Part shown: piece by piece, positions 1-64,000 of the stretch
Numbering within the stretch: the first letter of the stretch is position 1
Layout: every line of letters begins with the position of its first letter
Assembly (NCBI GenBank): GCA_009602735.1
Contig: WELA01003054.1
Coordinates: forward strand, 302,555-366,554
Direction of reading: 5' to 3'
From: Mesotaenium endlicherianum
Lineage: Eukaryota
Length of the DNA stretch: 64,000 bases
Notes under the pieces: generated by a model
What the model was told of the DNA's origin: nothing
The model's input: the letters and a program-made list of their open reading frames with translations, nothing else
Databases searched by the model: none
Translations under genes and position numbers: made by a program

Positions 1-1855
1 CCCCCCCTCCCCCGCCGGGAAGACGTTCTCGGCGCGGGGTAGGAGATGGACACCAGCACACACGCACACACACACAAACACACACACACAGGACCCTACT
101 CCACCCACACACATTCACAAACATGCGAACGTCATCGATGCATGGAGGTTACCCAATCGGCATCATCTGTAAGCCGAAGACTTCTGAGGGACCTGCAACC
201 TCATGAGACCTTCTCCTTCTAAACCAGAAGCCCTCATTTCCTGGGGGGAAGCCTAAGCCTGAAGACTTGAGCACAACGCCCTTCAGGGTCACCCTTTCTT
301 CTCTGCAGGCGCTGAGGCAGCAGCCCCCTGGCAGTACAGATCAGGCGCAGGTGCACACGGCCGTGGGGCTGGCAGCTGGCACAGCCAGCCAGAGCCACCC
401 AGCCAGTCAGTCAGGCAGGGGACTATGGGGTGACCTGAGAATGCGCGCCTCTGCTCTCTCCCTGCTCATGATACAAGGGGCCCTGAGGGCCGGGCTGACT
501 GAGCGAGCCCTTGACTGCGCGAGTACAGCAGCAGGGAAGGATTTCTGCAAGGAGATGGAGAGAGAGAGAGGGATGACCAGAGGCAGAGAGCGGGAGGAAG
601 CGCTTCTGCAAACGTACGCCTTGGAGAGAGCAAGAGAGAGTGCAGGAGGGGGAAGAAGACGAGGGGGGGGGGGAGCAGCACGAGGTAGGGCATTGTGTGC
701 GCCTGTGTTTCTGTGAAAGACTAAGAGAGAGAAGAACTCTCCACCCAAGAAAGCACACAACCCCACAAAACCCCCCCCCCNNNNNNNNNNNNNNNNNNNN
801 NNNNNNNNNNNNNNNNNNNNNNNNNNNNNNNNNNNNNNNNNNNNNNNNNNNNNNNNNNNNNNNNNNNNNNNNNNNNNNNNNNNNNNNNNNNNNNNNNNNN
901 NNNNNNNNNNNNNNNNNNNNNNNNNNNNNNNNNNNNNNNNNNNNNNNNNNNNNNNNNNNNNNNNNNNNNNNNNNNNNNNNNNNNNNNNNNNNNNNNNNNN
1001 NNNNNNNNNNNNNNNNNNNNNNNNNNNNNNNNNNNNNNNNNNNNNNNNNNNNNNNNNNNNNNNNNNNNNNNNNNNNNNNNNNNNNNNNNNNNNNNNNNNN
1101 NNNNNNNNNNNNNNNNNNNNNNNNNNNNNNNNNNNNNNNNNNNNNNNNNNNNNNNNNNNNNNNNNNNNNNNNNNNNNNNNNNNNNNNNNNNNNNNNNNNN
1201 NNNNNNNNNNNNNNNNNNNNNNNNNNNNNNNNNNNNNNNNNNNNNNNNNNNNNNNNNNNNNNNNNNNNNNNNNNNNNNNNNNNNNNNNNNNNNNNNNNNN
1301 NNNNNNNNNNNNNNNNNNNNNNNNTGACAGGAGGGGGGAGCGGCGGGCGGGCGGGCGGGCGGGCGAGCAGACGAGTGTGAAGCTTCCGGGCAAAGCATCC
1401 AAGCGAGCGTGCAATCTCTCTGCATGCTCGCTCGAGGAACTCTCAGCCTGCTGTTGCTGCTGCCTCGTCTGGGCAAGGGGCCGAAACCCTGTCCCCTGTC
1501 CCCTGCCCCCCAGCATGCTCACATAGACATTGCACACGGCACGACGTACAGGGAGGGCATGCAGCGCTGTAGAGAGCAAAGAGGAGCGAAGGAGAGGCTC
1601 AACCTCTTTGCAGAGAAGAGGGGAGGGAGGAGAAGAGAGGAGAGGGAGAGGAGAGGGAAGGAGGTGAGAGGAGAGGGGAGGAGAAGAAAGGAGGCTGACG
1701 GTCTTTTTTTAGGGGGGGGGGAGCACCCAAATGTCTTGGCTCTCTCTCTCTCCCCTTCAGGGATTAGAGGAGCGTGGGGGGAAGAGAGAGGAGGAGGTGG
1801 AGGGATGGGAAAGGGGGAGGCAGGGGGGGGTTTTTGGGAGGGGCGGGGCTGTTAC

Positions 1856-4800
1856 CTGGAAGGCGGAGTTCTCGGTGCTGCTGCCCATCCCGAACTCGTC
1901 CATGTTGGTCTTGCCCACCAGCACGGCGCCCGCGCTCCTCAGCTTAGCGACGGCCGTCGCGTCGTAGGGCGGGCGGTAGCCCTCCAGGATGCGCGAGCCG
2001 GCCGTGGAGGGCATGTCGTGCGTGCACAGGTTGTCCTTGGTGGCCAGCGGCACGCCCACCAGCAGCCCCAGGGAGGACGCATCCTGGCCCTCCGCCAGCG
2101 CTCGGTCCACCGCGGCCGCCTGCTCCAGCGCCCTCTCCCTGCATCCAGGTGGCAGCAGCGGCAGCAGCAGCCAGCTTGATGATCTGAGGGGGGACGGTGG
2201 TGGTGGCAGGGGTTGGCGGGGGGTGGTGGCGGGTCGTCGACAGGAATTAGGTGTTTAAGGGTATTCGCTCAGGTGTTCAGGTTTGCCTTTTGAGGGTAAC
2301 AGGGGGCCGCTTGTGGTTTCAGGGACCATGTGGGGCTCGAGGTTTATTTCTCTCTTGCAAGATTTTTAGGGAGGGCCTGCCTGGAGGCGCTTCGCGCACT
2401 CGCTGCCTGAGCGGAGCGGCCGGCACAGGAGGGTGGCAGACTGCAGCCAGGAAGATTAGGGTTGGGGTTTTAGGATTTCGAGGTTTGCCATTCTAGAGGG
2501 GCCTGGCAGCTCTTCGCCTCCACGGCTTGAGCAGCGCGCCCCGCCCACCGCTGCAGCAGGTTGAAGTTGGGGGGCATCTCAAACCCCGCCCTCCTTGCAG
2601 GGCTTACTTTCCAACAGTGAGAAAATAGGTTTTGGGTCTGGGGAGAGAGCACAGAAGTCCCCTCTCAACAGTGACCAACGACAAGAGACGACTGCCTGTT
2701 CCACGGGGCTCACCGCCGCACATTTTGTGACAGCAGCGGGGTCGCTCACACTAGGGGGGCTGGGCTGCCTGGGCGGCCGCAGAGGTCAGTTATTGAAGAA
2801 GGAAAGCTAGAGTTAACCCTCACACCCCGAACCCGCTGGGGCTCCCTCCGTCGGCTCTTATCGGCTCCAGCAAGACTCTGCGTTCCTTCCCCTCTTAGAG
2901 TGTGCCCACTCAATGTGGAGGGTAAGCGTGAGTCTTTACGCGGCTCCCGGTGGCTTCCACAGGGGGGGGGGGGGGGGNNNNNNNNNNNNNNNNNNNGGGG
3001 GGGGGGGGGGGGGGGGGGTTCTTCTCCCTTCCCGGGCTAAGCCTGCCCCGGCTATCTCGTGAAAGAGGCACACACCTCCGGGAGAGTTCCAGGGGTGCAA
3101 TGAGAGACGGCTGCGTATCTCTTGCGTGCACGCTGCTTGCGCCGAAACTCTAAAGGCAGCAAGGGGCCAGCTTAAACCCGAAATCCCGAACACGCTAAGG
3201 GCCGAGCCTAGACGTTGTTTCTCAAACAAGCCAAGGACCTGGCCTAAGCCCTGCTATAACCCGCAGTCAGAGTCAGCGCGCAGAGATGACCACTAGAGGC
3301 ACTGAAGGGCGCAAGGAAGTAAGCGGACGTCCTCTTTTGGCCGACTGAACTACAGCGATCCCCCCGGCCTAAGCCCCAGGGCCAAGAAGCAGAGCCCAAA
3401 CCCAGAATATCCACCAGAGACATTCGAATGCTGCAAGGGACACAAAGCGCTCTCTTCTGTCACCTAAACATCAGCAAAACCTCCCCCCCTCCTCCCCCCT
3501 CCCCTNNNNNNNNNNNNNNNNNNNNNNNNNNNNNNNNNNNNNNNNNNNNNNNNNNNNNNNNNNNNNNNNNNNNNNNNNNNNNNNNNNNNNNNNNNNNNNN
3601 NNNNNNNNNNNNNNNNNNNNNNNNNNNNNNNNNNNNNNNNNNNNNNNNNNNNNNNNNNNNNNNNNNNNNNNNNNNNNNNNNNNNNNNNNNNNNNNNNNNN
3701 NNNNNNNNNNNNNNNNNNNNNNNNNNNNNNNNNNNNNNNNNNNNNNNNNNNNNNNNNNNNNNNNNNNNNNNNNNNNNNNNNNNNNNNNNNNNNNNNNNNN
3801 NNNNNNNNNNNNNNNNNNNNNNNNNNNNNNNNNNNNNNNNNNNNNNNNNNNNNNNNNNNNNNNNNNNNNNNNNNNNNNNNNNNNNNNNNNNNNNNNNNNN
3901 NNNNNNNNNNNNNNNNNNNNNNNNNNNNNNNNNNNNNNNNNNNNNNNNNNNNNNNNNNNNNNNNNNNNNNNNNNNNNNNNNNNNNNNNNNNNNNNNNNNN
4001 NNNNNNNNNNNNNNNNNNNNNNNNNNNNNNNNNNNNNNNNNNNNNNNNNNNNNNNNNNNNNNNNNNNNNNNNNNNNNNNNNNNNNNNNNNNNNNNNNNNN
4101 NNNNNNNNNNNNNNNNNNNNNNNNNNNNNNNNNNNNNNNNNNNNNNNNNNNNNNNNNNNNNNNNNNNNNNNNNNNNNNNNNNNNNNNNNNNNNNNNNNNN
4201 NNNNCCCCCCCCACCGGCTAAGAAGCTTTCATATCCATGGTGCCAGCTTATCCCTGAAAGCTGGCAAGCCGGGAGCCCGGCGCTGCCGTGCGGGGCCCAC
4301 GCCGTCCGCCAGCCCCCAGGAGTCACAGGGCACCAGCCACAGAGCTAGGGGACGGCGCAGGGGGGGACACCTGGCGACGTGCAGGAAGCTCTTGACGTGG
4401 GGCTCTGTGGCGTCGATGCGCTCCAGGTACTCCTCTGTTACTTGCACCGCCGACTTTTCTCGGGTTTTCAGGGACGTCTGCATGCAGAAAGTGCCACACG
4501 CTCACCCCATGCATACACATACACACATACACATTCCTGCGCATGCATGTGTCGGAACATGCACAGGCTTACTCACCGTGGAGTTGCAGCCCCCGTCTTT
4601 ACGGGCCCGACACGAGCACGAGTGTGCTGGTACTCAAGAAACTTCCTGTTGGGCAGTGCTAAACTCTTCCAACGAGGGAGCACTCTCCCCCTAAACCCTA
4701 TATCCTGATGCAGATGCTTCCACGCCTCCACCAGGTCTCAGAGTTTGGACGGATTTCCAACTTCCCAGTGGCCGATGACTTGCATTTCTAAAAAAAGGCT

Positions 4801-5331
4801 TGTTTGATGATTGATGAGACAGAGAGTCAGAAATCTAGGGCAGAAGATCACCTGAATCTTTCGAATGACTGATGCAGGCCTAGAGTCTGTCACGACAGGC
4901 GCTTCAGCGACAGCATTGACACTGAGAGGTCGTCTAGTGCTGTGACCAGTACCAGACTTTGAGTGCTTGTTAACGGAGACGAGTTCACAGGTAGGAGCCA
5001 ATGGCGACCTCAGGAAGCTAGTTTTATCAGGATCGCTTGTAGCGTTAGAAGCAGAGATGCTCCTGCTGAAGAAAGCACTAGACGCCGAATGCGATGCGGC
5101 ACACTGTGAAGGGAACAAGCTGCTCCGTAGTAGCTTGTGTGCATTATAACAGCTCGAGGCGGAACTGTGTGAAAGGAATCGCTGCATTCTGCTGAGTTTG
5201 AAGGACCTGTTAGAGGAATAATTGGTCACAAAAGTATTTGTCGTCTTCTTACTATGCAGGCCTATGGCTGTAGCCTTGGCAGGACATAGGTTTAGCTGCA
5301 GGCCGGCTACGTGTCCGACTGTGTGGGCCAT
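1856..5331 (-). CDS. GATA: Glutamyl-tRNA(Gln) amidotransferase subunit A, organellar (5' part; gene continues toward/past the window start)
   Basis: Exons 5331-4852 (Ser-rich transit-peptide-like N-terminus), 4477-4371 and 2138-1856 have GT-AG borders. They join in frame as ...[56 protein letters not shown]...[67 protein letters not shown], the amidase-signature/GatA motifs. Later exons are not visible (gap or outside the window). Confidence 0.9.
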
Positions 5332-5520
5332 GACATCACCAAGTTAGCATCAGAGCAGGCGCAAGGCAATCCTTCCACGATTATCACTGATCACTCCAGC
5401 TCTCCATGCGAATTGAAAGGACCGTGTTAGTTGCTTCGGGTTGGGTTGAAGTGCATCGAAGGACGTCGACGAAGAGCCAGTTGCATTTGTTGCTTGCAGG
5501 TTGGTTGTAGTTGCTAGCCA

Positions 5521-5556
5521 GATCAAGCAAGATCAAGTGAGATCAAGTGATCAAGC
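5521..5556. repeat. Short imperfect tandem repeat of GATCAAG (4 copies) upstream of GATA
   Basis: gatcaagcaa gatcaagtga gatcaagt gatcaagc. Confidence 0.6.
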
Positions 5557-5610
5557 CACATTGTGCAATTCAGTCCATTTAGGTCAACGTTAAGTCGTCC
5601 ACGACCAGGT

Positions 5611-5630
5611 TGGCATGCCTAGGCATGCCA
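5611..5630. repeat. Perfect 20-bp palindrome TGGCATGCCTAGGCATGCCA in the GATA/RDR divergent intergenic region
   Basis: Sequence equals its own reverse complement. Flanking inverted arms AAGTCGTCC (5592-5600) and GGACGACTT (5645-5653). Confidence 0.8.
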
Positions 5631-8061
5631 GTGCTTCTAACTCAGGACGACTTGGAGACCTTTGACTTCCAAAATGCGTTTTGCCACCTTTTGACGCTGC
5701 TTGGAGAAAGTCTCGAGCAGTCGTACCACGTGATCAGAATTGGTGGCAGTCTGTTGCGGCCACCATCTTGATTCTTGAGGCTTGCACTACCTGCTTCCGG
5801 CCATTTCCGGCTGACGCATGGCAGCATCTGGGTCTCGGACACTTTGGCACGCTCGACTTTTAATTGCTCACGCTTGCTCACACTGGCAAGGTCTTTCCAC
5901 GCTTTACCTCGAACTACATGGAATTGCATCATACTGGCATCGACGGGCATCAACCGGCATCAGCCTCCTATGCGGGTTCTGTCGGTATCCTCGTGACAGT
6001 GCATGGGCTTCTGCAGGACGAGTGAAGCGAGCATCGCAGCACTCCAATTAAAGAGCTGTGGCAGGAGTGCATGAGCACGAGAGTCCCACTAGCTTGGAAT
6101 CCACCACCCTAGTGTTGTGAACAATCTCTGAGGAAGAACAAAATTGGAGGCTGGCTGACTACGATGAGGGGAACTATGGACCTTTCAGATCACCCTTACG
6201 CTATAGATATTGTAGGCTAGCTTGTTTAGCTGGGGCTGCGACTGCTGGGGCTGCTGCAGTGCAAAGTCATCGGCAGGACAACTTAAGAATTGCGCGAGCA
6301 GCTTAATAACGTAGGCTATATATAAAATCCTGTGACAAGAAAAAATGTAATTAGCCAGCCAGGCCTTACCTCACAACAGGCCAACAACGGCTTGGGAGAC
6401 CGACCAATCGTGGCACCGTTAGTTTAGAGACACAAGCAATTGGGTCGCCTGTCTCGCTCATCCATCATACGGGCAGCGGAGTCAAAAGTCTTAAGCACCC
6501 ATGATAATGTTAGTCTAGGCTCTTACTACGTAGGCTTGTTTGAGTGATAATGGGGCTTTCTAGGCTCTGAGGTTTGCCTGCATTGAGCTAGTTGACATGT
6601 AGTTGTATTCTAAATATTTAGGCTGCTCAAGCAATTGGTACAAACGATGATCTAGGGAGCGTCATTCTACTCACTCGCATAATGTAGTGAACTACCTGTG
6701 AGGCATTTGATTCTGCCTTGAAAACTAAAAAATTATGAGTACCAGTTATACATTCAATCCTGCTTTGTGAAGTTTTGTGCGCTGACTCTGTATATATGAT
6801 TCTAAGTTTCGATGAATGGGGAAGCCTTCAACAAGCATGGAACCACTCCTTTCTCCACTTCACTTCATCCAGTCGATAAGAAAGTTTTGTGATGGAATGG
6901 ACGACTTTGCACTCCCGTTGGCTTCTTGGAAAAAGGACAAGTTGAAGAACCATCCTCTGGATGTGCAGCTTTTGCTGCTACAAGTTGTGGAAAGGTTCAG
7001 CAAAACAAGGAAGACATCCTCACATGTTGTGTGGTATGTTGTTCATAGTATGAGATAGTTGTAAAACGTGACCATTGTAATTCGGACTACCTCAACCATT
7101 TACCCAAACCAAAGAACGGCTTCATCCCTGCCCTCCACCTGGGGGATGACAAAGGTGCTCTACCAGACAACCACTGGTCATTGATTGGCTACCCAGAAAG
7201 GTTTCTGGATCCGCTTTCTTCCGTAGAGGGTGTTACCAGCTGGTGCGGGCAAGAGCTGAGAGAATTTAAGTTGCCAGGAGTGCTCTTGAGAGAGCAAAAA
7301 CTAGCCCAAAGTTTCACGGCCTCAAGGTCACCAGTCTCATCAGTGATGACACCCAAAAAAATCTCACAAGATGGTGGTGGTGGGAGCGCGAAAAGCCGCT
7401 GCTCTGCAGTAAGCTCAGTGGTAAACCCGGGTGGGAGCTCTCAATCATCAGCTTCGGGACCTGAGGCCAGGATCAGCTCAAATCGCTCCCGGGGGACTGC
7501 AGACACTGCCTCTTCCAGCCAGCCTTTGAGGGCATGCTGGGAATATCCTGATGCTGAAAACAGAGCAGGTTGCAGCATTTGGCGGGCTGGAGTGGACCAA
7601 GAGGGCGCTCTTTGAAGTTATTGCTGGCCAGTATGCATCGCCGCCCATGCATGCTCTCACGTTTTGAAGTCTGTGCCGCGTCTCGAAGGGAAGTACTTTG
7701 CTAGAGCTGGCAACAACCTGTGCTTCATAGCCTGGTGTAAAATTGCTCAACATCGTGACAACTTATTTCTCCATCATGGTGGCTGACTTGAACCTAGATG
7801 GAGGAGGCGAGTGAAGCTCTCTATGTCGTATCTTTGCTTACTTCTCGAACGCAAACTGTCCTCGAGTGACATGTGTGAATGGGGAGTGTGCTTGTCGTTT
7901 GATTCTAAACATTCTCCTTGGAGGGGGTCACTTTGCTGCAGATCCTGCACTTTGCAGCTCAGAAGGGTGCTGCGCTGATTGTTATCATGGCCAGCTTGCA
8001 TGATTCCCCCGGCATCTATTCCTCGTGGAGGTACGGATGCTGACTGACTGGAGGCTGCACG

Positions 8062-11000
8062 GTGCTCTCCCTTAAGAAGGTCCTTTGCTGGGCCAAAGTA
8101 ACATTTCTTGGAATGGCGGGACTTTTGCGGGTGGTGCGCGGGCGCAGCACAGAGGAGGTGGACTCTTTCAGTGTCGAAGAAATCCATAGGTGGAGCCAGG
8201 TGGCGCCTCCCGTGCTCCTCTCTGAGCTTCTGCGCCTCGTCCCGCTCACCTCAGCATCTCAGAAGGTGAGCTGCCCCCGTCTGGATGTCAACTGATCAGG
8301 GGCTACTCCAGCAATTTAAAAACATAATAGCTTCTTCATTCTTACATTTTACGTGCTATCTGGCCCTGGAAGTCCCCGACTGCACGTTTACAAGGTGCAT
8401 GAGGCCCAAGCTTTTTGCATTTGAAGCTTGATCCACCCGGCTGGTTCCCATGTCTGGCCTCTGCAAGTAAATTCTTTTAGGGCGGCCGTACTTCATCTGG
8501 CGCCCGAGCTCGAGCCCGAGCCCTCAGGGGGCGTTTCTGCACGTCACCTCTGTTCCTGCTCATGCTTGCTTTGCTATGTGAGCAGATTTTGCTGTGAGTC
8601 ACCTTGATTCCTGTGCATACTTGCGTTGCGGTGCAAACGCCGTGTCTCACCTTGTTTTATGTCATTGCTTTGCTGTGTGGGAAGGTCGCTGCCGGTCACC
8701 TCTCATGCTGTATGTAGCCAGTGTGAACAGGCATCACACACATGCACATCCCACTGCATGCTCCTGCAACCAGGGGACACCCGAGCTTGCACCATTTTCC
8801 CTCTGTGTCATTTACACTCAATTTGATATGGGAGTTGTTGTCGCAGTTGGTCAAATTATGCGGAAGAACTGCAGGAACTGGCTCGTGTTTAGTCATTGAG
8901 GAACTCGTCAACTCTAGCTGGACAACATGAGGCTGGGTTCGGGGTCCGAGGACATCCATGGGCTGTTGCCGTTGCGGCCACCTGGCACGAGCTCCTTCTT
9001 CTTCCCATTTCCCCCTCGCCTCGTCGGCCTACCCTCCCCACTTTCCGTCTGGCTGAGCTTTGCCGAGCTTGGCTCGCACTCGTCAGTTTATCGTGTCTCT
9101 GATCTCGCCGTCATTGCTTGCACCGTGCACGCAGAGGACGGCAGAGAAATGTGCACGGCCGAGTTTGAGAAGAGCGGCTTCTTGGAGGCCCGTCTGTCCA
9201 CCCAGGGCACGTACTCCCTGGTGAGCCTGCCAGCTGCTCCACGAACTCTCTGCAAGCCTCCGCCTTGTGTGTGGGTGCCCTCTGCTGGTCGCTGCGGACG
9301 GACTGACTGACAGACAGCTCTGACTGATGGGCTTTGCTTGCGCCCGATCGCTTGACCTTGTCCAGACGCCACATTGCACTGCCTTCTGTAGCCGTCATCG
9401 TGTGTGTCACACCTTCCGCTCATGTTTCAAGGCATGCATCACATTTTTCTGTTGGGCTGTGCAATGTGATTGATCTCAAGTCTGATCAAGTGCTTCATAC
9501 TAAAATCTATCTACCACGTGTTTGTTCTGAGCTACGCCCAGTTGCCCCTCTTTTTTAGCTGGATTGTGATGCGGGGTGAAGCAGGCCATTCAAAATGAGC
9601 GGATCGAGCTAGTTTCGCCCAACCCGTGGCTCTCATTTGCCTTGGCCTGAATTCCGCCCTATCGTGCGTGTGCCCACCATGACTTGCTTGCCCTGTGAGC
9701 CCTTCATGCCAAGATTCAAGACTGTGTGGTGCAGCGCACGCGGACAGACAAGCTTGCGCTTCAAAGTTTACGAGCGGCGACGGCCTGTGAGTGTGTCCTC
9801 TTGTGCACGAGCAGGGAGTGGCACAGGACAAGGGCAACACAGTGGCCCACAGGGAGCTGGGCAGCCAGAGGGTGCTGGTCATCAAGCTCCTGGGGTGCGG
9901 CAAGGACGACCTCGACGTGTTCTTCAGGGACGTGCTGCGTTGCGGGATCGTGATCGGCCTCTGCCGCTTCTGCAACTTTGGTGAGTCCGCGCAAGCTGGC
10001 CGTGTTCGGAGGTTTCACACGCGCCCCCTTTCAGCCTCTGGCTATGTGCAGCGTGAAGTATGTCACCTACAGGGCTGTCTGCTGTGTGCTGTCTCTACGC
10101 AGGAGGCTAGGTGCTGCTGCCTCAGTCTGATATAGTGTCCATCCCTACTCCTCTTCGCCTGTCTGTTGCAGTGCAGTGTCGTGCGTCGGGCTCTCGCTCG
10201 TTTTCGCGCACAGCCATGACCCCACTGTGGTTGCTAGTGATCTGATGGAGCACACAAGGAGCTGCAGACAAAGCAGACGCAACTGGAAGGATATTAAGTC
10301 TGTACCTCCGAGTCTCACCTCCGGCTGTGCCTCCTGTGCCTGAGCCCGTGAGTGAGGAACATGTGCCAAACAGGCCCCGGAACTTTCACCTGAGCCCAAG
10401 CCTGGCGTGCTCAGAAGAAGGTGCATTCAAATCTGCTTGGCAGGGCGCGGACAAGAAGCAGGCGGGCGCAAAAGCATTCCTCGTGGCTGTGCAGTCGACG
10501 GCCGCCTACGACGCGCAGCACCCCCCTCGGCAGCCAGCCTATCGCAATGAGCACTCTGTGCGTGACTACTTCGGCAACTTTGGCGGCTGCCCCACCGTAC
10601 GCCAAATGACCGCCAGGTGTGCGCGCGCACACACTCACGCCCTTGGGCCTCTCCACACTGCTGCATGTGGCGCGCAGGCTAAACATGCTATCTGTCAGGT
10701 GGAGCAAGCAAAGTTTGAGTGAGTGGAGAGTGTGCGTGAGCACGTGCAACACGCCTGCCCGTCATCCAGGTGATTTTTAGCGTCGAGATTTCAATCATTG
10801 AGCGGGAGGTGCATGAGGCCAGAAATTTCCCACGGAAGAGTGAAGGTACTCGCACCCATGCTCCCAAAGGGAGCGCACGTGCTGTCACTGTTCAGAAGGC
10901 TTGCACACATGTGTAGATGATTGAGACGGGGACCTGTGGCATGTTAACTTTGGAGCTTCAAGGCACGCAACGTCACGCAGGCCGCAAAGACATTGTGTTT

Positions 11001-14000
11001 TCCTGTCGGCCTTGTGACCCTCTTCCCATTTCTTCCCATTATGGTTCGAGATGGGGACATTCTGCAGGCAGGGCGTTGGGACAGGAAGCTTATGCGGGCA
11101 CAATGAAGATGCTCGACTTCATAATGCATGATATTTTTTTCTACCCCGGGACGAGCTAAGAATCTGTTGTCCGTGCCTGAGGCTACTGCTCTAGGTGATA
11201 AAGTCGTGTTTATAAAAGCTTCAAAATCATCGATTCGTGCAGTGACCGATTATAAGGGTTATCCTTCTCGTTCGCTTTCACATGTGACTCCAGGATTGGG
11301 CTGCTCTTCTCGTCGACCATGCCAATTTTGAAGCTGTCCTTTGACAGGATCCAGGTGCTGCCGGATATCGTGTGCGAGGTAGGCCTACCTAGCGCGACCT
11401 TCCGATACCTCTTTTTCATGCACACCCAGAATCGACGCCTCGTTGTTTTGTTGTCAGACAATAGTGCTCGTGGGAGTTTGGAAAGTGGATGCGCCATTCG
11501 GCATCATCTCCCGGGTACTGGCCTCTTTCCTTCGCGTGTGTCAGAGTCCAGGATGAATTTGATTGTGCGAAGATGAAGCTTGTTGTCAAAGGCTTTAGTG
11601 CAAAGAAACTCTATGTGCCTCTCCACTTCCTCAATCTGGTGTTAGACGTTACGACAAGACCTTGGCGTGGTTCGTCCCCCTAACCGGCCAGCGGCAGCCA
11701 AGAGGTGGGGACTTTTGCCACTCCGTGCCTGCAGGGGCCTATACTGGAGCTGTACAGATTGTAGATTGCGTTGGTGGCTGTAGATTGGGGAGAGTGAGGG
11801 GGTCAAAGCCCCGTGTGCATACTTGTCGTATAGGACGAGGCATATGCAGTTTTCGCAGAACTGCTGGGCAATATGTGGTGTGTGCGTGTGCGTGTGCGTG
11901 TGCGTGTGTGTAGGACGGGAGCCTGGCCACGGATGGCACGGGCCTTGTCCTGCAGGAGCTGGTGCCGAACAAGCACATTCTCTCGGGGCCAGAGTGCCCC
12001 ACTGGCGCCGATGGGGTTCTTTCTCTCACCCGCTCTCCAGCTCCCTCTCCCCCTCTCCTACTGCCTCGCTCTCCATCTCTCTTTTGGACCGGAAGAGTCG
12101 CAGGATGATGAGTTGCAAGTCACAGCCAATGGCATCTATTCTTCCTGTCCGTTGTTCTCTGCGTGGTGAGTGGGCGACTTTTATATCACGTCTCTGCACC
12201 ACAAGTGGACAGGGGCATGCGATTCTTCTGTGCGCGCGTGTGTGTGCTTTGAGTGCACGCAACTCCCAGGGAACTAGAGCTGCTACCGACGCTCCTGGTT
12301 AGTTACAGCATCATCAATGGCACACCAATGCAGCAGCTTAGCTCAATATTTGCTGTAAATGTTTTCACGTTTTCGCGCTTTCCTCGTTCCCTTTCCCTGA
12401 CGTTGCCAGCACTGAGTAGGTTGGTGGCAAGAGGCCTTGTGCTGTTCTTGGACATCCATGAAAGCAGCTGTAGCATGATTTGCAGCTGTATCTTTCCACA
12501 CGCGTTTGCAATTTGCCTTGCGCACACAATCAAGAATGTACTCATTAGGACGTGAGGGGAAAAAGTCCAGCAGAAAAGCCGTGTGTGTGTGTGTGTGTGC
12601 GTGTGCATTTGCGTGTGGGAGAGTGTTGCGCATGGGTTTGCGTGTGGGTGTGCGTGTGCGCGAGCGCGTGGGTGTGCGGAGAGCACTGATGCTTGAAGCC
12701 GAGTGACTGATGCTGCTGGGACACGCTGGTGCGTGCGGTGGTGTGGCGTCACTGGCGTGGCATGGCAGCTGGACGAGGAGGAGGAGGACGATGCAGCGCA
12801 GGCGCGGCCGTCGGTGCTGCAGGTGCGCGGCTACTGCCAGGGCATGGTCTTCAAGGGCACCCTGCTGGCCGTCATCCGCGTGAGTGGCCGTCACCCGCCC
12901 ACGCGCACGCAGAAGATCGCACGCCGTTCTCTCTTCGTTAAGCTCCATGCACAACCATCGGTGGTCAGCTTGTAGGGAGTTGTAGATTCACTGACTTGCG
13001 TGTGATGGTGATAGTATGTTATGCATGTGAGTGAATCAAGGGTGGCCACAATCTGCGGGGCTCGGGTTGGGATGTGGCGTTTGGGGTTCAGAACGCCTGG
13101 AGCGCACCTTGGAAGGTAGCGCACATTGGTGCCAGGTGTCACGTCGACATTGACGTGTCTCTCACGTCGGCTTGTGTCTTGCCAGTCTTGCTCGCGTGCA
13201 CCTGGGAATCTCGTGTGTGTGCGTGTATGGTCACGTGTAACTGAAAGGAAAACAGAGGAGCGGAGGAGGAGGGAAGGGGGGGGGGAGTATCTCACTGGAG
13301 GCACTGTTTATTCTCTAGGCACATGCGTAGCACCAAAGAAGTACAATCACGTCACACAATATGCAATGTGCGTCTTACTCAGGCATGGAGACATCCATAC
13401 ATTATTAAACCTACTAAATCAAAGGCGCTGCCCCGAGCGTGAATCTCTTACTCAGAGTGACCCAGTGATGGTGGTCATTGATGTTTGGGGGGGTGGGGGG
13501 GGNNNNNNNNNNNNNNNNNNNNNNNNNNNNNNNNNGGTGGGGGTGGGGGGGGAGGAGTGCGCAGATGCGAGAGGGGGTGCAAGAGGGGGTGCAGATACTC
13601 CTGAGAGAGTCCATGGTGAAGGTGCCTGCTTGGGAGACGGGCAGTGCGCCCCCTGCTGCCTCTCCTCTCTGGAGGTGCTCAACACCAGGTACGCCACTGC
13701 ATGCTCAATTGCTTGCTTGCTTTTGCGCCCCACCCCGCCCATGCACTTTCCCAGTGGTGCTATCGCTGCATGTGGCGCCTGCTTCTTGCTCTGGAGTCTC
13801 CTGCCGAGCTATGGTGACACCGTTGCTGGTGGCCCTGGCCCCCGAGTGAGGTCTCGCCTGACTTGGGTACGAGCTCCCATGCAACCTGTGTGCAACTGAT
13901 GGCTGTGAATGTGCGCATGTGTTGTTGTTAAACACGTCTGTGCTTGCTTGCTGTTGCCCCGTATCCAGCAAGATTGTCACGTTGTGCCCATTCAATGATG

Positions 14001-17000
14001 CGTGGGAGGAGGTCCTATGTTTTGGGGCTAGGGTTTTGAGCTAGGGTGTAGGGCGTGCAAGAGCGACCGTAAGCGAAGGACACTGTCAGATGATGTGCCA
14101 CATTGTCCACCTGCAGCTGTAACTGAGAGCAGCAGCTACGACAAATTTCTTGTGAATCCAACAAACATATATATACCCGCGCAGAAGTGCTGGCAGGGCC
14201 GCCAGACCCCCAGAGCAGATCTGCTCGGGCACGCTCCCTCGTCGCCAGAAAGAACCGCAGTCGTAGCAACAGCCTGAGGGTACTGGTGCTTGCAAGTGTT
14301 CTTTCTCCTGCTGTGCTCCCTGCTGTCAGCGGCACTCTCATTGCTAGGCCCAATCCGCAAATCCTTGTGCATGGTTGTGGCATTTGGGACGTCGTCGCCC
14401 TGCTCTCTCTCCACGTTCAGCTGCCTGGCTCCCGGGCAGAGGCCGCTGCCTGTCTTCGTAGCAGCCGCCTGCGTGTGCACCAGCACGTGCATGCATGCGT
14501 GTATACTACATGCATGCATGTGTGTGCATGCCACTTAACACAACCTCACCTGCTGCTTCTCCCTTACCCCTGCTGTGTTTGCTGCGTGCGCAGCCGGCCG
14601 CGGGTGCGTGACACCACGCTGAGTCGCACCCCTGTGTCCCTGCTCTGCCACGGAGGCGTGCCCCAGGAGTACTTTGTGGGATGCACCAAGAAGGCCCTCT
14701 CCGCCGTCAAGCTGGCCACCCAGGACCGCAAAGCTGCCATGAAGCGTGAGTTGGGGGGCTGCCAGCATTGCGGCTCTGGGCCCTGGCGGCCTTGCTGCCC
14801 CCTGTCTGACTGACCCCAGGGAGGCGGTGTAAGGCTGCAAGAGGGGCTCCTCTCACGCGCCTCCCTTGCCTCTGCCCCTTGCTGCCTTCCCCCTCTCGAG
14901 TCTCCGTTGCCCCCCTGGTGGATCGATCGAGCCCGAGCGCATCAATGAGTGGGAACGCATGGTATGCGTGATTGTGAAAGCAGTTTCTGTCAGCAGGCCG
15001 CACTCGGGGTATGTGCGCAAGCCTTGCGCCCAGCGCCCAGCATCGACCTGCTGACTATTGGGCATGCTTTGCGCATGCATGCAAATAGTCCTACCCTTCA
15101 AAAGGCTGTTCGTCTGACCCTGTCCCTGTCTCTCTGCCTCTCTGGCCCGTGACCCCGTGTCCCTGCCGCTGACTCTCTGACAACTGGGTGTCTCTGTGCG
15201 GGGGGGGGGGGGNNNNNNNNNNNNNNNNNNNNNNNNNNNNNNNNNNNNNNNNNNNNNNNNNNNNNNNNNNNNNNNNNNNNNNNNNNNNNNNNNNNNNNNN
15301 NNNNNNNNNNNNNNNNNNNNNNNNNNNNNNNNNNNNNNNNNNNNNNNNNNNNNNNNNNNNNNNNNNNNNNNNNNNNNNGGGAGAGGCGGGTGGGGAGCAT
15401 GCAGTGATGCGCGGCGGCGCGATGCATGCGGCGGCGGAGCTGGGCATGCGCATGCTGCTGAGCGGCGTGGAGCTGCGCGACCCCCACCTGCAGGGCCTGC
15501 TGCGCTCCAAGCAGAAGGAGCGCCTGCGCGTATGTAACATAGTCACAGACTCACGCACGCTCAGGGAGGCACGTGCCGGCACGCACATGCACGCATGCAT
15601 GCGCACACGCGCGCTTTTGTTGGTGTCAGAGCCGCTGGAAGGTGATGGGAGAATTTAGAAACGCGAGTATGCAATGAGTGGTAACTTCCAACTTGTATGG
15701 CATTGCAGCGATCAGACTGCCACTCGTCAGGTGTCGTCATGAAGCCGTATTTGACTTCAACTATGAGTTTCCAGCTGTAGAAAGAAGGCTTACTGTTTCA
15801 TAGTCTGGAACTTGTGGCTCTTATTGTCTTCAGGGAGGAGAACATCGCAGACCGTTGGAATTGCTTCATGCTCACACAAGTTCCACACCCTCTGGCTTTC
15901 GATCACATAGATGGATCGGGCCTGCAGTAGTACTCTAGGACTAAATAAGCAAAGATGAACCAACTTGGAATACCGGAAGGGGGGAGGATTTACACAAAGA
16001 AATTACAGGCCACCGCTACGCCTGTGCAGACCTCGCATAAAAATATGCATTTTGTAGCATGAATAACAGGACCGTTGAGTAACTCCACGCCGGCGACCAT
16101 TGCGACTCCTCACCAGTTGAAATACATCTCACAGCCTTAAATATGCCCCTCAAGGCTCACAGCACCGTCTTCACGTTGTTACATTGTTGCACCTTGATCA
16201 ACGTATGGCTGCGTTCTTGACAGCAGGAAGCGCACGCACGCTTGCATTTCCATCTTCGCGTGCTGCGATACACGCACGGAACCTGAGAGCAACTGCCGCA
16301 CCCAAGCGGGGCAGGTTGTCACTCACAGGATGAGACTCCTCATGATCGGGAGTTCCTCGCCATCCTTTCCATCTACATGTGTGATGTACTACCTGTGTGA
16401 TGTATGTGCAGAATCTGAGCAACTGCCGCATCCGGGCGGGCAAATCGCACTACCTGCTGGGCGTGGCCGACTTCACCGGCACCCTCCAAGAGGGAGAAGT
16501 CTTCCTCGTGCTGTGAGTGGCAAGCGCATGGCCGCACTCACGTTTAATCCGTGCTCCTCCGTGCGAAGTGATTGGTTTGCATGAGCCTTGCCCTCCTCCT
16601 GTGTTTATATGCGGAGGGCACAGTTGACCGTCGCGAGCCCTCCGCATGCATGTGCCAGCGCAGGCAAACACGGGCACGCACGCGACAGACACAATACGAG
16701 CACAGACACGACACACACACGCACACACACACGTGCTGCTTGTGCTGTCAATGACAGGTTATTTTCACACGTCCACTGTGCAGGGAAGAATAATGTGTTT
16801 GTGTGCCGCTAACGTGTTTGTTGGGCTGGAGAATGGTAGTGCTACGCATTGTCTTAGGACTTATATGACTTTGAGATGTTGCCTGTTCCAAAAACATCCA
16901 CATTCCTTTGTGGGTACACAAAAGGGGGCCATGAACTCTAAATACATTGCTTATCATCACTCCCTGCCCCTTGCCGCTGTATGCAGAGACAACGGGCCCC

Positions 17001-20000
17001 TCGCCGGCGCCTGCCTGGTGCACCACTACCCGGCCGTCCAGATGGCGAACATCCGCAGGGTCACGGCTGTGGACTGCCCGGAGCTGCGGGAGTTCCTGCC
17101 GCCCGATGCGCGCCACTTCATTGCCTTCTCCACCAGGGGCAAGCGATCGGAGCCGGACAAGATGGCAGGCGGCGACCTGGACGGGGACTGCTTCCTCGTG
17201 ATGCGCGACCCGCAGGCGCGCACGCTTCCTCCCCCTCTCACGCTTTCCTTCTGATTGCTCCACCTCCCAACATCCTCTCACCGGCCGTGCTGGACATGTG
17301 TGGGCATGCGTGCCTCTTTGTGCGCGTTGAGTGTGCAGTCTGTCGCTGCGCGTGTGTGTGTGTTCTCTCTCTCTGTGTGTGCGGGTGTTTGTGTGTGTGT
17401 AGTACACTTGGTGGGACGGGGCCGCAGGGGAGAGGAGCAAGGGAAAGGGAAGGATTTTTGCTTTTACCCCAGGGCCCAGAATGCAAACGGCACCAATGCA
17501 TGAGCTTGCTCCTCTGCGACTGAAAACTCGTCTTATGCTCTGGGATGCATGCGGGTGCGCACGCGTGTGCGTGCTCGCGGGGTTGAGTGTATAGATGCAG
17601 ATGACTAGCACGTTCAAGCCAAGCGACGACTTCCCGCCAGCAGATCTGGAAGGGCAAGATGGCGCCGGGCCCGACGCCCTCGGGCAAGCCAGTCCCGCCA
17701 TCAAGGGACAGCGGGAGATCATGATGGAACTCTTCCTGGAAGGCTGCTACTCTCAGTACGCGCCCGCATGGCCTCCTCTTTGTAGAGGCAGCTAGGCCCT
17801 GCCTCTCTAAGCGTGCACCGCTCAACAGGATTTACTGCAATCCCCGTGTAGCTAGGCATCAGCCGGCCAGCATAAGTGTGTTCAATTTCGCTTGTGTGCA
17901 GATGAGGCGCGTGTAGAGCTGCCAGGGGAGCTGCTTCGCTCGTGCTGCTTTTGTAATCTGCACGAGAAAAAATGTGCATCCTGTTGCTGCTGCACGCTTC
18001 CCATTGATTGCATGTGCAAGCTAGGTGGGCGGAGTACACGTGGAGGGGGGCGGCAGGCTCGCTCGTCGCAGCAGTGCATTGCATGCAGTGCGACATCCTC
18101 ATCCTCCGGCATCGATCTGCTCGGGAGGGCGACCAGCTGCAGCCATGTTCAGAGCAAGCGCGAGCGCTCTGCACTTCATGACCATCACAGGCATGCATGC
18201 ATGTGCCCATGCGCCGGAGTTCGTCCGGAACATTTGCTTCAAAGTTTTTCACAGTTCCTCCTCTGCATGGTGCAACGAGCGCAGGAACAACATTGGGCGT
18301 GCCTTTGTCCTGCACACAGCGTTCCTCGACAGGTGGGGCCCACACGACCCGCGGACAATCCGCATGGGTTTCTTGTACGAGAAGTCTCTGGACGCCGAGA
18401 AGACCGGCAACAAGGTACCGCCAGCCCCAGCTCTTGAACGGCAGCCATGGCTCTGAGGGTCATGCTTGGTGGAGGGGGCTCTCCTTCTCTTCTCTTGACC
18501 TCCTCCTCCGCGTTGCAAGCGTGCAATCTTGAGCAGAATCGCTTTCACCATCTGCTGATTGTGAACATTGTTGAGTTCTAGGTCCTTATAATAATATAAG
18601 TGACTGCAGTGAAACTTTCCTGCTGAGCCAAGTTCGTCCCCTAGGCTCTTCTTTAAGACCCCCTTGGCCCCAATTGCACACACACGCGCAGGCGGGCGCG
18701 CGCGCACACACACACACACACTCAGACACACACACGGACAGGCAATTTCAGGACAGTTTTGTTTCTGTATAGATTATGTGAGTATAACCCTTGACATAGA
18801 CTCTGATCTCCGGAAGTAAGAAGGAAAAGTGATGTCCGCCCACCACACACCCCGCGGTCTTGTCGTCTGGGGGGCGTGCAGGTCGACATCCCCAAACAGC
18901 CGCAGTCCGTGTGCTTCCCCCACTACATGGAAATGGAAGGCAGCTACAAGTCTCGTGAGCTGCCCGGTGTCATCTACGACCTTGTCATGGGATCTATTCC
19001 CACACTCCATGCTAACGGTGGGCCTTCTTGTTCGCGTTCTCCTACTTTGTGCATGTTTGCATGGGCTTGGCCTCACAGCATGCAAAATATTGCTCTGGGG
19101 AGAGTCGCTACACAGCATGGTGTGCATGGGTGTGCTTTTATCTACCAATGCTTGCGTGCGTGTGTTTTGAGTGTGCATGTCCTCGATAGGGAGAGTGTGT
19201 ATGAGTGTGTGTGAATAGGACATGAATCACAAACTTGAGTGAAAGCAGCTTTATGCGCATAGGTTGAAAGAGTGCTCGTATGTGCGTGTGAGTTCGTGAG
19301 GGTGTGTGTACACGTGCATGTATGTCTGTGTGTGCCTATGCGGGCGTATCCAAGATCACGTGCACTGTGAGCTAGAGAGACAGGCGGAGAGTGGCAATGT
19401 TTGACTGGAATGCGACCCACCTTTCCACGTTCCGTTGTGGTGCAGGGCCTGAAGTACAGTGCGTGCGACGTGGGCGTGTTTGTGCTTTTGTGTATATGTG
19501 CACAAGTTTTCCATTTCATAGTGTTGCAGGGCCTGAAGAACATTGTGGGCTGCGTGGGCGTGGGTGTGCGTTTGTGTGTGCATGCACAGAAGGATGCAGA
19601 AGGGTGTTGAGGGACAATATGCTCGTGAAGTTCCACGTTGACCACCCCATCCCTTACGACCTACAGGACGTGATTGGGAACGAGATGAAGACATTCAATG
19701 TGAGGCTCGCACGGATCCCCCAGCTCAAGGGCAGCCCTGAGAGGGAGGCCATGCTGGAGCAGAATGAAGTGTGCTACCGGGAGGTACACAGCACATCCAG
19801 ACCTGCCACCGTCGCTCCTTGCCACACCGCAAGATAGCTTCTCGCAAATTTGACGTCTATGGACCTTGGTCGTTATACTTTGCAGGAAGCGGCCTGGCGC
19901 GGATTTGGAGCGCAGGGGGTCACGGTTGAAGCAAACTGTTGTAGACTCGCGTCTATGACCGTCTCTTCAATCTTTTTCTGTAATCTTTTTTTGCAACTGG

Positions 20001-20764
20001 CCTTAGAGGTCCTCACTCCAATCTGCAGAGTTCTTGGATCTCGACGAGTGAAGAGTCAAATGGACTGGTGAAGACTTTCGAGACGTTCTTCTTGATGTCT
20101 TTAATTGAAGGACCTCGGAAGTGTACTATGAATTTTGCTTGCACGACGTATGTACTTGGATGATGGTGACAATCTGTTTCTTTCTTCTGCTGGACCTTAT
20201 ATATGTGTTGAGTTTGTGCGACAAGGTGATTTTTGGTGGTTGTCACACACGCACACAAACACACACGCGCACATACACACACACACTCACACACACTAAC
20301 TATGTCATAAGCAGCATGATTTGCCATCAAAATGGAACCTATTCTTGCTGCTCTCTTTGTGCGTGACTTTTCAGAACATTATTGGGGATTGGTCTCCCAC
20401 CAAGGATGTGCCCACGCCTCCGTTGGAGCTCCTCAAAAGGGCGGCGTTTGTCTACGTCCATGGCTACGACGAGGTCGAGAAGCGACTCTGGAAGAAGTCA
20501 ATAGAGGAGTATGCCGACTGCGGGGGTGCCTGCTCGTTTGAGGAGGCATTCATGAGCATGAGGGCACCCTGCATGCAGCGCGTGTGGGGCGTGTTCGGGG
20601 ACCTCCTGTGCTCCATCAAGGCGTCTCTGCAGGGGCCGGCGCTCATCTCATGGCCGGCCTGGCTGAGCATTGCCGGCCCCTCGTGTGCTGCGCTTGAGCC
20701 GTCTGCGACTTTCAGCATAGGCGATGTCGCATCTGCCGGTGCCGCTGAGGTGTTTGAAGATTGA
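8062..20764 (+). CDS. Eukaryotic RNA-dependent RNA polymerase (RDR, gamma-clade-like), multi-exon; possibly a pseudogene
   Basis: Phase-consistent exons: ?-8265, 8918-8984 (tentative), 9135-9220, 9815-9980, 10421-10616, 11294-11378, 11914-12015, 12769-12879, 13565-13688 (internal frame break), 14594-14745, 15405-15529, 16412-16512, 16987-17215, 17601-17755, 18285-18414, 18882-19017, 19590-19783, 20375-20764. Motifs: ARIGLLFSST, TDGTG, QVRGYCQGMVFKGTL, RESMVK, SLEVLNTS, GGVPQEYF, LLGVADFTGTLQEGEVF, MAGGDLDGD (DLDGD at 17174-17188), LDAEKTG, FPHYME. Start codon unresolved. Confidence 0.88.
11878..11910. repeat. (GTGTGC)n/(TG)n microsatellite abutting an RDR splice acceptor; similar CA/TG tracts occur in many introns (e.g. 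12581-12600, 18706-18735)
   Basis: Directly visible simple repeats. Confidence 0.8.
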
Positions 20765-23700
20765 GTTGAAGACGAGGATGATGTAGCATATATGGCTTGC
20801 CTACTGGCACACTCGTAACGCCGTTGCTGTGCTTGCAGATTGGGCCACAACAAGTGAAAGTTTTGAACATATGTATGTAGTGACAATAGGTGTAGATACT
20901 TATCTTTTGAATGCAGTGGATTCTTTCCCATGCGGTCACGTAGGGCTATATTGTTATATGCTTGTAGATAAGAGTTGCGCTTGGGCGAATGCATTTGTTG
21001 AAGCTGTACATATAGGAATTTTAATACTTCAGGTAGAAATGCTGGCATGTGGTGGTGGACGGTATGCAAAGGCTATGTTGGTTTTGTAATGATGTACTCG
21101 TATGGTAGTGTTATCTGGATTCTGTAATAACCATTGCAATTTTTTTTCATCAAATAAGGAACTTCAAAACCAAAAACAGCTTACTTCCTTTCAGTACTCT
21201 TCACCATTTTAATGCGTTATCTGCGCAAGCCAATTGTCCTTGTTGATTTTATTTGACTACCTCTCTCTCCCTCCCTCCAGAGGGTGAGGGAGAGAGAGAG
21301 GAGGGGAGAGGGAGGGGGAGAGGGGGAGGGATTTAATTAGTGCATGTTCGTTTCTGTTTTGTCTTGCGTATGCATATTTGTAAGTACTTGCGCGGGCGGG
21401 TCCTTTCGCCTCGCATCCAGCAAACTTGTCACGCATGTAATCATGTTACAAGGGACAGGACAGTAGGGGGTAACCATATTCAGGACTCACTCTGGACTCT
21501 GCTGGACAGCGGGGTGCAGGTACTCCAGTGCAGCTGCCAGGGTGCTAAGCATGGGATACGGCGTTCTGGGTACAGGTGTGCAGGGTTCACAATGCAGAAA
21601 ATACGAGGATCCAGGATGCAAGGTACAGGGTCAGGGTGCAGAATAGACATTAGAAATTTGGATCTCTGGGACCAGGGAGGCTGTTTCTGCCAGTGCGCTG
21701 GTGAACAGGGGGTGCACAGCCAGAGGTACGTAGAGGCTGCGGCCTGCAGGCTGTGTCAGGCCGCCCGATGGTTTGTTGTGGTGCCTGGAAGTGATGTTAG
21801 TTGGCGGAGGCTCTAATGCAGACCGGATGCCGGGGGGACTGTAGGTGTGGGTTATGCACGCATACGTGTCGTTTCACATGCGCGCACATGAGTGTAAGTA
21901 CAGCTAGTGTAGGTCTGGCACGCGCTCGCGGGCTTTGGATGTTGATCTGATGTGTCGAGGGATTTATCATTTGAGGTGTTGGTTTCGTGGGAGTGGGAGT
22001 GGGAGTTCCGTGTGGGGGTCTTGGAGGCAAATGGAGGCAGCTTGGAGGGCAGCCTCTGGAGGCGTGGGAGGGGTATCTTGTACATTTGTAGCAGGGTCGG
22101 CTTCCTCTATTTTTTTCAATCTTTTGGTTTCACAGTTGATATTGATGCTTTATAAGCTCACGGAAGCATGTTCTACAATCAATCCGCTTTCCCCTCCCTC
22201 AAGGGAAACAAGCACACTCGCTCACGTGCATATAGACACGACACACACACGCGCACACACACATACACACACGGGGGTGCGTGTGTGTGGCACGGGAGGG
22301 TGCGTGTATACATGCGCTCACGCACCCAAGAGGAGCAACCTTGAGGAAGTGGCCAGAGAATTGCTGGGGGCCGTCGCGGCAAAGGCAGGATGATGGCTTT
22401 TGCGGCCATTGACTCGTCATTGTCTTCTCAGAATCCGAGGGCGAGTGCGAGAAGTTATAGCTTGCTCTATTGTGGGCAACAAGATCTGGGTGGGCGGAAG
22501 CGCCTTTTGGAGCGCCCCGCACAGCCTCGGGCCCTGCGGGCAGCACTTTCCACTCCATGGCCGACTCTACCCTCCTCTGCAAGGTGAGCTGACGCTCTAT
22601 TGCTGCTAGCTGTCCTATCATTCAGACACACGTGCAACTATCACCTGCATAGAGGACAAGGAGGGGGGGGGGGGGAGGGGAGGAGCACGTGGCGGGGCGC
22701 CCGGATGCTGATGATGGAAACGGTTTGCGATGGCCAGAGGTGTCATGACGGTTGCCAACCTCATCAACTTCCCGCTCTTTGTGGTGCCGCCAGCTGGCGA
22801 CGACGAGCTCCAGGGCATCTAGGAAGGTTGGCGCGCTCCCCCCCTCCCTTCCTGCGTTATATGTGTTGCTATGCATTCAGGCTTGTGGGCAGGAAGAAAA
22901 CATCTCTCCCCCCTCCACCTTCCGCAAACCACCTACTCACCCATTCACCCACCCTTGTAGCACTCCAATCTCCACGTAGGAGAGAGAGGGGAGGCCTTCC
23001 TGTTTGGCCCCTCAACAGCTCCACGCACACACATACACACGGGCGGGGCACACACACAAACACACACACACGCACACAGGCACACACATAAAGGTCAGCC
23101 CCCTTTATCACTGCTTGCCTGTGGCACCTCGCATGTGATGAGGTGGGCGATACGAGGAGGTTAGGGAGGCGTGAGAACTAGGGTGAGGGTAAGTTAGAAC
23201 AAGTTTCAGATTCTTGTGGTTTTGACTTCTTAGGGCTGGGGGCATCACCTGGCTGGTGAGGACGTGGACGGTGGTATGAGTTCAGGGTGCATGATGCTGA
23301 CATATAGAGCCTTGTGGGCGTGCCACGTGGCATTCCACGCAATCTTGTCGCCCCTCCTGAAGGTGGCATATACCACTGCCACGTGGTAGGTATCGCTGCG
23401 GAACTCACTGTATTGAATATGAGGCAGCAGCATGCCCAGCGGGCCGGTCGGGTCGCCACCTATCATAGGCCTCCCCCCCCCCCTTCGCCTCAGCCACGCC
23501 AAGAAGGGCGAGGGAAGACAAGGAGTATAACACGAGCACGCACGCTTGGTGAGAGGGAATGCGGGCACGTGGACCCACACACAAAAACAAGAGTCGCAGG
23601 CACACTTGCGCTTGCACGCACGCAAACAGGGCAGGGAAATGGGAGGGGAGGGTGAGGGGCTGCTCTTGGGTCGCTGACCGATACATTAAAGTTTGGAGTT

Positions 23701-26700
23701 AACCTCCAGCCATGGCCCAAACCCTGAAGCATCGTAAGAACCGTTAGCGGGCGGCGACATCCTCTCAATGACAGCTGGCAGTACGACGTCAAGGCCCTGC
23801 CCCATCCAAGCAGACGTGTGACCAGGCACTCGGTGGCGGCTGCATCGACGTGCACTTCAGCTGCGCATGCAAGCCTGGCACGTCAGCGGTTTGCTTGTTA
23901 ATCACCGGCACAGTCGCCAGCTCTGCCTCAAACGCCAGAAAGGAGTTGGCCACCGCTTGTCCCTGCCACCCGGCACCAGTGCAAGATAAAAGCTCGGCCA
24001 CCGTACGATCTTGGAAATATGCACAAAGCAGGCACGCGAGAGCTAAGGCCCGGCCCCGGTTCAGGCCAAGGCAGGCAGGCAGTGACATGCCGTCCATTCA
24101 GTGCCAAGTGGCAGAGATACCTGCTTCCTCCTTCCTGCGCTTGCATTCATCCAGAGGGGCTCCTTGAGGTACGAGCCTCAATGGGCCAGGTCCCAGCGCG
24201 CCCCCGTGGGTGCACCTCAAGGACATAGCTTGCGGGCAGGTCAGCCTTGGCAGCAGTGGATGTGCGTACTGGCTGGGCCCCCTGCTGCCCAGTTGGGGGG
24301 GGGGGGGTATGGGGAGAGAGGGGGAGGAGCAGCAGTGCCAGGCTCCAGCCGTTGGCTTGCTGGGGGAGGCGGGCGGCGCAGATCGAGGAGAAGCCAAGTG
24401 CCCTTTCTGCGCCTTTGCTTCTCTGCTGTCGCACCCTGCTTTTGATACACGCGCAGCTCTGTGGGGGAGCTTTTGCCGAGCGCTGGGACATGTGTACCGA
24501 TCGCTTTTGATTAGTGCAATGTAAGAGCCCAGGTTTGAATCTTTAGGCTGCCTGGTGCTGGTTGGAAGTGGAGTGGGGACGCTGGTGGGAGGAGGATTGG
24601 CGTCCGAGTATAGGAGTGGAAGACGTAGGAATGTAGTTCCAGGCACCCTCGGATAGTCCTAGTGGCCAAGAATTTGTGCAAGGATCACTTGTTTTCGTTG
24701 CTTGGCGCCAATGATCATGTAAGCGGTCGCATGCAGGAGCGCATGTTGCTCTTCTATGTGGCGACTGACAGCACCAAATCCAGGAGCTGACTCCGGAGCT
24801 TCATATATTCATCATGTCAAGCAACAATCATGGCATGAGACTTCTGCATACTCGCATACTGTGATCTTTAACTTTTAACATAATGTTAGCAAGGAAGCTT
24901 GCTGCTCATCAGCAACTACCTGACCTTGAACTAGTAGTACCAAGTAACCACCTGCAAGGTGACCTCACCTGCTCTGAATTTTCACTTCACTTACTCTTTC
25001 TTTATCTTCAATACACAAATAACCACTTTACACTCGATACTTAATTCTTACTGGTTCCATCTTTCAATAGATCACTAACCTTGATAGTTTGATCTGATCT
25101 TGTCAGTCTGCGCAACCAGCCAAAGCTGCAGCATCAGCAACAGGTTGGCCACTCTTCAAAAACACTTTTCTGCAACATGTGTGTCGAGTTTGAGCAGTGA
25201 AGAGTGTACCCACATACTTGATGTTGAATTTCTATAGGCCCTGCACGAATGAGAGACCCCTTGGAGCAGAGGCCACTGGAGGAGCGGCAGGAGCAGCAGC
25301 AGTGAGTATGTGTGCTTAGGTTGACTATCTATTAACTTTATGTAATTATGCAGCAAGTTTTTGGTTTAGTGAAGTTTTGACACGTTGGAACATGTCACAG
25401 CAGTACCTGAGCAGTAAACGCAACATCTGATGCACCAACTGCATCCACATGAATAGTCTTATACCATGTTTAAGGTTGCAAGAACATGTGCTCCGTGACA
25501 TAACTTTCATTCTGCACTTGCCCCTAGAATGAAGGTTGCTTATGGAACTTTCCGTGATTGCAATTTGTCTGGTCCTATGCTTTTAGGTATGTTTTCAGAT
25601 CTGCACAGTTTGGTACCGGGTAATAATATGTCCTTTGCATGATCAAGTAAACTGCACATATAATCTGACATAGTTACACTTGACATTCATATCATTTGAA
25701 TCTGGACCACTCCAGTCTCAGTGACTTGGATGACCTACCTACACTCCACCGTAACAAAATAATCAATGTGGCATGATTATAGACCGGATTTTTGTCCCTT
25801 TTCAGAGGAAGGTAAAGTAGCATCACTACAAATAGTAAAAGATGCATGTATAGGTGATTGACATCTGTCTATTTGCCACTTATACTGACCAAAGTTGACA
25901 TGTTTCAAAGTAAACTTGCATATTCTAGAGTGCACCTGCACATCTGTGAACTGCCCTTGTAACCTAGAACTTAATAGTCTGAGACAGCGCTACTGTCCCA
26001 TTGAATAGTACATTCACGTTACATAAAGAGGGTCAGACTTGCTTTTGATGTTAGCATATATACACCAATTGATAGTGTTCTCCCTAGCAGGATGGTTAAC
26101 CCAGGAGGGTCTTTAGTCAAAAACAGAAATATGCACCAGAAGAGGTTTTTCATCATCGTCAACTTCTGCAGCAGGTTGACTGCCATCATCTGCTTGCAAA
26201 AAGCCAGACACAGTCATTAGTATATTTACTTCATATTCGGGGAAAATTCCCTGTTAAATACAAAAGCACATCCATGGAAATGTTGATGCCAATGTACAGT
26301 ATGGGTGGTCTTAAATGGAGCAATTACACATGACCATGCAGGACACTCTTACAAAGATTAGACGCATAGGTTTGTGAAACAAGGAATCAATTGCGAAGTG
26401 CAACTAACAACGTGGAAAAGAAGGAGATTATAAGGTGCTAGCTTTTTCTACTACAAAGTCTAACAGGAAGTATATGTTACGTGATTCATCACCTTCTCTG
26501 CAGAACAAATTTACTTCCATTTTGATACAACAGAAAAGAGTTATAAAAGATGCTGTTACACCGTAAGTGATAACTGGGACACTGACACTTTTTGCAACTT
26601 ATATACACGAGACTGATGCTATATCAGTCTCCATCTTTCCATCATATAACTAATTTACAATTGAGGAAATACCATTACAGAGCTGTCTACACTTTGTCAA

Positions 26701-26720
26701 ATGTGTACTTTCGTGACAAT

Positions 26721-29252
26721 CTACATCTTTCCAAAGCCACTACCAGTGGAGCTGGTGGTGGTAGGCCCAGTAGTCGAGTTGCCAACAACAGGTGCTGTTG
26801 TGTACTCGGCAGTCGTGTATTCAGTGGTTGGTGTAGACGTGTTGGTCAAGCCAGTAGTGCCAGTGGGAGAACTAGTTGTCTGTCCACCTTTAGGCCCCCC
26901 AATGACTGCCTCTTTCACATACTGTGCTGTCTGTGAGAGGGTCTCACCTGCAGACTGAAGAACCGACTGTGTGTTCCTCTTTGCAGCCTCTGCAGTGTCA
27001 CTTGTTGCGTGCCCTGCCTGCTGGCTCTGCTGGCCTACCTTCTCCTGTGTAGAGTCCAGTGTCTGTCTCAGACTATCACCTGCTCTGTTACCTTCCTGTG
27101 CTGAGAAGTCTCTTGCCTCACCAGCCTTGTTCTGAGCAAGCCCAATAGTTTCCTTCACACCTTGCACCACTCCTCCAAGGGCCTGAACTGTCTGCTCATA
27201 GAGATGTCCTGTCTTCTCCTTTGTTGCCTGGTAAGTGCTCTGCGTCGTCTCCACCGTTCTATCCTTGGCAACCTGAGCTGTATCCGCTGTGTAATTCTTA
27301 GCATCAGTTAGGACCTGCTTTGTTTTGTCAGCAGCTGAGTTGTAGGTCTGACCAGCATAATCCTTGGCACTTCCATATGCCTGGCTGGTCTTGTCAGCAG
27401 TGACATCATAAGCCTGCTTACTTTTCTCAGCTGTAGCATCATAAGCCTGCGCAGCATAGCCCTTCGCTCCCTCATATGCCTGCTGGCTTTTGTCAGCAGA
27501 GACATCGTATGCTTGCTTGCTCTTGTCAGCAGTAGCATCATACGCCTGCCCAGCATAATTCTTTGCACCCTCATACGCCTGCTGGCTCTTGTCAGCAGTG
27601 ACATCATATGCTTGCTGGCTCTTGTCAGCAGTCACATCATAGGCTTGCTTGCTCTTGTCAGCAGTAGCATCATATGCCTGCCCAGCATAGTCCTTTGCAC
27701 CCTCATACGCCTGCTGACTCTTGTCACTGGTCACATCCGCTGCTTGCCTAGACTTGTCTGCCGCAGCATCAGCTGTCTGGCCGGTGTAATCTTTGGCACT
27801 GTCATATGTCTGCTTGCTCTTGTCAGCTGCAGTATCCAAAGCAGATGATGTTTTATCCTTTGCTTGCTGAGCTGAATCACCTACTTGGTCACGTGCCTGC
27901 CCATAACTGTTTTGGCAGACAATAAAACCTAAATTAGATATATATGCTCTTTGACTGTTTACAAAGCATCGTACACAGACAGCATAAAACTGCTTTTGAG
28001 CATTAATGCAGACTACGGCAGTGCAAATCAAGCAGACGAATGGGCAAAATGTTCAGATACATGCAACTATCAGCTATCAACTTCCAGCTTTTAAGCTCTC
28101 ATAAATAACACAAAGTGTACTAAAAGACATAACAAGACAAGGAAGTTGTCAATCCACGCCTAAAATGATGGTGAATTTTTTTAGTGAAAAGTTTACCTCT
28201 TTGACGTAGTGTCCTGCGCCGAGCTCAAGTAGTCACCAGTTTGGTCTTTGCCCTTATTGTACTGCTGGGACAAATTGTCCTGGGCAGAGTCTAAGTACTC
28301 TCTAGTGTTTCCCTTTGCCTTTTCATAAGAATCAGCAGCAGAGACCTTGAGTTCTCCAAGCTTGTTTGCTGCTGCATCAGCGTAACTTCCCACCTTGTCC
28401 TGAAACGCAAAGCAGAACTCACATCAGGTGTATTCAGATGGAAGTACTTAACTACATAAGATGAGTCACAGCCATTCCACCAACATGTAAAGAGGACCAT
28501 GTAAAGAGAACGTGTGTTTACCTTAGTTTGCTCCTTTGTGTCCTGAGCAGGACCCTTGTATTCCTCAGTCTTGTCTGCAGCATATTGCTTTGCCTGCTCA
28601 TATCTTCCTTGAGCACCCTGCAACACGTAAAGAATCGAAAGTATATCAATTAGAAGGATAGCATACTCTGTACATCAGATTTTCATGAGAGTCTTGCTTT
28701 AAGAGAAAGTACACATACACCGTATTCCTGGCAAGCCCCACGCTACAAACTACAGGAGAGCTGCAACTTTTCCCACGTTGAGGCTTCCATGAACGTTACC
28801 TGCAGAGCCTCCTGGGCCTTTGCTTGGGCAGCATTGCGGTATTGACCTATGGTCGCATTGGTGGCATCATAAGCAGTCCCAGCCTGCATATGTGACAGTA
28901 ATTAGTTAGCCTGGGTAAGTATTAAATTTATACAACAGAAGTAGTCCTCTGTCAGGTCTATTATATAACACGCTAAATGACATACATATTGTAGACTCTG
29001 GTATCGGCTGCCACTACAATCAAAAAGCATGATTTGACACAGTAACTATGGCCAAGGTATAACTGTGCCCCAAAACAATGCAGATGTCCTGAACCGAAAT
29101 GAACCCAATTGGGAACCGGCACCACTAAACGTTTCTGCATTAAGTAATCATAAGGAAGATATGAGAAAATTATAGCGAACCTGCTTGTTTCCCTCTTCAG
29201 CAGCCCCCTTCGCCTGCTGGTCAAAAGGCTTCGACTCTTGGTAAGACGACAT
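26721..29252 (-). CDS. Late embryogenesis abundant (LEA group 3 / LEA_4-like) hydrophilin, ~546 aa, 5 exons
   Basis: Exons 29252-29181 (MSSYQESKPFDQQAKGAAEEGNKQ), 28883-28800, 28617-28522, 28399-28197 and 27906-26721 are all GT-AG and join in frame. A/K/Q/D/T-rich, with tandem 11-mers AYDATADKSKQ / AYEGAKDYAGQ / AYDVTADKSQQ. Confidence 0.85.
27330..27830 (-). repeat. 33-nt coding tandem repeat array (LEA 11-mer motifs)
   Basis: Recurring units such as gcctgctggctcttgtcagcagtgacatcata at 33-nt multiples. Confidence 0.8.
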
Positions 29253-30532
29253 GACTGCTTGACAAACTTTCAGAACACGGTCGAAAGAAGGTAAATAGGC
29301 GAGCGCTTAGTGTAAAAAGTTGGGTATCCCAGGGTTAACTTATCGATAAGAAAAGGTCACAAAAAGATGAACTGAATTTACACCTGTGGATGAAGCATCT
29401 TATATGCCTGGAGTGCCCTGGAGCAGCCTGGAGTGCTTTCTGTATAGAGCTCCACGAACAGCGCAGGGTGAGGCTGACTTGGGCTGACTCAACAGGCGGA
29501 GCACACCAGAGCACACCTCTCCTTCATGCGCAACGCGGCAGCTGATGTGTAAGCACTATCTTAGTGGCATGCCACCTAGCACGCATGAGTACGTCCGCGT
29601 ACTTGAGCTCGTGACCATGTTGATACATGTTGGCAGCTCGTTAGATTACTGTGGATGCTGGTCGCTTATTCCCGGCGTTGCCCTGAACCGAAGCTAGCTG
29701 GCAGGTGCCAGAAGGTACCAGAAGGTGCGTAGTTCCAGTGAGGCCCAGCTGAGGCCCAGGCTTCCAGCCTAATTCTGACAAGGTACGACGAGGAAGCGCG
29801 AGATCTGGCAAACATTTGGCGGGTTGTGAAAAGCTGTGGGTGGCTTTTGAGCAGTATGCATGTAGGTTGGAGATGTCTCCAGCACGCAAGTTTCCCCAAG
29901 TTTTCCCATGTTTTCCACCTTTTTATGGCAAATTTTGGCGCCCGCATATTTCTTCTTCTTCATCTTCCTTCTCCCATCTCCTCACCTCGCTTGCTGAGTC
30001 AAATCCTCTCATTTCTTACTACATGCTGCTCACATTTTGTCATCCACTCTCTAAAAGCCTTCTTTATAAAGCATTTTAATGCACAGTAACTCTGTATTTA
30101 TCAGCTCTCGGTCATACTTTGTCTTCAATCGCGTGAGTTTCTCTGGCTGTTCCTTCTGTCTCGACTGCGGTCACTGTTTGCATGCAGAGGGCGGCAAGGA
30201 ATTTTGCTTGCCGCAGGTTGAATGTAATGGCAAGGCCCAAAATTTTGCACCGGGGGCTCTCTCTCCCTGGTGAGTGCATGCTGGCGGCTGAAATTTCTGC
30301 AAGTCAAGTCCTCCGAACTGCCGCGTGGCTAGCTGCCCCGTGCTGGCTTAATCTGCAGACAAATTGATAGGCGGTAGCTTTGGTTGTGGTGTGTGCACGC
30401 TTCATCACTAAAATTATGCAGAGTTAATAAGACATGCCTGCCTTCCTTAAGCCTCAAAAATGTGTATCTCATTCTATTCTTTTTGTATAATGTGTAGGCG
30501 AAATGTGATTATGTTTAAAGTCTCGTTCTTTT

Positions 30533-31370
30533 CAGGTTGATTGTACTCGATATTCTCGTCATCCTGGTTCTCCATGTCTCGGGAGTTGCTAGTTTGAGAC
30601 CTTGTCCTTACCATACAAATAAGACTGTGATAACTGCTCCGATACCACTGAAATGAATTGTCTTACCAAATAGGCGATTAACAATAAATGAAGATGTTTA
30701 TATCAGCAAGTAATCTTTATGGATTTTCCGTTTCTTGGTTAAACGGCAAAAGGACAACACACTAGCAGTGAACAATACTCGTAAGTCAAATGCGAGTAAA
30801 CTAGCATCAATAATGCAATCAGTAAAACTCATACATAAGCAAGGTTAGAAGACAGTGCGTATCAATGGCTTCTCGCCTTGGATTCAGCGCTCTCTCAGTA
30901 GGCGATACAAGAGAGTTGGCCTCGTTTCCGAATGCCAAACTCGAGAGCAATGCCTAGCATATGTACATGGAATGAGTTTACTGTTCAACGGCCAGTGCGA
31001 TGGCACCGCCTACCCGGGAGTTAACCACGTTGGTAGGACCTCGGTTAACCAAATCCACCGCCATCTCCCATCATCCCGAATCGCCATCCATCATAGGGAT
31101 GTCATCTGGCCATTCATCTAGCATATCACACTTAGATGCATATCGAGACAGTTCGGTTCTACCGAGAACGGAAGTCAGCTGGCTGTCAAAGAATGTGTCA
31201 GCAAGCGAACTTAAGTTGACTTCAGCCTGCTGCTTCCGGCTGAGTCATTAAGCTACTATTAAATATAAAGTCCAGCAGACTGATTATTTAACTAGAGTTC
31301 ACCAGGCTGAACATGATTAACTATTATATTTGAATGAATATTATATCTACTAATATACTGATTCATTACA
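30533..31370 (-). mobile_element. Family A Ty3/Gypsy remnant A0: 5' LTR (30649-31370), PBS and the first ~80 bp of gag
   Basis: LTR termini TGAAATGAAT...GATTCATTACA (+ strand). PBS TGGTATCGGAGC on - strand (30636-30647). gag start MVRTRSQTSNSRDMENQD is cut at ~30533. Confidence 0.85.
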
Positions 31371-33861
31371 GGGGAACTGTCTTTCCTGACTTTCGCATTG
31401 TTCTCCTGACTTAGCAAAGAAATGTTGGACATCAGGTGGAGCAAGAGCATCCAGATTGTGCACTCTCTGGATGTCTATATTGCTGATGGTCCCCTTTATT
31501 TGGTTGTCAGGCATGCATAGTGAATCCAATTCAGCAGGACCCATAATACCTGCTACGAGGGCAGCTAGTGACGACTCACTATCTCTAGCATCCTCACAGT
31601 CAGTAGACTGGATTACTGACTGTTGCTGTCTTTTAAAGGCTGGTCTTTTCTCTCGACCTTCGGAAGGTGCTTGACTGGACACTGTTCTCTGTAGTGGCCC
31701 AACTGCCGACAATGGTAGCAAATCAATTTTGATGAGGCTGGTCTCGGCTTAGTCCTACCACCACCTCTTCCATAGCCGCCTCGAGAGAAACCACCTCTAC
31801 CTCTAGACTGAATAGCATTGTACTCATACTCATATTCATCACCCTGATTATCCTCAGCCTGGTCTCCTTCAATTGCATTGTAGGAACCGTGGGGCTTTTT
31901 GACAATCTTAGACACCAAAGCATTACTCTGGCGCTTGTGATTGAACTGCTGCTGATCCCAGGCATCAGCATCCTGGATCAAGTTAGCCAGTTTCTCATAC
32001 TTCTTTTCAGCGAAATGACCAGAGACTTCGGATTTCAAGCCATACCTGAAGTACGCTATCCTACACCGTTCTGGCAAGTCTGGCTGTTTCATCATATTCT
32101 CCTGGAACTTTTGAGCAAACTCAGCAACTGAAGTGGCCTGCTTCAGTGTCAGGGAGATCATCCCATAGATAGCTTTCTCCTGCTGGTTGATGACATCAAA
32201 CTTCTCATGCAACTTCTCGACAAACTCTACCCACGTAGGGTCACCGAGTTGCTGAGCCTTACGCTCTCCTTTCCAGTATAGCCACCAGTCTGCGGCACTG
32301 CCTTTCAGTATTGCACCAGTGTGCCTGACCTTCTTGTGATCTTGCAGTTCTAGGTAGTTCTCCAGCCACTGCTCAACATCCGCGAGAAACTTGATCAGGT
32401 AATATTTTCTGTTTCCCTCAGGATCATAGTCCTGGGGAGGTTTCGGCTTGGGCTTACTAGGCCCTCTGCCACCACCAGTAGTGGTTTGAGACCCCAGTNG
32501 TAGTGGTTTGAGAACCCAATTGGTCTCTGTCCTGCAGTAGAGACATTATGATTCTTTTGTCCTCCTGTTGGGACTGATACATGGTCGCCATTTGAGACTG
32601 CATGTGAACAAACAATGCTCCCAAGTCTACACTTTGGAGTGGGAGTCTAGCAAATGCAGCAGCAGCAGTGGCATCTACTTGGTGAGTAGTGTCCTCAACA
32701 GTCTCTCTCGCTCCTGCAGCAGCAATTCCTGTCGCATTCAGCCGGTCACGAATTTGACCTAGGGGTACATTGAGTTGTACAGCAGGAGGTGGGTTCATAA
32801 CATTGGCCCTTGATGCCATAAGTTCTTCGACAGTGTGCTCGTCAGCTGGCTGTCCTTCCCTCCTTTCTGTATCTACAGCGGCCAATGCTAATTGTTCAGC
32901 TTCTAATCTGGCTCTCCCTTCCTCAGCTTGCTGTGTTGCGACTGCGGCAATAGCAGCTGCCTCATCTGCAGCCTCTCTAGCTGCAGTATCTGCCACTGCT
33001 TCAGAATAGGTACGGGTTTCCGCTACATGGCTTTCCGCCTGGTTTTCGACATTCTCATTATCCTGGTTCTCCATGTCTCGAGAGTTGCTAGTTTGAGACC
33101 TTGTCCTTACCATACAAAGAAGACTGTGATAACAGCTCCGATACCACTGAAATGAATCGACTTACCAAATAGACGATTAACAATTATTAAAGATCTTTAT
33201 ATCAGCAAGTAATCTTTATGGCATTTTTCATTAATTGATGAAACAGCAAAGGATAACACACTAGCAGTGAGTAATACTCGTAAGTCAAATGCAAGTAAAC
33301 TAGCATAAATAATGCAATCAGTAAACTCATACATACAAGGTTAGAAGACAATGCGTATCAATGGCTTCTCGCCTTGGATTCAGCGCTCTCTTAGTAGGCG
33401 GTACAAGAGAGTTGGCCTCGTTTCCGAATGCCGAACTCGAGAGCAATGCCTAGCATATGTACATGGAATGAGTTTACTGTTCAACGGCCAGTGCGATGGC
33501 ACTGCCTACCCGGGAGTTAACCACGTTAGTAGGACCTTGGTTAACCAAATCCACCGCCATCTCCCATCATCCCGAATCGCCTTCCATCATAGGGATGTCA
33601 TCTGGCCTTTCATCTAGCATACCATACTTAGATGCATATTGAGGCAGTTCGCTGCTACCGAGTACGGAAGTCAGCTGGCTGTCAAAGAATGAGTCAGCAA
33701 GCTGACTTGAGTTGACTTCAGCCTGCTGCCCCCGGCTGAGTCCTTTAAACTGATAATCATATAAAGTCGAGCAAACTCAATACTACATAAAGTTCAGCAA
33801 ACTCAACTTAATTAACTATTATAATTAAATGAATAATATAGCTACCCATATACTGATTACA
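31371..33861 (-). mobile_element. Family A copy A2, truncated: 5' LTR (33148-33861), PBS, gag and start of pol; interrupted by A0 at 31370/31371
   Basis: gag 33113-31613 is near-identical to A1 gag (zinc knuckle CYHCRQLGHYREQC). The break near 32499 coincides with an N and a duplicated overlap. The LTR abuts family B RNase H sequence at 33862. Confidence 0.88.
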
Positions 33862-35073
33862 GTGCTGGTCACTACGGACCACGACGCGTTGAAGCACCTC
33901 CAGACGCAACCGTATCTCTCAAGGAGACAAGCAAGATGGATCCGATACTTGCAACAATACAACATCACGATTCAGTACCAGCCCGGCAAGACAAACCCGG
34001 CTGACTCCCTCTCAAGACTGCAATTAAACGCAGTGATGACATCCCTGAAGACAGATCTGGAAGCTCGATTTTCAGCCGCCTATGAACGAGACCCTTACTA
34101 CAAGAACGGAGAAGCAGCCTTGGACCCATACAAGAAGCAAGAAGGCAATTATTGGGTGAGGCAAGATACGGGCCATAGATGTGTTCCTGATGACTTAGAC
34201 CTCCGGCTCTTGCTTCTACGAGAAGCACACGACAACCCTTGAAATGAATCGACTTACCAAATAAGCGATTAACAATTAATAAAGATCTTTATATTAGCAA
34301 GTAACCTTTATGGTATTTTCCGTTTAACTGGTTTAACGGCAAAGGACAACACACTAGCAGTGAATAATACTCGTCAGTCAAATGAGAGTAAACTAGCATC
34401 AATAATGCAAATCAGTAAACTCATACATAAGCAAGGTTAGAAGACAGTGCGTATCAATGGCTTCTCGCCTTGGATTCAGATCTCTCTCAGTAAGCTGTAC
34501 AAGAGAGTTGGCCTCGTGTCCGAATGCCGAACTCGAGAGCAATGCCTAGCATATGTACATGGAATGAGTTTACTGTTCAACGGTCAGTGCGATGGCACCG
34601 CCTACCCGGGAGTTAACCACGTTGGTAGGACCTCGGTTAACCAAATCCACCGCCATCTCCCATCATCCCGAATAGCCATCCATCATAGGGATGTCATCTG
34701 GCCATTCATCTAGCATATCGCACTTAGATGCATATCAAGGCAGTTCGCTGCTACCGAGTACGGAAGTCAGCTGGCTGTCAAAGAATGTGTCAGCAAGCTG
34801 ACTTAAGTTGACTTCAGCCTGCTGCTTTCGGCCGAGTCATTAAACTGATAATTATGTAAAGTCCAGCAGACTGATTATTAACTAAAGTTCAGCAGGCTGA
34901 ACTTAATTAACTATTATATTTAAATGAATATTATATCCACTAATATACTGATTCATTACAATCCCTCCAACTTAACTTGTTGTCGCCTCGACAACATTAA
35001 ACTGCAAAAGCTTTAAATAAAGAAACTGACCCTGACCAGCCTCCCTTACTGACTATCTTTTCAGCCTGTCACC

Positions 35074-36750
35074 TTAAGGGGTGGTTCCTGGGGCTTCAGG
35101 ATCAGGGGACGGAGATCTGGACCTAGATCTGGACAGCCCTCTAGGTCTGTCAGCTGGCCTTCTAAAGAACCCTGTTTGCTCTAAAGTTGGCCCTCGAGGA
35201 GAACGGAGGATGGTGGCCTGCTCTTCAACTATTTGGGTGTTGATTCCCACATAGACAGGCATTCCAGTAGGATGCTGAAATACATTGGCTAGAGGTACAT
35301 GCCCCTGAGCGGAGGGGGAGGCTGGCATACCTCTGGCCCACCCGCGTGTCCCTCTTCTGGCACCCCTGTCCTCTGGGGATTTCTGCCTGTGTCTGCTGCC
35401 CAGTACAGTCAGATCAGCTTCTTCCCCTGCTTGGGCAGGTGGGCTGGGGGAGCGAGCGCGGGGTCCAGTTGTCGCCATAACGGGGATCACATTCCACACA
35501 CCTGATCGTGGTTCTTTAGGAAGTGCCACTGCCTGTCCCTGGGTATCCTGAGTACCTGCTGCTGATGCTTCTCCTCTGCCTTGTTCTTCTTCCTCATCCT
35601 CCTCATCCTCCTCCTCGGAGAGAGTAGGGGTCTCGTCCACTAAGTCGTCCTGCTCCCTAGTAGACATGGAGTAGTCTACCGACCTCCCTTTCTTAGGGCG
35701 CGCTGGAGGTTGCTTGGCCTTCAGCCTACTGATATCTATCCGGCCTGCATTCTTTGCCCATTTGACAAAGGCATGCTTTCCCTTAGAGAAGTAGTCTCTT
35801 CCCCTCCTCCTATGTTCCTTGGTCTCTGCATTCATATTGCTCAGGCATCCATTCAGCCTGGGGTCCCAAGGGGCAATGTGAGGTGGTAGGATGAGATAGC
35901 CGTCTAGGCCATAGTGGAAGTCATCCGGTTGGGCTCGGTCACACTCCTGCTTCTTATTTGTGACGGTCATCCACCTCCAGTCTGTTGGCTGCTGGTAGTA
36001 CTGGGGTCCGTGCTCAGCCTTCCTCAGTTTACACGGGAACCAGTGGGGAGAGAACATCTGCTGTCCTGCTTCCCTGGCCAAGTACTCCCAGCTCCTTCTC
36101 TCAACTTCATTGTAAGCTGGCAGGAGTGTGAGGTAGAATACCGTATCCTTAAAGCTATCGGGCCGCATGCTCACCATCCGGATGAGTCTCTGATCTCCCA
36201 CTATTCCCGGTATGGGGACCGGCTTGTCCTCTGAATCATCTGCGAGATACCGGGCCTGCTCTGCTGTATAGCCCACCATCTTAGCATAATCTTCGTAAAG
36301 GACCACGCCGGTGTGTGTCTCGATGTACCTGTCCAGTGCTGTAGCTCCTTCCTTCTGTAGCAGTGTTGTCTGTTCCAGCCTGTTGATCTCCTGGGCTGCC
36401 AGCAATGCTTCCTTCAGGTTATCGAAGTTTTGGCCACCCACCACAGTATACCTGTAAGTGGCCAAGCTCTTCTGTCTGTCCGCTTCAATCTTTTTTCTTT
36501 TCTCCTCTTCTGCCGCTGCCGCTTCTTCTTGCTGTTTCTTCTGTCTCTCCTCCTCAGCCTTCCTGAGGTTTTCCGCTTCCTGATCCTTCTTCCTCTGTGC
36601 CTCTTCTGCCGCCTCTTGTTGTTTGCGGACCCTTTCTTGTTCTCTCCTGGTGAGGGACGTCGCCGCCAGCTCCTTCTGGTATTGCTCCATTGTCCTCCTG
36701 GCTTCTTCTGCCTTGCGCTTTCTGTCCTCCTTTTGTGTGGTGGGCGCCAT
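35074..36750 (-). CDS. Accessory ORF3 of element A1, unknown function (~558 aa): coiled-coil N-terminus, aromatic-rich core, acidic tract, RS/P-rich tail
   Basis: Uninterrupted ORF (35074-36774; ATGs at 36759 and 36750) between the pol stop (37018) and the PPT/3' LTR, same sense as gag-pol. Confidence 0.75.
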   Translation of the reverse strand: MAPTTQKEDRKRKAEEARRTMEQYQKELAATSLTRREQERVRKQQEAAEEAQRKKDQEAENLRKAEEERQKKQQEEAAAAEEEKRKKIEADRQKSLATYRYTVVGGQNFDNLKEALLAAQEINRLEQTTLLQKEGATALDRYIETHTGVVLYEDYAKMVGYTAEQARYLADDSEDKPVPIPGIVGDQRLIRMVSMRPDSFKDTVFYLTLLPAYNEVERRSWEYLAREAGQQMFSPHWFPCKLRKAEHGPQYYQQPTDWRWMTVTNKKQECDRAQPDDFHYGLDGYLILPPHIAPWDPRLNGCLSNMNAETKEHRRRGRDYFSKGKHAFVKWAKNAGRIDISRLKAKQPPARPKKGRSVDYSMSTREQDDLVDETPTLSEEEDEEDEEEEQGRGEASAAGTQDTQGQAVALPKEPRSGVWNVIPVMATTGPRARSPSPPAQAGEEADLTVLGSRHRQKSPEDRGARRGTRGWARGMPASPSAQGHVPLANVFQHPTGMPVYVGINTQIVEEQATILRSPRGPTLEQTGFFRRPADRPRGLSRSRSRSPSPDPEAPGTTP

Positions 36751-37017
36751 CCTGCACATGTAACCAGGGCACAAGTTAGTAGGATATGGACCTTTGTCAT
36801 AGGGATTGCAGGAAGTATGTTAGTATTTAGTATAGTGGCTTCGCTGCTGTTTACCTTACAGGATGATTGCTAAAAGTTGACGTAGTTGCGATGCGCTACA
36901 CATAAACGTATGAGTGTGTTTTTATCGCTCTCGCTCACTAACTGTCATATATTTTCCCCTCCAACTTAAATGGAGACAGGACCGCCTGTCACCTTCCCGT
37001 GTCAACTGAAATGACAG

Positions 37018-40000
37018 TTATGGAGGGACTCCAGCGGCCCGAAGGTGGAACCGTGTCAACGCCCCTTTGGCATTGGTCAAGTGGTCCTTAAACTCCCAAG
37101 TGTCCCCAGAGGCATCGTAACCCTTCCATCGAATGAGGTATTTCATGACATATTTAGACGATCGACGGACCGAGCGAGCGTCTAAAATCTCATCGACCTC
37201 ATATTCCTCAGGGTCGCCGTCCCGGACAGCGGGGACCGGTCCCGGTTGGACAGGGAACCGACCTGTGAACAGTGTATCACCTTTGATGTACGGTTCCAGG
37301 AAGGAGACATTAAAGACCGGGTGCCCCTTGTATTCAGCTGACATGTTCAGTTTGTAAGCATTCTGACCGACACGACGGACCACCGCATATGGACCGACCC
37401 AGACAGGGCCAAGTTTTTTCTTGAGCACACCAGGGAGGTACAGGTGCTGAGAATGCAGTTTGACTAAATCCCCCTTGGAAAATGTCAGTTCCCGACGGTG
37501 TTGATTAGCGTATTTTTGTTGGTTTTCTTGGGCCGTGTGCAAGTTTCGTTGGACTTCTGACAGGGTGTCAGCAAACTCCTGAGTTAACTGGAGGGAGACC
37601 GGGTTGTCAATCCCTTCAGGGTGAGTTAAAGATTCCCCTAGCACATCTAAAGGAGACTTAGGGACTCTACCCAGGCTGAGTTCAAAAGGAGTCTTGCCCG
37701 TTGACGCGTGCACCGCACTGTTGACCGCAAACTGAATTTGAGGCAACAGGTCATCCCAATTATCTTGTTTTTGGTTAATATATGCTCTCAACACCTCCTG
37801 CAGAACTCGGTTAGTTCTTTCAGTCTGCCCATCGGTCTGAGGGTGGTTTGCTGTGCTGAGCAGCTGTTTGACTCCCATTAACCCCATTAAAGCTCTCCAG
37901 AACTTAGAGGTGAATTTTGAGTCTCTGTCTGAGATGATATTAGAAGGGAGCCCATGTTGGCATACTACATGGTTGTAAAACTGTCTCGCTGTTTCGAGTG
38001 CAGTCACTTTGACAGTTGTGGGGATAAAAATGACCATTTTTGTCAGTTTATCCACGACTACCAGTATTGAATCATGCCCGTTGGCAGTTCTTGGTAGTGA
38101 GACCACCCAGTCCATGGATATAGTTTCCCAGCGTCCCGCTGGGATGGGTAGCGGTTGCAAGAGACCTCCGGGTGGTGTGTGCCGAGATTTATTTCTCTGA
38201 CACTGGTCACAGGACTTGACATATTTCAATACCTCCCGGGGTAACCCCTTCCAATGATAATGTTTTGCCAATTTGCCAACAGTTTTGGCCTGCCCCAAAT
38301 GTCCACCCAGGAGACTGTCATGAGCTTGACTCAGTAAGAGAGACCTTATTTCCAAATTATTAGGAATGACCAGCTTCAGCCTGCCTGAAGTGGTTTCAGA
38401 CACCCAGACCCCCCCCTTGAGCTTATACCCGAGTGCAGTAGCACAATACATACCAGTAGTGGGGCTGGGCTCAAATGTTGGGTCAGAAAAGTAGGCTTTC
38501 CTAAGTTGTTCAAGGAAGGACTTTTTCACCTTTAGTGAAGTGAGTGCACACAGGACTTTATCTACAGTATGCTGACTAAAGTTCCTTTCTTGCAAGTCAG
38601 GTCTTCTAGAGAGTGCATCAGCAGGATTCAACTTCCCTGGTTTGTAGTCGATCTGGACTTGGAACTGCTCCAGCATCTGGCTCCAGCGGTTCTCCCTCCT
38701 CGACAGCTTGGACTTCTTCTGAAAGTGGGTCAGAGCTAGATGATCTGTAATCACCTTAAAAGCTTTACCATGTAAGTATGCTCTCCACTGTTTGAGTACA
38801 TGAATGATAGCTAGCAGCTCTTTATCATGCACTGAGTAATTAATCTCCGCTGGATTAAATTTCATAGACTCATACAACACAGGATGCCACTCCTGCCGTA
38901 CCTTACCATCCTTTGTGGTTTTGTCAGCAGGCTGCAACAAAATAGCACCCATGGCAAAATCAGAGGCATCAGTAACCACCTGCACCGGTTTGCTGGGGTC
39001 ATACACGGCTAGCACTGGGGCAGAACAAAGGGCATCTTTAAGGGTCTGGAAGGCAGCCTGCTGCTCTTCCCCCCACACATACCCGATGTCTTTCTTAGTA
39101 AGGTCAGTCAGTTTACTGGCCTTTGTGGAATAATTCTCAATAAATCTCCTATAGTAGTTAGCCAACCCGAGGAAGGATCTAACTTCAGAGACAGACTGTG
39201 GTACTGGCCAGTCCCTTATGGTCTGGACTTTCTTAGGATCCACACTGATGCCCTCTTTACTGACAACGTGGCCTAAGAATTCAATACTTTCCTTAAAGAA
39301 ATCACACTTGCTCATTTTAGCATACAAGTGATTTTTCCGCAGAGTGTCCAGCACTTTCTTTAAGTGTTCAGTGTGCTGAGCTTCATCTTTAGAGAAAATT
39401 AAAATATCATCCAGGAAAACTTGCACAAACTTATCCAAATAAGGTCTGAAAATGTCATTCATAGCACCCATAAAGGTAGCAGGAGCATTAGTCAGTCCAA
39501 ATGGCATCACGTTGAACTCATAGTGTCCATAACGTGTGCGGAAAGCAGTCTTGTGTTCATCCCCCTCAGCAATTCTGATTTGATGATAACCACTCTTGAG
39601 ATCTATCTTACTGAACACCTTAGCGCCAGACAGGGTATCAAGCAAGTCCTCGATTCTGGGTAAAGCATACTTGTTCTTTACTGTAATTTTGTTCAGGGCT
39701 CTGTAATCCACACACATCCGCATGCTGCCATCCTTATTCTTAACAAATAAGGGTAGGTGCGCCGTAAGGTGATTTACTGGGGGAAATGTAACCATTTTCC
39801 TCAAGCTCTGCAATCTGTGTTTTCAATTCCTCGCTCTCCACATAAGACAAGCCATGAGTGCGTTGCCAGGGTGGCTAACTCCCAGGTAATAAATCAATCC
39901 TATGATCCACTTCCCTCTTAGGGGGTAGTCCTGGAGGCATATTAAATACATCCGTGTACTGAGCAACAATGTTTGCAGCAGTAGGGTGCTCCGGAGGGTG

Positions 40001-40828
40001 TACCTTTTTCTCAACCACTTCTTCAGGTTGAGGAGGTACCTCTCTTTGCAGCAGACAGAAAATTCTGTCTTCCTTCTGGTTCCAGCTTTTGACGAACTCC
40101 ATTGCATTCAGCAACTTGCATCCTTCTGGAAGCCTCTTCTTTTCCTTCATTTGCCATCCACACAGGACAAGAGGAAGAGCACTGGTGGGTGCCAAGTCAG
40201 TCTGCCCATCACTGGCTCCTCTCACTTTAACTGTACCTCTGCTCCAACACACTTCAGCTTGATGTCTATTAAGCCAGGACCTGCCTAGCACGAGATCATA
40301 AAAGCCAGTGTTGAGTACCTCAAATGTAAGCGTTTCAGTTAGAACTGCAATGCCAGAACCTAACTGGACCTCAATAGGCTTGGTTATAACTCCTCCCGGG
40401 ATACTTGAGGCATCTCCAAGGAATATTTTTCTATTCCCTTGGGTGACAGTAGGCAGCCTTAGCCGCTTAACTAAGTCCTTGTGGATAAAAGTATGTGACG
40501 CCCCTCCGTCAACAAATGCCCTCACCTTCCTACCTGCAATCATGCAATGCAGTAGGATAGGGGGGACTGTCTTTTCCTGACTTTCGCATTGTTCTCCTGA
40601 CGTAGCAAAGAAATGTTGGACATCAGGTGGAACAAGAGCATCCAGAGTGTGCACTCTCTGGACGTCTATATTGCTGATGGTCTCCTTTATCTGGTTGTCA
40701 GGCATGCATAGTGAATCCAGTTCAGCAGGACCCATAATACCTGCTACGAGGGCAGCTAGTGACGACTCACTATCTCTAGCATCCTCACAGTCAGTAGACT
40801 GGATTACTGACTGTTGCTGTCTTTTAAA
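37018..40828 (-). pseudogene. pol: A1 pol (protease, RT, RNase H, integrase, chromodomain) with a premature stop and a 1-bp frameshift
   Basis: Protease [23 protein letters not shown]; RNase [15 protein letters not shown] integrase plus GPY; chromodomain [11 protein letters not shown]...[16 protein letters not shown]. In-frame TAG at 39875-39877 (PGS*PPWQR). Extra base near 39751 ([12 protein letters not shown]). Confidence 0.92.
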
Positions 40829-42282
40829 GGCTGGTCTTTTCTCTCGACCTTAGGCAGGTGCTTGACCGGACACTGTTCTCTGTAGTGGCCTTTCTGCTGA
40901 CAATGGTAGCAAGTAGATTTTGCTGAGGCTGGTCTCGGCTTAGTCCTACCACCACCCCTTCCATAGCCACCTCGAGAGGGACCACCTCTACCTCTAGACT
41001 GAATAGCATTGTACTCATACTCATATTCATCACCCTGATTATCCTCAGCCTGGTCTCCTTCAACTGCATTGTAGGAACCGTGGGGCTTTTTGACAATCTT
41101 AGACACCAAAGCGTTACTCTGGCGCTTGTGATTGAACTGCTGCTGATCCCAGGCGTCAGCATCCTGGATCAAGTCAGCCAGTTTCTCATACTTTTTCTCA
41201 GCAAAATGACCAGAGACCTCGGATTTCAAGCCATACCTGAAGTATGCTATCCTATACCGTTCTGGCAAATCAGGCTGCTTCATCATGTTCTCTTGGAACT
41301 TTTGAGCAAACTCAGCAACTGAAGTGGTCTGCTTCAGTGTCAGGGAGATCATCGCATAGATAGCTTTCTCCTGCTGGTTGATGACATCAAACTTCTCATG
41401 CAACTTCTCGACAAACTCTACCCACGTAGGGTCACCGAGTTGCCGAGCCTTACGCTCTTCCTTCCAGTAAAGCCACCAGTCTGCGGCACTGCCTTTCAGT
41501 AGCGCACCGGTGTGCCTGACCTTCTCGTAATCTTGCAGTTCTGGGTAGTTCTCCAGCCACTGCTCAACATCCGCGAGAAACTTGATCAGGTAATATTTTC
41601 TGTTTCCCTCAGGATCATAGTCCTGGGGAGGTTTCGGCTTGGGCTTACTAGGCCCTCGGCCACCACCACTAGTGGTGTGAGACCCCAGTTGGTCTCTGTC
41701 CCGGAGTAGGGACATTATGATTCTTTTGTCCTCCTGCTGGGACTGATACATGGTCGCCATTTGCGACTGCATCTGAACGAACAATGCTCCCAAGTCTACA
41801 TTTTGGGGTGGTAGATTAGCAAATGCAGCAGCAGCATTGGCATCTACTCGCTGAGTAGTGTCCTCAACAATCCCTCTTGCTCCTGCAGCAGCAATTCCTG
41901 CCGCATTCAGCCGGTCACGTATTTGACCTAGGGGTACATTGAGTTGTACGGCAGGAGGTGGGTTCAGAACATTGGCCCTTGATGCCATAAGTTCTTCAAC
42001 AGTGCGCTCGTCAGCTGGCTGTCCTTCCCTCCTTTGTATATCTTCAGCGGCCTTTGCTACTTGTTCAGCTTCTAGTCTGGCTATCTCCTCCTCAGCTTGC
42101 TGAGCTGCGACTGAGGCAATAGCAGCTGCCTCATCTGCAGCCTCCCTAGCTGCAGTATCCGCTACTGCTTCCGAATAGGTACGGTTTCCCGCTACATGGC
42201 TTTCCGCCTGGTTTTCGACATTCTCGTTATCCTGGTTCTCCATGTCTCGGGAGTTGCTAGTTTGAGACCTTGTCCTTACCAT
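40804..42282 (-). CDS. gag: A1 Gag (492 aa) with CCHC zinc knuckle and RGG tract
   Basis: LLKGSAADWW capsid motif; CYHCQQKGHYREQC; starts just after the PBS. Confidence 0.9.
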   Translation of the reverse strand: MVRTRSQTSNSRDMENQDNENVENQAESHVAGNRTYSEAVADTAAREAADEAAAIASVAAQQAEEEIARLEAEQVAKAAEDIQRREGQPADERTVEELMASRANVLNPPPAVQLNVPLGQIRDRLNAAGIAAAGARGIVEDTTQRVDANAAAAFANLPPQNVDLGALFVQMQSQMATMYQSQQEDKRIIMSLLRDRDQLGSHTTSGGGRGPSKPKPKPPQDYDPEGNRKYYLIKFLADVEQWLENYPELQDYEKVRHTGALLKGSAADWWLYWKEERKARQLGDPTWVEFVEKLHEKFDVINQQEKAIYAMISLTLKQTTSVAEFAQKFQENMMKQPDLPERYRIAYFRYGLKSEVSGHFAEKKYEKLADLIQDADAWDQQQFNHKRQSNALVSKIVKKPHGSYNAVEGDQAEDNQGDEYEYEYNAIQSRGRGGPSRGGYGRGGGRTKPRPASAKSTCYHCQQKGHYREQCPVKHLPKVERKDQPLKDSNSQ

Positions 42283-45200
42283 ACAAAGAAGACTGTGATA
42301 ACTGCTCCGATACCACTGAAATGAATCGACTTACCAAATAGGCGATTAACAATTAATAAAGATCTTTATATCAGCAAGTAATCTTTATGGTATTTCCGTT
42401 AACTAGTTAAACGGCAAAGGACAATACACTAGCAGGGAATAATACTCGTAAGTCAAATGCGAGTAAACTAGCATCAATGATGCAAATCAGTAAACTCATA
42501 CATAAGCAAGGTTAGAAGACAGTGCGTATCAATGGCTTCTCGCCTTGGATTCAGATCTCTCTCAGTAAGCTGTACAAGAGAGTTGGCCTCGTGTCCGAAT
42601 GCCTAACTCGAGAGCAATGCCTAGCGTATGTCCATGGAATGAGTTTACTGTTCAACGGTTAGTGCGATGGCACCGCCTACCCGGGAGTTAACCACGTTGG
42701 TAGGACCTCGGTTAACCAAATCCACCGCCATCTCCCATCATCCCGAATAGCCATCCATCATAGGGATGTCATCTGGCTATTCATCTAGCATATCGCACTT
42801 AGATGCATATCAAGGCAGTTCGCTGCTACTGAGTACGGAAGTCAGCTTGCTGTCAAAGAATGTGTCAGCAAGCTGACTTATATGGACTTTCAGCCTGCTG
42901 CTTTCGACTGAGTCAGCAAACTGATAATTATGTAAAGTCCAGCAGACTGACTAAAGTTCAGCAGGCTGAACTTAATTAACTATTATATTTAAATGAATAT
43001 TATATCCACTAATATATTGATTCATTACAACCCTCTTGGAGGACAATCTGGAATCCTAAAGACCACGAACGTTCTAGCCAGGACTTATTGTTGGCCACGC
43101 ATGTCTAAGCAAGTCAAGGAGTACCGCAGGAGCTGTGACACACGCCAAAGAATCAAGCCATCATCGCAAAAGGCGGGAGGACTCCTCCAACCACTATGAA
43201 TCCCCGAAAGACAATGGACGGACATCTCAATGGACCTTATCGTGGACCTGCCCGTGACACCTCGAGGCTATAATGCAATACTCACGGTGGTGGACAGACT
43301 TACCAAGATGGCTCATTTTATTCCCACGACCACAAAGGCTACAGCACCACAACTTGCAAGACTCATCTTTGACAACATCTTCCGACTCCATGGACTACCA
43401 TCAAGAATTGTGTCGGATAGAGATCCAAGATTCACAAGCCACTTTTGGAAAAATCTCTTCAAGAACTTGGGTACATCGCTGGATATGTCCACTGCCTACC
43501 ACCCGCAATCAGATGGGCAAACCGAGCGTATGAATTGTACCCTAAAGACCTCCCTAAAGGCCTAAATGTCTACTCTGGAGCACGATTGGGACATGTACTT
43601 GACCCCCCTGGAGTTTGCCTACAACAACACGACGCAGGCCTCTACCCAAGAGTCCCCATTCTTCCTCAACTATGGCTTCCATCCAACCACGCCGCTGAGC
43701 TTCACGGCTGGCCATGATGAAGTACCTGCAGCAACAAATTCAATGGAGACATTAGAAGCGGCCCTTACAGCAGCGAAACAACAGGCGCAAGATGCTCGAG
43801 CAAAAGTCGCAAACAGGTCCAGAAGAGAAATTACGTACAGAGTGGGTGACAACGTGTTACTATCATCCAAGAATATTTCTCTAAACAATAGGCTTGCCGG
43901 CAGCAAGTTCTCTCCCAAGTATTTGGGACCCTCAAGATTATCCAGCAAGTCAACCCCGTTGCTTTCAAGCTAGAACTTCCCCAGACTATGCACATCGATC
44001 CCGTATTCCACGCTTCCCTCTTCAAGCCATATGTGCAACCCGACAACAAGTTCCCAGGACGTGTGACAACCCCACCAGCCCCAACAATAGTGGATGATCA
44101 TTTGGAGTACGAAGTGGAAGACATAGTGGCTATGAGAAATTTCAGGAGACAGCAGCAATACTTGATCAAGTGGAAAGGATATCCAGATTCGGAGAATAGT
44201 TGGGTGGCGGCGCACTACCTTGACAAAGTTCAGAGAAAGCTGAAACGCTTCCATGCCGCCAACCCCCATCTTGGACCAGCCCCAAGTCACTCTACTAGAA
44301 GCCCAAAGCCTTCAGGGGGGGCAGCCTGCCACCATCAAGAAGCAGCAGAAGAACCCTTGGAGGCAGCCTGCAAGAACAAGGAAGAGGAAAAATTGACATT
44401 AGACACTCTTCTCTTCTCGCAGTTTCGGGACAGAAAACTAAAACTGCTACTGGTGACAGGTCTCTGCATAATAAATTTTGAAAACTTACCTGGCTGTAGT
44501 CCATGAGTAGCCGGTCATTTAGAGTCCAAGTTTGCTCAATTTGGAGCACTGGCGAGAGAGATATGATGCTCTAAGTAGCAGGGGGTCAGGCTNCAGGGGG
44601 TCAGGCTGCTGGCATTATTAGGGCAGAATATGCCTTCTGACATTGTGCCCTCCCCTGAACTTGAAATGCTCTGAAACTCAAGGCTCTGGTAGAATATCTT
44701 ACAGCGCCCATTTTGAGACTTACTTTGCAGAATTTGGAGAAGTAGAGAAGGACTCATGATTTTCAGAAGTTTCTGCACAGATTTGGAGTGCCTACTCTCT
44801 TAGCTCTCAACGACACACCAGAAATCAGAATGCTCTCAAATTTGGTGAACCGGTAGAGTTTTTTGACGCGGTCTGTCTGGCACTCAGATTTGGAGCAGTT
44901 CTGTGGACGCTATGAATTTTTGAATTTGTGGCAGATTCTGGGCCAACTTGTACAATTTTCTTTATCATCAAGGAGTAGGCTACCCAATAAGGTCACACCA
45001 CCCACGACCTTGCCTAGTCTACCTTACTAGCACCTGACTTGGCGCCTTTGGCTAATCCTCTTCACATGTGTGGCATCTGACTTGAAGCTGATGACTAGTC
45101 TACTCCACATGTGTCAGACCTGACTTCACGCGCCGAGACGTCGCTTTTTCTGTCAGGGGGTGATGTAGTGATTTGAGTTATAATATATTAGTTGGCATAT

Positions 45201-45665
45201 ATTTTAATGCATTTGAATATATTTGGAGTAGTATTGTGTGGAGTCAAGTGTGAATAGATACTCTAGTAACTTGGTTCATGTCCTTTGAACCTTCTAAGGC
45301 ATCTCGGAAGTTAGAGGAAGGAACTAGAAGAACTCCATGTGGCAAAAGTCAAATGTGCCATTTTTAGGTCAAAAGGACATGTGTACATTATTCTAGAAAG
45401 AGGTGGCAAGTTTTGGGATGTGTTGGGTGCCAACACATCAACATACACCTTCCTAGAAATTACTTATGTAGCAAGTATATAAACAAGAGCTAGAACATAG
45501 AAAGACATTCCAGAATCACACTTGTACGTGCCATATTCAGAAATACATTAACTTTCAAAAAGTCATCTCTCTTTCAAGAGGCTACCACTTGTGTTCAAAG
45601 ATCCTTGTCTTGAATAGATAAAGTATTCAATTTTACCACGTACTTTATCTCTCTATTTCACTACA

Positions 45666-47631
45666 GCATAGCATTATACTCAGACTCATACTCATCCCTC
45701 TGATCGTCCTCGGCCTGATCTCCTTCAATTGCATTGTAGGTATCATGTGGCCTTTTGACAATCTTAGACCAAAACATTACTATAACGCTTGTGATTGAAC
45801 CGCTGCTGATCCCAGGCATCAGTATCCTGGCTCAAGTCAGCCGATTTGTCATATTTCTTTTCGGACTTCAAGCCATACTTGAAGTATGCTAGCCTATACC
45901 GCTCCGACAATTCCGGCTGCTTCATCATGTTTTCCTGGAACTTTTGAGCAAACTCAGCAACTGAAGTAGTTTGCTTCAATGTCAAGGAGATTGTCGCATA
46001 GATAGCTTTCTCTTGCTAATTGATAACATCAAACTTCTCATGCAGCTTCTCGACAAACTCTACCCAAGTGGGGTCACCGAGTTGTTGAGCCTTACGCTCT
46101 CCTTTCCTATACAGCCAGCAGTCTGCTGCACTGCCTTTCTGTAGAGCACCAGTGTGCCAAACTTTCTCGTAGTCGTGCAATTCTGGGTAGTTCTCCAGCC
46201 ATTGCTCAACATCAGCGAGAAACTTGATCAGGTAGTTCTTTTTGTTTCCCTCAAGGTCATAGTCCTGAGGAGGTTTTGGCTTAGGCTTACTCGACCCTTT
46301 GCCACCACCACCAGTGGTTTGAGAACCCAGTTGGTCTCTGTCACGCAGCAATGCCATCATGATCCTTTTGTCCTCCTATTGGGATTGATACGTGCTCGTC
46401 ATTTGCGATTGCATTTGCACAAGTAATGCTCCCAGATCTACATTCTGAGGTGGTAGCCCAACAAACGCAGCAGCAGCAACATTAGCTCAATTAGTAGCAG
46501 CTTCGGCATTCCCGATTGCTGTCGCTCCGGCTATGCCTGTTGCACTCAGTTGTCTGCAAATTTGAGGGAGAGGTATGATAGTAGGCACATCAAGAGGTTG
46601 GTTTCGAAGATTGGCCCTCTCAGCCATCTGCTCTTCCACCGTCCTTTCCTCAGGGGCCCTCCTGTTTACTGCCTCTTCTATCTCCTTGGCTAAACGCTCA
46701 TCCTCAGCAAGCTGAGCTGCTACCGCAGGAAGAGTTGCTGCCTCCTCTGCAGCTTCTCTGGCTCCTGCATCATACAGCGTTTCTAAGTAGGTACGGGGTC
46801 CTCAGACGCCGCTTTCGTCTTGCCCTTCCGCAATGTTATCATAGTCCTCACCCTCCATTTCACAAGAGTTGCAAGCTTGAGACCTAGTCCTTACCATACA
46901 AGACGACTGTGATAACCAGCTCCGATACTATTGAAATGAATCGACTTACCAATAGGCGATTAACAATAAATAAAAGATCTTTATATCAGCAAGTAAATCT
47001 TAATGGTATTTTCTGTTAACAGCAAAAGATAATATATCAGCAGTGGACAACACTCCCTAGTCAAATGCTAGTAAACGAGCATCAACTATGCCATCAGTAA
47101 ACTCATACATAAGCAAGGTTAGAAGACAGTTCGCATTAATGGCTTCTCGCCTTGGATTCAGATATCTCTCAGTACGCGGTACAAGAAAGTTGGCCTCGTT
47201 GTTGAATGCCGAACTCGAGGACAAGACCTAGCATATGTACATGAAATGAGTTTACTGTTCAACGGCAAGTGCGATGGCACCACCTACCTGGGAGTTAACC
47301 TCGTCGGTAGGACCTCGGCTAAACAAATCCACAGCCATCTCCCATCATCCCGAATTGCCATCTACCTCAAGGGTGTCATCTGGCCATTCATCTAACACAC
47401 CACACTTAGATGCATAACTAGGCAGTTCGCTGCTACCGAGTACGGCGATCAGCTGACTGTCAAAGAATGTGTCAGGATGCTGACCTTAGTCAGCAAGCTG
47501 ACCTAAGTTGACTTCAGCCTGCTGCTCCCGGCTGAGTCATTAAACTAAGTATAAGAATCCAGCAAACTGAACTAATTTAATTATTGTATTTGAATGAATT
47601 TTATATTTACTCAATATATTGATTCATTACG
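45666..47631 (-). mobile_element. Older family A copy A3: 5' LTR (46932-47631), PBS and degraded gag; interrupted by B2
   Basis: gag fragments (KPKPKPPQDYD, TLKQTTSVAEFAQKFQ) with stops. Diverged LTR ending GATTCATTACG. The B2 LTR sits inside gag at 45665/45666. Confidence 0.85.
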
Positions 47632-48491
47632 TACGTTCATCAGTTTCCCAAGTTCATGCAATTTATATGGACAATCAGAAGATTAGGGATTGCAAGCTTT
47701 CAACAGCCTGAAATGCGTTCACCCGCACGGCCATAATGGCACAACAATTTCGTCCTCATTCCTAGCAAACGCGTAAGGTGTGGCGTAGAATTGAGTCCTA
47801 TTGTAGTGATTTGAGTTATTATATATTAGTTTGCATATATTTTAATGTTTTCAAATATATTTGGAGTAGTATTGTGTGGAGTCAAGTGTGAATAGGTACT
47901 CTAGTAACTTGGTTCATGTCCTTTGAACCTTCTAAGGCATTTTCGAAGTTAGAGGAAAGACCTAGAAGAACTCCATGGGGTAAAAGTCAAATGTGCCATT
48001 TTTAGGTCAAAAGAACATGTGTACATTATTCTAGAAAGAGGTGGCAAGTTTTGGGATGTGTTGGATGCCAACACATCAACATACACTTTCCTAGAAATTA
48101 CTTATGTAGCAAGTATATAAACAAGAGCTAGAACATAGAAAGACATTCGAGAATCACTCTTGTGCTTGCCAAACTCTAGAAATATATTAACTTTCAAGAA
48201 GCCATCTCTCTTTCAAGAAGCTACCACTTGTGTTCAAAAATCCTTGTCTTGAATAGATAAAGTATTCTGTTTTACTAAGTACTTTATCTATCTGTTTCAC
48301 TACAGTGGTATCGGAGCTAGGCACTTTGGTAGCACAAGAAGATGGCCGATCCTCAAGACCAGCAGCAAGCTTTCGAAGGAAGCCCTTCCCTTCCAAGACA
48401 CCCTCCTCCAGCGTCGATGGGAGAGCCCACTCAAGAAAATCTGCAATAACAAGAAGCACCACAAGGAGGAGTACACCCTCCTCCAGCGCCG

Positions 48492-49622
48492 ATGGGAGAG
48501 CCTACTCAAGGAAATCTGCAACAACAAGAAGCACCACAAGGAGGAGCACCGTCAAATCCCGTGGCAGCCGCTATAGCAAAGTTGACCCCACCACAAGGAG
48601 TTCCCGCAAATGAGTGGGCAGCCTTCCTAATGACCGTCCACAACCAAGTGGGCCTGGCCACCTATGAAGCAACCGTGCAAGCGTCAAGAGAAGCTATGGC
48701 TGCCATGGTTGCCCCTATTGCGAGCAATGCTCAAAATCCAGCCCCGGCTCAAGCGCCTCCACAAGAGCCAACGAGAGCAAGGCAACTCATCAAGCCCGGC
48801 AAACCCGACTCCTTCAACCCCAGGAAAGGTGCCAACCTGAATTTATGGCTCTACCAAGTGGAGACGTACCTCGCGTTCCTTGAAGTACCCGAGGAGGACT
48901 ACGTTCCCTTTGCCGTTACCTTACTTAGAGGAGCAGCAACATCATGGTGGCGTAACTATCAAGCGGCTATATATCAAGCTATGGCGCACCCCATGCTCGG
49001 CCAAGAGCCCCCACCATCATATGCAAGATGGGCAGATTTTCGTGAGGCCCTCAAGAAGCAATTCATGCCCATCAATGCGGAGAAGATTGCCCGAGGAAAG
49101 CTCCACCATCTCAAGCAAACGACGTCCGTTCAAGAGTATACATCCAGATTTCACGCCCTCACTCTTGAGATCCCCAACATGTCTCTCGAGGAGAAGATTG
49201 ACCGTTACATCTTTGGCCTCAAACCCAAGGTGGCAAAGGAAGTGGAATTACGCGACTTGACGGACTTCTCAAGGATCATTGAAGTGGCCCAAAAGCTGGA
49301 TACCTTGGATTTCAAGCACTCCGTACCTCCATCTTCACGGGTTCCGGCGACGCGGGTGTACGCAGCCCCTTCCACATCTGAATCTGGACCCACACCCATG
49401 GAAATTGGAGCTATTAAAAGGGACCCCGCGGCTGCTCGGAAGAGTGGAAGACCCTCCAATGACACTTATGATGCAAGAAACCAGCAAGGAGTGAAAGCAA
49501 GACTCTCCCCGGCTGAAAAAGAAGCTCTCATGACGACTGGACCTTGCTTCTATTGCAAGGAAAAGGGCCATCGTGCACTCTCATGCCCCAAAAAGTTGTC
49601 AAAAAACGGACAGCGCCGGTAG
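48492..49622 (+). CDS. gag: B1 Gag with zinc knuckle
   Basis: [32 protein letters not shown]. An upstream in-frame ATG at 48342 is cut off by TAA at 48447-48449. Confidence 0.88.
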
Positions 49623-52600
49623 GCCAGGAGCCTACCACCCCAAGACCCACTTCACGAGAAGGCAACACGCCAAGTGAGGTGGAGACCCCCGTTGAAGACG
49701 ACGTTCCAGCCCCAATGAGTTTGAGAGGTTACCTTGGAGGAGAGAAGGTCCACATCTTGGTGGATAGCGGAGCTCAAGGCAACTTCATTGCTGCAGATTT
49801 TGCCACCAAGCACGGTATTACTATGCGAACTCTTGACCACGACGAGGAGATTATGATGCCCGATGGATTCTCCTATACTACCCCTTCCAAGAAGACGTAC
49901 CCCTTGGCACTCTCTATCAAGTCCTTCAAGGATAGAGTAGTGTTCTCCCCCATGCAATTGGGCAAGTACGACGTCATCCTAGGGACGCCTTGGTTGACCA
50001 AGCACAACCCCCAAGTTGATTGGAGGACCGGTACTATCAAGATCAAGAATGACATCACTTCAAGAATCTGTATTTTGCGCGCAATCCAGAATATCCAGAC
50101 CCAAGACATCCAGAAGCCGGCACACGAGATACTATTGTCCGCCCTCCAACTCAAGAGACTTGTGAGGAAGGGACACGAGCTTCTTTTGGCCTTGATCACG
50201 CCAAAAGACATCAAGAAAGACATCGAGAGTCAAGAAGGCAGCCCCGTTCCCAAGGAGATACAAGAAGTCTTAGAGGACTACAAAGAAGTGTTCTCCCCGG
50301 AATTGCCCAAGGGCCTACCCCCCAAAAGATTCGTAGACCACAAGATAGAGTTGGAGCCCGGAAGCAAGCCCATCTCTCGGCCTACGTTCAAAATGTCATA
50401 CACGGAGCTAGACGAAGTCAAGAAGCAAATCAAGGAGCTACTGGAGCATGGCTTCATTCGACCTAGCAAGTCGCCATTTGGAGCCCCGGTGCTATTTGTC
50501 AAGAAGAAAGATGGTACCTTGAGGATGTGTGTGGACTATCGCGCCCTCAACAAGATCACCATCAAGAATCGATACCCGCTGCCGCGCATGGATGAGCTCA
50601 TGGACCGGCTGGTTGGAGCCAAGTACTTCACGAAGATTGACTTACGGAGCGGCTACCACCAGATTCGCATCGCAGAACCGGACATAGAGAAGACGGCATT
50701 CAGGACAAGATATGGACATTTTGAGTTCATGGTCCTGCCATTTGGACTCACCAACGCGCCAGCAACTTTCATGACTATGATGAACACCATATTTCAGCCC
50801 ATGTTGGACAGATTTGTGGTGGTATTCATCGATGACATCCTTATCTACAGCAAGACCCTTGAAGAGCATGCGAGACACTTGAAAGAAGTCCTTGAAGTAT
50901 TGAAGCAAAACAAGCTATTTGCGAAGGAGTCAAAGTGCGAGTTTGCCAAACAAGAAGTGGAGTTCCTAGGTCTCCACGTGACTGCTGATGGCATCAAGAT
51001 GGACCCCAAGAAGACCACGGTGGTGGAGGAATGGCCAACCCCCACGACCAAGAAAGAACTCCAGTCATTCTTGGGATTTGCCAATTGGTACAGAAAATTC
51101 ATCCAAGGCTTCTCGCACATAGCAGCCCCCCTGACAGATCTACTCAAGAAGGACAGGCTATATACATGGACCGAGAAAGAGGAAGAGGCATTTCAAGAGT
51201 TAAAGCGAAGATTGACCACATCCCCGGTGCTCACACTCCCAAGTCCAAACCCAGATTGGCCCTTCCACGTCATCACCGATGCATCTTCCTATGCAATAGG
51301 AGCAATCCTGCTTCAAGACCAAGGCAAGGGACTGCAGCCCATCGCCTACGAGTCAAGGAAGCTAAATCCAGCCGAGCAAAATTATACAACCACGGAGCGA
51401 GAGGCATTGGCGATTGTACATGCCTTGAAGGTTTGGCGCTGCTACGTTGAAGGACGCAAAGTACTGGTCACCACGGACCACGAGGCGTTAAAGCACCTCC
51501 AAACGCAGCCGTATCTCTCAAGGAGACAAGCAAGATGGAGCGGATACTTGCAACAATACAACATCACGATTCAGTACCAGCCCGGCAAGACAAACCCGGC
51601 TGACCCCCTCTCAAGACTGCAATTAAATGCAGTGATGGTATCCCTGAAGACAGATCTGGAAGCTCGATTTTCAGCCGCCTATGAAAGAGACCCTTACTAC
51701 AAGAACGGAGAAGCAGCCTTGGACCCATGCAAGAAGCAAGAAGGCAATTATTGGGTGAGGCAAGATACGGGCCAGAGATGTGTTCCTAATGACATAGACC
51801 TCCGGCTCTTGCTTCTACGAGAAGCACACGACAACCCTCTTGGAGGACACTTTGGAATCCTAAGGACCACGGGCGTTCTAGCTAGGACTTATTGTTGGCC
51901 AGGCATGTCTAAGCAAGTCAAGGAGTACTGCAGGAGCTGTGACACATGCCAAAGAATCAAGCCATCATCGCAAAAGGCGGGAGGACTCCTCCAACCACTA
52001 CCAATCCCCGAAAGACAATGGACGGACATCTCAATGGACCTTATCGTGGACTTGCCCGTGACACCTCGAGGCCATAATGCAATACTCACGGTGGTGGACA
52101 GACTTACCAAGATGGCTCATTTTATTCCCACGACGACTAAGGCTACAGCACCACAACTTGCAAGACTCATCTTTGACAACATCTTCCGACTCCATGGACT
52201 ACCATCAAGAATTGTGTCAGATAGAGATCCAAGATTCACAAGCCATTTCTGGAAAAATCTCTTCAAGAACTTGGGTACATCGCTGGATATGTCTACTGTC
52301 TACCACCCACAATCAGATGGGCAAACCGAGCGTATGAATCGTACTCTAAAGACCTCTCTAAAGGACTACGTGTCTACCCTCGAGCAAGACTGGGACATGT
52401 ACTTGACCCCCCTCGAGTTTGCCTACAACACTACGCAGGCCTCTACCCAAGAGTCCCCATTCTTCCTCAACTATGGCTTCCATCCGACCACGCCACTGAG
52501 CTTCACGGCTGGCCTTGATGAAGTACCTGCAGCCACAGATTTTATGGAGACATTAGAAGCAGCCCTTACAGCAGCGAAGAAAGCTCTACAACACGCGCAA

Positions 52601-53206
52601 GATGCTCAAGCAAGAGTGGCGAACAGATCCAGAAGAGAAATTCCGTACAAAGCGGGTGACAACGTGTTACTATCATCCAAGAATATTTCCCTGAACAACA
52701 GGCCTGCCGGCAGCAAGTTCTCTCCCAAGTATTTGGGACCCTTTAAGATTATCCAGCAAGTCAACCCCGTTGCTTTCAAGCTAAAACTTCCCCAGACTAT
52801 GCACATCGACCCCGTATTCCACGCTTCCCTCTTCAAGCCGTATGTGCAACCCGACAACAAGTTCCCAGGACGTGTGACAACCCCACCAGCCCCAACAATA
52901 GTGGATGATCATTTGGAGTACGAAGTGGAAGACATAGTGGCTATGAGAAATTTCAGGAGACAGCAGCAATACTTGATCAAGTGGAAAGGATATCCAGATT
53001 CGGAGAATAGTTGGGTGGCGGCGCACTACCTTGACAAAGTTCAGAGAATATTGAAGCGCTTCCATGCCGCCAACCCCCATCTTGGACCAGCACCAAGTCT
53101 CTCTACTAGAAGCCCAAAAACTTCAAGGAGGCAGCCTGCCACCATCAAGAAGCAGCAGAAGACCCCTTGGAGGCAGCCTGCAAGAACAAGAAAGAGAAAA
53201 AATTGA
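49601..53206 (+). CDS. pol: B1 Pol, uninterrupted (protease, RT, RNase H, integrase, chromodomain), -1 frame relative to gag
   Basis: [37 protein letters not shown]...[47 protein letters not shown]. Confidence 0.95.
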
Positions 53207-54178
53207 CATTAGACACTCTTCTCTTCTTGCAGTTTCTCGACAGAAAACTAAAACTGCTACTGGTAATAGGTCCCTGCATAATAAATTCTGAAAATTTACC
53301 TGGCTGTAGTCCATGAGTAGCCGGTCATTTAGAGTCCAAGTTTGCTCAATTTGGAGCACTGGTGAGAGAGATATGATGCTCTAAGTAGAAGGGGGTCAGG
53401 CTGCTGGCATTGTTAGGGCAGAATATGCCTTCTGACATTGTGCCCTCCCCTGAACTTGGAATGCTTTGAAACTCAAGACTCTGGTAGAACATCTTACAGC
53501 GCCCATTTTGAGACTTAGTTTGCAGAATTTGGAGAAGTATAGAAGGACTTATGATTTTCAAAAGTTTCTGCACATATTTGGAGGAGTGCCTACTCTCTCA
53601 GCTCTCAACGACAAAAACAAGAGGGAGGAGAAAATGTGAATTACGTCTAAATATATGAGAAACATTTTTGGACTGCATGTTTGAAGCTGCCTTCTTCTTA
53701 AATTGGAAGATGGAGATATATTGCGTGCATGGGTTGCCTGAGAAGTTAATTCCTTCTATTGTGTGCGTTGTAAATGAGGAGCGAGATTATATATCTGGCT
53801 ATTTAAAGCAAACACAGCGCTTGTATGTATGAAAATCATCTAAATATGACGGCGTCTCAATGTTCCTTCGCTTTGACAAAATACAAGTAAGCCAATAAAA
53901 ATGACGTGAAGGTGACAAAGAGTACTCTGCACAAAAATTTGGCAAGAAGCAGTTGACTTTTTTTCTTGCAGTGTACATATCTCATCTTGATCTTTGTGAA
54001 AAGTAAATCTTCTGACCACCTGAAATTCAAAAAGTAGCACCATGACCACCATTTGACCACAAAAAGAAAGTCTTGATTATTTTATTAACCAATAAATAAC
54101 CCAATGCCTTCAACCTTTAGTACGATTACTTCCATATAGAGAGACACACGTGCTATGCAATTGTATGGTGGGACATGC

Positions 54179-54804
54179 TGTACTGAATCAGTATATTGGT
54201 AGATATAATATTTATTTAAATATAATAGTTAAATAAGTTCAAACAGCTGAACTTTAGTTAATATTGAGTCTGTTGGACTTTATAAAATAATCAGTTTAAT
54301 GACTCAGCCAGGAACAGCAAGCTAAAGTCAACTTAGGTCAGCTGACACATTCTTTGACAGCCAGCTGACTTCCGTACTCGGTAGCAGCGAACTGCCTAGA
54401 TACGCATCTAAGTGTGATGTGCTAGATGAATGGCCAGATGACATCCTTTGCATGGATGGCAATTTGAAATGATGGGAGATGGCGGTGGATTTGGTTAACC
54501 GAGGTCCTACCAACGTGGTTAACTCTTGTCGTTGAACAGTAAACTCATTCCATGTACATATGCTAGGATTGCTCTCGAGTTCGGCACTCGGAACCGAGGC
54601 CAACTCTCTTGTACTGCTTACTGAGAGATATCTGGATCCAAGGCGAGAAGCCATTGATATGCACTGTCTTCAGGCCTTGCTTATGTATGAGTTTGCTAAT
54701 TGCATTATTGATGCTAGTTTACTTGCATTTGAAGCATTTGACTTGCGAGTATCGTCCACCGCTAGTGTGTTGTCCTTTGCTGTTTTATCAATTAACAGAA
54801 AATA
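54179..54804 (+). mobile_element. Partial family A LTR in opposite orientation, fused to family B 3' UTR
   Basis: Begins TGTACTGAATCAGTATATT (reverse complement of the A LTR end). Switches to B UTR tcttctcttctcgcag at ~54805. Confidence 0.85.
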
Positions 54805-56068
54805 CTCTTCTCTTCTCGCAGTTTCTGGATAGAATACTAAAATTGCTACCGGTGATAGGTATTTGCCTGATAAATTTTGAAAATTTACCTGGCAGTAGTT
54901 CATGAGTAGCCGGTCATTTAGAGTTCAAGTTTGCTCAATTTGGAGCACTGGTGAGAGAGACGTGATGCTCTAAGTAGAAGAGGATCAGGCTGCTGGCTTT
55001 ATTAGGGCAGAATATGCCTTTAGACATTGTGCCCTCCCCTGAACTTTGAATGCTTTGAAACTCAAGAATCTGGTAGTATATCTTAAAACGGCCATTTAGA
55101 GACGTACTTTGCAAAATTTGGAGAAGTAGAGAAGGACTTATGATTTTCAAAAGTTTCTGCACATATTTGGAGGAGTGCCTACTCTCTCAGCTCCCAACAA
55201 CACTCCAAAAATTAGAAAGCTCTCAAATTTGATGGCCCGGTAGATTTCTCCAACGCAATCCGTCTGGCACAAAATTTTTCAGATTTGAAGCAATTGTGAA
55301 GACGCTATGAATTTTTGAATTCGTGGCAGATTCCGGGCCAACTTGTACAATTTTCTTTATCATCAAGGAGTAGGCTAGCCAATAAGGTCACACCACCCAC
55401 GACCTTGCCTAGTCTACCTTACATGTGTAGGACCTGACTTGGCGCCTTTGACTAATCCTCATCACATATGTGGCATCTGACTTAAAGCTGTTGACTAGTC
55501 TGCTCCACATGTGTAAAGACCTTACTTGACGCGCCGAGACGTCGCTTTTTCTGTCGAGGGGGTGATGTAGTGATTTGAGTTGTACTATATTAGTTTGCAT
55601 ATATTTTAATAATTTTAAATATATTTGGAGTAGTATTGTGTGAAGTCAAGTGTGAATAGATACTCTAGTGACTTGGTTCATGTCCTTTGAATTTTCTAAG
55701 GCATTTTCGAAGTTAGAGGAAGGACCTAGAAGAACTCCATGTGACAAAAGTCAAATGTGCCATTTTTAGGTCAAAAGGACATGTGTACAGTATTCTAGAA
55801 AGAGGTGGCAAGTTTTGGGATGTGTTGGGTGCCAACACATTAACATGCACCTTCCTAGAAATTACTTACGTAGCAAGTATATAAACAAGAGCTAGAACGT
55901 AGAAAGACATTCAAGAATCACTCTTGCACTTGCCAAATTCCAGAAATATATTAACTATCAAGAAGCCATCTCTCTTTCAAGAAGCTACCACTTGTGTTCG
56001 AAGATCCTTGTCTTGAATAAATAAAGTGTTATATTTCTCTAAGTACTTTATCTATCTGTTTCACTACA

Positions 56069-57010
56069 TTTAGGACACGCCAAAACTGTTGGCAAATTGG
56101 CAAAACATTATCACTGGGAAGAGTTGCCTCGGGAGGTCTTAAAGTATGTTAAGTCCTGTGATCAGTGTCAAAAAATTAAGTCTAGACACACACCACCTGG
56201 GGGGCTGTTACAACCACTACCCATCCCAGCTGGACGTTGGGAAACAATATCCATGGACTGGGTGGTAAGATTACCAAGAATTGCCAATGGGCATGATTCT
56301 ATACTGGTAGTAGTGGATAAACTGACAAAAATGGTCATTTTCATCCCCACAACCATGTAGTAATTGCCCTCATGTCAATGTAACTGCCCTTGAAACTGCG
56401 AGATAGTTCTACAAGCATGTAGTATGCCAACATGGGCTTCCCATTAATATTATCTCAGACAGAGACTCAAAATTTACCTCCAAATTCTCGAGAGTTTTAA
56501 TGGAGTTAATGGAAATTAAGCAGTTGCTCAGCACAGCAAACCACCCTCAGACTGATGGGCAGACTGAGAGACCTAACCGAGTTATGCAAGAGGTGCTGAG
56601 AGCATATATTAACAAAAAACAAGATAATTGAAATGACCTGTTGCCTCAAATTTGATTTGCGGTCAACAGTGCGGTGCATGCGTCTACGGGAAAGACTCTT
56701 TTTGTGAACCCAGTCCGAATAGAGTTCCCAAGTCTCCTTTAGATGTGCTAGGGGAGTCTTTAACTCATCTTGAGGGGATTGATAATCCAGTATCTCTTCA
56801 ATTCATTCAGGAGTTTGCTGACACCCTGTCAGAACTCCAACAGAATCTGCACAAAGCCCAAGAAAATCAACAAAAATATGCTAATCAACAACGTCGAGAG
56901 CTGACATTTTCTAAGGGCAATTTGGTCAAACTGCATTCTCAACACCTGTACCTGCCTAATGTGGTCAAGAAACTTGGTCCAATCTGGGTCGGTCCATATT
57001 CGGTGGTGGG
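56069..57010 (+). pseudogene. Family A integrase fragment (degraded)
   Basis: [16 protein letters not shown]...CDQCQ...[11 protein letters not shown]...GPIWVGPY matches A1 integrase, with stops. Confidence 0.88.
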
Positions 57011-57564
57011 TGGAAATAAATTTTGCTTGTTTAAGATAAATATATTTCATTTAAAGATATAAGATTAAAGATGGGTGGAAGCGTGTAAAATTAGGGAGCG
57101 ATGTTTGCCCTTATAATAAATTCAGTTTACTCATCTATACCCCTTGATTCACTTACCATAGTGTGCCATAGTTGCACACTAACACACGGCATAAGAAAGA
57201 GACTAACTTGAGGACTAGAGCTTCTATTTAGAAATTCATGGCCTTTTGCCTACTAGTCATACAAGCAGGTATAAGCACATACACAACATCAGACGACTGA
57301 ATAGCAGAGACACTCTCATTCAGATGACCCTAATGTAGCTAAAACACATCCCACTAACTTAGGTGCAAACCATGGAATCTGACCGCTATGTGACCCCAAA
57401 GTGTCAGAGGGCATAACTCTCTCAATACGACTCCAAATTGAGCAAATTTAACGGTAACGGACGTATCTTGACAAGACCTTTCCGAAAATTCCTAATTTGC
57501 TCTCTTTGAAGCACAGACAAAGAAGCCATGCCAATTTTGTGAAAGTTGGTCATAATAACAAGTG

Positions 57565-58843
57565 TTGTGCATTATGAGGTCGGATGCATCTGATTTATGT
57601 AAGCAACACACAAGCGGGCAAGCAAGACTTGCTATGGTGAAAAGCGAAATGCATGCGGCCTTATGGCCAAAAAGAAGGTCAGATGTCAAATATATTAATT
57701 AGGAAGTGTGTACTCTCCAGAGTGAGCATCTCAAGATTGTAATCTGGTAGGAAAACAACTAATGAAGTCTGGCCCAAAAGATCACTGAAAGCACATCATG
57801 ATCTTCAAGAGTAGTCCTATGGCAGGGTTTAAGCTGTGACTTTGCTCACCACTTGTAAAGTTTTTCTAGTGACTGGAAGCCAGGAGGGCTTGCTCTTTAC
57901 AAGAGAGAGACTCAGTGGTCTTGAAAACACAAGAGATAAAAGTGTAAGCTTTACTGATAACTCTGTGGCTTACAGCTGGCATAATTGACTTCAAAAAAGA
58001 TGTCTTTCTAAGTGCATCTACTGCTATATACTGCCTGCAAAACCGACGCTAAAGGCGGCGGATTCAATGCAAACAGTCACACTAGGAGGCTCTCTTAGGT
58101 CCACAAAAGTGGAGGTAAGGCACGTACTAGCTCTCCTATTGGCGAAGCATAACACACACCAATCAAATATAGTGCAAGGAAGAGGATGCATGACTCTCAT
58201 TGGCGGAGCTTATCTCGACCAATGCTACCTAGATAATGCCTCAAAAGTGGATCTGAAACGTAAGAAAGCTTCCTCTAGGAATGAGTGATGCAGGCACTAA
58301 ATTATAGTTCCAATGGTGCTCATATACTATGCTACTGCGTGCTAAGTGTACTTTATCAAGCTCGCGGATTTGTGTGCTAATGGCTAGAGGTTCTTGGAGT
58401 CGCGAAGAGCCAACAATGTGACCTTTGGGCACATTAAGTCACAAAGTGGCCTTTGGTGAAGTCCGCTAGGGGCCGGTAGGTGGCGCGGACTAGATCGCAA
58501 ATATCTCGCTCGGCACTTGTCCAAACGGCGCGCAACCGATGCCGCTCGGAAGGTGACGCGACGCTCTACACTTTAACGATTTGGAATGCTAGCAAAGGTC
58601 AACATAAGAATGCGTGAAGCAAGGTCAAAGTTGGCCTTCCTAGGTCGACGGTCGACGCAGGTGTGTCTCGGCTGGGGCGACAATCCCGACCTAATGAGTC
58701 ATGACAACTGTCGTGCATTATGACGTCGGACGCGTCTGATCTATATAAGCAACACACAAGCGGGCAAGCAAGACTTGCTATGGTGAAAAGCAAAATGTAT
58801 GCGGCCTTATGGCCAAAAAGAAGGTCAGCTGTCAAATATAATA
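57565..58843. repeat. Diverged direct repeat, ~130-bp core copies at 57565-57695 and 58713-58843
   Basis: gtgcattatga..tcgga.gc.tctgat..at.taagcaacacacaagcgggcaagcaagacttgctatggtgaaaagc.aaatg.atgcggccttatggccaaaaagaaggtcag.tgtcaaatata occurs twice. Confidence 0.8.
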
Positions 58844-58889
58844 ATTCCCCCCAAGCTCTTAGTCTGCAGCTGATAATGCTACCGCTAGC

Positions 58890-61140
58890 TAAATCCGAGC
58901 AGTCACTATAGAACAGTCGCCAGCGGGGACGCGCTCCAAGGGGGGGCTGGCAGTCGATGTGGAAGCCAAGGTTGCAGCTATCGCAAAGCAGCATCTTGGC
59001 CTCCTTGCCAGGGCTGTGGCAGATCTAGCACGCCCAGTCCTTGGACGGCCGTGCGTCGCGGGGACGAACCTGCACATCAAGGTAAGGAAGGTGGCATGGA
59101 CCACAGTTCTTCGTGTGGTCTTTGTGAAGAGAGCCATCTGCGCCTTCCAGCTTCAGTACTCCTTACGCCAAGGCACGCTTGACGCGCAGGATGATCGGCG
59201 AGTTGCTGGTGTCGAAGGTGTTCTTCGATTGGCGTCGCAGGTACACGAAGTCACCTGCAGAAAATTGCAACACCCGAGGACGATAGGCTCCTCCACGAGT
59301 CATGGCATACCGCAGCGTGTCGCGATGCTGGGCGATACTGAGGTTGTCCATGGCCATGGGCATCAGGCGCTGGAAAAGCTGTGCACGCTGCCCGATAGGA
59401 GCACTCCATGTGTTGGGACTATCCAAGTCCAAGATACTCTTAGTGAAATGAATCGACTTACCAAATAGGCAATTAACAATTAATAAAGATCTTTATATCA
59501 GCAGATAATCTTTATGGATTTTCCGCTAACTGATTAAACGGCAAAAGGACAACACACTAGCAGCGAACAATACTCGTAAGTCAAATGCGAGTAAACTAGC
59601 ATCAATAATGCAATCAGTAAACTCATACATAAGCAAGGTTAGAAGATAGTGCGTATCAATGGCTTCTTGCCTTGGATTCAGATCTCTCTCAGTAAGCTGT
59701 ACAAGAGAGTTGGCCTCGTTTCCAAATACCAAACCGGGGAGCAGTACCTAGCATATGTACATGGAATGAGTTTACTGTTCAACGGCAAGTGCGATGGCAC
59801 CGCCTACCCGGGAGTTAACCACGCTGGCAGGACCTCGATTAACCAAATCCACCGCCATCTCCCATCATCCTGAATCGCCATCCATCCTAAGGATGTCATC
59901 TAGCCATTCATCTAGCACACCACACCTAGATGCATCTCTAGGCAGTTCGCTGCGATCGAGTACGGAAGTCAGTTGGCTGGCAAAGAATGTGTCAGCTGGC
60001 TGACTTAAGCTGACTTCAGCCTGCTGCTTTTGGCTGAGTCATTAAACTGATATTAAATATATTATCCAGCAGACTGACTATTAACTAGAGTTCAGCAGGC
60101 TGAACCTGATAAAACTTATATCTAAATGAATATTATATACACCAGTATATTGATTCATTACACTTAGCCACGGTCCTGGCTACGGCTGGCAGGATCGGCT
60201 GGCGTCCGTGAAGGAGGAAGTAGGGAGAATGCGAGGCCAAGGAGGCCTGGCGACTGAACCTGTATCCTATAGCTAGTTACGAGAGTGCGTCGTCCCAGTG
60301 GGTGCTGTCGTGGGTCAGGCAGTACTTGCACAGCCCCAGCTTGACGGTCTGCACCATGTGCTCTGCAAGGTCGTCAGCCTGGGGGTGATTGCAGGAGGTG
60401 GTGCGGTGGTTGATCTTGGAGCGCTTCAGCAGCTTCTGAAAGCTTCCCTAGAACTCCTTGCCCTAGTCGGTAAGCACCTCAGCGCAGCCGCCAAAACGGC
60501 TAAGGACCTGATCAAGGAACGCCTGAGCAATTCCCTCACTGGCCTTGCTGGGCAAGGGCACGAGCTTGATCCACTTGCACAAGTGCTCAATCATCACCAA
60601 GACGTAGAGGTTGCCTCGGGGGGACTTAGGTAACTCCCCAGCCAAGTCCCATGACCACCTAAAGAACAGCCCCTGAATGGGCAGGGGGCTGAAGGCAACA
60701 GTGCGCGATGTGAAGCTCGAGCGCACGCGGTTGCATAGAGTGCAGCTGCTGACGACGTCGGCCACGACCTTAGCCATGCTGTGCCACCAGTACTCGGCCT
60801 GTAGTAGGCTGAGAGTGCGCTTGACACTGAAGTGTCCAAGGGCCTCGTGAGTGGTGCGCACCAGCTGGCTGCGTATAGCAGGCTTAGGGACCACCAGGAC
60901 GGAGCCGTCGGCCATCACACGCCTCAGCCGACCCTCCATGAAGACGAAATCCCGGCTGCGCTTGAGGACGCGGTCACGCTCCCTCGCATCCATGCCTGGC
61001 GCCAGCTCCTTAGCGGCGACGTACTGCAGCAGCGCGGCATCGTCCCACATGTCCTCAGGCCCGCGCTGCCGGCTTACCTGCTCTGCTGCTGCCGCCCACG
61101 CCAGACGCCTCGTGTTGACCACCACCAGGTCGCGGTCGGT
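58890..61140 (-). mobile_element. Family C GC-rich Ty3/Gypsy pol relic: integrase plus C-terminal PHD finger; split by a solo LTR
   Basis: HEALGHF...YWWHSM...CTLC, RWSWDLAGELP, VLTD*GKEF (integrase); DFVYLRR. PHD: WAC*ICHSPGKEAKMLLCDSCNLGFHIDCQPPL/ERVPAGD/FYSDC (~58900-59035). Confidence 0.85.
59444..60162 (-). mobile_element. Family A solo LTR with intact target-site duplication
   Basis: TGAAATGAATC...GATTCATTACA flanked by CTTAG (59439-59443 and 60163-60167); no PBS or PPT next to it. Confidence 0.93.
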
Positions 61141-61141
61141 G

Positions 61142-61334
61142 TTGCTTATGTATGAGTATACTGATGGCATGATTGATGCTCGTTTACTTGCATTTGACTT
61201 GGGAGTATTGTCCATTGCTAGTGTATTGTCTTTGCTGTTAAATCAGTTAACGAAAAATACCATAAAGATTTACTTGTTGATATAAAGATCTTTTATTAAT
61301 TGTTAATCGCCTATTGGTAAGTCGATTCATTTCA
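61142..61334 (+). mobile_element. Truncated family A LTR end (opposite orientation)
   Basis: ttgcttatgtatgagt...ggtaagtcgattcatttca is the reverse complement of the first ~190 bp of the + strand A LTR copies. Confidence 0.85.
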
Positions 61335-62794
61335 TCGTACCTTTTAGAATTATTTATTAGGAATTTGGAAGTAAAGTTCTAGAGTGGGTCCATCTCGAAA
61401 CCCACCTCAGTCGACATGAGATCACTTTCCATCGCTTTTCACGTCTATCAATTCCGGGCTCTTACGCACTCCAAGATTTTTTTCAAGGTTGAGACTCCCC
61501 CTCTGTTGCTCTGTGTCTATACTCCTTGATTAGGTAGTTAGTTTTCTGATGTTGCTTGGGGCCCCTTACGCTAACATGCCTTGCGTCTCTTTATTGGATT
61601 TTGCATGTTGCCACCTTGTGACATTTCAAATTTCAGCAATAAATTCGTCAGTCATGTCATTTTATATTTCCACCAGCAAACTCCTGCACGCGTGATTGAG
61701 TATGTGGATGTCGGTGACCTGGTAAGTCCCGGTCTCTATAATACATCATTTGAGGAACCTGAATACTCCAGAATAATCAATGGCATTGCTCCAGAAAGAA
61801 CACTCGAAGAGCCGAAGTTCTCGGTGACAATGGGCTAGAATTTGTCGAGCCGAACTTCATCAACCAGTCTCGATGCATATATGTGTAACACACGGCTCTA
61901 TATCAGCCACGTGGCTCACCAACATAGGCATGACCCCGACTTTCTTTTATCTTTCACGGAAATCAAAACATTACAATTCCACAAAATGCTGAAAAAGTGT
62001 GTAAAGCAAAAAAAAAGGTGTTGCAAGGTGGTTACAAACGTGTGAAGAGTCCGACATAGGCGGCAGGCAGCGCGAGGCTGCTGCACCGGGCAGGTGTGCA
62101 GTGGTGTCAAGTGGTGTGGCCCTTCTTATGGTGAAGCTGGCTGCAGGCAGGGTAGCACCGATGCACACTGATGCATCCCTCGGAAGTCGTCACACTACAG
62201 CGGTATTGTTTACAGCGGTCTACTACAGTGTAGTATGTGGCACTTGCCTGGTTCTCATTAGATACATTTATAATAGGCTTCGCCTCTTATGTGTTATATA
62301 CTTTCATTTGCTGAATTTAATCGAGCTACGTACTGTATGCTCTTCATAGCAAGGATGTCGGGTTGTGTGTCCTCTTCTATGTGAGCGGAAGAAACTGATC
62401 GCACCTTTTCCCCCCTCAACGGGCTTTCAATCTAAAGCTGCTGCAGATTTTTATGATAGTGCCACATAATTTACCTCTGGACATTCGTTCTGGCTTGCTA
62501 CGTTCTTATAGACACGGCATATAGCTTCTTCAATATTCAAGTCTCCAATCTGCAGTCTATAAATCTTCAAAGGTCCTCTCAGACATCGAGCTCATTCTGA
62601 TTCAAATGTGTACTTCCCGAGGAGGTACTTGATAGCTCATTTCACGCTGGAAGCTGCAGTAGTTGATGTTCCCCCACCTTGGATAGCGTAAGTTTGTAAG
62701 GGCCTTCGGTGAATCTTAGTTGAGGAGGAGTAAGTCGTGGATTGGAGAGTGTTACATATGGTTACACCGGACATGCTTGGCCGGCTCTAGAACA

Positions 62795-63499
62795 ATGGTG
62801 CTTTTATCAGTTAGACAGCCTACTCTGGGCGTCCTTACGCCTTACAGTGGAGGCCTGTGTGAACCTCAGCAGACAATTTCATGTGGAGCACCTCGCATTC
62901 AATGTCCTCGCATTCAGGCATCTGATAGGACACCAATGAACCTCAAGCCGTTGGCTGGACCTTTATCAAATACTTCAAGGCTTTACATGAAAGGGCCGTT
63001 GACAACTGTACAAAATATAGCAGTGCACTCGTTCTGTGCTGGATCTAGAGCCTTCAGAGGAGATGTGTCAGTTTGTTTTCTGAAGAGATTAGGAGTTCAG
63101 AGCCTGTTGGAGTCCTATGGAAGCTCAAAAAAGGACTTGTTTAGCATACCCTTGTCACTTACTTTTCCCTTCAGAAGATCAATGAACGAAATGGTACCTG
63201 TTGCTGAGGGCGTGCTCCGCCTTCACGATGGGATGTCACAAGTCAGAATGAATGTCCAGGGGCTCGGTTTTAAGATGCCATTGCTATGGGACAGGTCAGA
63301 ACCTAGAGCATACGCAAAGGCTACTATTTTCAAAGCTCTGGGTATCACCTCGTCTTTGGTAGAAAAGCAGGGTGATGTGTCAAATACGTGGAAGGGGGAC
63401 ACCATGTGGCAGCGATGGTTTGGCGGGAATGGGAGGGACGAAGAAGAGAGTGGATCCGGACCTGCCTTTCGCATTGATGCCCCTGGGCAGCGCGTATTG
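62795..63499 (+). CDS. Probable first coding exon of an unidentified nuclear gene (transit-peptide-like N-terminus)
   Basis: Long ORF 62720-63598 with first ATG at 62795; S/R/P-rich N-terminus. Donor-like gcaagtaag at ~63500 could join a TAG acceptor at ~63702 (ISWAELIRTAYAS). No recognisable domain. Confidence 0.45.
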
Positions 63500-64000
63500 G
63501 CAAGTAAGCACTGGCAGACATCTGAACTCAGTTATCGAGCTTCCCTAGCTGCTATAAGTATTGCAGAAACTGAATGTCATCTATTCTTGGGCATCTGAAT
63601 AAACGTCATGTTTTATATGATAATAGCATATGGGAGCAGGGCAGAGCCTGGAACTTGTTAATTCTATCTAGTCTAAATTGAAGACTTGCAATTCGTCTGT
63701 AGATATCCTGGGCTGAACTGATCAGAACAGCATATGCTTCCAGGTTGCCACATCCGTATTCGCCGCTGTCAAACCCTTCCTAAGGGCAGGATGACCTTCT
63801 GTTGTCACTGGGGAGGGGTGTGCAGTTGGGGATCTGCATGGGGATTGGGAGCAAACCCTAGCAGCATTGAGGCTGGCTGGGGTAATATCGGGCGACAACT
63901 CCATGTCTTGGACAGGAGGCTCAGCGGTGAGTTTATCTAGCCTGCTCATAATGTGATCCTTTGAAGCTGTATCTATTGATACAAAAACACAAGCTGTTGC

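Follow-up and report, generated by a model that had tools for sequence, protein, structure and literature searches.

RNA-dependent RNA polymerases (RDRs) produce double-stranded RNA for Dicer. Synthesis depends on second-barrel aspartates and on basic residues of the first barrel, which supplies the invariant Q736/K743/K767 (PMC1750930); the roles of the DxDGD aspartates and of the first-barrel residues are described in PMC1750930 and PMC9508822, and the arginine of the so-called Pro-gate loop binds the ribose 2'-OH (PMC9508822). Proteins of the RDR3 clade have already been reported in green algae and in all land-plant lineages, and their function is described as still largely unknown (bioRxiv 10.1101/2022.01.18.476847). 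The DFDGD form of the active-site loop has been given as a mark of angiosperm RDR-gamma (PMC3610679). For the zygnematophyte Mesotaenium endlicherianum, four RDRs were filed as ‘RDR-Algae’, on long branches and with low support, in a list that contains no RDR1/2 or RDR6 of this species (Wang et al. 2021, PMC7994812); ME000480S07862 is an ‘RDR-Algae’ entry in data S3 of that study.

The window, i.e., the whole 64,000-nucleotide stretch of M. endlicherianum DNA analysed here, contains one RDR copy only. Its closest protein is ME000480S07862 (P0002; hereafter the paralog), to which the catalytic exon is 77% identical (E 5.5e-31) and the read-through window protein 59% identical over 642 aligned residues. 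A search with the catalytic exon returned no identical protein, and the window gene is most likely a second paralog beside ME000480S07862; at a guess, it is ME000480S07859, a neighbour of the paralog by identifier. Comparison with P0002 yielded a gene model of approximately 18 exons on the + strand (7551-20764), with sixteen GT-AG introns and one GC-AG intron (17216-17600) that is supported by four RNA reads. The features of the locus are as follows:

7265..7549, + strand: low-complexity stretch resembling the N-terminus of the paralog (tblastn with P0002 residues 8-135, 22% identity); no RNA depth
7551..7630, + strand: predicted exon 1, in-frame ATG start and GT donor, 67% to P0002 137-160; without RNA confirmation
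8148..8265, + strand: predicted exon 2
9135..9220, + strand: predicted exon 3, 86 nt, one base fewer than in the paralog; no RNA joint listed
9815..9980, + strand: exon 4, with TVAHRELG (at 9839) and GIVIGLCRF (at 9944); RNA-confirmed donor
10444..10616, + strand: exon 5, with KAFLVAVQ (at 10471) and DYFGNF (at 10564); RNA-used acceptor out of frame (5 reads, 2 runs), stop at 10548
11294..11378, + strand: exon 6, with IGLLFSST; placed by homology, its joints absent from the listed RNA joints
11914..12015, + strand: exon 7, with DGTG (at 11932), equivalent by motif to QDE-1 D709; predicted donor
12769..12879, + strand: exon 8, with QVRG and FKGTL of the first barrel; RNA-confirmed donor
13565..13688, + strand: exon 9, 124 nt; RNA-confirmed at both ends (6 and 8 reads)
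14594..14745, + strand: exon 10, with GGVPQEYF (at 14652); the uninterrupted 3' frame begins here
15405..15529, + strand: exon 11; RNA support at both joints
16412..16512, + strand: exon 12; RNA-confirmed acceptor
16987..17215, + strand: exon 13, catalytic barrel; GC donor
17024..17032, + strand: Pro-gate loop H-Y-P, opening HYPAVQMAN (at 17024), with His in place of Arg/Lys (QDE-1 R962)
17174..17188, + strand: DLDGD metal-binding loop
17601..17755, + strand: exon 14; RNA reads
18285..18414, + strand: exon 15, with DAEKTG; RNA reads
18882..19017, + strand: exon 16, with FPHYME (at 18915); motif match and RNA reads
19590..19783, + strand: exon 17; RNA reads
20375..20764, + strand: exon 18, to the stop codon, with WGVFGDLLC (at 20585); motif match and RNA reads

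The RDR motifs quoted in the original prediction are real: ten of them, including DLDGD, were matched within single exons, all on the + strand, while ARIGLLFSST, SLEVLNTS and RDPQMTSTFKPS span introns and were recovered after exon joining, the last of these straddling the GC-AG intron. Given the E value of the catalytic exon and the collinear order in which the window exons align to P0002, these motifs are not a matter of chance. The RdRP-domain assignment of the window copy is made via these ordered exon matches, P0002 itself matching PF05183 with an E value of 1.6e-61 and carrying no RRM or PH domain in the Pfam scan. The start of the feature had been placed at 8062, which is intronic, and homology in fact starts upstream, in exon 1 and the N-terminal-like stretch before it. 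Assembly of the spliced protein recovered the expected motifs, but not all of them in one mRNA reading frame.

Transcripts, which had been proposed as a means of confirmation, demonstrate that the RDR gene is transcribed and spliced: RNA reads from three runs of raw reads and one of contigs support 10 of the 17 introns, and the remaining seven are placed by inference. Reads connect the 3' exons with exons 8-9, so that the upstream sequence lies on the same mRNA. Reads matching the paralog, recognized by loose ends and base differences, are present in two of the RNA runs; near the active site, the window copy and these paralog-type reads differ at nine bases, six of which are synonymous. The database model of P0002 seems to be mis-spliced, as it is without the RESMVK..LEVLNT segment that is also present in the window copy, and without the post-DLDGD residues and the PHYM exon, both of which are shown by reads.

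The test for a two-barrel RdRP, one open frame over both barrels, failed: no single frame of the spliced mRNA covers both, and the stops at 10548 and 14620 precede the catalytic barrel. Four frame breaks were located. The first (near 7550, i.e., 7545-7562, where the stretch 7265..7549 lies in another frame than exon 1) and the second (in exon 3) emerge from comparison with the paralog, have no RNA joints and can be bypassed, by the ATG at 7551 and by an alternative AG (exon start 9137) that would restore the frame, respectively. The third lies at the joint 9980|10444, where five out of five reads, from two runs, take the out-of-frame acceptor and the shifted frame runs into the stop at 10548, with P0002 homology in the other frame (6/12 versus 0/12 identities). 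None of the listed RNA joints uses the in-frame AGs at 10415, 10418 and 10421 upstream of exon 5. As a matter of splice choice, break 3 cannot be an assembly slip; a homopolymer slip at 10470-10473 was also rejected as its cause, because the paralog homology is in the other frame already from 10444. The fourth break lies within 13625-13668 of exon 9, in which RESMVK and LEVLNT occupy separate frames that splice choice could join only through mini-introns of 17 or 23 nt, and it leads to the stop at 14620. No indel is listed in the exons of breaks 3 and 4, at a listing threshold of three reads from two starts and a low read depth (about 6-7 in run X9, estimated from binned depth), with 34 further loose read ends beyond the listing.

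The DxDGD loop and the first-barrel D, Q, R, K and K are all present in the window exons. Aligned via the paralog, which gives the numbering, H-Y-P of the window copy corresponds to QDE-1 R962-S963-P964. At the Pro-gate position, 112 of the 114 aligned rows have R (83) or K (29), the exceptions being His, found in the window copy only, and Ala in P0048. The original prediction had noted that the usual (K/R)NP..H.GD is altered to HYPAVQMAN, which holds, and the alteration has two components: Q-x-A-N in place of H-x-G-D is common to the window copy and the paralog and thus represents a lineage trait, whereas the change from Arg to His is private to the window copy, the paralog having R-Y-P, and fits decay. 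The H-x-G-D element has also been lost in P0021 and P0048, which are sister to the zygnematophyte pair, the latter protein having DMDGD as well as the aforementioned Ala.

Our main reading, with a probability of about 0.72, is that the window holds a transcribed and spliced zygnematophyte RDR-gamma duplicate, whose DLDGD loop is the common form among seedless streptophytes, and which has likely been disabled recently and would provide no working enzyme; family placement, motif distribution, transcription and the two frame breaks on RNA-confirmed splicing are its directly supported parts. By analogy with other two-barrel RDRs, the ancestor would have turned single-stranded into double-stranded RNA for Dicer. 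Following gene duplication, ME000480S07862, which we assume to be intact, would have retained this ancestral job, while the window copy would afterwards have undergone a shift of the exon 5 acceptor, the loss of a base in exon 9 and the loss of the Pro-gate arginine, and its transcripts would end before the first barrel is complete. Branch lengths are 0.28 for the window copy and 0.33 for the paralog, and departures at 72 conserved columns number five and four, respectively; relaxed selection at conserved columns was rejected for want of a clear excess. The similar branch lengths and the retention of conserved columns point to long selection after duplication, followed by recent loss. The break-free 3' part could still be under selection.

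The foremost alternative, which we consider unlikely, is that of an intact, working RDR-gamma paralog, in which the break in exon 9 would reflect either a slip in the assembly or an allele specific to the strain, and a minor, in-frame splice form would be translated. Short homopolymer runs are found at or close to all four breaks, as with many assembly slips, in-frame acceptors exist, the catalytic and first-barrel residues are kept, and transcription and splicing are seen in all three raw-read runs. However, run X9 lists no indel at a depth of about six, every read across the exon 4-5 joint is out of frame, and the Pro-gate arginine is gone. Moreover, two long retrotransposon ORFs in the window (934 and 1229 codons) and the 1612-nt 3' part of the gene are all unbroken, which argues against frequent assembly indel errors. 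It is conceivable, at the very edge of what we would entertain, that other strains or minor in-frame isoforms make a full-length RDR-gamma with a His gate and an altered sugar selectivity, possibly extending to deoxynucleotide addition; the sole basis of this notion is an analogy with archaeal PolD, whose steric-gate His sits on a similar loop (PMC7708050).

A second and highly improbable alternative is a truncated, non-catalytic product of the open 3' half (first ATG at 14739) that would regulate the sister enzyme or serve as its decoy. It draws on the distribution of the breaks (four in the 1045-nt 5' part, none in the 3' part) and on an RNA depth that rises toward the 3' end of the gene. 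A 3' bias is, however, usual in RNA-seq libraries of this type, and the 3' exons are tied by reads to exons 8-9 of the same mRNA. Such a product would furthermore be missing the first barrel with Q736/K743/K767 (PMC1750930).

From 198 core-matching sequences, 114 were retained in a first tree after partial rows and isoforms had been dropped, followed by trees of 51 and 28 rows; these trees are unrooted, contain no mosses, hornworts or chlorophytes and no named Arabidopsis RDR1/2/6 or QDE-1, and their alpha labels derive from the Pfam domains and names of the matches. Among the 120 of 279 matches listed in the final homologue search, which were mostly from seed plants, no moss, hornwort, Klebsormidium or chlorophyte sequence was present. 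All three trees pair the window copy with P0002 as its sister (support 100; 100/100 under the mixture model), and the two group with Closterium, P0021, P0048, Chara and land plants. The streptophyte RDR-gamma (RDR3/4/5) clade received a support of 83 with FastTree, 95/88 in the 51-row tree (22 rows, LG+G4) and 100/99 in the 28-row tree (16 rows, mixture model). Membership of RDR-alpha was rejected, since forcing the Mesotaenium pair together with 14 alpha-side rows is 115.5 log units worse (p-AU 2.5e-6). The maximum-likelihood analysis called for in the original prediction thus places the protein in RDR-gamma rather than nested in RDR-alpha, and its suggestion of an early-branching lineage stands in the form of a gamma-type RDR whose algal lineage diverges ahead of land-plant RDR3/4/5. 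The Mesotaenium ‘RDR-Algae’ pair accordingly consists of RDR3 clade members, and the window locus is a new, minor member of this known clade, likely a dead duplicate. In the absence of RDR1/2 and RDR6 from the published Mesotaenium list, ME000480S07862, and not the window copy, could be a handy test gene.

Trees of the N-terminal and C-terminal halves both retain the gamma clade (SH-aLRT 95 each), and because the two halves agree, an alpha/gamma chimera was rejected. The DYFGNF...ARIGLLFSST segment had been described as alpha-like, a description that does not hold: a segment of this type is common to Closterium and Chara gamma proteins and, as the half-trees (including the N-terminal one) keep the gamma clade, it is, judged from these alignments, an old feature of such RDRs. 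A separate early-branching or alpha/gamma mosaic lineage serving an uncharacterised small-RNA pathway is a very improbable and largely refuted alternative, for although the zygnematophyte group (with P0021 and P0048) is long-branched and has lost H-x-G-D, and the ‘RDR-Algae’ label was given to long-branched, poorly supported proteins (Wang et al. 2021, PMC7994812), both halves are firmly gamma, alpha grouping is rejected, DLDGD is general among non-seed gamma proteins, and no evidence of such a pathway was found for this frame-disrupted copy.

After P0002, the search returned five Closterium proteins and then mainly land-plant RDR3/4/5. The Closterium RDRs (P0005-P0009) and Chara braunii CBR_g52061 (P0029) share with the Mesotaenium pair the gamma clade, DLDGD and the F-x-x-F...R-x-x-L-x-F-S-x-T segment, but are only ~32-36% identical to the paralog and keep the His of P-x-x-H. 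Land-plant RDR3/4/5 proteins (Arabidopsis RDR3a/b/c, tomato Ty-1/Ty-3) fall in the same clade and have N-terminal and core segments in common with it, whereas in seed plants most of them have DFDGD and R/K-x-P-G-L-H-F-G-D; the 19 exons of Ty-1 (PMC3610679) are close to the approximately 18 of the window gene, a likeness that is not diagnostic. RDR-alpha (RDR1/2/6; maize and Arabidopsis RDR2 structures) and Neurospora QDE-1 share the two-barrel RdRP core and the DxDGD loop, but match the paralog weakly (E about 3e-8 to 2e-7). Another of the four ‘RDR-Algae’ proteins, ME000353S05912 (P0139), lies on the alpha side in our trees and, at 3411 residues, is a fusion of an alpha-side RdRP with DEAD/ResIII helicase domains and a poly(A)-polymerase-like domain. 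RdRP and helicase are also fused in P0095, and P0075, a Protostelium RdRP, has a chromodomain at its N-terminus.

The original prediction regarded DLDGD as unusual for a gamma RDR, and this is not the case, so that the outcome which it had itself named as refuting it, routine DLDGD among algal gamma RDRs, has come about: DLDGD is present in each of the 16 gamma rows from named non-seed streptophytes (Mesotaenium 1, Closterium 5, Chara 1, liverworts 3, lycophytes 2 and ferns 4, two of which represent one gene), while P0021 and P0048 of the algal clade have L and M at this position. Among 114 seed-plant rows, including a few close relatives, F is found in 102, L in seven and Y in five; Ginkgo, Cryptomeria and Welwitschia have F, and L occurs in several angiosperms, i.e., Amaranthus, Shorea/Rubroshorea, Syzygium, Juncus and Dendrobium. 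These sequences are most simply explained by a change from L to F on the seed-plant stem, followed by reversals to L, and the locus, as part of an algal gamma lineage, does bear on when DFDGD arose, as had been proposed. Protist rows adjoining the gamma clade have F or Y and QDE-1 has Y, indicating a labile position, so that DFDGD is taken as a seed-plant trait within streptophytes only and these rows do not reveal the ancestral state of all gamma RDRs. Being absent from all 16 non-seed rows and from 12 of the 114 seed-plant-type rows, DFDGD does not define the clade and is unsuitable as a recognition mark for RDR-gamma genes. A full-text literature search, in which the listed papers were judged by title and the start of the abstract and which did not extend to subscription papers, listed none that describes DFDGD as a seed-plant trait; PMC11194755 was set aside as not relevant, the DFDGD mentioned there belonging to Pol IV/V.

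Scanning of 30 of the 198 listed long ORFs revealed no other silencing gene in the window. Downstream of the RDR gene lie two Ty3/Gypsy-type retrotransposons, at 37018-42330 (- strand) and 48450-53206 (+ strand), both with gag, protease, RT, RNase H, integrase and chromodomain, their pol ORFs being those of 934 and 1229 codons mentioned above. Partial copies of this type occur at 31613-33161, 43892-44506 and 60463-61242, and repeats of at least 300 nt, in three to six copies, are probably LTRs. The first 6000 nt of the window hold several overlapping long ORFs without Pfam matches, which are probably repeats. A 443-codon ORF at 26721-28052 (- strand) has a sub-threshold LEA_4-like repeat match, and a short ORF at 58599-59024 (- strand) a partial PHD-finger match.

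Follow-up and report, generated by a model that had tools for sequence, protein, structure and literature searches.

The window, a 64-kb stretch of DNA, contains a complete LTR retrotransposon of the Ty3/gypsy type, here called A1, which is bounded by a TSD and occupies positions 34240 to 43029 of the minus strand (Table 1). A1 is a chromovirus by its LTRs, TSD, PBS and PPT, by the order PR-RT-RH-IN of its pol domains and by its chromodomain. The latter lies at the integrase C-terminus, matched PF00385 above the cut-off (E=1.3e-8) and, as read by eye, has kept the Y/W/Y aromatic cage residues. The LTRs are ~720 bp long each and have TG...CA ends; 25 of 711 aligned bases differ between them (K2P 0.036), from which ~0.018 substitutions per site were calculated since the insertion of A1. 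The PBS is one that we take to be tRNA-Met-like.

Table 1. Features of the retrotransposon A1 and their positions in the 64-kb window
Feature	Position	Strand	Remarks
TSD ACCCT, left	34235..34239	.	A1 interrupts the integrase of a copy of family B; the flanks match pol of this family
3′ LTR	34240..34960	-	686 matches and 25 mismatches against the 5′ LTR
PPT TTAAGTTGGAGGG, adjoining the 3′ LTR	34963..34975	-	
12-mer AAGGTGACAGGC, second copy of the post-pol 12-mer, overlapping the ORF3 stop	35064..35075	-	
ORF3, 558 aa	35074..36750	-	
Candidate 103-nt leader intron	36752..36854	-	Predicted from splice signals
Internal exact PPT copy, 13 nt	36957..36969	-	
12-mer AAGGTGACAGGC, just 3′ of the pol stop	36984..36995	-	
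pol, PR-RT-RH-IN-SH3-chromodomain, broken	37018..40849	-	
Predicted gag/pol -1 frameshift signal	40779..40828	-	T TTA AAA and hairpin
gag, 491 aa, open; Ty3 capsid and CCHC knuckle	40807..42282	-	
PBS TGGTATCGGAGC	42305..42316	-	
5′ LTR, with candidate splice donor in the U5 end	42317..43029	-	
TSD ACCCT, right	43030..43034	.	

The pol gene of A1 is interrupted by a TAG at 39877-39875 and by a frame change near 39750-39743. At the gag/pol junction (40828-40779, minus strand), a T TTA AAA heptamer is followed by a hairpin with a 10-bp perfect stem, and an identical signal is present in a second copy (31637-31588, minus strand). The identity of the signal in two copies is as expected of a programmed -1 shift, unlike the pol lesions, and we predict that pol is expressed from gag in this way. 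Another hairpin, with 8 bp perfectly paired, lies directly before the 3′ PPT (34976-35000, minus strand).

Truncated nested copies of the same family, family A, were found at 30547-33858 and 45668-47630; they consist of gag and LTRs only, and one is ~92% and one ~77% identical to A1. Further pieces derived from family A LTRs lie at 54179-54805, 59444-60162 and 61142-61334. In a chromovirus of a second family, family B (47800-56069, plus strand), gag is open and the pol frame, which includes a chromodomain, extends over 1229 codons. A piece of a family A LTR lies in the 2.3-kb 3′ region of this element, where ORFs of 170 or more codons are absent. The retrotransposon cluster is adjoined by a host LEA_4 gene (26721-29383, minus strand) with five predicted introns, which encodes 546 aa and contains 33-nt tandem repeats. 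The host introns are of the GT-AG type, and we regard the host as probably a green alga or a non-seed plant. An exon of a host RdRP-family (RDR-type) gene was recognized at 16628-17251 on the plus strand (Pfam, E=1.5e-17), in a GC-richer region with CA/GT-repeat introns, and a 292-codon open frame at 62720-63595 (plus strand) had no Pfam match.

The nearest full-length Pol relatives of A1 showed ~50-52% identity. A FastTree tree was calculated from 39 Pol sequences, comprising A1, the best 30 of 87 full-coverage matches, the named ones and family B. In this tree A1 clustered with five Closterium proteins and two others (support 0.90); no labelled reference elements, for instance of Chlamyvir or Tcn1, were part of the tree. 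With the group I chromodomain chromoviruses, that is Chlamyvir, Tcn1 and their relatives in algae, mosses and fungi, A1 shares the organization PR-RT-RH-IN-CHD, the aromatic cage and the 5-bp TSD. According to the REXdb publication (PMC6317226), most Tcn1 members have overlapping gag/pol frames and part of the Chlamyvir members have a tRNA-type PBS, as is the case in A1.

An earlier note on this DNA had described a sense ORF of ~560 aa in the env position of a TSD-bounded chromovirus. Such an ORF, here called ORF3, is indeed present between pol and the 3′ LTR and comprises 558 codons (36750-35074). The frame is open from 36819 to 35077, the working ATG lies at 36750 and the stop codon at 35076-35074; the end at 36774 that had been proposed falls within the open frame, 8 codons before the working ATG. 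The motifs quoted from ORF3, such as HWFPCKLR, WRWMTV and RSRSRSPSP, were all found in the protein. Its residues 1-94 form a charged helical N-terminus with an NLS-like RKRK, residues 95-350 an aromatic/Cys/His core and residues 351-395 an acidic run, followed by a Pro/Arg/Ser-rich tail ending in RS/SP repeats. The NLS-like, NES-like and RS words are regex matches of a kind that is frequent by chance. A BLAST comparison of ORF3 with itself revealed no internal repeat, and CpG depletion does not set it (0.39) apart from gag, pol and a host exon (0.26-0.49).

The first 94 codons of ORF3 are purine-rich and nearly free of stops in all six frames, as would suit a chance open frame in low-complexity sequence, but in the core of 256 codons every one of the other five frames contains 4-15 stops. 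When regions of 2057 nt were simulated with two Markov models, the longest stop-free runs were 277 and 324 codons, respectively, and in each model 0 of 3000 simulations reached 581 codons. These results effectively refute a chance origin of the frame, the probability of which we regard as negligible.

The maximal hydropathy of ORF3 over 19 residues (KD19) was only 0.73, which argues against a TM helix, and the N-terminus is charged; judged by hydropathy, the protein has no obvious signal peptide or TM helix, as had been stated before. It also contains no N-glycosylation sequon and no match to the furin-like word R-x-K/R-R. The lack of all three, hydrophobic segment, sequon and furin-like word, speaks against an Env protein and supports the view of the earlier note that ORF3 is not Env-like. 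We therefore consider it very improbable that ORF3 encodes a structural protein that is Env-like or comes from a virus, such as a remote coat protein of a filamentous virus, even though it occupies the env position, its predicted spliced expression (see below) would be env-like, and the Atlas clusters Poty_coat (0.85) and Flexi_CP (0.83) were matched with a low score. Atlas matches for ORF3 in the range from 0.83 to 0.91 are at chance level, and the PDB provided no sequence match in support. The coat-protein lead was followed with profiles of 32 flexi-type and 77 poty-type coat stretches and was dropped, as these gave no match to the ORF3 core and the hhalign scores (13.2 and 16.4) were within the range of 30 shuffles; the positive control of the profiles was weak (43 of 77 one way and 6 of 32 the other way at P<0.01), which leaves room for a very remote link.

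Searches with residues 95-350 of ORF3 gave 0 matches at E<=0.001 among 1.84 billion representatives, 0 matches among 3576 candidates from a 5.8-billion set, in which proteins of 306-977 aa were covered, and 0 matches in 5 viral and 78 metagenome stretches. The PDB yielded a single match with E=0.97, and the best E value against PHROGs was 0.15. In Pfam, the best matches of ORF3 (Obc1_C and Borrelia_P83) were below the cut-off, and the profiles of Athila ORF-1, PMD, Transposase_28, DUF390, AlkB and DAM did not match; the claim that ORF3 matches no described accessory family thus stood at the Pfam cut-off. A comparison of the core with 120 Pol matches gave a best E value of 0.23, and the eight longest tails 3′ of the chromodomain among the Pol matches were either further pol pieces or unrelated. 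Two single-sequence AlphaFold models of ORF3 had pLDDT values of 34.2 and 34.8 and no usable fold; a Foldseek search with the first model gave nothing at E<=0.001, a result that carries no weight at a pLDDT of ~34. For residues 200-491 of the A1 gag, 0 of 3086 candidates matched. Since gag gave no match as well, the family may simply be absent from the databases, and the orphan status is weaker evidence about ORF3 itself.

The 270 nt that separate the pol stop and the ORF3 ATG contain stops in all three frames, so that ORF3 is unreachable by readthrough from pol and this route was ruled out. A candidate acceptor of the host type, TGCAG/G, is located one base before the ORF3 ATG, and a candidate donor, TAAG/GTAAACAG, lies at 36854, 103 nt upstream of the acceptor. 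Branch-like TACTAAC motifs occur at 36825 and 36781, the nearer one ~25 nt from the acceptor; two of the three occurrences of TACTAAC in the window (both strands) fall into this leader, and the combination of TGCAG/G and branch motif is found once in A1, at the ORF3 ATG. The neighbouring host LEA gene served as yardstick, as its introns 2-5 lead to an open protein of 546 aa; its intron 1, deduced from signals alone, would lie in the 5′ UTR, with its end two bases upstream of the ATG. The donor 11-mer of the ORF3 leader equals the donor of LEA intron 4, and the acceptor is identical to that of LEA intron 2 at nine of the last ten bases. A relaxed version of the three splice signals was obtained in 130 of 100000 shuffles of the leader, in a test that was designed after the signals had been seen. 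A further candidate donor, TTG/GTAAGT at 42334, lies in the U5 end of the 5′ LTR and is present in all six LTR copies examined (of eight LTR-derived pieces), in a part of the LTR that is conserved anyway. The candidate donors rank third and fourth of 355 GT sites when scored with approximate frequencies. Either donor, 36854 or 42334, would yield an ORF3 mRNA, and judging from these signals we consider splicing to the acceptor at 36752 likely; the donor would be either 36854, in which case transcription would start at an internal promoter, or 42334 in the LTR.

It had been emphasized that ORF3 is fully open while pol of the same copy carries a stop and a frameshift. The observation was confirmed, whereas the idea that it reflects a special retention of ORF3 did not hold. 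The probability that ORF3 is free of stops at the LTR-derived age is 0.31 (substitutions only), the probability that two random pol lesions both miss ORF3 is 0.58, and gag is equally intact. A copy with a damaged pol and an undamaged ORF3 is what one would expect at the age of A1, and nothing in A1 shows selection on ORF3 after insertion. The intactness of ORF3 in A1 does, however, imply that the frame was open in the parent element. No second ORF3 is present in the 64-kb window, in which no other family A piece extends to the interval between pol and the LTR, and five related loci (L001-L005), which end within ~1.4 kb of pol or are short contigs, contain no sense ORF of 150 or more codons starting after pol.

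The stretch of 71 nt that follows the pol stop has two exact words in common with the 116 nt downstream of ORF3, namely the 12-mer and the 13-nt PPT (Table 1), and they come in the same order in both; in a shuffle test, 7 of 20000 shared any 12-mer. In synonymous GC3 (GC3s), gag (0.482) and pol (0.464) show no difference (p=0.44), whereas ORF3 (0.556) departs from both (p=0.012 and p=3e-5, respectively) and agrees with family B (0.545, p=0.26). Because of the duplicated PPT and 12-mer and the differing codon usage we read ORF3 as an acquired cassette, which was probably captured and added at the 3′ end of the element beside the PPT. Its source would have had other codon habits and was perhaps another retroelement. 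The earlier note had left it at 'captured or element-evolved'; the GC3s difference from gag and pol and the PPT duplication favour the first of these origins, and a donor was not found.

ORF3 might also be a mere passenger, that is, a gene, or a 3′ fragment of another mobile element, that was captured not long ago, exists in one or few copies and is useless to the element. A recent arrival is suggested by the PPT duplication and by a codon usage unlike that of its own gag and pol, intactness needs no selection at this age (P 0.31-0.58), none of the searches revealed a relative of ORF3, and ORFs that were transduced and occur in one or few copies are on record (PMC7264820). We nevertheless regard the passenger as a somewhat unlikely explanation, as the cassette comprises a whole gene together with what look like expression signals and went through at least one round of retrotransposition, which follows from the two LTRs and the TSD of A1. 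Moreover, a reverse-transcribed host mRNA would be expected to have lost the leader intron, and no cellular homologue was found among the 1.84 billion representatives.

Chlamydomonas REM1 reportedly has a third ORF that is antisense and encodes PHD and chromo domains, in contrast to the sense ORF3 of A1. PMC6673714 cites REM1 and contains a remark on PHD. By position, orientation, a length of more than 250 codons and the lack of a known domain, ORF3 resembles the extra ORFs termed eORF-3′F or aORF-3S (PMC6317226, PMC7264820), which are defined as separate sense ORFs that lie between pol and the 3′ LTR, have 250 codons or more and contain no tandem repeat, a definition that covers ORF3. According to REXdb, eORFs occur in 3372 gypsy elements and are mostly without known domains, only 21.4% of their proteins match CDD, and 3′ sense extra ORFs are found in 18% of 782 Tekay elements (PMC6317226). 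The REXdb summary table lists no extra ORF for Chlamyvir (44 elements), Tcn1 (1500), Reina, Galadriel and CRM, and the per-element file may have rare cases (PMC6317226). In a chromovirus survey, a figure that shows fungal and spikemoss gypsy elements includes the label 'add. ORF' (PMC2864245). The statement that extra 3′ ORFs are unusual for chromoviruses was therefore too strong in view of Tekay and of this label, but it agrees with the summary table with respect to Chlamyvir and Tcn1. Within the class, env-like eORF-3′F members have a TM helix, which ORF3 lacks, and A1, as the bearer of ORF3, has a full aromatic-cage chromodomain. For the extra ORF of Bagy2, spliced expression is described (PMC7264820). 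A literature search, conducted for the most part outside subscription papers, found no paper on a 3′ sense ORF in a group I chromovirus of an alga or non-seed plant. From these comparisons, 3′ sense extra ORFs are a known class, and the ORF3 protein itself appears to be new.

Two systems outside plants offer further parallels. LTR elements of bdelloid rotifers have independently acquired non-Env ORF3s, including type CC, typically expressed from spliced messages; several of them carry GDSL or DEDDy enzyme domains, whereas the ORF3 of A1 has none recognizable (PMC5408684). The CERV protein of the C. elegans element Cer1 has 517 aa, is translated from a spliced mRNA and is required for the export of genomic RNA (PMC10309623). 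Like ORF3, it is a non-Env protein, and the two are similar in size; CERV has no obvious homologue outside nematodes. With a helical part at its N-terminus, a Cys-containing region and candidates for NLS and NES, it has a layout that is comparable to that of ORF3 by description (PMC10309623). The two differ in that CERV shares exons with gag and its export role has been shown, whereas ORF3 has its own ATG and a role in export can only be deduced.

The function of extra ORFs in plant LTR retrotransposons is an open question (PMC7264820). An element that is copied via RNA and has internal splice sites must keep its genomic RNA unspliced, and we therefore propose an RNA-handling factor. In this proposal, a cassette carrying ORF3 would have been acquired next to the PPT, ORF3 would be translated from an mRNA spliced at the predicted sites, and the protein would be soluble, enter the nucleus and let unspliced A1 RNA avoid splicing or reach the cytoplasm in the manner of CERV or Rev. 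A nuclear location of the protein, taken for itself, is somewhat more probable than its opposite. The RNA-handling role, proposed after the example of the Cer1 protein CERV and of Rev in HIV, is the most speculative element, and the proposal as a whole is tentative, even if it is the best of the readings we considered. The charged, oligomer-like helix, the NLS- and NES-like words, the RS/SP tail and the CERV-like layout led us to place RNA handling first, followed by the passenger and then by a function on chromatin. Protein, PDB and Pfam searches gave no homologue or domain pointing to RNA binding, and since most chromovirus clades in the REXdb summary have no extra ORF listed, such a factor would not be generally needed.

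The same anatomy might also belong to an accessory protein that is maintained for an action on chromatin or on silencing, in anti-silencing or targeting, as the earlier note had suggested. The acidic run and the Cys/His residues of the core would fit such a protein, the host encodes an RdRP-family gene, and nuclear aORF proteins and epigenetic domains are described for plant and algal LTR elements (PMC11728184, 10.64898/2026.05.21.726589, PMC7264820). However, Pfam gave no match to a chromatin, methyltransferase, PMD, Transposase_28 or zinc-finger profile, and nothing examined points to binding of DNA or histones, so that we judge a chromatin function unlikely.

Extending the preferred RNA-handling reading, a group I chromovirus of a green alga or non-seed plant may have taken up a gene for a protein of new fold by a PPT-bounded swap, may express it from a spliced RNA and may use it to switch in a Rev-like manner from spliced to genomic RNA and back. 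This reading is quite improbable; if true, the strategy of a 'complex retrovirus' evolved independently in the green lineage. If ORF3 proves to be family-wide and selected, 3′ sense accessory genes would extend to the aromatic-cage chromoviruses, for which the REXdb summary has none, and a protein for which no relative was detected would be added. At present, ORF3 amounts to a single orphan ORF from a single element copy, and orphan status is typical of its class. With its intact frame, young age and definite predicted splice sites, ORF3 lends itself to direct tests of its transcript and of its influence on the fate of RNA. Extra domains were also seen in the related chromovirus Pol proteins P0036 and P0114, which carry PF00692 and PF00856, presumably dUTPase and SET, respectively.
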